DNA of 63,445 bases, filler included, from Collodictyon triciliatum (taxonomy: Eukaryota), in the NCBI GenBank assembly GCA_043381765.1. It is 4 parts of 4 records of this genome, joined end to end, with 100 filler letters (N's around TTAATTAATTAA, not from the genome) between each part and the next. Parts side by side here need not be neighbours in the genome. Positions count along the whole stretch, not along the records: positions 33,887 to 51,940 come from JBHJMP010001407.1; 3 more parts are not named here. One strand, written 5' to 3'. Positions 1 through 63,445 of the stretch are shown here, one piece after another. How positions within the stretch are numbered: the first letter of the stretch is position 1; every line of letters starts with the position of its first letter. Both the position numbers and the translations under genes were made by a program. The notes below the pieces were generated by a model. That model had not been told where the DNA came from. It worked only from the letters and a program-made list of their open reading frames with translations, and did not search any database.

Positions 1-14612: not shown

Positions 14613-15440
14613 GGAACACAGCGCCACGGGCGACGCGAGATCGAGGCGGCATTCGAGAACATGGGAGGCCACCTGAACGCCTTCACGTCGCGCGAGCAGA
14701 CGGTGTACTACGCGCAGGTGCTGAACAAGGATGTGGGGAAGGCGCTGGACATCCTGGCCGACATGATCCAGAACCCCGCGCTGAGGGAGGGGGACATCGA
14801 GGGGGAGCGCAGCGTGATCCTGACGGAGGCCAAGGAGACGGACCGCATCCCGCGCGAGTATCTGCACGACCGGCTGCACGAGACGGCGTACGACGGCAGC
14901 CCGCTGGGGTACACCATCCTGGGCCCCGAGAGCGTCATCCGCTCGCTGCAGCGCCGCGACCTGCTCGACTTCCTGCACACGCACTACACGGCGCCCCGCA
15001 TTGTGGTGGCCGGAGCCGGCGGCGTGCGCCACGAGGAGCTGTGCACCCTGGCCGACAGGCTCTTCCGCGACCTGCCTGCCGCCCCAAAGACCACCGGCGG
15101 CTCCCTCGTCACGCGCCCCGCCGTCCGCTTTGTCGGCAGCGACCTCCGCGTCTACGACGACGACATGCCCCTCTGCCACTTCGCCATTGCCGTCGAGGGC
15201 CCCGGTGCGAGCCACGCAGACGCCGTCCCCCTCGCCATCATCCAGGCCATGCTCGGCAGCTGGGATCGCTCCGTCGGCGGCGGCAAGAACCTCGCCTCCC
15301 CGCTCGTCCGCGCCATCTCCGAGGACCGCTCCGCCCACAGCGTCTCCACCTTCCTCACCCCGTATGCCGAGACAAGCCTCTTTGGCGTCGAGGCCGTGGC
15401 AGAGCCCGACTATCTCGACGATGCCGTCAACACCATCCAG
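14613..15440 (+). CDS. PMPCB: Mitochondrial processing peptidase beta subunit / core-1 family (peptidase M16), partial; 5' end in the gap, 3' end beyond the scaffold
   Basis: GTQRHGRREIEAAFENMGGHLNAFTSREQTVYYAQVLNKDVGKALDILADMIQN...LGYTILGP...HYTAPRIVVAGAGGVRHEEL...RFVGSDLRVYDDDMPLCHFAIAVEGPG...MLGSWDRSVGGG. A splice donor follows 15440. The HxxEH motif would lie in the gap, so catalytic status cannot be seen. Confidence 0.88.
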
Positions 15441-15468
15441 GTTCCTCCTATGCCTCCCTCCTTTTCTG

Positions 15469-15564
<96 letters not shown>

Positions 15565-15565
15565 T

Positions 15566-15665
15566 NNNNNNNNNNNNNNNNNNNNNNNNNNNNNNNNNNN
15601 NNNNNNNNNTTAATTAATTAANNNNNNNNNNNNNNNNNNNNNNNNNNNNNNNNNNNNNNNNNNNN
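15566..15665. other. Artificial scaffold linker (N44-TTAATTAATTAA-N44)
   Basis: A 12-mer with stops in all six frames sits at 15610-15621 between two 44-N runs. The identical structure recurs twice more. Confidence 0.97.
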
Positions 15666-15770
15666 TACCATAAAATACCATAAAATACCATAAAATACCA
15701 TAAAATACCATAAAATACCATAAAATACCATAAAATACCATAAAATACCATAAAATACCATAAAATACCA
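15666..15770. repeat. (TACCATAAAA)n 10-mer tandem repeat at the scaffold edge, probably intronic
   Basis: About 10 perfect head-to-tail copies. Confidence 0.95.
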
Positions 15771-15883
15771 AAGGAAAGAGATAAAACGATAGAAAAATGA
15801 AACGGTGAGCAGTAGGAAAACCGTATCATAACAAAATCGATGCACACGAAAATCATGCGATGCTTTGTAAAGATGTTTAAAAC

Positions 15884-16326
15884 CTTGTGTAGTCGATATG
15901 AGGGGCGCTATCTGTCTTGGCAGTGGCGATTGTTTGGATGTGGCCGTTTAGAAGTGGCCAAGTCATCCATGGCGTGGGAGTGTATACGCGAAGCAGCGCG
16001 GGTATCTTATCCACAAATCCGTGTGCCAAAGAACCCTCCTGGACGAAAACTTGCGGCGGGCGACAAACAAAGACATAATGCACAGAGTACAGAAACAAAG
16101 CACAAAAGATCCAAAACACGCTCTCGTTCGAAAGGTGAGTGAGGCGCTCTCCCACAAAGCCCAGCGACGTGTAAGCAAAGTCAATCAAGTCACGCCCAAG
16201 CTGCCAGCCCACAACAGAGTCGCTCTTTTCTGCCTCAAGGTCGTTGTTTTCTGCAGCAACGCAGAGCAGCATAAAGGCTGCGAACAAAAAGGCGAGAATC
16301 AAACGCTTGACCCTTGACTGCGCCAT
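15884..16326 (-). CDS. Alpha/beta hydrolase, ABHD1/2/3-YheT family, first exon (3'-partial)
   Basis: MAQSRVKRLILAFLFAAFMLLCVAA (signal/anchor) is followed by a second hydrophobic segment. The family motif YTPTPWMTWPLLNGHIQTI...IDYTR follows, then a GT donor. Confidence 0.75.
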
Positions 16327-16485
16327 ACCCGAGCGAATCAACCAGAGAAGCCTGCAAAAGTATTCCTGTTCATTCCCTTTCTCTTTCTTTTTTCTTTTTT
16401 TTTTCTTTTCTCTTTTGTTGTGATTCTGCTTGGGTTTGTTGCGTGGCCCACGCGTCTTTGCGATAGGCAGCATGGAATTTGAGAA

Positions 16486-19400
16486 TCAGCGGGTGGAAGG
16501 GTGTGAGTACGTCCTTTGGTGGTCGCGGTCGAAGCGCATCCGGCAGGCAGCGCCGTCCTTGCAGGGGATGAGAATCTGGGGGAGGCCCTCATGCGCAAAA
16601 GCTTCTCTGTGTCCGGAGTCAAGCAGTTGGCTGCAGGAAGGCCACTTTGGACAGTCCGGCAGGCGGCGATGGAAGTGCAGCGCGCAATGCTCTGCTTCAT
16701 AAAGGTCTCTGCAGTAATATCCAAACCGGCATTCGTGGCGGTAATTGGCCAAGTGTGTTTTCAGGCCGTATTTGCTGCAGATGCTCCGGCCATCGGTCAA
16801 AAACTCGGGACAGAGCGGAGCAAGCGATGCGGGCTTTCGCCTCTCGCCTGCTCCCTGGCTTGATGGGTTTCCCGGGGCGGGATTTGTAGATCCGGGGACT
16901 AATGTGCTTGGGTCAAAGGACGATGGAGGAGAAGCAACGAGAGTTTGCGGTCGTGTCGGTGTTTGATTCGAAGGCGTGGAAGGCCGTGCGGTTGGATTGG
17001 TGCTTGGTGTGGAGACAATGGCGGTGCCTGATGGCCGGCCTGGAATGGGGTTTGTGGACGAGGAAGGACGGGGATTCGTGCTAGTTGTTGTGGACGGAGT
17101 CGCACCTGTAGAGGATGGCCTCCTTGACGAGACTATTGTTGGCGTCAAAGGCCTGCTGGGCGTGTTTTCCGCAGGATTCTCACGAGCGTCATCAATCGGC
17201 CTTCTTTTTGAGTGTGTGAAAAGGAAACTATGTACTGGTGATGGATTCGAGCAGTTTTCGTATGGGCATAGCGGCGGGTGGCGGAAGCTTTCGCGGTGAG
17301 TTTCCTCATGGACGGTACTGCAGAGTGCTCCGTTCTCGCAAAAGGGTACTTCGCTAACGTATTCTCCAAAGGGAGAGTTTTTTATGGCGAGTGAACTCAG
17401 TTTCCTAGAGAAAACTTGAAATGGAGAGTCTTTGTCGTGCTCGTCTTTGTTCAATATGACTATGAAAATCTAATGGAAAATATATGAGGAATCAGCTTAT
17501 TGCATCACAAGTCAGGTGACCCGCCCAAAGTTACAGCCATTAAGAATACTATATTAGTTATTTCGAGAGAGAAATACAAGGAGGATATACCATAGATATG
17601 TTAGAGAGAGAAAGGAAGAGAGAGATAGAGATAGAGATAGAGATAGAGATAGAGATAGAGATAGAGATAGAGATAGAGATAGAGATAGGAGATAGAGATA
17701 GGAGATAGAGATAGAGATAGAGATAGAGATAGAGATAGAGATAGAGATAGAGATAGAGATAGAGATAGAGATAGAGATAGAGATAGAGATAGAGATAGAG
17801 ATAGAGACAGAGATAGAGATAGAGATAGAGACAGAGATAGAGATAGAGATAGAGATAGAGATAGAGAGAGAATATGTGCATGATTTCTTTTAAAAAAACC
17901 CAATATGGAAACAAAATATATTAAAAGAAAATAAAATCTAATAGAAGGCGAGGTCGAATGTATAAAAGAATATACCTTTTCAAAGAATGTAGCGTATTCC
18001 ATGAAAACTGAATGAAATATATCAGCGATGTCTTCACTTGGGTTTCGATTTACTCCACAGCCAAGGGCCCCCATAACGAGAACATCATTCTTATTTTTCA
18101 GACTTGCTCTCACAAACCATTCAACTTTTTGTCGCGTAAAGTATATGTCCGTCTCATTCAAATGGCCATTACTCAGCTGAGGGGATTGTATCGAAGAGAC
18201 TACAAAGATGTCACAACGAAATGGGTCATCCATGAAAGGGTATCCCTCTTCCCCTTTGCCACGGAAAACACTGATGCGAGGAGCGATAATTCCGCCGCTT
18301 GGCGGGAGTGGATACAAGACAGAGTTTTGTCCCTTTTTTGATGTCGTGTTCCAATTAGTATCCAATACTTGACATATATTTGTTCGACGAAATATGGATT
18401 CTTCCTGCGAGCCTCTGTTGTACTTGTAAACACCTCCTGGGATGTCAGCAGTCCCCATCATCATCACTCCAACGTTGTGTCCCTTGCGTGACAGCAGCTG
18501 CGCAATTTCCAGAGTGTCGCCAGACATGACATTTACATGGCAATTCTTTTTAACATATTTCCTCGACATACGTATTGGGAGGGAGGAAGCTTCTGCGGGA
18601 TAGACCTCTGGCAGTGAAAATATTTTCCCATTAGGCGTTTTGAATTCTTTCTTTTTGATTTGTTCGATAGTGGTAGCAGTTACCAAAATGTAAAGAGATT
18701 GAACCAGTCGAGAATAAGAATTTTCATTTCTTTTCGATCCAAGGGACAATTTCTTGAACTCTTCCAAGTACTCTGCCCATGTCGGAGCGTTCCAATCAAG
18801 TGTATAAATTGGGTGTCCTGGCGGAATGCTTTCAGGTCCTCTAATTTCTAACAGCATCCTTGGCTCCAGAAGATTACCAAACGAAAGTGGAACCCTTGTT
18901 TGCTGCGTGAGCTCAGGAGAAGTGCCTGATTCTGGGTTTGATGCTGGCCGAGCATGTGTTTTTGGGCTTTTCTCCAATGGATCACCCTTAGCAGATATAT
19001 AATCGGGCGGCCCTAGAGGTTTTTCAGGAGTCTTACTCTCTGGTGCACTCAGCTCATTGTAAGTCAATTGCTGTGATGGCTTAGCAGACTGGGGTCTATC
19101 ATGATCTTTTTCAACTCTACCAGCTGGGGATGAAGGCGAAGGTCTGTTATGTTTTCCTGAGGTTCCCTGAGAGGGAGGTGATGAGCGCTTCTCAGGCGTT
19201 TTGGTGGATGGTGTCTTATAACTAAGAGAAATTTGACCTTTTGCAACTTTCATGGTGCTTGCATCCATAAGCTCAAAAAAATAGTCTGCAGAGTTGAGAA
19301 AAATCTGAATTGAGCCACTCTCGTCTGGGCAGATGGAAATAATCTTTTTCTTTGAAATAGCTTCCAGTTCCTTGAAAAGTTGACAAAGTTGCTCAGGGAA

Positions 19401-21206
19401 CCTGTGGTCATAGCCATATAACCTCATAGGAATAGGCTGGAGCCTATACTCTCCAAAGATAAGGTCGTCTTGTTCAAACCGAATAAAATGGTTGACATCA
19501 GGAAAAGATATACGAAGAGCTCCATCATCGGGGTAATATGAAACTTTAATGCGGTATTGGGACAGGGATTGTTCAAGGGTTTTTGCATTGGTATATGTTG
19601 GAATCACATTATCTAAAAAGCATGTTATGGGAAAAGTTGGTATCACTGTAAACACATGGTCGTCAATCGGAATATCTCTTGCTTCTACATGGTCGTCACG
19701 GTCTGAGTCTGATGCAAATATCGCAAAGAGAAAATTAAACGTCTTTGACGGATATAATTCTTTGAGTGATGGGATGTTCGTCCTCAGATAAGTAATTAGT
19801 TTGGGCAAACTGGACTGGAAATGGCTAGGATGCAGATATGGTAAGATTATGGCAGTTGTGCTTCCTAACTTTGGTATATCTACTGCTTGGCTTTTTTGTG
19901 CGTCTGGCTTCTCTTGATGACCTTTTGATGATGACAATGGTGACCCTGGCTCGCACTTATACCCATTTTTCTGGAGAATAGAGGCAGAGTCTCTATATTG
20001 ATCAAGTAAGGTAATTGAACCCTACATACATACGATTGGATCGGTTAATCAGATTATTTTTTTTTAAAAAAAAACTTTTCATGAAGTTCTAAGTTTCAGT
20101 ATGATTTTTATGAATCGAATAAAGGAAAAAAAAAAGTTTCAGTATGATTTTCCTCAGATGCGACAATTATACACATATATAAAATGTTAAGATAGACTAT
20201 ATCAAATTTATACTTTAACATTTTTTTTGGAATTATACTTCTTTTGGCATATATAATAGATAAACAAATAAAAAGCTTAAAATTTACTTTTTCCTGCATA
20301 TAGAATAATATATGATAAAAAAAACATAGTCTTGAGACCACATATATATTCAACACTATCGTATATGTATAGAAGATGGAGCTTTTAAAAAAAACCTTGA
20401 GAGAGGGATAATCCCTTTCGATGAATGGTATCGTTTCGGTTGAGGGGGTCGAATGAAGAAATATAATCTCTTTTTCGGATAGTTGAAGAAAACAGCTAGG
20501 CTCTCTGACAATCTCAGATTGGTAGAGATAATCTGCAAACATTTCAGGTAGGGAAAATTTCGTAGTAACATGCAATAGATATCCTGGGTGGCATTCAACA
20601 ATTATCTGCATAACGTGTGTATGATTAGACTGATATGAAAAATGGCAGTAAAAAAGTAAATAAATAAATGAATATTTTGTGTTCTAGGCAAATTTTCATA
20701 GGAAGATAGGGGAAAATGAAGTTCTTTGGTACTATATTTATCTTTGCCGTTAGATAAATATGTATTATCATAAAAAATTGTCCAATATCCGGTTATGTTA
20801 AAAAAAATTAAACTATTTGGTTTCATTTTTAAAGTATATCGAGAGGAAAATAAACAAATAAACAAACTAAAAAAGAAGTAAAATATATTTAGTAATATTA
20901 AATAACAGCAACACTAATAGCGATAACGTACTATTTCATTTTATCTTTTGAATAAATTGCATATTAGATCGAAAAACTTACAACTTCGTCCCCAAAGTTA
21001 AGAGTCCTCATGCAAAAGTAGTTGACAAAACGACGAAAATTATACGGAACTATCTTAATCACATCTCTCGAATGATCCAAACATATCTCTGATATGTCGA
21101 GGCAGATTTCATTGGAGCTAGATATCGCCTTATAGATGGTGTCTTTTGTATGCTTGCCCTTGGGAACACCTTTTAGCCGCACATAATACAATTCACTTTT
21201 CTCCAT
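16486..21206 (-). CDS. Microbial-type PARG (TIGR02452/DUF2263 macrodomain) with six C-terminal PBZ-like zinc fingers; about 4 exons
   Basis: PARG motifs: [47 protein letters not shown] and [15 protein letters not shown] phase-0 intron (17975-17470) joins ...ATFFEK to IFIVILNK..., completing the macrodomain. The last exon has six C-x-C-x-H-x3-[FYH]-x-H units. Upstream exons (~21206-20986, ~20605-20397, and the acceptor at 20021) are inferred. Confidence 0.8.
17622..17866. repeat. (AGATAG)n hexamer microsatellite in the last PARG intron
   Basis: Tandem array read directly from the sequence. Confidence 0.95.
20091..20151 (+). mobile_element. Very short retroposed insertion, family B copy 2 (25 nt, 18-bp TSD)
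   Basis: AAGTTTCAGTATGATTTT occurs at 20091-20108 and 20134-20151, flanking TATGAATCGAATAAAGG(A)8. Confidence 0.82.
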
Positions 21207-21455
21207 GCTCAAAAAAATCGGCCCGTTTCCTTGCGCTTTTTTTTTTTGGACCAGTATATTGTAAATCTGTTAAAAGGCAGTTAGCTACATTCATTATATT
21301 GCGCATTTAATCGATGTAATGATAAACAAGACTCATACGGATACACACAAACACACACAAAGTATCAAAAGAAAAAAACAATTAGAAGAAACGTAAAGAG
21401 GGTGATAAAAAGCTCCGGATGATTATAACTTTATTTTTAATTAATTTTTTTTATT

Positions 21456-21530
21456 GCAATAAAACAATTCCCACGGTCCTGCACAAAAATTGAAAGGAAG
21501 AATTAAAAAAAAAAACGCAATAAAACAATT
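21456..21530 (+). mobile_element. Short retroposed insertion, family A copy 3 (14-bp TSD)
   Basis: GCAATAAAACAATT occurs at 21456-21469 and 21517-21530, flanking CCCACGGTCCTGCACAAAAATTGAAAGGAAGAATT(A)11C. Confidence 0.8.
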
Positions 21531-21653
21531 AAGGGGCAGAGATAGTTTTTAACACTCAGTGATGTTGGTTTCTTCCAACATAAATAAAAAGTAGTGAAAT
21601 ACGACCTTTCAATAGCCATAGATTATCACCAACCAGAAAGCTTTTCTATATCC

Positions 21654-21720
21654 AAGACAAACAAAGCCCTCACTTTGAATCGAATCAAGGAAAAATAAAA
21701 TAAAAAGACAAACAGAGCCC
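21654..21720 (+). mobile_element. Very short retroposed insertion, family B copy 3 (16-bp TSD with 1 mismatch, decayed tail)
   Basis: AAGACAAACAAAGCCC and AAGACAAACAGAGCCC flank TCACTTTGAATCGAATCAAGGAAAAATAAAATAAA. Confidence 0.75.
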
Positions 21721-22577
21721 CTGCAGGACACCTTTACCGACACTGAATGGATGTTGGCTGGGTTCATTCCCATCCTTGTTTCTCTTTCCTCGCAAATATG
21801 TTGCCATGGCCCGCAGATCATGAGCCGCTTCCCGAACATCATTACCGAATGCCTCTGCAACAGAAGCGTGAGACGTTGGGCGTGTTTTGATTTGTCTCTC
21901 CTTGGCTGATTTTTCCAGGTGGCTGTGCTGATTCAGGGAATGCACCAAGCACCGATCTGCGACGCCTGCAAAGCGAGATACAAACGCCCCTGCGCTGCGC
22001 CCTCGGAAAATCCACAATAAGAAACACAATTCAAATGTTTAAATCTTGCAGAAAAACAACAACCCCGGCGACAGGAAATGGTGGCATTGTTGTCGGCGAT
22101 GGTCAAATGCAGGCAGATTGGATCCCCAGCACAAAGAAAAATCTCCGAGAAAATCAGGGCAGCGCGGAGACTTGTTGGTGCCGCGTCTGCCAAAGTCGAG
22201 CAAAGAAATCATTCTCATTGTGTTTATTTTTTTTTTTGGTAGCGCTCCTTTGCCTCTTCATTTAATATCCTCTATTTCACATTCTACTCTATTTCTTTTC
22301 TTTTTTCCGTTTTTCTTTCCTTTTCTTTTCTTTCCTTTTCTTTTCTTTCCTTTCCTTTCCTTTCCTTTCCTTTCCTTTCCTTTCCTTTCCTTTCTTTTCT
22401 TTTCCTTTCTTTTCCTTTTCCTTTTCCTTTTCCTTTTCCTTTTCCTTTTCCTTTTCCTTTTCCTTTTCCTTTTCCTTTTCCTTTTCCTTTTCCTTTTCCT
22501 TTTCCTTTTCCTTTTCTTTTCTTTTCTTTCTTTTTCTTGTTCCTTTTCGTTTTTCGTTTTTTTCTTTTCTTTTTTTC

Positions 22578-22610
<33 letters not shown>

Positions 22611-22635
22611 CTTTCCTAATCAAATATGCCTATGA

Positions 22636-25974
<3,339 letters not shown>

Positions 25975-26079
25975 CAATCCTACCAGTCAACCACTATCTA
26001 GCAACATAAACAGAACCAAAAACAAAAGCAAAATTAATAAACAAAAGCAAAAACAAAGCAAAAGAACAAAGCAAAAGTA

Positions 26080-26168
<89 letters not shown>

Positions 26169-26659
26169 ACTGCACATATGGTGTGTCGACATTTCTGATT
26201 CTGCAATCACCACGCTACATACTATATATGATACTATTGTACATCCCAAAAGCCGTTTCCGCTTGCGAGGGGCAATAAATAGATGGCCGGGTACAATTCA
26301 CAATCACACCCACGCAGATGTTGAGAAAGAGGTTTTGTCTATGAGTGCAACTCCTCTAATTAGATTCTGCAATAACCCAAATCGCATACCCAACATGAAA
26401 ACCTGACAACCCTGATATCCACACGCAAGCCAAACTGCACACTACGTTGGACAAATGGAAATCCCGTCCATCTCTTCTTTTGCCTTCCAAGTACACCAAG
26501 TTCTAGCCGGAACTGAAGACATCGAGTACATATCCTATTGTTTGTGCAGCAGGGTAGCAGTAGAGTTCGTTTCTTTTTGTTTTTCTTTTTATTGTGTTGG
26601 TCTATTTCTTCCGGTGCTGGTTGGCGGGCGGGATTACAGAGTTGGGTCTTTGAATGGCC

Positions 26660-27993
26660 TCAGTGAGGCTCCAAGGAGCGGGTCTCTGCACAGGACGAAT
26701 TAAAGAATGCTCTCGCGTAGAATCGAAATGATGTATTCATCCGCATAGATAATGGGAGTGGCAAACGAACCACTGCTTTTGGGGATTGCAGGAAGCCTTG
26801 CACGAGGGTTAACTGGGACATAAGCCTATGAAGGGAGCAGCCGCCAGAGTGGCCTTGGTACTCTAGATGGTGATGTGTTAACAGGCGTCTAATTTTTTTG
26901 GCGTTTTTTTTCAAATAAATAATAAAATCTAGGAAGTTTTTTTTCTTTGTTGAGGTTGATGTGGTATCCAGAGATAAACTACCCATCATAGCACTGTTCA
27001 AAGAGCGAGCCACGACCTCTGCTCTCATGGGAGACAAGTAATGAGCTTCGGGTGAAGATAATGGGTCGGAGAATGTGAGAAGAGAGAGAAGGGCCTGATG
27101 GAAATAATCGAAGACAGCTTATTTGATTATTACATACCAGAAGTGATAGATTTGAAGGAAGGGGATGCGTCAAAATAAGTTTAGTCACTTTCATACATAT
27201 GTAAACAATTTGGTATCATATAACAAACCTTCAAATCGACGAGATGCGATTTAGAGTCCTTGCAAATTGGTGCAAGAAATACTTTTGCGTAGTGAATCGC
27301 CTCCACTTTAGCACCTTTAAGAATGAGATTGGAAAATTCTTGCATGTGCAACTGGCGATTGAGCTATGGAACGACAGAAATGACATTACTAAAGATAATT
27401 AAAAAAGTACTATTTTCATTTTCGACGAGACGTAAAAAACACATGAATTGAAGAATTGAATTGAAATGGATTTAATCGGATTTGACATGGAGTTTTAATG
27501 TATGAATACTGCTAGTTCAGGAAGTTAAAAACAAATCAAGGAGTCAATGAGATTTTTTTCCGATGATTATTTGGTTCTTCGTTTCTTTATCCACTCAACC
27601 GTACCTTTGGTTTCTTGGAAAGAATGTTTGGGAAATGTGTTTCAATCTTTTCGAAAACACCTTTGATATCACGATTGCGGAAGCAGTCAAGAATTTCTGA
27701 TTTAATTATAATAAAAAAAATAATGGCATGAATAAAATAATCATCGTCTTAAGTACATCAAAGCATCATGATATCATATTTTTATTCGGCGTATATGAAC
27801 CTCGCCGCTCATCAAGCATGTACAGAGGAAATGTTTGGTCTGTCTCCTTCATCAAACCATGAAGCGTATTCTTTTGGCAATTATACACTAAATATTCAAC
27901 CACGACTCTGAATACTTGCTGATGCTCCTTCTTGGCCGAGCTGACTTGAGATAAAAGCTGACTCCGTTTGAGCACTTTTGTGAAATCGACCAT
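26660..27993 (-). CDS. GID8/TWA1-like LisH-CTLH-CRA protein (CTLH E3 ligase subunit), 5 exons
   Basis: LisH VFRVVVEYLVYNCQKNTLHGLMKET; CTLH LDERR|EILDCFRNRDIKGVFEKIETHFPNIL..|LNRQLHMQEFSNLI; CRA EAIHYAKVFLAP..|ALLSLLTFSDPLSSPEAHYLSPMRAEVVARSLNSAMM|EYQG..LHRLMSQL. Confidence 0.8.
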
Positions 27994-28420
27994 CAGGTGA
28001 ATAAAAGAAAAAAGAAAAAAGAAAGAAGAAGAAAGAAGAAAGAAGAAAGAAGAAAGAAGAAAGAAGAAAGAAGAAAGAAGAAAGAAGAAAGAAGAAAGAA
28101 GAAAGAAGAAAGAAGAAAGAAGAAAAGAAAAGGAAAAGGAAAAGGGAAGAGCATGGCTCAGTTAGTAATTAAAGAAGCTTCTAATGTCTTGTGAGTGAGA
28201 GTTTGTCGAGTCTGTGATTTACACGAGCGATCATTGGAGGTTTCGCAGCATTTTAGACACCCGGACAAAGGCGAACCATCAAAAGAAAAACTTGCGTTGC
28301 TGCTGCTTCCCCTGAGCCGATGAGGAGAGCATTGCGTTCCGCGGAAACTGATCCGCCTGGATACGCTGAGTGCAAAGTGTACACGAAACGAGAGAAAATA
28401 GTGCAAGGAGTTAAGAAGCT

Positions 28421-29060
28421 NNNNNNNNNNNNNNNNNNNNNNNNNNNNNNNNNNNNNNNNNNNNNNNNNNNNNNNNNNNNNNNNNNNNNNNNNNNNNNNN
28501 NNNNNNNNNNNNNNNNNNNNNNNNNNNNNNNNNNNNNNNNNNNNNNNNNNNNNNNNNNNNNNNNNNNNNNNNNNNNNNNNNNNNNNNNNNNNNNNNNNNN
28601 NNNNNNNNNNNNNNNNNNNNNNNNNNNNNNNNNNNNNNNNNNNNNNNNNNNNNNNNNNNNNNNNNNNNNNNNNNNNNNNNNNNNNNNNNNNNNNNNNNNN
28701 NNNNNNNNNNNNNNNNNNNNNNNNNNNNNNNNNNNNNNNNNNNNNNNNNNNNNNNNNNNNNNNNNNNNNNNNNNNNNNNNNNNNNNNNNNNNNNNNNNNN
28801 NNNNNNNNNNNNNNNNNNNNNNNNNNNNNNNNNNNNNNNNNNNNNNNNNNNNNNNNNNNNNNNNNNNNNNNNNNNNNNNNNNNNNNNNNNNNNNNNNNNN
28901 NNNNNNNNNNNNNNNNNNNNNNNNNNNNNNNNNNNNNNNNNNNNNNNNNNNNNNNNNNNNNNNNNNNNNNNNNNNNNNNNNNNNNNNNNNNNNNNNNNNN
29001 NNNNNNNNNNNNNNNNNNNNNNNNNNNNNNNNNNNNNNNNNNNNNNNNNNNNNNNNNNNN
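28421..29060. other. Assembly gap (N run)
   Basis: Run of N. Confidence 1.
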
Positions 29061-29245
29061 TTTGTTATTGTCATTTTACCTTCGGTTTTTTTTTTTTTTG
29101 TACATTTCCATTACTATCTTTTTTTTCTTTTTTCTTTTTCTACAATTTAGCTAGTTGCTTAAACGATTAATTAAGGTCAAAATAAAGTAAAGTAATAAAA
29201 TAATTGATAATAAACAATTTTTGAGTATTTGAATGAATTAACGAC

Positions 29246-30572
29246 CTTTTCAAGACTCACGCTATAAGGAGGGCCACTACAATTTATTATTTTTTGATGT
29301 TTGATTTTTGCATAAATTTCATAAAAGTAAGTCAATAGAGTATTATGATGCGCAACATTAAGTTCGATGATGAGGAAAAGATTAGTGGTCCTTGCCAAAA
29401 AGGATGATTTGTAACTAATGCATATCTTATTGAATTAAAAAGGAGCTCACCTCATTTCAGATTGATTGTACTCTATTGTTGATAAGAGGTATGAGAACGA
29501 TGCTGGTTCTTTTAGAACTGCAAGATTGTTATAAACCAGTTCTTTCATTTTATGAATGTATTTATCTTGCTGGCTCTCTGGATGCATTGCAATAAACGAA
29601 GCCCTTTGTATTTGAAAAGTGATGAGAACGTGGTTATATTTCTGCCGAATTATATATATTCTCAAAAAAAAAAAGCTTCTTCACACTTTGAATTTTATTT
29701 CAGAGAAAAACAATAGAAGAGCAACCTTTGGATATTCGGAGTAATTTTTTTTCTATTTTTATAGAGTATTAACCTATCCCAAATAGCATCGAAGGGTCCC
29801 AGAAGCGATGAGTTGAATGTGGGCTCGAATAAATCACATTGATAAAAGGCTAGTCTACCTTTCCAACCAGTATACTTTGTTATCTATTTAGGGTGATGCT
29901 TAAATACTTTCACAGGTTAGATGCTTATATGAGTGGCTGCAATTCTATACTTTTTAAGCAACATTTTCCATCAAGAACAATACAGAATGATTTCTTTTTG
30001 GAATATTACACTGTCATTAAGTGTCTCCTTCTCAAAGGAGAATGTGTTCTCCTGGAAAAAATCTAGGATGGCCTTTTCTGAAAACTCCAGTGCAGAAACA
30101 CGATGATTTTTTTGTAGAAAATACACGATATCGACCGTCTTTCCGGCCAACGGAACAAATATCTGCTCGTGAATAAAGCATGACAAAGACATGAGGAATA
30201 TTTCAACGCGATATACTTATAGTTCACCAATATCATCATATACAAACATGGAGATTTTCTGTTGACCGCAGCAAGTGACTCTCAAACTCTAGAAGAATCC
30301 TACATGCAAGTTTAAAGAAACGATACCAACAGAATATTAGGTCACGTTTTATCCAAATAGGTAAACAGTGTGTGGAAACTTCAAATACATACTGAGGGCA
30401 AATGTTAAAAGCCGCTGACGACCTTGTTGCACTCAGCGAAGCTCTGTGTTTTTACTAATCATGCTATTTTGATATAATTCTGCTACCTATTCACTGACGA
30501 TTCGTGGAAGCCTATGCGGCCGCTTAGCCAGCGGCGATCCCATTCTTCGGGTTCCGGGCACTCGCTCGTCAT
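29246..30572 (-). CDS. Thiopurine S-methyltransferase family SAM-dependent methyltransferase, multi-exon, 3' end probably in the gap
   Basis: MTSECPEPEEWDRRWLSGRIGFHESSVN; IFVPLAGKTVDIVYFLQKNHRVSALEFSEKAILDFFQEN; FYQCDLFE..GPFDAIWDR|ASFIAMHP; TIEYNQSEM|SGPPYSVS. These are TPMT-family motifs. Confidence 0.9.
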
Positions 30573-31010
30573 TCCTTACCTTTTGGCTTGGGTGGCGCGG
30601 AAGAATGAAGGAGAGTAACTGACACAGAAAACTCTATGCAAACATGGAAAAGAGGACGAACCTTATTATCCCAATGACATTGAGAACAAGAAAAGAAAAA
30701 GAAGAAAGAAAAAAAGGGTGAGGAAGTTGATGGTGATTGACGACGGCCATCGAGCAAACGGAGCCAAATGAAAATGGTGCGCATGAAAGGCAGATTTATT
30801 CTCCTGATTTGTGGTTGACAGACTATGTTCACTCGTTCTTTCTTTCTTTCGTATTCGTTCATTCAGCCAGTAACTCACTGGGTATTTTCTTAACTAATTC
30901 TATTAATTCTTTTCTTCATAGTTTCTATTTTGCTGCGGCTGATTATATGAAAAAGAAAAGTGTAAAAGGGTGGCATTGTGTATAGTTCTTAGACTCCCTT
31001 TTCTCACTCA

Positions 31011-31060
<50 letters not shown>

Positions 31061-31088
31061 CCCGTAGGTTGTGCCGTTCCATCTCAGC

Positions 31089-32987
31089 ATGAGCACTCTA
31101 TTGTTCCCCTCAGAACTCGGGCCTGTGCTTGAGGACCTCCGCAATGCATCTGGATCGATCAAATGGTGGGGACTTCTCATTTCCTTGCTTGTCTTTATTA
31201 GCTGAGAGTAATAAGTGGATACTTTTCGTATTTTTTTTCATTTTTTTCATTTATTCAATTCAAAGATGGAAGACTTGTTTTATTTCTTTATATCTTTTAT
31301 TTCTTAATTTCTTCATTTATTTCATTTTTTTATTTCTTCATTTATTCATTTCTTCATTTCTTCATTTATTTCATTCCTTCATATCTTCATTTTTCACTTC
31401 TTTAATTCTTCATTTTTTTTATCCCTATTGACCCAGCATACTAGTTTATGATTTGATGTTTGAACCTTATATCGTGTCATTTATCCTTTACATTTTCATC
31501 TAATTTAATATATGTTTTTACCGATACATCAAAGTTATTTTTACAGTGACTTCAATATTTAGGCTATTCCCAATTTTCCTCAAATATTTTTCTGTGTAGG
31601 GTTGTTTTGGTTTATGAAGATGGAGAGAAGGATAAGCTCGCACTGAAATCAAAAGTAACATTTTCTTTTTAAAACTGAATAATTATAACACGATTGATTG
31701 ATTGAACAAGTTGTTTTCAATTATCCACAAGTGTCCTAATGCTGGAAAATCAAATATCAAGTGATGAAATGAAGTCTTTTGCTATTTAGAATCAATTTAA
31801 AAGCTTTGTATATCACCCGAACACAACAGGGGTCTGGCGCAGTGGATGAGTTTGTTGCATTTTTTTCCGATGACCAAGTTGCCTATGGGCTGCTATCATT
31901 GAAAGTAGACGACGCTTTTAGTAACCGATACAAGGCAAGTCCAGATCTTCACGCCCCTTTTTGAGAGAGAAAATTATTATCTTACTCAACACATATTCAT
32001 GTTTATAAACAAGAAATCATATTCCTTATATAATAGACATTTTGGAATATTTAGAATGCACTCGTTGTATGGTCTGGAGAAAAGAGTCATTGGATGGTGC
32101 GAGGACAAGTCACAGCACACAAGCCATATGTTGAGAATTTCTTTAAGGTAAGTAGTATTTGCAGCAAAAGTGTATTGATAAAACACCTTTATCATTCCTC
32201 TGCGATTATTGTTGCATTACTACATCACTCTGAGAAAAAAATCTTATATTTGCGTTTGTACAGGGGATATACCATGTCATTCTCCCAGCTACAACTAAAG
32301 AAGATTTGACCGAGGATTTAATTCGAAAGTCTTTGAAAAAGGTAAGGATGAGTTAATTGAGGTGTGTAATGAACATGAATGTGTCTCATCTTTCGATGTA
32401 TACAGAGTCCATTCATGTATCTATGTCCGTAATACAAAAATTGAGTATTTGACTCATCTCTTTTTCTTTTCCTTTTTTTCCTTTTTTTCCTTTTTTTCCT
32501 TTTTTTCCTTTTTTTCCTTTTTTTCCTTTTTTTCCTTTTTTTCCTTTTTTTCCTTTTTTTCCTTTTTTTCCCTTTTTTTTCTTTTTTTCTTTTTTTTCTT
32601 TTTTTTCTTTTTTTTCTTTTTTTTCTTTTTTTTCTTTTTTCTTTTTCCTTTTTTCCTTTTTTCCCCTGACAGGCCAGCGGTGCAGACTACGATGCGGGAG
32701 GGAAAGACCAAACCACAGCGGAAAGCAGCAGCACAGTTGAGGTATCAGAAAAGAGCTACTTCATGTGCTCATTTTTGCAAATTATGTACAGTAATACTTA
32801 TTCCAGTGAATTTCTTCTCCTTTTTTCCTTGACTAACTATTCAACAACTTTTTCTTCAATATAACGGGTGAAAATATCTATATCCATCGGCATGCAGTCT
32901 GAAGAGTCCGCAACAAAGGCTCAATTCACGAAGCCAGATAGGCCTGGGCGTGGTGGGCGACAGCTTATCCGCAAGGCAGCCTCATAA
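31089..32987 (+). CDS. ADF-H domain actin-binding protein (coactosin/Abp1-like), about 7 short exons
   Basis: MSTLLFPSELGPVLEDLRNASGSIKW|VVLVYEDGEKDKLALKSK|GSGAVDEFVAFFSDDQVAYGLL..YK|NALVVWSGE..VRGQVTAHKPYVENFFK|GIYHVILPATTKEDLTEDLIRKSLKK|ASGADYD. The last exon is inferred. Confidence 0.82.
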
Positions 32988-33266
32988 AGCTTCCAGCCAC
33001 CGAAGCAGGGCTTCAGAGCAGATAAATTGGCGACCAAAAGATGAAATTAACATCCAATCTTTTTATTGTTGTTTTCTCTGTGTGTCTGTTATTTGGGGGT
33101 GTTCAGCGCAGCGCTTCTTGTTTGTTCATTTGGATTTGACGACGTGTTGCGTTCTTTTGGCCAACAGCATGTCTCTGATTTTCAGAACGTCACATTTCTT
33201 CCTGTCACAAACACACAAAGCAGGGTAGTTTCGCAAAAACAGAGTAGAAAAGTGCTGGGAATCGGG

Positions 33267-33453
33267 ATGAATGGCCAACGACGCGAGCGCGAGGCATATG
33301 TCTACATGGAAGAGTTGCAACCCAAGACACGAGTAGCATGTGCTGTTGAAAAGGAGAAAATATTTGACTTGATAATTAAGCGGGACGTGGAGGCCGTGCG
33401 CTCGTGGATGAACGAGCACGGAAAAGAAGCTCACTTGATCTTCAATCACAAAG
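33267..33453 (+). CDS. Probable first exon of an ankyrin-repeat protein (3'-partial at scaffold end)
   Basis: IFDLIIKRDVEAVRSWMNEHGKEAHLIFNHKG followed by a GT donor resembles an ankyrin N-cap repeat. The rest of the gene is not visible. Confidence 0.4.
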
Positions 33454-33786
33454 GTGGTGTTTTCAAACAAGGAAAAGAGAGCATACCCCAAACTGCAGTA
33501 TTCGATAGAAGTTCTCTCGGAATTAGCATGAAATTCTTTTCTTTTCTATCCTTTTCTCTTTCTTTTTCTTTTTCTTTTCTCTTTCTTTTTCTTTTTCTTT
33601 TTCTTTTTCTTTTTCTTTTTCTTTTTCTTTTTCTTTTTCTTTTTCTTTTTCTTTTTCTTTTTCTTTTTCTTTTTCTTTTCCTCTTTATCTCTCTTTTTTA
33701 TCTCTCTTTTTTATCTCTCTTTTTTATCTCTCTTTTTTATCTCTCTTTTTTATCTCTCTTTTTTATCTCTCTTTTTTATCTCTCTT

Positions 33787-33886
33787 NNNNNNNNNNNNNN
33801 NNNNNNNNNNNNNNNNNNNNNNNNNNNNNNTTAATTAATTAANNNNNNNNNNNNNNNNNNNNNNNNNNNNNNNNNNNNNNNNNNNN
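33787..33886. other. Artificial scaffold linker (N44-TTAATTAATTAA-N44)
   Basis: The 12-mer is at 33831-33842. Confidence 0.97.
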
Positions 33887-34276
33887 AAAATAAGAAAAAA
33901 GAAAATAAGAAAAAAGAAAAAAAGAAAAAAGAAAAAAAGAAAAAGAAAAAAGAAAAAAAAGAAAAAAAAAGAAAAAAGAAAAAAGAAAAAGAAAAAGAAA
34001 AAAGAAAAAGAAAAAAGAAAAAGAAAAAGAAAAAGAAAAAAGAAAAAATGAAAAGAAAAAGAAAAGAAAAAGATCCAAAATTCTGGATTCAAAAAAGAAA
34101 AAAGAAAAAAGAAAAAAAGTTCACTCAACTGTACCCAACCTTCCACCACACAGATCCAACCGCTCATCAAGTCAGAAAGCAAGCCGAAACATCAGAAGAG
34201 AGCGCAGACCCGGCCTTCCGAGCCGTTCCGATCGCCGTCTTACGATCTCCTTCTCTCCAGCCAAGGATCATAGAAG

Positions 34277-37200
34277 ATGACCGAAACCTTCTTCACTCCG
34301 CTGGCCTCGTCTCGACCTGTGCGGACTCTGCAGCTAAGCAGCCAGCATTTATCCATGGTTCCAGCCGATATCATCACCATGAGCGAGCTGCAGGAACTCA
34401 ACATGAGCGACAATCCGCTGGGCAGACACATCCACGATGTTGTTCAAGACCTTCCTACACATATCTGCGTCCTGCAACTCGACCGTGCAGGCATCTCACA
34501 GATTCCAGAGAAGCTTCCCCGCAAGCTCACCAGCCTCAGTCGCCTTTCCATAGCTCACAACAAATTAACAGAACTGCCACATTCGCTGTCCATATGTGTT
34601 GGTCTGCAGATGCTTGACGCATCACACAATCTAATATCCACACTACCAATCGAATTTGCCTCTCTTTCTGCATTGACGGCCTTGCAGCTCACGCACAACC
34701 GCTTCAGCCGCAGGGCGGCTCTCATCCTCGATGCCATCTACACGAATCCACGCATTCTCAGCCTGGCTCATATATGCAAACCTACAAACACTGTATCTCC
34801 ATTTTCGACGGGGTCCGGCTCCACTTCCAACCTGGCAAACCTTGTAGAGTTTACTACCTTGATTAGTGAGTCTGTTGATATCAGTCTGGATGTAATATCC
34901 CCTTCAGCTGCTGCTCCCACAATTCCGGTTGCTGATGATACGTCTAACGATGAGCCCTGGGAAATTCTTCTTTCCTCGATAATCTGCCGTCTTCCAGCAT
35001 TGCACACACTTGACTTGGGTAGAATGTCTCTGAGTTCAGTGCCTGCCGGGCTTATCAACCTTGTATACTTGACCCGTCTATCACTAAATTCCAATCAAAT
35101 CCAGACGTTACCAATAGTCCTCACCAGCATGTCAACTCTCCGCACGTTGGATTTGCGTGAAAATCCCATCCAGTCGCTCCTCGCTATCGCTGGTCGCCTG
35201 CCTCACCTTCGCACACTTCTGTTTGATGTAGACAGCCTTTCTCAGGAGCATGAAAAGTTTCTCTTGCAGCGTATACAATGGCCCAGACAGTCTCTCAATC
35301 TAAATCCAGTTGCCATGGGCACTCTTCCACAGACTCATTCGTCTACAGCAACATCAGGAGTGTCTTCTCTTTTGAAATCGGCCCTCTCTTATCGCGGATT
35401 ACCATCGAATATGTCATCACAATCCTTGTTACCCACCCCAGCACAGTTATGCACTAGTGCCGATGGAGGTATTGCAAAAAGTACGAATGTCTTAAAATCC
35501 GTCCCAGCTCAAATTATACAGTTCCAGTGGCTTAGAACCTGTGACCTTTCTGGAAATAGCCTTTCGTCCCTCCCAGAAAAGCTTACTCTATGCAGTCGGA
35601 TTAGACGTCTGATATTATCTGGCAACTGTTTCAGTTGCATTCCACCAATTGTTACCCAATTCAAAAAGCTGCAGCTTTTGATGTTAGATTCTAATCAAAT
35701 TGATTCTTTGCCAGACTTCTCTTCAGATTTGACAACCCTAACGACTTTCGATCTTCGGGGGAATCCTTTGCCTCCCGATGTTCTTATTGTCTTCAGCATA
35801 TATGACTTTACTAATGGTCGTCTTGATTTATCTAAAAAAAACCTTACGTATATCCCCGATGTCGTACACAACCTGCCAAAGCTTCGCGTCTTGGACTTGT
35901 CTCACAACCTATTCTCTTGTATTCCTGATACAATCGGACTGGTGACCACTCTCATGAGCCTCGACCTTTCGTATAATAAACTGTCGACACTTCCCTCGAC
36001 GATGGCCGAGCTGAGTCGACTCACTAATCTCCGTTTGGACAACAATCGATTCAGCATATACCAGAGGGATTCGTCTCTTGTCTATGCAGATGACTACAAT
36101 GCCCCATATTTCGGGGACGTTTCATCTCGTCCAAATTGTAGGTCATCAATCGCTGCACAAAATGGTGATTGGAACAAAGGAGGTCAGAGACGTACAAACC
36201 CCTACTCGAGAGGTTCTCGAAGGTCAATCATCGACTTAGGAGATGAAAATATTGATTCCGTGCAACTATGTACTTACTTTTATATATGAAAAAAAAAGTA
36301 AAGTAAAAGAAAAGTAAAAGAAAAGATAATAAAAAATATGTCATCTAACGCGATTATTATTCAAAATAAAATATGACATTCTCATGTTGTTTTATCCATC
36401 TAAATAATTATTTCGCCAGGTCTTCCACCGGAATTATGTGAATTAAAAAATTGCGAAATCAGCTTGCTAGGAAACATGAAAATCCCTTCAAAACTACTAC
36501 AAAAATTCCCAGAGTTTATACAAAGTTCCAAATTATCGCCCCTTGTAAAATCGTTGAAAATCCTTCGTATCTTACGTATGATACCCTCTCATGATACAGT
36601 TCTAGCGTATAATTACGAGCAATACGCCTGCAAAAAACTATCACTAACCCTGAAAGAATCTGGTTCGCACGAGAGAACATCACTCATATCAGCGGACATT
36701 ATTAAGCTTGCTGTAGAGGCAGATGCACTTGACTTACTTGGAGACTCGAGAGTTCAAGAATCCATCAATCAAACGTGGACTAACCGGGCCAGTTTGCGTC
36801 GCTACTTGATGGAAAAAGAGGGCAAAGTGTCGTGGTTTGAAAATGGAATCTGGAAGGGTATCGCATTTTGGGCGGCTGCAATACATCATGAAACTCCAAA
36901 GTTTATGGCATCTCCTGGGGCCAAATTTTACTTTTCTGCGCTTGTATACGCTCTTTATTTAACCATTATCACTTTCTACCTCGTACAACAAAATTCGACT
37001 TATGAAACACCAACATACTTTTTCACCAGCACAATACGGAATTCTGTGGATCCATCTAATTTCATGCAAGACAGCGTGCCAGGAGACACAAACTTCTGGG
37101 GGTATCTTAGTTCGACTTTCGTGCCATTTATAGTCAAGGGCCCAGACAAAATATACGATCCTACAGACCCTAGAAGTAAAGAAATTCTTGCCTCCTACTT

Positions 37201-40200
37201 TCGTGTCGTGGGCCCTGTTCGACTTCGACAGCTTCGATCAAAATTGAGAGATTGCTCGTCTCTATCCCCTGATAGAAAACTGGATAAGAATCATCCATTA
37301 TCGAAGGGACTTTGTGTCAGACCTTTCACGATTTACGAGGCTGATAAATCTCCATACGGACCCGATGATGTTTTCCGATGGAAAAGCATTCACGAGTTGG
37401 GCTCATATGATGTTTTTGGTCAATTAAGTAATTGGTATGATGGAAGTGGATACGTCCACCACTTAAGTCACAATTATACCGAAATTATGAATGAAATCCA
37501 ATATCTCCAAGACAATAACTGGATTGACTTGCAAACGCGAGCTGTTTTTATTGAATTCATGACAGCAAATGACAATGCCGATATATTGACTTTTGGCAGA
37601 ATTCTTTTTGAAATCCCAGCGACAGGTTCTATACTGTATAAAGCGAAATACTTTACTGTCACAAAATCTGCCCTAGATATTCAGTGGGACTCATCTGTCC
37701 TCCTGTTTGCTTTCTTATTTCTTTACTCGGTGGGGCTAGTTTTCCACGAGTATCGACAGATGGTCAGAATGAGGAAGCAGTACTTCAGGGATGTTTGGAA
37801 TATAATGGATATCATCTTGATTTGTTTGTTGTGGTCTGCATTCGGATTGACAGTTCTCATCATGAACACAAATGTTGACCCATTTTCTGAATATGATACA
37901 GAGATATTTAAGGATTTCCAAAAAATTACCTTCTCCTTGGAGAAACAGAAGCAAGTAATGACTTTTTTGATGCTATGTTCATGGATTCGACTGTTGTACT
38001 TTTTCGGCGTCCACTCATCTTTCGGTCCGATGCAGATTGCTGTTGGTGCGATGACAGTGGACATGGCAAAATTTTTGCTTCTATTAGCTATATTTTTGGT
38101 AGCGTTTTCGTCCGCTTTCTACGCTGTGTTTGGGTCGGTATTAGCTAATTACTCAACAATCCGACTCATTGGTTATAGCTTAGGACAGGCTCTGTTTACT
38201 TCGTTTGACTTTGACAGCCTAAACGAAGCTGACCCATTCCTTGGTCCCATTCTACTATTTGCATTCATGCTCATCTGTGGTATTTTGCTCCTGAATTACT
38301 TGATTGCAATCCTGAGTGGGACATATGACACTATTCGCCGAAATTCTGTGCGCGAGTACAAAAAGATATTTGCGAAAACTGTTGTCACATCGCAAGAATC
38401 ACCCTGGCCACCACCGCTCAATCTGATATGGCCTGTTATCGGCATATTGATACCATTTTGGACGAAATTGAGACCTTTAATCAGAAAGCTCAAGTTTTAC
38501 TTGATTTACAGCGGAACAAGTCGAATGTTCATATGGCCTTTCCTCTGGGATGACTTGCTTCTAGAAAACCAAGTGAATGGGAGTCGATTTTATCCGAACA
38601 TATTTATGGTTCAGGACTTCGACGTGGTGAACGGGCTTTTTCTTACTATCTGGATTGACTACTTGATCGTAATGTTATCATGGTTACTAGCTGTTATTTT
38701 CAAGATTGTACTATACATCCCTGAAGTAGTCATGCGGAGATGGCGTGCATATAGCAGAGGTCGAACAGGGTTCCAAAAAACTTATCATCAAGGCATATTT
38801 GGCCAAATGACTCGTGATTTTAGTAAGTATGCCTCGTATGAGATGTCCAGTCTCGCTGATGGAGCATCTCCAAGTGACATAATACTGAAAGGAGGGTCTG
38901 CACCATCACCAAGACGAGAAGAGCCTAAACGCGTTGGCGCAAAACAGCAAAAATTATTCTCACTGTCTAAAAGTGGCTCCAACCTATGGGGGGAGGCTAC
39001 TCCAGTCCCGTTTGACGTCTACATATATGTGCACTGTGTCTCTGTTCGCTGCCTCTGGGTCATCACCATGCCTGTCTGGTGTCTTTTGTATTTCTTCAGG
39101 CACATAATTTGGGAACTTAAGGTAACTTTACGCAATAGAAACATCTCTCCACAGAATATACTCGCATTGTCCGTTTCTTTCTTTCTTTCTTTCTTTCTTT
39201 AGTATTTGCAGCGCTCTGCACCATCGATGAGACCATATGAATTTGTACTAATTTGTCATGTTTATTTAACCTTTTCCAAATTATTGCCATGGACAAATGA
39301 CTGGCGCGAATCAGAATCAAAACAGTAGGTTTTTTTTAAAACTTTTTCTCCCTTACATCAAAGCACACCATGATGTTTAAAATTTATGAAAACAAAAAGA
39401 ATCGTCATATGAAATACATAATCCCCGTTGGTTTCCTTAAAAGAGGAGAGAAAAAAGAAAAAGAAAAACGACGTAAGCATTGTCCCACACTTCACCACCA
39501 TTGTCTTAACAATATACATAATTTTACAAGGGTGCACCAACATCTTGTCGAAGGACTCGAAAGCTGATGTAGTGTACTCCAAAGATTTCCTGGTGGTGAC
39601 GAACAAATCACAGTCTCAGTTCACAAACGTATCGTGCATCCTTGCAGCAGACCCTTGGGAACCGAGTCTAGGTGTGTCGTACTTTGAAGTGGAAGTTTTG
39701 TTCCCTGGGTCCATTTCCATCGGGTTGATCCGAAAAGGAGACTCCAACATCCATGTCTTGGGCGACACTCCCGGCTCGATTGGACTCCGAGCCGAGGATG
39801 GTCACTTGGTCAGCCCTCACTTTGGCTCACATCAGATTTGCTTGCCATGGTCCAGGGTGGGTAGCATAGTTGGGTGTGGAGTGGACTTTGGACGCAAGGC
39901 TGTATTTTTCACATACAATGGGTGTCTACTGCCAAACGGAGTCACATGGGCGTATGAAGATCCTGTCTTCCCAGCAGTCCAGCTAAGCGAATATGCGGCG
40001 TCTGTGCGTGTAAACTTTGGAACAAGTCCCTTTCACGCCATGCATCCGTCATTCTCGATTGACCGTGCAAACAAGTTTGAAAAGTCCAAGTGGGATTATC
40101 TGCAAGTAACGCCCGATGGCTCTGCGGTTTCGTATCAGAAGGAAGGGACTGAAAGAGAGGCCTTAAGCGAGCTATGCCTTCTTCTGGCGCACAAAGGGTT

Positions 40201-41987
40201 CAAATTTCAACCCGAGCAGATCTCTTATTACGAGGTTGAACTCCTCCACTCGTCAAAGTATGGCGAGATAACTATGGGATTAGCACACTCTGATATACCG
40301 AGGTCTGGAGAGCTTGGCATCACAGCTGACTCCATTGGAATATCATACCTACCTGAGGCCGACTTCTTTGTTGTCCGATCGAGTTTGGCAGGGTAATTGA
40401 ACTGGATAATCTTTTTGACACACATACACACATACACACATACGTACATATTGCTTGAGTGTAGCCTGTCATTTTTGGACCGCCTCTCTGCTGAATTGCA
40501 GTTAAAGAGCTCGTCATTGAATCTTACATCACTTCTCCCCCTTAATACATCTCTCTCACTCTTACACTTGCCTCCATTTACGAATATAGTATTATATTCA
40601 TACATACAATAATAGAAACAAAATAAATAAACGCAGATACGAGGAGTACACATACCGAGTCGAAACTCTCGATCCCAACAAATCCATTATTATGGGATGT
40701 GGTGTTGACTTCAAGACCGACGTCATCTTTTTCACGGTGAACGGCCATCTTGTGCACGCAGCCACGTACGGGTCGCTGTACAATCGCCCCATTTTCTTCC
40801 CGGGCGTGATACTGGACGCCTTCGGACAGCTCCTCCGAGCTTCATGGAGATTGGATGTGGAGCCCGCCATTGTGGAGGGTGTGCGGTCGACACAGCAAAA
40901 GCTTGTGGGCAAATCCACAGAAGACCGAGACGGGGCGGCTGGCAAGAAGGGATACCACGCGGTCGACAAAGCAGGACGCCGAACGCCCACCGCGGGCCGA
41001 GTGCAGCAGAGCGGAACAGACGACATCACAGACGACGACGAGGATGAGGACGGCGATGATGACGGACCAGCTGTTGGGGACCGGCGGCACCGAATCAACG
41101 CGCCGTCCGACAAGAGGGCAGGACAGCATGCGTCTGTGCCCAACCTGAGAGACCGCGGCGAAGCGCCGACAGACAGCAGCGCAGGCACCGGCACCGGCAT
41201 AGCTGCAGATGCAGACCAGAATCCCACACTCCGCCTTCTGACGCGCCAAGGCCGCTCCGCAGACGCACCCGTCCTCGGTCTGTCTCCGCCCGGCCCACTC
41301 GCAGGGGGCGACCACGCGTCGGTGGCTGCGGCAGGTGTCGGCCTGGCAAGCCCGGCAAGTCTTGGACGCAGCGCCGGGGAAAGCATCGCCGGCGGGTCGC
41401 TGCTGCCGGGCAGTGCCGATGCCGGGTCGGCCGGTGCGCGCGGCAAGGCTGGGCGGCTGCTCTACGCGGCGTCTGTGCTGAGCATCAAGGGCAAGCAGGC
41501 CTCGAGCCGCGGGCAGATTGTAGTCCCAGTGGCCCAGCCGGCATCCTCTGCCGCGCCTCCGCTCACGCCCCACACGGCGGCTGCGGCGCTCTTTGCCTCG
41601 CAGTTTGCCGCCGGTTCAGACGCGTCGGACGCGGGCGAAAGCGCAGGCGGCAATGGACACGGGCAGCTGCTTCAGTCGTCGCCCAACGCAGGGCCCCATG
41701 CGAACGAGCAGGCGCAGCCCCCGTCTGAGAACGCGCGTCCCGTCCAGCTTGTGGACCGCGTCCACCGTGTGGTTGGAGAGCATCGGCGAAGGCAGTCGGC
41801 CATCCAGGGGACTTTCCGCTCAGACCGGCCGGCCATGGCCAGCGTCGTCTCTGCGGTCATGGCAGCGGCTGCAGAAATGCCGGCCAAGCAGCCTTCCCAG
41901 GTGAGTGCGCGCTTTGCGGAGGAAGAGGAGGAGGAGCAGCAGCAGCAGCATGCAGAGCCTCGAAGCACGCCACCGGCCGCGGACTAA
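34277..41987 (+). CDS. LRR + polycystin-2-like/TRP cation channel + two SPRY domains, ~2335 aa
   Basis: Exons 34277-36269, 36420-39121, 39212-39244, 39364-39430, 39531-40392 and 40637-41987 join in phase through GT-AG introns (7008 nt in total). Domains seen: many LxxLxLxxNxLxxLP repeats; polycystin TOP domain (VGPVRLRQLR..C, YDGSGY, LQDNNWIDLQTRAVFIEF..FEIPATG); S6 LLLNYLIAILSGTY; SPRY motifs YFEVEV..VGCGVDF..FFTYNG..VNFG and YYEVEL..MGCGVDF..FFTVNG. The start is tentative because it is near the scaffold edge. Confidence 0.8.
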
Positions 41988-42583
41988 TGCTGCTTGGCGC
42001 TCGGAATCATTCTGGCTGCTTCGCGTCTCTTTGCTGTGCTTTGCTCTGTTGTGCTGTGGAAGTGGGGTTCCTCTTCAAATGCGTTTCGCTTCTATGCAGC
42101 TGTTATCTCCCTATCACTTACCGGCTTTTCTTTTTCTTTTCCTTTTCTTTATTCTCTCTCTTTTTTTTCTTCATTTCTGTTCGCGCTCTCTAGCCCGCAG
42201 GCGAGTGCCATAAGCAACAAACAAACAAATAAACAAAGGAAAGTGAACCTGATAAATGAGACGGCTAACATGGGAAAGGAAGCAAGACAAAGAAAGCGTA
42301 TGAGAGCCACAGAAATTAATCTGTAGCTTATATGAACCCACCTAGTTTTAACTGGATACCGAGCGAAATAGCTGATGAAGGGGATAGACAAGAAGAAAGG
42401 GGGAAGAAAAAAAAGAGACAACAATGGAAAGGCAAGCGGGGTATTAGTAAAAACCCGAAAGATTTACAGACTTTACATAATATTTTTTTTTGTTTTTGTT
42501 TTATCAAAGAGCGCAGGAAGGGAACAATTTTTCAATTTACTTCATTATATTGCTCTCTTTCTCTTTTCCTCGCTGTTTCTGAA

Positions 42584-45500
42584 TTAAACGAGAGAATAGT
42601 CAATAGGCCAGGCAGTGAAGGAAGCAAGAGAAAGAATCGCCTCGCTATGGCCAGTCAAGCATGCGAGCTGATGCCCTGTCTCGGCCTGCCACACACCGAT
42701 TGTTTTGTCATAGCTCGCCGAAACCAAGTCCTGGATTGGTCCGGCTGGCAAAGCGTCTTGGTCTGATGGCTGCGATGGAGATTTTGGAGCGTATGGTAGC
42801 GTGATTGGGAGAAGGCAAGAGACATTCCATGTATGACCCTTGATGATGCGTAATTCTGTGGACGTGCGAAGGTCCCAGATGCGGATGGTTCTGTCTTCAC
42901 TACCGGAAGCTATGTAGTGGGTGCCTGGGAGGTGGCAACACGTATTCACAGCAAGAACATGGCCGCGCAAGCACAGTCCGGGCGAAGCTGTCCGTGGGTC
43001 CCAGAGGCGGACAGTCTTGTCTCCATAGAAACTTCCAGAAGCCGACAGGAGCGTGTCAGAATGCTGCTCAGGAGGCCGGCAGGATGCAAGCGCTTTGACA
43101 TGGCTTTTGTGCCCTGTCATGAGGCCTAATCCCTGCTGCGTTCGAGGGTCCCACAATCGGATTCCTGCATCGCTACCGTTGTACAGACTCCCACCCGATG
43201 CCAGCCACTCTCCATGCCCCGCTACATCAATAGAGCAGAGAGACAACACAGCAGCCTCGTGGCCCACAAGATTAGCTTCCGCTTGAAGCCCTGTAGTCGC
43301 TCCATTCGTCTCTGCACCTACAGGCTTAATAGCATCTCGCGGAGCTGACCAGAGTCGCACAGTGCGGTCGTATCCAGCCGTTGCAACCAACCCAGCAACC
43401 TGACAGACAGAGTACACAGCCTGTTGGTGTCCTGAAGCTTCCCACATTTCGCGTCTCTTATCTGGTTGCTGCTCTTTTTGATGAGGCGTTCTGCGCTCAA
43501 TCACGGGCCGCATTCGAACTCGACCATCGCTCCCGCTAGTGAGGATGCGCAAATCATCTGCATAATGCAAAGGGACCCGGCTGAGCACCTTTGTATTTAT
43601 TTGGTCTCTTACATCATCGCTTGTTTCTCGTGCTAGTCCCGTGATACCCTCTCTTTCTTGATGAACAACACCGGGCCGAAAAATGGATGTACACGTTATT
43701 CCTTGGTCATGTGCCTTGATTCTCTGGTTGGCCAGTGCCCACCCTTTGGGGTGACAAAGGTCCCATATGCTCAAATTTTTGTCTTCCCCTCCACTAATTA
43801 CATATGGTCTTGGATGGCGGTATGCTTTTTCTATGGGGCTCAATCCCTCTTCATCACCGTCATTATTATCATGGCCATCATCTCCTGCGTCATCCTGATC
43901 CCTCCCATTTTTTCGCTGTGATAGCCGTGGGCGTGTAGGAGCTTTTGGTGGGACAAAAGAACCGTCTGCTATCTGTAAGCTGACTTGAAGCTGCTCAACT
44001 GTGCTTTGTAGTTCATCAATCTCACGGAGAGCCTCCAAGTGCAAAGCATGATGACTTTCAGATTCTGCTGTCCTTGATTGGAGGTGGCGTCGAAGTTGTA
44101 TAACTTCCTCTTGTAAGCGTTGTTGCTGCATGCGAAGGGAATGTGCCTCGTCCAAACGGTCTCGAATAGCCATGTCCATAATATCTGTTCCGAAACTTTC
44201 TGAATGGACAAGGTTGCCAACTGATTCCGTTGCATTCGTAAGAGCCTCAAGACTCTCTTGGATTGATAGGTCAGCTGGATTGGCTTTCTCTAATTTTAAT
44301 AGACCCTCCAATCCATCGGTTAATCGCATTTGTTCATAACGCGTGAATCGGAACGGTTCTTCGGAAAGCATATCGGCAGTTAGTTTGGAAATCATTCTTC
44401 CATCTATGTGTTCTTGGCAGAGCACAGACAATATTCGTTGAGGTACATGCTGCTTCGACAGTTGCTCAGCCAATTGAGTTGCTGAAAGGGAGTGTAGATT
44501 GAATTGCTTGGTATGCACATTTTCCTTAATTTCACGGCTGTTGGACTTCGTCTTTGTAGAACTTGGCTTTGTATTCTGCATCGTTGGATTTGTGCGGGGG
44601 TTAGCACAATGACGGAAAGCTATACCACAGAGAAACTGTACCCAAGACGATAAAGATGGTTGCTGATTTGTTTTGAGGCTAAGCGAGTCATGAAGAAATT
44701 GGCGGAATTCCGGGTGAATAGATGATGCTCGTGGAATGGACAAAAGAGATATAGGTTGTGGGTTCGATGCACTAGAATTGGCCGACATGGATGGAGAACC
44801 AAGCAACATCTCACAAAACACTTGGGCCAAGGAGAAGCACAGGTGGCTTTGGATAGTTTCCTGATTAATGTGCGTAGATTCTGTTGGTGACTCAAGTTGT
44901 GAGCAGCCTTGGACAATACTAAATGGAAATAACCCCGAGTCAGAAAGTCTCCAGCAACCATCTGGGAATCGAAGAATCTTGGATGAGCTTAGGCGTTGGT
45001 AAGTTTTCCCAGGATTCTTTTTAAATTGCTCCAGCAAGGCTGATACGATGGGTATTAAAGTGTTGGCTGCGAGTGCGGGCGGCAATCCAATTTGGCTGTG
45101 CATGGGTGAATCAAGCCAGTCTCGCAAGGAGCCAAGAGGCGTAAAGGGTACCAAGGCGATGACCTTTGATATTTTATGGCCTTCAAGAGAGTCATCCGGA
45201 ATGATTCTAAAGCTGAGAAATGGGACGATATGAGATGGGCATTCCTTTGTGATGCTTTCCACGTCCGATATGGAAGAAAATCCTGTTTCAGGGCTCAGCT
45301 GAATGGAAAATGTCCTCAGCAATCCGGTAGCAGACTCTGGAGGCATTTGAGAAGTATCTTGGCTGTAATTACCTCCAATTCTTAATTCCTTGTAATTTGG
45401 CTCTATTCCGATGGTTGCAAGTAGCATAGGTGGATTTTTCTTTGCTCTGAAGGGAACAGCATGATTTTCATGCTTTGCTATCCGCTCTTTCAGTGCTTCC

Positions 45501-46156
45501 AGTTTACCTTTCCACATCTGGATTTCCTGTCTTCTGTTTGCCGAAAGGGACTTTAGCGATGTCTGTGTTTGTGAGCGAGGGGAGGATAACAGGTGACTTG
45601 CAAGGTCTGTGTCTGTGTCCAGAGCCAAGTAGAGCTGCTCCATGCCATTGTCTACTCCATAGACTCGAGCCAGTCGAAGTACAGAATCAAGCGCACTGTT
45701 TTCCTTGATTGTATGAATTGCCTCGTAGGCAGGCGCACACATGGCCAACAATGCCGCTGCACCATCGTTACGAGGGGCTATGGCATATAAAGAGAGGCTC
45801 ATTTGGCCTTGGTCTCTCGCCTTTGCACGGGCCCAGACCGGGTTGAGCGTCTCCGAGAGGCACTCGAGAAACAGATTGTCCAGCTGATCCTCTGGATACA
45901 GAAGCTGAATCCAGTCGTCCCCGTCTGAATGGAGGCCTTGCCATAGTTCAGCACACTTTTGCGCAACTCTCGAAGCAGCCGTCAGTGTGAGTGCGGTAGG
46001 GATGCAGGCTACTCCAATAGCGGTTGGTGCCTCTGGAACTTGGGCTGCGGCGCTTCCCAGGATCTTTGAAAGCAGCAGAAATCGGTTGCGGCAGCGAGTC
46101 TGCTTTGTCTGCTCACACAGGCCGATCGTGCGTCCAATCACCAATTCATGGCTCAT
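42584..46156 (-). CDS. Single-exon 1190-aa protein: helical N-terminal domain, pseudokinase, SAM, coiled coil, WD40 propeller
   Basis: Kinase-fold remnants: PFTPLGSLRDWL, YQRLSSSKILR, WRLSDSGL, FSLAQVFCEMLLG. SAM-like: LSATQLAEQL..LCQEHIDGRMISKLTADML. About 7 WD40 repeats, e.g. GHVLAVNTCCHLPGTHYIASGSEDRTIRIWD. Confidence 0.85.
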   Translation of the reverse strand: MSHELVIGRTIGLCEQTKQTRCRNRFLLLSKILGSAAAQVPEAPTAIGVACIPTALTLTAASRVAQKCAELWQGLHSDGDDWIQLLYPEDQLDNLFLECLSETLNPVWARAKARDQGQMSLSLYAIAPRNDGAAALLAMCAPAYEAIHTIKENSALDSVLRLARVYGVDNGMEQLYLALDTDTDLASHLLSSPRSQTQTSLKSLSANRRQEIQMWKGKLEALKERIAKHENHAVPFRAKKNPPMLLATIGIEPNYKELRIGGNYSQDTSQMPPESATGLLRTFSIQLSPETGFSSISDVESITKECPSHIVPFLSFRIIPDDSLEGHKISKVIALVPFTPLGSLRDWLDSPMHSQIGLPPALAANTLIPIVSALLEQFKKNPGKTYQRLSSSKILRFPDGCWRLSDSGLFPFSIVQGCSQLESPTESTHINQETIQSHLCFSLAQVFCEMLLGSPSMSANSSASNPQPISLLSIPRASSIHPEFRQFLHDSLSLKTNQQPSLSSWVQFLCGIAFRHCANPRTNPTMQNTKPSSTKTKSNSREIKENVHTKQFNLHSLSATQLAEQLSKQHVPQRILSVLCQEHIDGRMISKLTADMLSEEPFRFTRYEQMRLTDGLEGLLKLEKANPADLSIQESLEALTNATESVGNLVHSESFGTDIMDMAIRDRLDEAHSLRMQQQRLQEEVIQLRRHLQSRTAESESHHALHLEALREIDELQSTVEQLQVSLQIADGSFVPPKAPTRPRLSQRKNGRDQDDAGDDGHDNNDGDEEGLSPIEKAYRHPRPYVISGGEDKNLSIWDLCHPKGWALANQRIKAHDQGITCTSIFRPGVVHQEREGITGLARETSDDVRDQINTKVLSRVPLHYADDLRILTSGSDGRVRMRPVIERRTPHQKEQQPDKRREMWEASGHQQAVYSVCQVAGLVATAGYDRTVRLWSAPRDAIKPVGAETNGATTGLQAEANLVGHEAAVLSLCSIDVAGHGEWLASGGSLYNGSDAGIRLWDPRTQQGLGLMTGHKSHVKALASCRPPEQHSDTLLSASGSFYGDKTVRLWDPRTASPGLCLRGHVLAVNTCCHLPGTHYIASGSEDRTIRIWDLRTSTELRIIKGHTWNVSCLLPITLPYAPKSPSQPSDQDALPAGPIQDLVSASYDKTIGVWQAETGHQLACLTGHSEAILSLASFTAWPIDYSLV

Positions 46157-46636
46157 TTTGTTGTGCGAGGCTGCGAGTCTATTCGGCGGAATAAACCCAC
46201 CTTTTTCCTTGTTGTCTGTGTCTGCGCTTCCTCCTGTCCGCTTGTGCCTGTCGGTCGTTGCCTTTTTTTTTTTGATCCTTTTTCTTTTTCTTTTTGAATA
46301 CCCTTTTTTTTATTGATATTTTTTTTTCTTAAATCTCAATTTTGTTTTGGTTTAATCCAGAAAAAGGAATATTGTTATGGTATATTATATATGGTTGATA
46401 TACCACGGTATATATAATATTGTATCTGTCGCATCCCAATGCCTGTTCTCTGGCTTGACAGGCCAAAAGCTGCCACAAGATCGAGGCGCGTTGCGCAGGC
46501 ACATAGGGAACAACCTGCTCGGCCATTGTCGACGCGCCTCAGTGCAGCCCCTTCTGCTTGCTCGCCTCACGTTCGAAGCAAACGACCTTCGATATCACCT
46601 CACCAACAGATTGTCTGGCACTGTCATCGTTCTCTC

Positions 46637-46744
<108 letters not shown>

Positions 46745-46840
46745 TTTGACAGGTCTTTCGATGAGAAAAAAAAAAACTAAAAAAAATAATGTATAGATCA
46801 TAAAACACCAGCAAGCAGAGCACAGCCAGGAGCGGACCGG

Positions 46841-47963
46841 ATGGACCTGGCTGAGCTGGAGAACAGCGTGTTCACGGAGCGGCGGGAGGAGATTGTTGTG
46901 GGGCGGGAGATCGCGGAGGCGGCGGGGGCGGCGGGATGGCGGGAGCAGGGGCAGGAGCAGGAGCAGGTGTGGGGGTGGCACTGGGGCGAGTGGCAGGGCG
47001 TGCCGGTGACGGTGAAGGTGATCCCGTGGACGTGCTTCGACCGGCCGCACTGGTCGCAGCGGCGCGGGGAGCTGGCGGGGGTGTACGGGGCGGCGGGGGT
47101 GAGCGCAGAGCCGGATGCGGACGAGCTGGACGGGACGGGCAGCTACGCGGGGCTGCTGCAGAGGATCCGCCTGCTGCGCTCCCACCCGCACCCGGCCATC
47201 CTGACCGTCTACGGCGCTGCGCGGGGCGACGATGCCATCTACGTCCTCGTGGAGCACCCGCATCTGCCGCACGCGGGCACTGCCGCCCTGGCCATGCAGC
47301 CGGGCCTGCCTCCCTGTGCGCCGCACGCTGTGCTGCACTGGGCGCGCCACCTGGCCTCGGCCCTGGCCTTCCTGCAGGCCCACGCGGCCGTCCCGGGCTC
47401 GGCATACGGCGCCCTCTCGCCCCTGTCCGTGGCCACCGCCGCCGCCGCCAACGCCGCTGCCAAGCCCTGGGCAAAGCTGGACCCGCTGCCCCAAGCCGCG
47501 TTCCTCGCCTGCGCCCCGCTGCCCCACGAGCTGCCCCCCGTGCTCTGGCCCTTCTGCGCGCCCGAGCTGCTCGCCCGCCCCCCGCCACACTCCGCTCACC
47601 CCGCCGCCGCCGACACCTACGCCCTCGCCGCCCTTGTCCGCTGCCTCCTCGCCCCGCACCCGCGCCCGACCCCTGCCTTCCCACCCCTCATCTCCCCCAT
47701 CCCCGTCCCTGTCCCAGCGACCGCCGCCCCGCACCCGCGTCCCCCGCGCCCCTCCCTCCTCGACTACCTCGCAGCCGGCCCCTGGTCCTCCCCCTGGGTT
47801 CCCAACGACCGCCGCCTCGCACCCCTTGCAAGGTCCATCTCTGCCGCGCTCTCTCCGGACCCCGCCAGGAGGCCTGCCCTCTCCAACATCGCCGCAATCC
47901 TCAAGCAGGCCCTCCTTGTCCCGGAGTCGGTGTTTCTACTGGTTGGTCCTCTCTCTCTCTTTT

Positions 47964-48051
<88 letters not shown>

Positions 48052-51000
48052 TCATTCATTCTTTCATTCTTTCTTTCATTCTTTCTTTCATCGTCACATT
48101 CATGATGCTTTTCATTGAATGAACATCGCTGTGTGCAGGAGCATTCGCAAAGGATGGACACAGAGTACGGTTCTTCTCTCAGTCAACATGTCTCTCCACT
48201 TGGTAACCATCCGGCCTCTGGCTTACATGAGAAAAGTGTCCCATCGCCGGCAGATTTTGCCAAGGCTGAAGATTCTATGGGGCCACAGAAGCTCCCTCAA
48301 AACTTTTCTGATCAGATAGAATCACCGGCCCTCAGTAACTTCAAGGACGATTTGAAAGCTAGTTTTGCTCCGGTTGAAAAGGGGAATTTTATCGATGCTG
48401 CTGCCCTCCTTCTCTCCCTCGGCCAAGAACCTCTGGCTCCCAAATCGTCGATGGAACAATCACTCTCTCATGGTCATGATGTCAAAAAGGATGTAGGGAT
48501 TCGAAGTTTGACTGATTCCAGTGATATTTACCAACTTTACGATAGACTGTTGCACCATTATGGATCTGCTCCTCACAACGCTCCAATGGAATATTACGAG
48601 CCTTGTGTTGTTCTGATCCGAAAAATATTCCAAATCGATTCTACCTTTCTTCCTCTTTGGATAACCTTTCAACATATAAGTGATGACAAACCAAAACTTT
48701 TCCCTTATTCTGAGTTCAATCCGATGATGAAGCAACTATACCAATCCTCCAAGACTCTATCACCTGATAAACTCAGGTTCTGGGAATCATTTGTTGTGTC
48801 TCTATTCGAACAAAACAGGCTATTCATTTCCTCGTCGCCTGTCTCTATCCTCAAAGTTTTGGTATATTCTGCCTTTTATTTGTCATACGTAAAGAACACC
48901 CATCTAACTCTTTCTTCTCTGGTCGAAATCACATCGCAACAAGGAGGACAGCCTGAAATACCCGCACCATACTTTGTTTATGGGTATTATATACTAGCAG
49001 GGATGTTTGGGAAAGGAATGCTCTTAGAGCAAGGTGTTGGGTTTTTGGGGAAAGCTGCGATGATGGGGCACGCATACGCGCAGTACAAGTATGGCCAGTC
49101 ATACGAATCGGGCATTGGTGTTCGAAAAAGTATCTCAGAGGCCTTCCACTGGTACAAACTATCTGCAGAGAACGGTGATAAAAGCGGGCAGTTCAACCTG
49201 GCGAATCTGTACTACCAAGGTATAGGTTGTGCGGCAAACCATGTGGAGGCCAAAAAATGGATGAAGTCTTCTGCTGACCAAGGGCATCCCAACGCTATCG
49301 CCATGATGGAAAAACTCGGGGACTCACAAAAACAATATGGGAAACATGTGCATGTGCAAAATCGTGAAAAACAAACAGACCCCAATATTGCCGATCTTGT
49401 GTTACAATCCATGCAAAAAATTGCAGACAAAGAGGAGAGCCCACAGGCCATGGTGGCAGCTGGGAAAAACTATCTTTATGCTAGGGACATTGCACAAAGC
49501 AAACAGAAAGCGTTTGAAATATTCACCAAAGCAGCCGAAGCAGATTACATCCCAGCAAAATACTATGTTGCTTTTTGTCTAGAGTATGGACATGGAGTTG
49601 TTATGAACGTAAGGAAGGCTATCGATTTATACCGATTATGTGCTGATAAAGGTCACGATGGCTCTCAATATCGCCTTGCATACCATCTTTTCATCGGTTC
49701 GTACATCCAGTCAAATTATGCGGAATCTGCTCATTTCTTACAGCTCGCTGCCAGTCAGAATTTCAAACAGGCGCAATATCGGTTGGCTACATTTTATTTA
49801 TCTGGAACTGGTGTGGAAATGAACAAAGAGGAGGCTTTCTTTTGGATGAAAACTTGTGCGGATAAAGGTATCCTCGATGCCATCTGCGAGGTAGGGTTGT
49901 TCTACCTGAAAGGCACAGGAACAGAAGTCAATCAACCTCTTGGACTAAAATACCTCAAGACAGCCGCAAAGTATGGTCATGAGGAAGCTTTGGAGCTCTA
50001 TTCCCGCTATGAGGGAAAATTACAAAGCGGGTTTACTCCCAGCGCGCAGGCGTATCGCAAGGTAGTGGACCGAAAATTTGAAATCATAGAAGATGATAGC
50101 GACGAGGAAGATGGGAAAGATGAGTCAGTCCATAAAAGTGAAAATGCTACTGGAGATGAGGAATCTGACTTGAAAGAGTTTGGCGGTGAGAAGTCCAAGC
50201 CTGCCCGTTCTGAGAATGACAAAGAGGATCTTTTGAAGACAATGACCATTTTGCGAGAGCAGAAAATTGCGCCTGCCGAGGATGGAAGAGGGGCAAAGTC
50301 TGCCAGCTCTCCTTCGGTGCGTTCACAGGAAAGAGACGTCAATCCCATGACTTATGTACACTTGATACCAGGAGATGAGGAAACAAGAAACTACGAATTG
50401 GGTATGGAATATCTAGAAGCAACGACTGCTCACCAAAAGAACTATACAACTGCATACAACTACTTTTTACAAGCAGCAAAGAAAGGGCATGCACAGTCCA
50501 TGAGTATGGTAGGGAAAATGTGGAACGAAGGACTTGCAAGACCGATTGATGACGAGAAGGCTTTTAGTTGGTACACTGCTGCCACTGAGAAGGATGACAT
50601 GGAAGGGATATACATGCTTGGTAAATATTACTATACCGGCCTTGCCTCAGTTCGGTCTGCGGAGCGTTCTTTCTCTTTATTGAAGAAGGCAGCAGAAAGA
50701 AATCACGCAGGTGCACAGAGATATGTTGCATACCTTTATCAAGAGGGTTATGGCACCCAGCGCAGCAACCAGGAATACATCCGCTGGCTACGAAAGTCAT
50801 CGAGTAACGGGGACATGACTGCGACGTATCAGTTGGGTCGAGAAATGATTAGTGGCAAATGCACAGGCGTGAAGGATTTAGTGGAAGGATTTTCGCTGTT
50901 TGAAAAGGCTGCCAACGCAGGAAATCGGGTATCCATGCTTTACGTGGCCCAGTTATATGAATCTGGCTATGGCGTAGAGAAGGATATACAGCAAGCTAAA

Positions 51001-51081
51001 AAATACTATACGATGGCTGACCATGCCGGGTATTACAAGGCTAAAAAGGAGCTTGCCCGTTTAAAAGAACAAGGCTACTGA
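46841..51081 (+). CDS. TKL-like pseudokinase fused to Sel1-like repeats, 2 exons
   Basis: Exon 1 has kinase motifs GEWQGVPVTVKV, HPAILTVYG..IYVLVEH, WARHLASALAFL, FCAPELL, ADTYAL and DPARRP. Phase-0 donors at 47930 or 47942 match the phase-0 acceptor TGCAG|GAG at 48139, across a (CTTT)n intron. Exon 2 has roughly 14 Sel1 repeats, e.g. AQYKYGQSYESGIGVRKSISEAFHWYKLSAENG. Confidence 0.78.
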
Positions 51082-51843
51082 AGAATGGCTATGTGTTCTT
51101 TATTGCCTATTGAAGCGAAATCCCTGAAGGGCTCTAGGCATTCTGAAGTTTCCGATCCACACCCGGAACTTAGAACAATAAATGAATAAATAAATGATAA
51201 TCAAGCCAGCCCCACCATCGCATAAGGCGCCACGAAATAGGGACGACCAAATAAACTCCTCTAACATTATCTTTTTTGTGTATATATTGTTTGTTTGTTT
51301 TTTCGGTTGGCTTGGCTTGGCTTGGCTTGGCTTGGCTTGGCTTGGCTTGGCTTTGTTTTGTTTTGTTTTGTTGTGATGTAATGGTGCGTGGTGTTTGTTA
51401 TTTGATAATGAGGGCCGCACAATATGTTTATGCTAAATGAAATCGAGCGCTATCAGCAGACAGGTGGCAAAGAGCTTGACGAAGGAAAGGTAAGGAAAGG
51501 AAAAGAAAGGAAAGAAAAAATTAAAAGACAATTAAATGCAAGCACTTCCACATTCGAAACGTTGTTTGACAAAAAAGAAGAAAAAAGGAAGAGATAAAGA
51601 AGAAAAAAAAAGATAGTCGTGCTCATGTATAATCGCGAAAGTAAGGTTTCTCTTCAGGGAGCATGAGCGCGCAGTGGCTACTGAGATGGTGCAGTATCCC
51701 AATCGTTGTTGTGCATTGAAAGGGCAATTGCAGCATTTCTGTGATTGAAAATAGTGAGAATGATTGAAAATTGAAGTATTAGTTGTAATAAATGAATGAA
51801 GAAGCTGGGTGTGTGTGAAAAAAATGTATGATCGTTTATATTG

Positions 51844-51940
51844 TGAGTGAGTGAGTGAGTGAGTGAGTGAGTGAGTGAGTGAGTGAGTGAGTGAGTGAGT
51901 GAGTGAGTGAGTGAGTGAGTGAGTGAGTGAGTGAGTGAGT
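51844..51940. repeat. (GAGT)n microsatellite at the scaffold end
   Basis: Tandem array read directly from the sequence. Confidence 0.97.
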
Positions 51941-52040
51941 NNNNNNNNNNNNNNNNNNNNNNNNNNNNNNNNNNNNNNNNNNNNTTAATTAATTAANNNN
52001 NNNNNNNNNNNNNNNNNNNNNNNNNNNNNNNNNNNNNNNN
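51941..52040. other. Artificial scaffold linker (N44-TTAATTAATTAA-N44)
   Basis: The 12-mer is at 51985-51996. Confidence 0.97.
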
Positions 52041-52370
52041 CAAGTGCAATCACTGATGGTTCTGTATTTTACGTTGATGCTGAGCTTACTGTTCAGATAC
52101 AACGATTTGAATCAAACGACCGAAGTGGTGCTGGTGCTTGTGGTAATTATTCTCAACGGAGGAATAGGCGTAGTTTTTCTCTCCAAAGCAGGGCCTGCAG
52201 TTTTGAGACTAGTATTAACGAGCTTCTTGACAGGACTCTCGTCTGTATGGAGGTTGGTGACTGAGAATGGCATTGTTCGATATATTCTTGGAAATCTCGT
52301 GGGAATACGAATTCGCAAAGATGTCGAGATGCGCGAGATGTCTCCGTCCAAAAGTATAGAAGAGTTTTAA
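52041..52370 (+). CDS. C-terminal fragment of a multi-pass membrane protein (5'-partial)
   Basis: The frame is open from the scaffold edge, with two hydrophobic helices (LMVLYFTLMLSLLF, VVLVLVVIILNGGIGVVFL) and a charged tail. Confidence 0.55.
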   Translation, partial: QVQSLMVLYFTLMLSLLFRYNDLNQTTEVVLVLVVIILNGGIGVVFLSKAGPAVLRLVLTSFLTGLSSVWRLVTENGIVRYILGNLVGIRIRKDVEMREMSPSKSIEEF

Positions 52371-54116
52371 AGGACAATATTCTTATTATTTTTTGCCCAA
52401 TATCAGATTCACTCTTTACACGTCTCTAAAGGCCAATCCAATTTTTCTCATCGCTTTGGATTCGTTTACTCAAATATCCATTAAATAAAAGGAATTGAAA
52501 TACAAAGTGTTTTTGAAAAAAATATAGGAAAAAGCCCTTCGAACAGTTGCTCAGTTATAAAAAGAATGTCTGAATGTCTGAATGTCTGAATATCTGGCTT
52601 ATTATTTTTTCAGTAGCCGTAGCAACCAAATCGATGTTTGAGCGATAGATGCATCGAAATCAATAAAAATAAAAAATAATTATTTGAGTTCCAGTTTCTT
52701 ATTTTTTGCTTTCTTTTATTTTGCATGAGCTTTCTTTTATCACCAGACCCTGCGAAACATCTATTCCAAGCCATAAGGCGATGATGGAATATCCTTCTAG
52801 AATCAAATACGAAGGCATAAATGCATTTAAATAGTTCTGAATGTCTTATTCTCACCGGTTTTTATACAAGTAAATTAACGTGAAGTAAGATTTGTAAATA
52901 TATTGTCTGTTGTTTGATGGCTATTCAAGATAAACAGTCGCTCTTTTGTGGTATCTATTATTTTTTCTTACATTTGTTCATGGTTCTATTATATACATTT
53001 TACTCGATTACTTTCAGAGGGGATACATTGTCTTCTTTTGTAAAGCTTTCTCTTTTTTAAATGCCTCAAGAAAATCGTCAGCTCGACCTTTTCATTTGGC
53101 AGCAGCATAAGGAAATAGAATGATGAAATGTAAATGAAGAAATGGTTTTATGTAAAGCTCCAGGAAATGTACTTGATTCGTTATGCGCTATTCTATGAAT
53201 CCATCCTTTTGAAGAAGGCATAGCTGGAAGTGCTCCAACCAACACAGCGGTTTCGCAGTCTATTTTTTCTTTTGTTTTTATCACCGGTATCTTGTGTACC
53301 AAAGAACAATTATTTTTTGAACATTCAGTTGAGAACCTATGATTATGTTCAAGTTTTTTGTTGCATATTTACATCTGAATCCATGATGTAATGATATTTT
53401 TTCGGCTGTTGATACATTCTAACTTTTCCGTGCCCATTTTGAAATTATATGTATTTTTTTCTGATTATCTGCGGTGTATGAATGGTTGTAAGGCTATGCT
53501 TTTTTTTGCTATCCTCGTCTTTTACGCCAATCTTAATGAACCATGCTGTTCTCCAAGAAAATAAAGAGTCGAGATGATTTAGGTTTGAAGGGAGAATGGC
53601 CGGATTGTCTCTTCCATCACAGACCCATATCATACCGTTAAATGACCTCGGCCAAACCACAATGCGTTGATATTGTCAGCTTTTGCATGATGCGATTTCG
53701 AGACTTTGCGCTTGTTTCCATGTCTCTGGCACTAAAGCTTGTATCGTAGATTTACACAAGGCGTAGCCATAGTTTCATCGCAGTTGATATTTTCACGGAT
53801 AGTCCAACAAAGCAACAAAGCAAAAAAACGACGGAATGATACCAAAAAAGATTTTATACCGTAAACAATATGCAGTATTACTCATGAGGCAGTTGCCAAC
53901 TTCTATTTAGGACAACAGGGCGCACTAAGCTGGAATTGAGACGAGCTGGGATGGAAAGCCTCATTTTCTCGAAGTGGCTGTCAAAAAAAAGAACAAAAGA
54001 AAGGGGAAAGCAAACAGGCAAAGAGTAAGCCAAGACAAGAAACGACACGGACGAGATCCATGTGGTGCCCTCCAACCAAACGTTAATCGCCTCTGAGAAA
54101 GGAAGCGTCGAATCCA

Positions 54117-56437
54117 ATGCGCCGTCTCTCTGCAGCCGTTTGCGCTGCAGTCCTTCTCGGGCTCGTGGGCCTCAGCCAGGCGCGCTTCAACATCGGCTAC
54201 GGCTACAGCGACGTTTCGCCGACCGCGGAGCAGCTGCGACGAGGCGAGTGCTTCATGGGAGGCTACGGCGTCGGCCCCACACGCGGGCGGTAAAGCCAGC
54301 ATTCTTTATAGACAAACACTAACAAAACAAAACAAAACAACACAATAGAATACAAAACAAAACAAAACAAAACAAAACAAAACAAAACAAAACAAAACAA
54401 AACAAAACAAAACAAAACAAAACAAAACAAAACAAAACAAAACAAAACAAAACAAACAGGCCAGAAGGCATCCACGACCCCATCACGGTGCGCTCCATGG
54501 TTGTGGAGGATCCGTCCGCCCGGCAGACGGTTGTCCTCTCCATCATCGACTCAGTGGGGATCAGCAACATCGTCATGGACCGCATCCGCAATGGCGTCGC
54601 CGAAGCCACCGGCATCCCAGTGGAAAACATCTTTGTTGGCGCCACACACACGCACGCAGGCCCAGGTCCTGCTGAGCGCCCCACTTTGCATACCACACCA
54701 CACATACCACACTAACCATACCGTACCATTCCGTTCCAGATCTGCAGGGCCTCTGGGGCGGAGTCAGCGAGGGCTACAAGACCATTGTGGTGGACGGCGC
54801 TGTGGGCTCCATCGTCAGTGCGTGGCGCTCGCGTGTGGGTGCCACGATGCATGCATCCAAGGTTGCTGTGGACCAGAGCTACGCAAACAACCGCCGCGAC
54901 TGGGGATACACGGACACGGAGCTGACGGCCATCGATGTCCTCGACGCCGCCACAAACCGCCGCATCCTCACCTTCATCAACTTCCAGGCCCACCCGACGG
55001 CCCTGAGCGCCTCAAACATGGTCTCCTCCGCCTTTCCTCTCCTTTCGCAGCCGCGGGCCCTTCTGTCTTTCTGTCTGTGTTAGGCGCCTCAAATGTGATT
55101 GGCTAACCCCCTGCACAATCCGCACGCCATGTGCAGAGAACGCATCGCCCATTCAACCGCCTTTCTACCTAGCTCATGTCGGCCGACTGGATCTACTACA
55201 CCCGCCTGGCCATGGAGGAGCAGTTTGGCGTCCCGTCCATCTACTTCAACGGGCCCATCGGCGATGTCACGCCTGCCAACAGGAACGGCTCGGAGTACAC
55301 CGGCGCAGAGAACTACGGTCGCAAGATTGCAAGCTATGCCATTGAGGCTATGCAAGGCACAAAAACACAGATTCTTGGCCGCCTTGACGTTCGGACTGCC
55401 TACTACAACTATGTCATCACAAATCCCTTCTTTATCCTCGCCTATCGTGCCGGTCTGCTCGATTATAACGTACCGCATTCGGCTATTCTCTATCTATAAT
55501 GAGTCTGTTGATGATGGTGATATCTTTTATTTCTTTATTCATTTATTTCTTAATCTAATCATCTCGTTTTTTAGTTTCTTAGTTTCTTTGTTTGTTTGTT
55601 TGTTTGTTTGTTTGTTTGTTTGTTTGTTTGTTTGTTTGTTTGTTTGTTTGTTTGTTTGTTTGTTTACCTTCTCTCTTTTTCTTTCTCTTTCCCTTTCAAC
55701 ATTTCACGTGTATGGACGGCGAACTATCAAATGCACAGATTAACCCAGACGACAGCATCGACACGCGTGCCAGCTACTTCTCATTCGGGGCTGATGTTCA
55801 AGGTGAGTATTGTTGCTTTGCAGTAGATATTTATACGCTCCAATGTGCATGCTAATTTACTTGATTGTTTCTTTCCCGGCAAATACAGTATTGTTGCCGT
55901 CGATGTTTTATTTTAAAAAATGTCAATTATGAAAAATGCCGCTTTTTCCCCATCTATTTTTCATTCCCACCAGCTTTTTTGTCCAGGCACTCGTAATCTC
56001 TTTTTTTGAACAGGTGTGGCGTTTCCTGGAGAGTCGCTCACTCGCAACGCAGAGCCCATCAAGCAAGCCATGACCGCGCCGTTCAAGGTATACGTCTTTC
56101 TAATATCCACACCATGAAAAGCGCATTAGAAACCATTATCCACAACTATACACATGAAGAAGAGAACGAAGCCACACTCACAAACATGCATACTTCAAAG
56201 CTGTTCTTGGGACTCAGCGGCGACACTCTCGGCTATCACATCCCAACCGATGAATGGCTGACGGGACGAAACGGTAATCCTTCCTCAACAAACCTCACGA
56301 GACTGGCGAGGACAAGCGGAACAAACACGCTAACCCACAAACACACAACTCCAGGCAACTACGAGGAGACAGTCTCTCTGGGGCAATATGTGGGTGACTA
56401 TGTGCGCGACCTGCTGATCAGCCTCATGGCTGCCTAA
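54117..56437 (+). CDS. Secreted neutral/alkaline ceramidase N-terminal-domain family hydrolase, 8 exons
   Basis: Signal peptide MRRLSAAVCAAVLLGLVGLSQA; FMGGYG..GIHDPITVRSMV; IFVGATHTHAGP|D; INFQAHPT; MSADWIYY; YFNGPIGDVTP; AFPGE; LGLSGDTLGYHIP; YEETVSLG. Confidence 0.82.
54321..54457. repeat. (AAAAC)n microsatellite running up to a splice acceptor
   Basis: Tandem array read directly from the sequence; it ends ...AAACAG|GCC. Confidence 0.95.
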
Positions 56438-56644
56438 TAAACCGTGGCTGACTCACGCGGCACAGTGCTGACACAACCGCTCCGGCTGCCTTGCGCCAAA
56501 GTGAAAAACAGAAAAGAAAAGAAAAGAAAACCGAAGGCACATGGTTTGCTTCGTCCTTAGTTATCGCAAAAAGAGAGAGAGGAGTTACTGTTTTGCCTGC
56601 CAAGAGCATCGAAAAGAAGCCTCCTAACTGCCCGATCACTCGAG

Positions 56645-57739
56645 ATGGCCGACGCGGTTTCCTTTGCAGCTTTGGCCGAGGCTGCCACAAAACTTGCGGA
56701 GCATCTGTGCAACGCCGATGCCGACGCGTTTATCTGCTGCTACGATGCGCTGATTGGCGAGGGGCTTTCCGCAAAGCAGCTCGACTGGGTTAAAGAGCGC
56801 GCCCGCATTCTCTCGGAAGACCCTGCATTCACTGAAGGCGGTCAGACAGCGGAGCCGATCGAGCCCACACAGGACACGCGGCCGTGCAGCGAAGCCCATC
56901 CTCAGGAAACCAAAGGCGCGTGTGTGGAGGCTGCGAATCGGGATGTCGGCCGGGTGTTGGACGAGCAGCTCTGCAAAGCGGTCGGCACGATAGGAACGCC
57001 AGTTGCGGGGCTGAACTCAGGATCACGAAGGTCGGCTGGCAAGGTTGGTTCTTGGCTTTGTAGAAGCCAAAGCACTATTGATTTTGCCAAGTGTTTCTCT
57101 TGTTGTTTTTTTCATTTCTCTTCTTTTCACTTTTTCTTTTTCTTTTTCTTTTTTATCTTCTTTATCTTCTTTTTCTGTTTCTGTTTCTGTTTCTGTTTCT
57201 GTTTCTGTTTCGTTTCTGTTTCGTTTCTGTTTCTTTTCATTTCATTTCATTTCATTTCATTTCATTTCATTTCATTTCATTTCATTTCTCTTCTTCTCTT
57301 CTTTTCATTTCTCTTTTCATTTATTTTTTCTTGTTTTCTTTTTCTTGTTTTCTTTTCGCTTTCCTTTTCACTTTTCGTTTCTTTTTTATTTTTTATTTTT
57401 TATTTTTTCTTGTTTCCTTTTTCTTGTTTTCTTTTCGCTTTCCTTTTCACTTTTCGTTTCTTTTTCTTATCATGTGATTCACCTACTATGAACCTGCGGA
57501 CCTGATGAAACAGTATTTTTTTTTATCTCAGGTGTTTGATTCTGATAATAACCACAAAGACGTCCGCGATTTCTTGTCATCAAGTAATTTAAGTTTGAGT
57601 TGCAAACTATAAGATTAATAAAGGCTTACTTTATTCAGTCACATACACCACCAGACTCACATGCGCGGCATTTATTATAGGGTGGAAATATGCTCTTCTG
57701 AATCCTGAGGCAACCACATTGTCGTCTGCTTACTCATAA
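56645..57739 (+). CDS. Hypothetical protein, 3 exons
   Basis: A coding-like exon MADAVSFAAL...SAGK joins in phase to VFDSDNNHKDVRDFLSS|RWKYALLNPEATTLSSAYS*. No domain was recognised. Confidence 0.5.
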
Positions 57740-58436
57740 TTTTCTTCTCATTGCATATCCTGTCTTTGGCCCCCTTTTTTAACTTATTTTTGCCATTTGT
57801 CTTATCCCACGATTTTACTTGTAATGATAGATACTTTTGCCCTGTCCTGCTATACATCCTGCGTTTCTCACTTTTTTTCCACATCCTTATTGAGACACCC
57901 ATATATTAAAATCTGAAGAAAATGTAGATTATTGTGGCTTAATGCACAACGAGCCAANNNNNNNNNNNNNNNNNNNNNNNNNNNNNNNNNNNNNNNNNNN
58001 NNNNNNNNNNNNNNNNNNNNNNNNNNNNNNNNNNNNNNNNNNNNNNNNNNNNNNNNNNNNNNNNNNNNNNNNNNNNNNNNNNNNNNNNNNNNNNNNNNNN
58101 NNNNNNNNNNNNNNNNNNNNNNNNNNNNNNNNNNNNNNNNNNNNNNNNNNNNNNNNNNNNNNNNNNNNNNNNNNNNNNNNNNNNNNNNNNNNNNNNNNNN
58201 NNNNNNNNNNNNNNNNNNNNNNNNNNNNNNNNNNNNNNNNNNNNNNNNNNNNNNNNNNNNNNNNNNNNNNNNNNNNNNNNNNNNNNNNNNNNNNNNNNNN
58301 NNNNNNNNNNNNNNNNNNNNNNNNNNNNNNNNNNNNNNNNNNNNNNNNNNNNNNNNNNNNNNNNNNNNNNNNNNNNNNNNNNNNNNNNNNNNNNNNNNNN
58401 NNNNNNNNNNNNNNNNNNNNNNNNNNNNNNNNNTAC

Positions 58437-61400
58437 CGCAACATTCAGAAGATAAAACGAGAGCCACGCCGACTCTGCATTTTCCTTCTCGACCAAGAGC
58501 TGGAGTAACCCAAGTTCAATAGATAAGATTAGTCTATCGAGTTTTCGATGGCAAATCATTCTCTACTCTCATTTTTTTCAATAGAAAAAGATTAATTCCT
58601 CTCCTACTGAAGCTAAACTCGCATATTTTGCATATGTATTCATGTAATCACTGATATGACGAGCAATTTAAATAACCGATAAATGATCGTATGATGAGCA
58701 GAAAATCAACTGGAATACCATCTGGAAGGAGAAGCACCGAATATTTAGGAACTTGTAGCGCCGATCAAGAATTCCGTAGCCGAGTTCAAGCGCATCCAAC
58801 ACAGATTCGTATGTTGGCTTCAAGTCTGTCCACTTCTTCCGCAAGATACCCAACGATGTGGATTTCTATGCATGCAAATGATTATGCAGATGTCTGTCAG
58901 CTTACTCTCTCACACAAGCAAACGGAACGTCGACAACATCACACTCACCCACAAACATCAGACTGGCGTGGATTGCACAAGATGACAAAGGATAAAGGAC
59001 AAAGGACAAATGACAAATGACAAAGGACAAAGGACAAGGGACAGGCCACGGCAAACTCACGTCTTCTTCGGGAATCTGAATCATGTCGGGGAGTTTCGTA
59101 GTTTCTAGTCGTTCCTCCAACCATTCTGTGAAAATATCGATGTTCATTCCGTCTTTGAGGCCGTTTTTCCCGTGGAACACATCGTGGAGCTGCGAGTGGA
59201 CTTGTTAGATATTGATTGAAGGGAAGGAAGAAAAAAAAGAGGTCATATTCAATACCTCAGCCCAGGAAAGTAACCAAGGAAATACAAACGAGGATTTTGA
59301 AAGGAAAAAGTCTGTACTGCTTTTTCTGGGATGTCCAGGTCAAACAACTTTGCAATAATCCAGAGCTCATCCTTATCGATGCATTTGTTTCGGTCGCCAT
59401 CTGCGGCGTTGAATGCGCTCTTTGTAATTTCAAACAGATTGTTCGTTGTTGCGTGTGATGAAATGAAACAAATAAGTTGAGCGAAGGTAAAGAGTTGTAG
59501 TGTGTATATACGAAGTGTCTGGGATATAAAGCAAGAGGCGAAAACAGGTAGAAAGTCCCATGATTTCTCATCTAGTTATTCATCGTAAAAATACGCCGAC
59601 CAAGAAAGAGAATAGATTTAAATAGGTCTTCGTCATGTGCTTCTAGAATTCTTACTCGAAGAAAGTGCTGTCTTTTTTCATTCTCTGATATCCACTTGTT
59701 CATGATAAATGCCGTGAACTTGTCGAAATCGACAAACTGCTCGTCCCTTTTTCATACATGGAAACAAAATAGTAATCAGTGTTTACTTTTTAAACTAGGA
59801 AAGGAAGAGAGAAAAAACAACTCTGTCACGACGGAAGTGGCTGGACGATGAAAGCATACGATTCGCCTCCGCTCTGGCTCGGCAGACGCATTTCACTCCC
59901 GAGTTGCTGCTGAATGTCCTTTGAGTTGAGCGAATCAGGGGCAAACTTTTCGATGATTTTGTTTGCTCGCGTGATTGGGATTGTGATGCGGCCGGTTGCA
60001 TTCCCTACAAAGTTGTAGAATTCATCGCGTGATTGGACCACATTATGGAACTCTCGATGTCTCAGAGATTCTAATCCCACCATCTGAAGAAATAGGAAAG
60101 ATGGCGCACTTTCTTTTCTTTTATTTTTTTTTTTGATGGATTGTTTGCTTGCTTGTTTGTTGTTTGTTTGTTTGTTTGTTTGTTTGTTTGTTTGTTTGTT
60201 TGTTTGTTTGTTTGTTTGTTGTTGTTTGTTGTTTGTTGTTTGTTTGTTTGTTTGTTTGTTTGTTTGTTTGTTTGTTTGTTTGTTTGTTTGTTTTTTGTTT
60301 GTTTGTTTGTTTGTTTGTTTGTTTGTTTGTTGTTTGTTTGTTTGTTTGTTTGTTTATTTGTTTGTTTGTTTGTTTGTTTGTTTGTTTGTTTGTTTGTTTG
60401 TTTGTTTGTTTGTTGTTTGTTGTTTGTTTGTTGTTTGTTTGTTTGTTGTTTGTTTGTTTGTTTGTTGTTTGTTTGTTGTTTGTTTGTTTGTTGTTTGTTT
60501 GTTGTTTGTTTGTTGTTTGTTTGTTTGTTGTTTGTTGTTTGTTGTTTGTTTGTTTGTTGTTTGTTTATTTGTTTGTTTGTTTTTTGTTTGTTTTTTGTTT
60601 GTTTTTTGTTTGTTTTTTGTTTGTTTTTGTTTGTTTTTGTTTGTTTTTGTTTGTTTTTTTTTGTTTTTTTTTTGTTTTTTTTGTTTTTTGTTGTTTTTTG
60701 TTTGTTTTTTGTTTGTTTTTTGTTTGTTTTTTGTTTGTTTTTTGTTTGTTTTTTGTTTGTTTTTTGTTTGTTTTTTGTTTGTTTGTTTGTTTTTTGTTCA
60801 TTTGTTTTTTGTTTGTTTTTTACTTTTTTACATACGGAAGATACATAAGAAGGTATAATCGAATCAATCATATGATAGGAAGAGAGGAAAGTATGAACAG
60901 TAAGATCTAAACGGAAATTCACCCTGAAGTGCTCGGATTCCTCGACTCACCGTCCCACCGTCAACCAGAACAGTCAGTAATTGGCTGCACAATCCGTAAT
61001 CGAAAAAAAAACATATATATTGTGAACAATTGGGAATATGCATCATTTTAATATGAAATTGGCCTCGTATTACTTGTACCATTTTATGTACGAGGTTCAT
61101 ATCATATTGTAATTCAATTTTTTGATTGTTTCTGAATAAATAAATTTATAAATACATGAATATTTGAAAGTATTTGTTCAGAAGCGGTGCATGCTTCAAA
61201 TTGGGCATTCGACAGAATCGTAGAAACCATTGACAACGAAGTGAATTATCAGCATTCTGGATTGCTGTGTAAATCATGTCCTGTAGTTTCTACACGTGAT
61301 GTGAATTATCTTTATGTGATATTTTAAATACATGATAGGACGCAAAAGAAAAAAATCGACACAAATATTCCCTTTCTTTAGAAAAAAACTATTATTTTTT

Positions 61401-63350
61401 TTGCTGCATTGTTATGTATGCCACTATTTCTTAATACCTCTGTTGCTCTTTTTCCAAATTTAAGATAATGATACTTTAATGTAAAATCAGATATGATCGG
61501 ACGCGTGCTTTATTTTCAAAAAAAATAATAATTGGAATAAGAGGCATCAGTTAAAGAGTGAATTGAAATTATGAAACTCTGAGTGATGTTATTCTGTGTC
61601 TTAACGTGTATTATATTTATCCTCTTAGTATAGAGTGTTGCTCTTTAAAGTAATGGGAAAGTAGCAGACAATCACATGAAATATACATAAGTACTTTTTT
61701 GGAGTCTCATTCAAGATGAACTTGATAAAGTAATCTAACAGTTTTGGTGATGAAAAAAAAAGTAACATCGTTTATTCATCAAATTTAAATATTATGTCTT
61801 TGATAAAACCATAATTATGAAATGTATGCATTATGAGAACGAGTAAAAATACCATTATAGATATCCGTTATGGCCGTCTCTACATTGATGAGGGTCAATA
61901 CTTCTGGTGTGCGTTCTGTGTAAATAATAATAATAATATTATTAATAATAATAATAATAATGAAAAAGGAAAAATGTATATTTAAGCATCAATCATTTGT
62001 AATCTCAAGTCATTGCATTTATTCTAGAATTTTTATTTCAAAAAAGGAAAATAGTGAGCAACTTTTTGGCAGTATATGAATCCAAGAAGGTGCTCCATCA
62101 TGACCCGATTTTTTCCCGCTATTCATTAGCTCAGAACGTAGTGTCTGATGAAACAGAAAAAAAAACGTAATGCCATATCCGCTGTACATATTGAAAGAAG
62201 CGAATGAAACAAGAAAAAATTTGACATATTTACACACTCAAAATTATTGAAGTACCCCATGATTTGATATCAAAAGGATACTACGCTCAATGAAAATACT
62301 ACATGCCACCAAAACATACATCATCTTCCATGGATAGTTGGATTCCCCAATCATCACTTATCCACGACTTCAGCAATTCATCTGTTTGTATCCCTATGTC
62401 AAGCAAGAGTCAAATTCTACGTCCCGATCGTGTCAAAACTATAATGAAATAAACGCGGTTCATCTAAAGAATGGAAAAATAAGCTGGTATCTCTCTTTGA
62501 ATCGAATAAAGGAAAAAAAAAAGCTGGTATCTCTAGCAAACCTTTACTGAAACGACTTACGGAATCGATCCATCAACATGTCTTGTCCTGTTATCTCTGT
62601 TTGACAGTCACAGTCCGCCTGCTCACCAAATTTTGTTTGCGAACTGACGTCCTTCGTCACTCGTGAAACATCATTCTTTGACATTTGGACAATGGTAACG
62701 TGTATTCAGCATAATTAAACGCATGAAAAAGAAAAGAAATTTATGTGTCTTTTGAATTCAAGTGTGCATTCCTGTATTGTAGGATATTTATTTCCGGAAG
62801 ACAAATGCTTTGTACTTTGAACGATGTATTAAAAGCACACCAGTAATTGAGTATCGGAAACAACTAAACCGGGGTCATATCGGGAATCATCCTGGTTGCT
62901 GTGCGCGTTTTGGGGCTGTGTTCGCGAAGGACCGGAATTGAGAATCGGAACTACAAGTGATCAGTTTACTTCCACCGTAGTTTTTTGTATCATTTTCGGA
63001 ATACACTGGATGCTGGAGAGACATGACTAACGAGTGGCCCAGATGGCTTGGTTTGTGACCGAGAGGAATGTAGTTCCTGTCACAATAAATAGTAGATAAT
63101 ATTAAAGACAGGAGACAAGTAGATGAAAAGGAATCCGCCCGTTTTTTCGCTGTGATGTCTGACTTGTCCAAAGAGTCTCTCTATTATGAGACCTGCAGAA
63201 GATAAAATCATCATAACTAGTAAAAACGCACCTTGGACTAATATTGCCTCTCGGAGAGCATTGGCCTCGTCGACCATGGCTTGTTGGCTTCGTATGTACG
63301 CGGCATATTCTCGTTTTTCTTGTTTGAAATCCTCCAATATTTTCTTCAGT
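58437..63350 (-). CDS. Intron-rich coiled-coil/EF-hand protein, partial at both ends
   Basis: A chain of short, mostly phase-compatible exons: LKKILEDFKQEKREY..; DFTLKYHYLKFGK; LRCQWFLRFC; DEQFVDFDKFTAFI; and the EF-hand SAFNAADGDRNKCIDKDEL (~59420-59370). Some junctions near 63200-63080 are ambiguous. Confidence 0.6.
60141..60820. repeat. Degenerate (TTTG)n/(TTG)n array, ~680 bp, intronic
   Basis: Low-complexity array read directly from the sequence. Confidence 0.95.
62481..62534 (+). mobile_element. Very short retroposed insertion, family B copy 4 (26 nt, 14-bp TSD)
   Basis: AAGCTGGTATCTCT occurs at 62481-62494 and 62521-62534, flanking CTTTGAATCGAATAAAGG(A)8. Confidence 0.82.
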
Positions 63351-63445
63351 CTGATTGCACATAACAAAAAAAAAAAAAAAAAAAAGTAATGTTTGGATTT
63401 TATTTATTTTTATTTTTTATTTTTAAAATCATTTAAAAATAATGC

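Follow-up and report, generated by a model that had tools for sequence, protein, structure and literature searches.

A predicted single-chain gene of Collodictyon triciliatum joining LRRs, a polycystin-2-like channel and a SPRY pair

In a 63,445-nt stretch of DNA from Collodictyon triciliatum (filler included; hereafter the window), ORFs with LRR, polycystin channel and SPRY matches follow one another on the + strand. Do these belong to a single gene, and what kind of protein would such a gene encode? A sequence-only reading had proposed one chain of ~2335 aa, spliced in phase from four apparently separate ORFs and two small exons. As described below, much of that proposal was borne out, while its splice model was not.

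The locus and its transcripts

The locus was treated as one gene (Table 1), with an ATG immediately 3′ of an in-frame stop and a final ORF that closes with a stop at 41985–41987. The contig that bears it begins at 33887, directly after an assembly spacer whose 12-mer, TTAATTAATTAA, occurs three times in the window (15610, 33831 and 51985) versus 0.01 expected. This contig edge lies 390 nt 5′ of the ATG, and an additional 5′ exon is therefore possible. All four of the separate-looking ORFs were found. In Pfam searches, the first matched LRR_8 (7.4e-40) and LRR_4 (5.6e-31), the second matched Polycystin_dom (1.7e-26), PKD_channel (2.3e-22) and Ion_trans (7.5e-13), the third matched SPRY (3.8e-18), and the fourth matched part of SPRY (profile positions 68–109; 1.7e-3).

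The locus is transcribed, as RNA contigs from two studies match it at an identity of at least 99%. Two of the three joins were seen in these contigs, both of them in phase and both leading directly from one ORF to the next. The first (36269|36420) was carried by one contig (run X3) that matched without mismatch over 123 nt on one side and 28 nt on the other, the latter being shorter than the 31-nt threshold of the RNA joint search. Alignments with homologues continue over this joint, and the G+C of the intron is 0.213. The second (40392|40637) was carried by one contig (run X2), 51 nt long on the short side of the joint and 154 nt on the other, and likewise keeps the frame. RNA contigs also tile positions 40636–42120, with gaps at 40790–40816 and 40966–40969.

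The remaining join, between the channel and the SPRY domains, falls in an interval (39122–39553) that none of the RNA contigs cover. Enumeration of GT-AG paths that keep the frame open here found 80 direct ones and 136 with one small exon, and because so many paths are in frame, an open frame is no evidence for any one splice model. Since the two RNA joints are direct, any small exon would be confined to this interval, where the candidate at 39212–39324 (G+C 0.372) is not distinct from its surroundings. The interval has a G+C of 0.345, versus 0.357 for the RNA-confirmed intron within SPRY2, and the linker at this position in homologues is only ~10–25 residues long. A single intron would fit this composition and linker length best, giving a product of ~2,294 aa.

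Accordingly, the single large chain of the sequence-only reading is retained at a somewhat shorter predicted length than its ~2335 aa, and its two small exons found no support. Of the five junctions that it had offered for RNA confirmation, two were seen as GT..AG joints and the others lack RNA. In-phase splicing holds at those two joints, but the phase across 39122–39553 is no better than chance.

Table 1. Coordinates of features at the locus, counted along the window
Feature	Position	Strand	Basis or detail
Assembly spacer	33787..33886	.	N run, TTAATTAATTAA, N run; read in sequence
Whole gene	34277-41987	+	
ORFs (n=4)	34274-36289, 36404-39202, 39422-40396, 40590-41987	+	ORF calling
Exon 1	34277..36269	+	ATG, ~664 aa; RNA contigs over 34340-34835 and 36020-36269
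LRR region, three blocks (residues ~20-150, 235-320, 400-600)	within 34277..36269	+	Pfam, motif count
Intron 1, 150 nt, GT..AG, phase 1	36270..36419	+	RNA joint 36269|36420; LRR ORF to channel ORF
Final LRR and all-helical pre-S1 linker domain (exon-2 residues 1-162)	36420..36907	+	AF2, VIA
Channel core	36914..38317	+	S1 36914-36994; TOP/polycystin domain 37013-37681; S2-S6 and pore helices 37691-38317
Selectivity-filter position, F-T-S	38195..38203	+	Ungapped alignment; between predicted pore helices 580-591 and 597-603
Post-S6 amphipathic TRP-helix-like helix (exon-2 residues 634-659)	38321..38398	+	AF2
Additional long hydrophobic helices (n=3)	38417-38521, 38636-38755, 39017-39118	+	Hydropathy, AF2
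Basic disordered loop between second and third extra helices	38756-39016	+	AF2 residues 775-864, pLDDT <50
Channel-to-SPRY intron region	39122..39553	+	Simplest: single intron, GTAACT...GAAG, phase 0
Alternative small exons	39212-39324, 39444-39472, acceptor before 39531	+	In-frame path only
Exon with SPRY1 (Pfam 39677-40024) and first half of SPRY2	39554..40392	+	Pfam, AF2
Intron, 244 nt, GT..AG, phase 2, within SPRY2	40393..40636	+	RNA joint 40392|40637
Last exon: second half of SPRY2 (Pfam 40689-40817), acidic stretch, Ala/Ser/Gly/Pro-rich tail, stop	40637..41987	+	Pfam, RNA

The channel core and its flanking domains

The LRR region contains 13 LxxLxLxxNxL-type motifs in its three blocks, and its best solved relatives are LRRD1 (1.9e-41) and SHOC2 (~1e-36), with the LRRs of LRRC8 at ~1e-18. 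No signal-like hydrophobic segment occurs ahead of residue 832 on the Kyte-Doolittle scale (19-residue window, score of at least 1.4). With hydropathy judged from a 5′ end near the contig edge, the region has the features of cytosolic-type LRRs, namely SHOC2/LRRD1-like tandem repeats and no preceding membrane segment. The claim of LRRs (put at ~680 aa) lacking a signal peptide was supported by this absence of a signal-like segment. Between the LRRs and S1 lies a predicted helical linker domain (AF2 pLDDT mostly 85–97) that is conserved in the subfamily. VIA comparisons of the channel model with TRPC6, TRPC5, TRPM3, TRPM7 and TRPV6 gave Z scores of 16.5–17.6, with end points from 1–26 to 662–684 that mark the first and last aligned residues of the whole model and do not isolate a match of the linker.

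The fold of the channel core is that of PKD2. A pore module of the PKD_channel type, S1 to S6, was recovered by Pfam, by phmmer (best match Polycystin-2 at 2.4e-37, spanning S1–S6), by Foldseek (PKD2 9dwq_A, 7.8e-23, TMt 0.82) and by VIA (human PKD2 6t9n_A, Z 32.9, rmsd 2.4, 440 residues aligned), the latter two using an AF2 model with a pLDDT of 79.5 and a pTM of 0.71. The TOP domain between S1 and S2 is mixed alpha/beta (model residues 198–420, pLDDT mostly >85) and possesses the conserved cysteines, C278 and C298, that are invariant across 40 sequences and that presumably form a disulfide, as in PKD2. Structure prediction, which had been suggested as a check, thus yielded a channel that superposes on human PKD2. 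The proposed six-TM channel with a PKD2-type TOP domain stands as regards S1–S6 and TOP, but three more hydrophobic helices follow S6.

Ahead of these helices is the amphipathic helix that resembles a TRP helix. Matches by phmmer to TRPV6 and TRPC4 reach query residues 671–689, and an E/Q-Y-x-x-x-F-A pattern at this helix is common to the subfamily; to the canonical TRP-box motif, the match is only loose. The extra helices (AF2 residues 666–700, 739–778 and 866–899; pLDDT 50–70) carry 17–29 apolar residues each, and the third is kept in homologues directly ahead of their SPRY. Because these three helices follow S6, the SPRY domains could face either side of the membrane, and their cytosolic position is tentative. 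Moreover, the distribution of charge around the helices sends conflicting topology signals.

In one arrangement, which we regard as unlikely, all three helices would span the membrane, and the SPRY pair and tail would lie outside the cell or within the lumen of an organelle. The apolar content of the helices would suit this, as would the strongly basic loop after the second, such as a cytosolic loop would be, and an NGS sequon between the first and second. However, basic residues also occur after the third helix, a feature that four homologues share with the window protein. In addition, RanBP9-type SPRY domains occur in cytosolic and nuclear complexes, and the homologue P0008 has weak RasGEF-type matches C-terminal to its SPRY region. 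The basic residues after the last helix and the P0008 matches argue for a cytosolic C-terminus.

Both of the claimed RanBP9-like SPRY domains were recovered. SPRY1 matches RanBP9 (2.6e-8) and RanBP10 (4e-8) by sequence, and AF2 folds it as a beta-sandwich (blocks 4–15, pLDDT 72–89), in keeping with its PF00622 match; the best Foldseek match of this model is the RanBP9 IUS-SPRY (1.3e-10, TMt 0.67). SPRY2 is seen as the partial Pfam match and through model residues 1740–1917, which match SPRY1 of the homologue P0007 at 1e-9 across the spliced joint. The low-complexity tail was likewise confirmed, the final 304 residues being 19% Ala, 11% Ser, 11% Gly and 9% Pro.

A proposed mechanism and its competitors

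In the preferred reading, the chain would pass from the LRR solenoid through the helical linker to S1, an extracytosolic TOP domain, S2–S6 with pore helices and the TRP-like helix, and then through 2–3 membrane helices round a basic disordered loop to a tandem of RanBP9-type SPRY domains and, last, a disordered tail. Its subunits might form a tetramer, as in PKD2. TRP channels are commonly divided into group 1, with a TRP helix and repeat domains in the cytosol, and group 2 (TRPP, TRPML), with an extracytosolic S1–S2 domain. The LRR solenoid, presumably cytosolic, could couple to the gate via the linker domain and the TRP-like helix, much as ankyrin repeats do in TRPC, TRPV and TRPN. The SPRY pair, outside the pore, may dock other proteins, whether for regulation, anchoring or turnover.

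The polycystin selectivity-filter motif is L-G-D, and ungapped alignment places FTS at this position, without the Gly and the acidic residue. Conduction of cations or Ca2+ is therefore an assumption. The ion selectivity is probably unlike that of PKD2, given FTS in place of LGD, and it is conceivable that other subunits are needed for conduction.

Another means by which the protein could work is through direct gating, in which a cytosolic ligand, bound by the LRRs, by the SPRY domains or by both, would gate the pore of a single-chain receptor-channel. LRR and SPRY modules both serve in binding, and the LRRs, which lack a signal-like segment, lead to a linker and TRP-like helix of the group-1, cytosolic-signal kind. 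Nevertheless, the closest LRR relatives (LRRD1, SHOC2 and LRRC8) are scaffolds or regulators, not small-ligand receptors; together with the tentative membrane side of the SPRY domains and the degenerate filter, this makes direct gating rather improbable.

Of similarly low probability is a non-conducting or auxiliary subunit, serving as a scaffold or as an odd member of a heteromer, in the way that PKD1 partners PKD2. The filter speaks for it, since relatives in the subfamily have FG(D/E/N) or FAD (Gly in 7/8, with one Ala; Asp or Glu in 7/8, with one Asn) and LGD is found in most other polycystins. Yet the FGN of P0005 also lacks the acidic residue, which argues that the position is variable in the clade, and apart from the filter, S5, S6 and the pore helices show good conservation and a confident AF2 fold. 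A bolder and still more doubtful view is that the family represents a separate, old TRP branch, combining a group-2 TOP domain with a group-1 linker and TRP helix, in which LRR and SPRY are true sensors and the pore opens when they bind a protein of the cytosol or a product of microbes. If true, this would be a single-chain receptor-channel with a logic akin to that of those LRR immune receptors that terminate in a cation channel.

Homologues and known systems

The subfamily comprises eight representatives (E values of 5e-155 to 3e-57, followed by a drop to 1e-41), which cluster as a single group in a FastTree built from the channel core, a tree without support values. In five of the eight (P0001, P0005, P0007, P0008 and P0009), LRR, channel and SPRY regions lie in one chain. 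Two of them, P0001 (1663 aa) and P0005 (1596 aa), come from transcriptomes as ORFs with a "complete" label and contain LRR, Polycystin_dom, PKD_channel and SPRY, as do P0007, which has two SPRY stretches, and P0009. P0008 has a weak SPRY match (0.005) and sub-threshold RasGEF_N (0.086) and RasGEF (0.067) matches in canonical order. By Pfam, no SPRY was found in P0010, P0011 or P0012, which are shorter chains, maybe truncated or truly SPRY-less. Single BLAST alignments with P0007 (model 420–1916), P0001 (390–1991), P0008 (collinear over 74–1930) and P0005 (423–1725) span all three joins, and the window protein has the same collinear LRR, pre-S1 linker, TOP channel, conserved helix and SPRY, with RNA lacking at the channel-to-SPRY splice.

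The proposed LRR-channel-SPRY fusion rests on this one-chain layout of the homologues. Two adjacent genes, an LRR-channel gene ending at the stop at 39200–39202 and a SPRY-SPRY-tail gene starting within 39200–39550 (for example, with paired ATGs at 39370 joined by splicing to 39531), are very improbable: RNA contigs are absent over 37700–39430, the enumerated models include a Met-initiated in-frame path (39364–39472 to 39531), and ORF 36404–39202 stops 27 codons past the proposed donor, but SPRY follows the same conserved helix in the same chain in those five homologues, two of them transcript-derived complete ORFs, a mere ~170 nt would separate the genes, and the G+C of the interval is intron-like. 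The ORF at 39422–40396 has no Met ahead of SPRY1.

We therefore favor, with a probability of about 0.7, one expressed gene of this freshwater protist with at least three introns and a product of ~2,300 aa, a polycystin-2-like (TRPP-like) TRP channel subunit running from LRRs to a SPRY pair. Judged by its relatives, it is a member of a small conserved protist family, its layout not unique to this locus. The sequence-only reading had not recognized the architecture; full-text literature searches found no description of it, although it recurs in other protists.

Among known systems, PKD2 and PKD2L1 share the S1–S6 fold, the TOP domain between S1 and S2 and its two conserved cysteines. The window protein differs from them in its ~21% identity, its FTS filter and its added LRR solenoid, structured pre-S1 linker, TRP-like helix, extra membrane helices and two SPRY domains, and, unlike PKD2, it has no EF-hand listed by Pfam at E<=0.01. 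Group-1 TRP channels with cytosolic repeat domains (TRPC, TRPV and TRPM, and also TRPA and NOMPC) appear alike in having a cytosolic N-terminal solenoid, linker helices, S1–S6 and a post-S6 helix, but their solenoid is made of ankyrin repeats or MHR rather than LRRs and they lack a TOP domain. In the ankyrin-repeat protist polycystins P0013 and P0003 ("Polycystin-2 [Diplonema papillatum]"), too, a repeat domain precedes Polycystin_dom and PKD_channel. P0013, with a post-S6 E-Y-x-x-L-F-A pattern, is the nearest neighbor of the LRR subfamily in the FastTree, again without support values. In both, ankyrin repeats take the place of LRRs, and no SPRY was listed.

LRRC8/VRAC also combines a pore subunit and a cytosolic LRR in one chain, but its LRR is C-terminal, its pore fold is unrelated and it conducts anions, whereas the window protein has an N-terminal LRR and a TRP-type pore. 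A SPRY fused behind the pore is otherwise a hallmark of ryanodine receptors, which likewise hold a cation channel and SPRY in one chain. They belong to another channel family and size, and the window SPRY domains, C-terminal to the pore, are nearer RanBP9/10; RyR SPRY2 matches SPRY1 only weakly (1.5e-4 by sequence, 4.6e-8 by Foldseek). RanBP9 and RanBP10, scaffolds of the CTLH/GID E3 ligase, provide the best sequence and fold match of SPRY1, but Pfam found no LisH, CTLH or CRA in the window protein, where SPRY is in tandem and fused to a channel. Such a pair on a polycystin suggests a built-in dock for regulators or ubiquitin-ligase machinery. The practical value of the finding is modest pending a current, a partner or a localization.

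Overall, this protist family appears to join features of group-1 and group-2 TRP channels, with LRRs replacing ankyrin repeats. The combination bears on the form of the ancestral TRP channel, and the LRR-for-ankyrin exchange bears on how freely cytosolic solenoids can be swapped as gating or anchoring modules. Set beside its relatives, the protein looks like an exchange of one cytosolic repeat module for another on a TRP scaffold, not like a new principle.

Transcripts and exon structure

The gene at 34277-41987 is real and is expressed. Its RNA support comes from three runs of two studies (X1-X3), of which two are metatranscriptomes from fresh water and the third has a SMART-type oligo at a loose end, and most of the RNA contigs placed on the gene show an identity of at least 99%. 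The reading frame is bounded by an in-frame stop immediately 5' of the ATG at 34277 and by the terminus of ORF D at 41987. The sequence-only reading had listed leucine-rich repeats (LRRs), a polycystin/PKD channel and two SPRY domains, and this list is borne out by the Pfam assignments to ORFs A-D (table below). Thus, the domain architecture of the gene is confirmed, and it is also conserved.

Open reading frames of the channel gene and elsewhere in the window
Feature	Position	Strand	Domain content
ORF A	34274-36289	+	Pfam LRRs, LRR_8 7.4e-40
ORF B	36404-39202	+	Pfam Polycystin_dom 1.7e-26, PKD_channel 2.3e-22
ORF C	39422-40396	+	Pfam SPRY 3.8e-18
ORF D	40590-41987	+	Pfam SPRY, second half of domain only, 1.7e-3
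Convergent neighbour ORF, 1,241 codons	42584-46309	-	C-terminal WD40 propeller, WD40 1.5e-31
Sel1-repeat-rich ORF, 991 codons (same contig as channel gene)	48106-51081	+	Sel1 6e-64
PARG_cat_microb ORF, 806 codons (other contig)	17601-20021	-	PARG_cat_microb 5.2e-10

Two GT..AG joints were observed in the RNA. The first, 36269|36420, skips 150 nt and is carried by one contig with zero mismatches, whose short side of 28 nt falls below the 31-nt rule of the mapping method. The second, 40392|40637, skips 244 nt and has flanks of 51 and 154 nt. With both joints in place the frame is kept, and the only stop is the terminal one. An earlier candidate donor at 36137 was dropped, as an RNA contig continues unspliced through it and the real donor is at 36270. 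Farther downstream, RNA contigs tile 40636-42120 except for gaps at 40790-40816 and 40966-40969; therefore, transcription takes in the GC-rich tail together with the stop, with no extra intron where covered. A TT..CG joint in X1 (41235|41761) was rejected as a contig artefact, and X1 pieces at 39439-39468 were disregarded as low-complexity 31-mers with three mismatches.

Over the 284 nt at 34364-34647, one metatranscriptome contig of X2 departs from the window at 11 positions and also has one 1-nt insertion and one 1-nt deletion, while the sister run yields a contig that matches the window exactly across the same span. It seems, from these sequences, that a close strain or a paralogue is present in the same water body.

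The interval between channel and SPRY exons (39122-39553) is modelled rather than read from RNA, with zero contig cover of 37700-39430. Enumeration of splice models across it found that the frame stays open in 80 with a direct GT-AG pair and in 136 with one small exon, so in-phase splicing, which the RNA bears out at the two observed joints, carries no weight as evidence here. A firmer guide is a hydrophobic helix at 39017-39118 that is kept in all full-length homologues directly ahead of their SPRY domain, and for this reason coding must reach about 39118. The first donor past the helix is 39121|GTAACT, in phase 0, and a single intron from there to an acceptor before 39554 leaves a short linker, as in the homologues (about 10-25 residues). 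The sequence-only reading had instead proposed two small exons and five junctions in all, which is unsupported because both RNA-observed joints link ORF to ORF directly. A layout with small exons at 39212-39324 and 39444-39472 has respectable splice sites and is a possible alternative. In G+C the interval (0.345) is on a par with the confirmed intron 40393-40636 (0.357), and the first candidate exon, at 0.372, is not set apart by its base composition. The earlier exon model is partly wrong or unproven. The minimal gene model has four exons and encodes 2,294 aa.

Setting of the gene

The window, which is eukaryotic, joins separate contigs through N/TTAATTAATTAA spacers at 15610-15621, 33831-33842 and 51985-51996, and the spacers contain stop codons in all frames. 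The contig with the channel gene starts at 33887, and synteny can consequently be read only within 33887 to about 51940. Long microsatellites of the types (CTTTT)n, (TCTCTTTTTTA)n and (AAAAG)n flank the spacer on both sides at 33500-34110, and on either strand they give rise to spurious ORFs rich in Phe/Leu and in Lys. The convergent WD40 ORF ends about 600 nt from the channel gene, stop to stop, and its long N-terminal region matched no Pfam family at E<=0.001. The domain named PARG_cat_microb is the catalytic domain of a microbial-type poly(ADP-ribose) glycohydrolase. Rfam and tRNA scans across the window returned zero matches.

Channel core, flanking modules and proposed function

An AF2 model of the 900-aa exon-2 product, built with 40 aligned sequences, reached a pLDDT of 79.5 and a pTM of 0.71. 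The top Foldseek matches to the model are PKD2 chains (7.8e-23, TMt 0.82), and VIA-align superposes model residues 164-638 on PKD2 over 440 residues with Z 32.9 and an rmsd of 2.4. Two cysteines of the TOP domain, the polycystin domain between S1 and S2, are invariant in 40/40 aligned sequences. The protein therefore has the TRPP-like fold and the TOP domain; the LGD filter is absent. The filter position reads F-T-S; the motif there is FG[D/E/N] or FAD in the subfamily (P0001, P0005 and P0007-P0012, eight relatives from protein searches) and LGD in most other polycystins. Given the FTS filter, neither selectivity nor homomeric conduction is to be assumed.

Outside the core, the 160 residues preceding S1 are modelled as a confident helical domain, and another helix follows S6. 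VIA-align to TRPC6, TRPC5, TRPM3, TRPM7 and TRPV6 (Z 16.5-17.6) runs from model residues 1-26 to 662-684, and sequence matches to TRPV6 and TRPC4 reach residues 671-689. In the model, then, these two parts likely resemble elements of group-1 channels, namely their linker domain and their TRP helix. The PKD2-type, six-transmembrane channel of the earlier reading stands as to fold and TOP domain, but three more long hydrophobic helices (666-700, 739-778 and 866-899; pLDDT 50-70) lie beyond S6 and, by hydropathy and AF2, flank a basic disordered loop.

Exon 1 encodes three blocks of LRRs with 13 canonical motifs in all. A hydropathy scan of the model found no hydrophobic segment ahead of residue 832, and complete homologue ORFs likewise open straight into LRRs. 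The closest solved LRR relatives are LRRD1, Leptospira LRR proteins and SHOC2, and more weakly LRRC8. At the other end, SPRY1 is nearest, in sequence and fold, to RanBP9/RanBP10 and SPRYD3, then to RyR SPRY2 (AF2 pLDDT 68.8; Foldseek 1.3e-10, TMt 0.67). SPRY2 is interrupted by the confirmed intron; once spliced, it matches SPRY1 of P0007 at 1e-9.

If S1-S6 are arranged as in PKD2, the cytosolic side would hold both the N-terminus and the helix that follows S6. The side on which the SPRY domains lie depends on how many of the post-S6 helices span the membrane, and the charge pattern is mixed, with basic clusters after each of the three helices. RanBP9-type SPRY domains are known as cytosolic or nuclear. 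This, together with the weak but ordered RasGEF_N/RasGEF matches in P0008, favours a cytosolic C-terminus, and the SPRY pair is quite probably on that side.

The protein is most likely a subunit of a tetrameric TRPP-like channel. Its cytosolic LRR solenoid would act via the linker domain and TRP-like helix, in a role likened to that of the ankyrin repeats of other TRP channels, and the SPRY pair could dock regulators, anchors or turnover machinery. Gating by a ligand, which the sequence-only reading suggested as a possibility, is unlikely.

Relatives and family placement

The strongest evidence that LRRs, channel and SPRY domains would form one protein is comparative. Word-index searches with ORF B found P0001 (1663 aa) and P0005 (1596 aa), both transcriptome-derived and labelled complete, which match at 34-36% identity and contain LRR, Polycystin_dom, PKD_channel and SPRY. 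Exhaustive phmmer over 1.84 billion representatives gave 4,053 matches at E<=1e-3, headed by P0005, P0007, P0001, P0008, P0009 and P0010 (5e-155 to 3e-103) and followed by P0011 (8e-67) and P0012 (3e-57), after which values fall to 1e-41. By Pfam, LRR, channel and SPRY occur together in four of the eight subfamily members (P0001, P0005, P0007 and P0009). P0008 has LRR, channel and a weak SPRY (0.005) and is collinear with model residues 74 to 1930; the shorter P0010 and P0012 have LRR and channel alone, and the likewise shorter P0011 channel alone. All three joins of the model are spanned by a single BLAST alignment in the case of P0007, P0001 and P0008, and the first two in the case of P0005. 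Two adjacent genes in place of one are very improbable, since homologues carry all three regions in one chain, single alignments cross the joins, and SPRY1 is not preceded by any Met in ORF C.

Weak matches to RasGEF_N (0.086) and RasGEF (0.067) occur in canonical order, below threshold, at residues 1872-2096 of P0008 (2,106 aa), the RasGEF-type match being truncated by the protein end; P0008 may be an LRR-channel-SPRY-RasGEF fusion of another organism. Scans of metagenome contigs, one using the SPRY exon and one a four-sequence alignment, found no relative, the ESM Atlas gave generic polycystin clusters only, and a word-index search restricted to proteins of 3687-5000 aa gave LRR giants and one PKD1-like protein.

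A full-text literature search turned up no account of an LRR-polycystin-SPRY protein, which supplementary domain-architecture tables or automatic annotation may nonetheless list. Term passages of PMC12749960, PMC3194816 and a choanoflagellate TRP preprint make no mention of the layout.

In a midpoint-rooted FastTree of the channel core, drawn without support values, the window protein and its eight relatives form one group, and nearest to it is P0013, an ankyrin-repeat polycystin. Ankyrin repeats also occur in a named Diplonema 'Polycystin-2'. These polycystins have ankyrin repeats where the window protein has LRRs; from them, the LRR form looks like a module swap inside a clade of protist TRP channels that bear a TOP domain. 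With PKD2 the protein shares fold and TOP domain; unlike PKD2, it has the FTS filter and a probable group-1-like linker and TRP helix, elements that are not known from solved PKD2 structures. The LRR-polycystin-SPRY gene is, in sum, a variation on TRPP-like channels already known.

Follow-up and report, generated by a model that had tools for sequence, protein, structure and literature searches.

Helical-bundle killing heads are known from animals (MLKL), plants (the MLKLs, RPW8 and the CC-NLRs) and fungi (HeLo/HELL). The animal MLKL bundle is basic, and activation of the vertebrate protein depends on RIPK3. Kinase folds combined with WD40 or SAM domains include VPS15/PIK3R4, ZAK/MAP3K20 (SAM and zipper), and the Dictyostelium and oomycete TKLs.

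Among the plant members the AtMLKLs are described as possessing a kinase-fold domain without the catalytic residues (10.1101/681015, PMC10951266). The oligomer that the plant proteins form is reported there to be an auto-repressed tetramer (bioRxiv 10.1101/681015, PMC10951266), their four-helix head is given as DUF1221 (PMC10951266), and a five-helix brace and a tail beyond the pseudokinase are described (bioRxiv 10.1101/681015). The MLKL structures in the PDB include 4BTF and 2MSV, as cited in 10.1101/681015. In fungi an "all-in-one" architecture is described in which one polypeptide joins a helical killing head to an oligomerising part and a WD40 sensor (PMC12881547, PMC9815663), and the hnwd genes are characterized by strong internal conservation among their WD40 repeats (PMC12881547). 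Protists offer a further point of reference, as proteins of this general kind are common: approximately 9% of the kinases of Phytophthora infestans are predicted to be inactive, and the accessory domains borne by protist TKL kinases include SAM and WD40 (PMC3019232). We present here an analysis of a 1190-amino acid protein of the freshwater protist Collodictyon triciliatum, which we compare with these systems.

Gene, transcripts and relatives

The window, by which we mean the whole stretch of DNA analysed (63,445 nucleotides, filler included), is draft sequence with 10 runs of N, none of which falls within the ORF. The first-pass annotation had placed a possible MLKL-like protein at 42584..46156, and an uninterrupted frame of 1190 codons is found at exactly those positions on the minus strand (42584-46156). 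The features of the locus are:

46157..46262, minus strand: 5' UTR, 106 nt; cDNA 5' end at approximately 46262 (X1 contig)
42584..46156, minus strand: complete CDS, 1190 aa plus stop (stop codon 42584-42586), beginning at the first ATG past an upstream in-frame stop
45797..46156, minus strand: orphan N-terminal head, aa 1-120, a candidate MLKL_N/HeLo-like bundle (amphipathic-helix periodicity)
45440..45796, minus strand: linker, aa 121-239, with a charged stretch at aa 206-231 and no family match
44612..45439, minus strand: predicted pseudokinase domain, aa ~240-515 (hhalign, shuffles, hmmsearch, language-model neighbours)
44501..44611, minus strand: Ser/Thr/Lys/Asn-rich low-complexity linker, aa 516-552 (composition)
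44282..44500, minus strand: putative SAM-like domain, aa 553-625 (PDB 2dkz_A match, Diphylleia conservation)
43937..44209, minus strand: coiled-coil-like region, aa 650-740 (heptad scan)
43811..43936, minus strand: acidic Gly/Asp-rich linker, aa 741-782 (composition of aa 746-780)
42587..43810, minus strand: seven-bladed WD40 propeller with loop insertions, aa 783-1190 (Pfam, PDB, seven blade ends)

The X1 contig, from a probable cDNA run, stops at 46262 and continues into a 22-nt loose end which we take to be the reverse complement of the end of the Smart-seq template-switch oligo. The first AUG of the ORF is supported by this cDNA 5' end, and scanning of the 106-nt 5' UTR for ATG revealed none. 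Near-identical contigs are present in four public runs from three studies; these cover about 2.5 of the 3.57 kb of the CDS and contain no joints, stops or frameshifts. Near-identical contigs occur in a metatranscriptome (X14) as well as in the X1 run, RNA-library contigs span parts of the ORF, and the gene is probably transcribed. Further runs with small shares (X4-X13, X15-X23) were not counted as evidence of habitat. The low-depth contigs differ at 6 nonsynonymous and 5 synonymous sites, a ratio which gives no clear sign of purifying selection. In codon usage the gene is close to its LRR, polycystin and Sel1 neighbours (cosine 0.87–0.90), and the window holds no paralogue of the protein.

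A search of 1.84 billion representatives gave a single relative, a transcript of Diphylleia rotans (CRuMs) without the N-terminal part, in keeping with the protist host proposed earlier. In this orthologue-like protein conservation extends from the end of the kinase C-lobe to the C-terminus, that is over the C-terminal 725 aa. The first 465 aa have no relative among these representatives, nor a detectable one among approximately 15 billion predicted proteins. Homologue searches with aa 1-760, and with a 560-aa piece at E ≤ 10, were negative, and no relatives were found on viral contigs. A metagenome match of 31 residues (L001) does not extend and was taken as chance.

The kinase-like domain

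Assignment of the kinase domain depends on our own profile tests, which were built from bacterial kinases. Against a profile of 18 such kinases (296 columns) hhalign aligned aa 240-511 with positions 6-280 (prob 79.9, E 1.4e-5, 250 columns). The score of 42.1 was reached by none of 150 shuffles (mean 14.1, sd 2.6, maximum 26.8), and the controls (the sequence reversed, and three further segments of the protein) all gave prob ≤0.7. A repeat with 50 kinase rows resulted in a score of 39.5 (prob 75.0) which none of 60 shuffles attained. With hmmsearch the region scored 6.2 bits compared with a maximum of 0.6 for shuffles (0/500), while hmmalign produced a local alignment only. Lastly, among the language-model neighbours of aa 1-560, all 10 of the best family-bearing clusters are kinases (0.93, 206 shared features). 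None of the Pfam kinase models, including Pkinase and PK_Tyr_Ser-Thr, matched at E ≤ 10, and a phmmer search of the PDB with aa 1-560 returned no matches; the predicted fold is detectable by profile-profile and language-model methods only. A PF07714 search for a TKL-specific profile gave the same bacterial Hanks kinases as PF00069.

The first-pass annotation had described a kinase fold with its catalytic motifs lost, reading YQR for HRD and DSG for DFG, and the hhalign register upholds this. The position of HRDxKxxN is occupied by Y386-Q387-R388-L-S-S-S-K393, with R388 at the catalytic aspartate and K393 at the catalytic-loop asparagine, that of the beta-3 lysine by Q286, and that of DFG by D406-S407-G408, in which the aspartate is retained. 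GxGxxG keeps its first glycine only (G262), the other two being lost. The match is collinear through both lobes, and of the catalytic residue set only D406 and G262 survive. Since the beta-3 lysine, the HRD aspartate, the catalytic asparagine and two G-loop glycines are replaced, we consider the domain to be a pseudokinase. Judged by these residues, phosphotransfer by the predicted domain is excluded in practice. The region of its activation loop is rich in serine and threonine.

SAM-like domain, coiled coil and WD40 propeller

The linker following the pseudokinase (aa 516-552) varies in length and is little conserved relative to the Diphylleia rotans protein. Beyond it lies the best-conserved stretch outside the WD40 region, with 45% identity over 86 columns to the D. 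rotans protein. The first-pass annotation had proposed a SAM domain here. A two-sequence profile of aa 545-630 matches a sole PDB chain, 2dkz_A (84 residues, E 6.6e-4), while the single sequence reaches E 0.03 over 61 residues. The database title of 2dkz is "hypothetical protein LOC64762"; we take it to be a SAM domain, although the literature yielded no pertinent report on this entry. The structural match speaks for the proposal, but no Pfam SAM model matches this protein or its relative even at E 10, and the presence of a SAM-like domain is weakly supported. PF07647 was found in none of five bacterial genomes, but as the control genomes also gave none this negative carries no weight.

Heptads at aa 658-698 and 700-735 bear out the coiled coil claimed earlier, and a corresponding Gln/Glu/Leu-rich region occupies this position in the D. 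rotans protein. The linker that follows contains 11 D+E and 5 G in the 35 residues of aa 746-780.

That the protein ends in a WD40 propeller, as had been claimed, is certain for the predicted sequence. PF00400 matches with E 1.3e-31 (108.1 bits, cut-off 27), each of the 22 Pfam families found at E ≤ 1 describes a WD40 or other beta-propeller fold, and seven blade-end motifs are present. A PDB search returned 544 matches (best 7.5e-46), the best 60 listed being exclusively WD40 or beta-propeller chains; the WD40 domain of PkwA (5yzv_A) matches with E 2.6e-30. The D. rotans protein is 33% identical over 451 columns in this region (E 3e-58). All seven blades are divergent repeats of the ordinary sort; their pairwise identity averages 0.29 (maximum 0.48). 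The first-pass annotation had likened the propeller to the WD40 sensors of fungal NLRs. This analogy is not supported: Pfam scans of the protein revealed no NACHT, NB-ARC or other NTPase family, and blades as divergent as these are unlike the hnwd repeats.

N-terminal head and linker

By eye, aa 1-110 had been likened to the MLKL four-helix bundle. Alignment did not confirm the likeness. No Pfam family, including MLKL_N (PF22215) and DUF1221 (PF06760), matched aa 1-260 at E ≤ 10, in a scan whose HMMER filters discard most matches above approximately 0.1. A phmmer search of the PDB with aa 1-125 gave 12 chance-level matches (E 0.25–1.6), none of them to MLKL, HeLo or RPW8. PF22215 was found above cut-off in none of five bacterial genomes and in none of 401 genomes of one phylum, and three sub-threshold PF22215 loci are unlike the head (hhalign prob ≤0.5).

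Helical periodicity is strongest, among seven segments, in aa 1-120 (z 2.2, a value reached by 4 of 200 shuffles), and is not significant in aa 121-239 (z 1.0); the power of this test is low, as the SAM and coiled-coil controls gave no signal. The net charge of the head is -2. A Chou-Fasman sketch of the secondary structure was dropped as unreliable. Complex prediction of aa 236-520 with aa 1-235 gave ipSAE values of 0.00 and 0.00, with a partner pLDDT below 50 in at least one run, and so speaks neither for docking nor against it.

Uncalibrated language-model neighbours alone point to MLKL, plant MLKL and RPW8 clusters. Five of the 30 nearest clusters of aa 1-560 are of MLKL type: the neighbour at rank 2 is a Streptophyta cluster in which 100% of members carry Pkinase and DUF1221, the rank 4 set holds three vertebrate MLKL clusters, and at rank 11 stands a basidiomycete cluster, 23% of whose members carry MLKL_N. 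With aa 1-235, four of the eight rows shown carry MLKL_N (10–62% of members), two MCAfunc and one RPW8 (99%). The scores of the latter search (0.76–0.80, with 126–139 of 256 features shared) are uncalibrated, shuffled proteins obtaining a first-hit score of at least 0.8 in one-third of cases, and the two queries overlap and count as one source. We put the odds of a HeLo/MLKL_N-type fold in the head at a little below even. By analogy, the 119-aa linker could play a "brace"-like role.

Proposed function and alternative explanations

On balance we lean towards a non-catalytic adaptor as the product of this gene, one that associates with itself and has a dead kinase fold at its core. Its most likely mode of action is to signal through assembly and recruitment rather than to kill by way of the membrane. 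From their domain classes, the SAM-like domain and the coiled coil of about 80 residues would make homo-oligomers, while the propeller would bind a conserved partner or ligand. The pseudokinase, with its Ser/Thr-rich activation-loop region, might act as a conformational or phospho-regulated switch, and would link partner binding and assembly to the N-terminal helical head as the output module. Oligomerisation, partner binding and the lack of nucleotide binding are all inferred. The absence of MLKL_N, DUF1221, HeLo and RPW8 matches in Pfam and the PDB, together with the net charge of -2, argues against a killing head. Even should the head have another fold, the protein is a lineage-restricted pseudokinase scaffold.

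The first-pass annotation had proposed a self-contained sensor, oligomeriser and executioner. The order of pseudokinase, SAM-like domain, coiled coil and WD40 propeller agrees with that layout, but the executioner head is suggested by language-model neighbours only. In such an MLKL-like effector a four-helix head of the HeLo/MLKL_N type would be kept inactive by brace and pseudokinase; ligand binding by the propeller and clustering through the SAM-like domain and coiled coil would then free the bundles for membrane insertion or perturbation, or for immune signalling of a non-lytic kind, of which plant MLKLs are capable. The MLKL-type neighbours of aa 1-560 and aa 1-235, including those carrying MLKL_N, MCAfunc and RPW8, favour this explanation, and the order of head, linker of approximately 120 aa and pseudokinase is that of MLKL. 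The periodicity of aa 1-120 points the same way, as do stretches of the first and last helices that we take to be similar in the head and in MLKL, at near-equal spacing. Yet alignment-based support is absent (Pfam with aa 1-260, PDB with aa 1-560 and aa 1-125), the scores for aa 1-235 fall in the range that one-third of shuffled proteins reach, and the neighbours of aa 1-560 could reflect just a helical extension plus a degenerate TKL-like domain. The head is also slightly acidic, and no described MLKL has anything that corresponds to the 675 aa beyond the pseudokinase. We regard this explanation as rather unlikely, and a lytic or immune executioner role for the protein as doubtful.

Some presumed pseudokinases are reported to have been found later to be active or to bind nucleotide (PMC4718504, PMC8141879), and one might imagine that the retained D406 allows nucleotide binding and a non-canonical transfer. 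With the beta-3 lysine, the catalytic aspartate, the catalytic-loop asparagine and two of three G-loop glycines replaced, and divergence so great that the Pfam kinase models miss even E 10, we consider an atypical active kinase very improbable. Still less credible is a decaying or mis-assembled gene without function of its own. The draft state of the window with its runs of N, the lack of any relative of the N-terminal 465 aa and a number of nonsynonymous differences no lower than that of synonymous ones might be cited in its favour; against this the 3.57-kb frame is open and itself free of N, contigs from four runs and three studies carry no stops or frameshifts, RNA-library contigs span parts of it, and a second genus conserves its C-terminal 725 aa. 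The non-catalytic adaptor is the reading that we prefer.

Significance

It is conceivable, though we would not expect it, that a CRuMs protist bears an MLKL-type death or immune effector fused to its own oligomeriser and WD40 ligand sensor. If true, effectors consisting of a head and a pseudokinase would extend beyond animals, plants and fungi, which would argue that they arose early in eukaryotic evolution or were assembled more than once, and the protein would be a natural all-in-one counterpart of the forced dimerisation employed by experimenters. Were the head MLKL/HeLo-like, it would occur in a lineage from which no such head has been described so far, and with a built-in oligomeriser and propeller the activation logic would be directly testable in a single polypeptide. 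The kinase fold described here also illustrates that standard annotation misses much of the signalling machinery of protists.

Comparison with known systems

A literature search for the combination found no protein in which a head is followed by pseudokinase, SAM, coiled coil and WD40 in that order. The plant MLKLs (AtMLKL1-3 and wheat Pm13) are alike in having a helical head, a long linker, a kinase fold and further C-terminal sequence, and the language-model search with aa 1-560 places the DUF1221-kinase cluster second among the nearest clusters. Unlike them, the Collodictyon protein has no DUF1221 or MLKL_N match, and no similarity to them is detectable by HMMER; their tail is unstructured and rich in serine, while that of the Collodictyon protein is made up of SAM-like domain, coiled coil and WD40 propeller.

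Vertebrate MLKL likewise has a pseudokinase after a helical N-terminal region, and three vertebrate MLKL clusters appear among the 30 closest to aa 1-560 in the language-model search. None of the PDB MLKL structures matches the protein at E ≤ 10. Vertebrate MLKL ends after the pseudokinase while 675 more residues follow here, and its basic bundle differs from a head of net charge -2. With the MLKL family as a whole the protein shares a degenerate kinase fold C-terminal to the head; it does not end at the pseudokinase or in a serine-rich tail.

The fungal HeLo/HELL heads and the basidiomycete MLKL-like heads on NLRs resemble it as a concept, namely a head, an oligomeriser and a WD40 sensor. In the fungal NLRs the central part is NACHT or NB-ARC and the WD40 repeats are highly conserved, whereas here a pseudokinase, a SAM-like domain and a coiled coil stand in its place and the blades are divergent. 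Bacterial PkwA, the propeller of which (5yzv_A) matches that of the Collodictyon protein, is alike in joining a kinase fold to a WD40 propeller.

Gene model and transcription

The gene lies on the minus strand, and its start codon is the first ATG downstream of the upstream in-frame stop. The features among which it lies are as follows.

Features of the window, with strand
13828-14652, minus: O-GlcNAc-transferase-like fragment (Glyco_transf_41)
17601-19427, minus: microbial-type poly(ADP-ribose) glycohydrolase ORF, 608 aa (Pfam PF10021, E 3.4e-10; PDB 3sig_A, E 7.4e-4)
34277-36289, plus: LRR protein, 670 aa
36476-39202, plus: polycystin-type cation channel, 908 aa
39422-40396 and 40590-41987, plus: two-SPRY gene, tail-to-tail with the studied gene
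42584-46156, minus: CDS of the studied gene, one open frame of 1190 codons, ATG to TAA
46841-48118, plus: kinase-like ORF, head-to-head with the studied gene, 685 bp from its start codon
48154-51081, plus: Sel1-repeat ORF, 975 aa (Sel1, E 4.6e-64)

Contigs from four public sequencing runs match the region 42300-46500 at 99-100% identity in long pieces. They span about 2.5 kb of the gene's 3.57-kb coding sequence and contain no joints, stops or frameshifts. One of these runs (X14) is recorded as a metatranscriptome. A contig from another (X1) spans 45239-46262 and ends in a 22-nt tail, which we take to be the reverse complement of the Smart-seq template-switch oligo; if so, the cDNA 5' end lies at approximately 46262. 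The 5' UTR would then be 106 nt long, and a sequence scan finds no ATG in it. The gene is probably transcribed, a grading chosen because contigs from RNA libraries are no proof of transcription. The eleven coding differences in the contigs (five synonymous, six nonsynonymous) are too few, and their depth too low, for selection to be read from them.

No intron was seen in the gene, though the genome has them elsewhere: the second SPRY domain of the tail-to-tail neighbour is divided over two frames, which places an intron at ca. 40397-40690. The long single-exon ORFs suggest that the genome is intron-poor. The 3' part of the two-SPRY gene is low-complexity and GC-rich. Coding GC3 is bimodal across the window (e.g. 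14661-15617 vs 36476-39202), being 0.43-0.47 in the studied gene and the LRR, polycystin and Sel1 ORFs, and 0.71-0.81 in the M16 peptidase ORF, ORF 40692 and the neighbouring kinase-like ORF. The codon usage of the gene is close to that of its LRR, polycystin and Sel1 neighbours (cosine 0.87-0.90, against 0.55-0.75 for the high-GC3 group).

The window is a draft scaffold, as its ten N runs (2377 bases: 8898-9492, 14210-14611, 28421-29060, 57958-58433 and six of 44 bases) indicate. They give rise to spurious low-GC bins and spurious gap-crossing ORFs; none of the ten falls within the studied gene. The strong GC/AT skew at 60-62 kb is due to a (TTGT)n array of ca. 680 bp (60141-60821).

Organism and relatives

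Among 1.84 billion representative proteins the sole relative is the transcript-derived P0002 of Diphylleia rotans (E 6.9e-14), which begins within the kinase C-lobe; the C-terminal 725 residues are conserved between two genera, Collodictyon and Diphylleia. Since D. rotans is placed in CRuMs (Collodictyonidae) and two runs with matching contigs (X2 and X14) are labelled freshwater metagenome, the source is a protist, as first proposed. Elsewhere in the window, a mitochondrial-processing-peptidase-like ORF has full-coverage matches no closer than 54-55% identity, and the microbial-type poly(ADP-ribose) glycohydrolase domain (17601-19427) sits in a eukaryotic context.

Kinase fold

Pfam returned no family at E≤10 for aa 1-260 or aa 230-560, and phmmer against the PDB gave no match for aa 1-560 and one chance match for aa 236-520. 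As neither Pfam kinase model matched, a kinase profile was built from PF00069 searches of five bacterial genomes chosen via WD40 loci; 18 of the 30 loci supplied rows, the remaining 12 being in the wrong frame or short pieces. With hhalign, aa 240-511 aligned to profile columns 6-280 of 296 over 250 columns (score 42.1, probability 79.9, E 1.4e-5). The 150 shuffles averaged 14.1 (sd 2.6, maximum 26.8, highest probability 8.9), and probabilities stayed at ≤0.7 when the sequence was reversed or when three other regions of the protein were aligned instead. A 50-row profile (59 loci, nine left out, some rows representing one gene twice with slightly differing ends) gave probability 75.0, E 2.6e-5 and score 39.5, with none of 60 shuffles above 20.7. 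Unfiltered hmmsearch of aa 236-525 scored 6.2 bits, equalled by none of 500 shuffles (maximum 0.6), the aligned piece being the subdomain IX-X region only. Independently of hhalign, a protein-language-model neighbour search (atlas) with aa 1-560 found kinase clusters at 0.93 (206/256 features shared), and all ten of the best family-bearing matches were kinases.

In the hhalign register the HRDxKxxN position reads YQRLSSSK (aa 386-393) and the DFG position DSG (aa 406-408), exactly as in the first-pass annotation; the beta-3 Lys position is Q286, and G262 is the sole glycine retained of GxGxxG. With its catalytic motifs replaced in this way, the domain is, on its sequence, a pseudokinase. Its activation-loop region is rich in Ser/Thr.

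The head-to-head ORF (46841-48118), too, resembles a degenerate kinase fold in its alignment and motifs. It is GC-rich (GC3 0.81), and against the 50 kinase rows hhalign gave a score of 27.2 (probability 9.6), equalled by none of 100 of its own shuffles (maximum 21.2). Five of its six weak PDB matches (E 0.12-0.18) are kinases; the HRD motif is gone, the beta-3 Lys and APE are retained. It is possibly a single gene with the Sel1 ORF (48154-51081), joined through an intron, in which case it and the studied gene would be two divergently oriented genes that each code for a dead kinase followed by repeats. The kinase-like stretch is followed by a (TCTT)n array (47950-48089) and then by the Sel1 ORF, and a perfect (CA)51 microsatellite (46640-46742) lies in the 5' intergenic region common to both genes.

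SAM-like domain, coiled coil and propeller

The most conserved stretch outside the WD40 region is aa 553-625, which is 45% identical to the Diphylleia protein over 86 columns. The Pfam SAM models match neither protein. A two-sequence profile of the region matches one small PDB chain, 2dkz_A (E 6.6e-4); a single-sequence search finds the same chain at E 0.03 over 61 residues. Its only label in the search output is "hypothetical protein LOC64762", and we take it to be a SAM domain. For the SAM domain proposed earlier this is weak support, and aa 553-625 is probably such a domain. Two charged, proline-free, heptad-compatible stretches (aa 658-698 and 700-735) agree with the proposed coiled coil.

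The WD40 propeller, also correctly called, is the only part that Pfam detects (PF00400, E 1.3e-31); each of the 22 families that reach E≤1 is a WD40 or beta-propeller model. It has seven blade-end motifs and a mean blade identity of 0.29, and shares 33% identity and its signature loops with the Diphylleia protein. By this comparison it is a conserved docking domain rather than a hypervariable repeat array.

The N-terminal head and the rank of the readings

Both a dead kinase fold and a propeller are present, and on balance we favour a non-lytic assembly scaffold. The SAM-like domain and coiled coil would drive oligomerisation, the propeller would bind a conserved partner, and the pseudokinase would couple assembly and binding to the head. 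The second-ranked reading, an MLKL-like executioner or immune effector, we consider rather unlikely.

Whether the head has the HeLo/MLKL_N-type fold, the four-helix bundle of the first-pass annotation, is close to an even question, tilted slightly towards no. Vertebrate MLKL makes up three of the five MLKL-type clusters among the 30 nearest to aa 1-560 in the atlas; the other two come from basidiomycetes, with MLKL_N in 23% of the members, and from streptophytes, with DUF1221 in every member. PMC10951266 describes DUF1221 as the four-helix head of plant MLKLs. A query with aa 1-235 alone lands nearest to clusters bearing MLKL_N (10-62% of members), MCAfunc, RPW8 or TNFAIP8, at scores of 0.76-0.80 with 126-139 features shared, a range that one shuffled protein in three also attains. 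The two queries, which overlap, are a single line of evidence. Amphipathic-helix periodicity, a weak test, is highest in aa 1-120 among seven segments (z 2.2, equalled by 4/200 shuffles). The points that count against the fold, or are neutral, are the lack of any Pfam match to the head at E≤10, MLKL_N, DUF1221, HeLo-type and RPW8 models included, the lack of any MLKL chain in the PDB search, where aa 1-125 gave 12 chance-level matches, a net charge of -2, and the absence of a hydrophobic segment of transmembrane strength (top 19-residue window in the head 1.46). MLKL_N exceeded its cut-off in none of five bacterial genomes and none of 401 genomes of one phylum. Plant MLKLs show, moreover, that a genuine HeLo head can act by means other than killing (10.1101/681015).

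Comparison with known systems

The order head, linker, pseudokinase is that of MLKL, but the 675 residues that follow the pseudokinase are not MLKL-like. The first-pass annotation had also likened the propeller to the WD40 sensors of fungal NLRs, for which an "all-in-one" HeLo-NLR-WD40 concept is described in PMC12881547 and PMC9815663. Since the NACHT domain is absent and the WD40 repeats are of another type than the fungal ones, that likeness is at most an analogy, and we do not retain it. In a literature search on MLKL, WD40, SAM domain and HeLo architecture, "SAM domain" was absent among the matches listed. Protist kinase-fold proteins with SAM or WD40 domains are commonplace (PMC3019232). 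Should the head prove MLKL-like, this would be the first MLKL-like protein from a CRuMs protist; we class the protein as a probable pseudokinase scaffold, a novel form of a known protein type.
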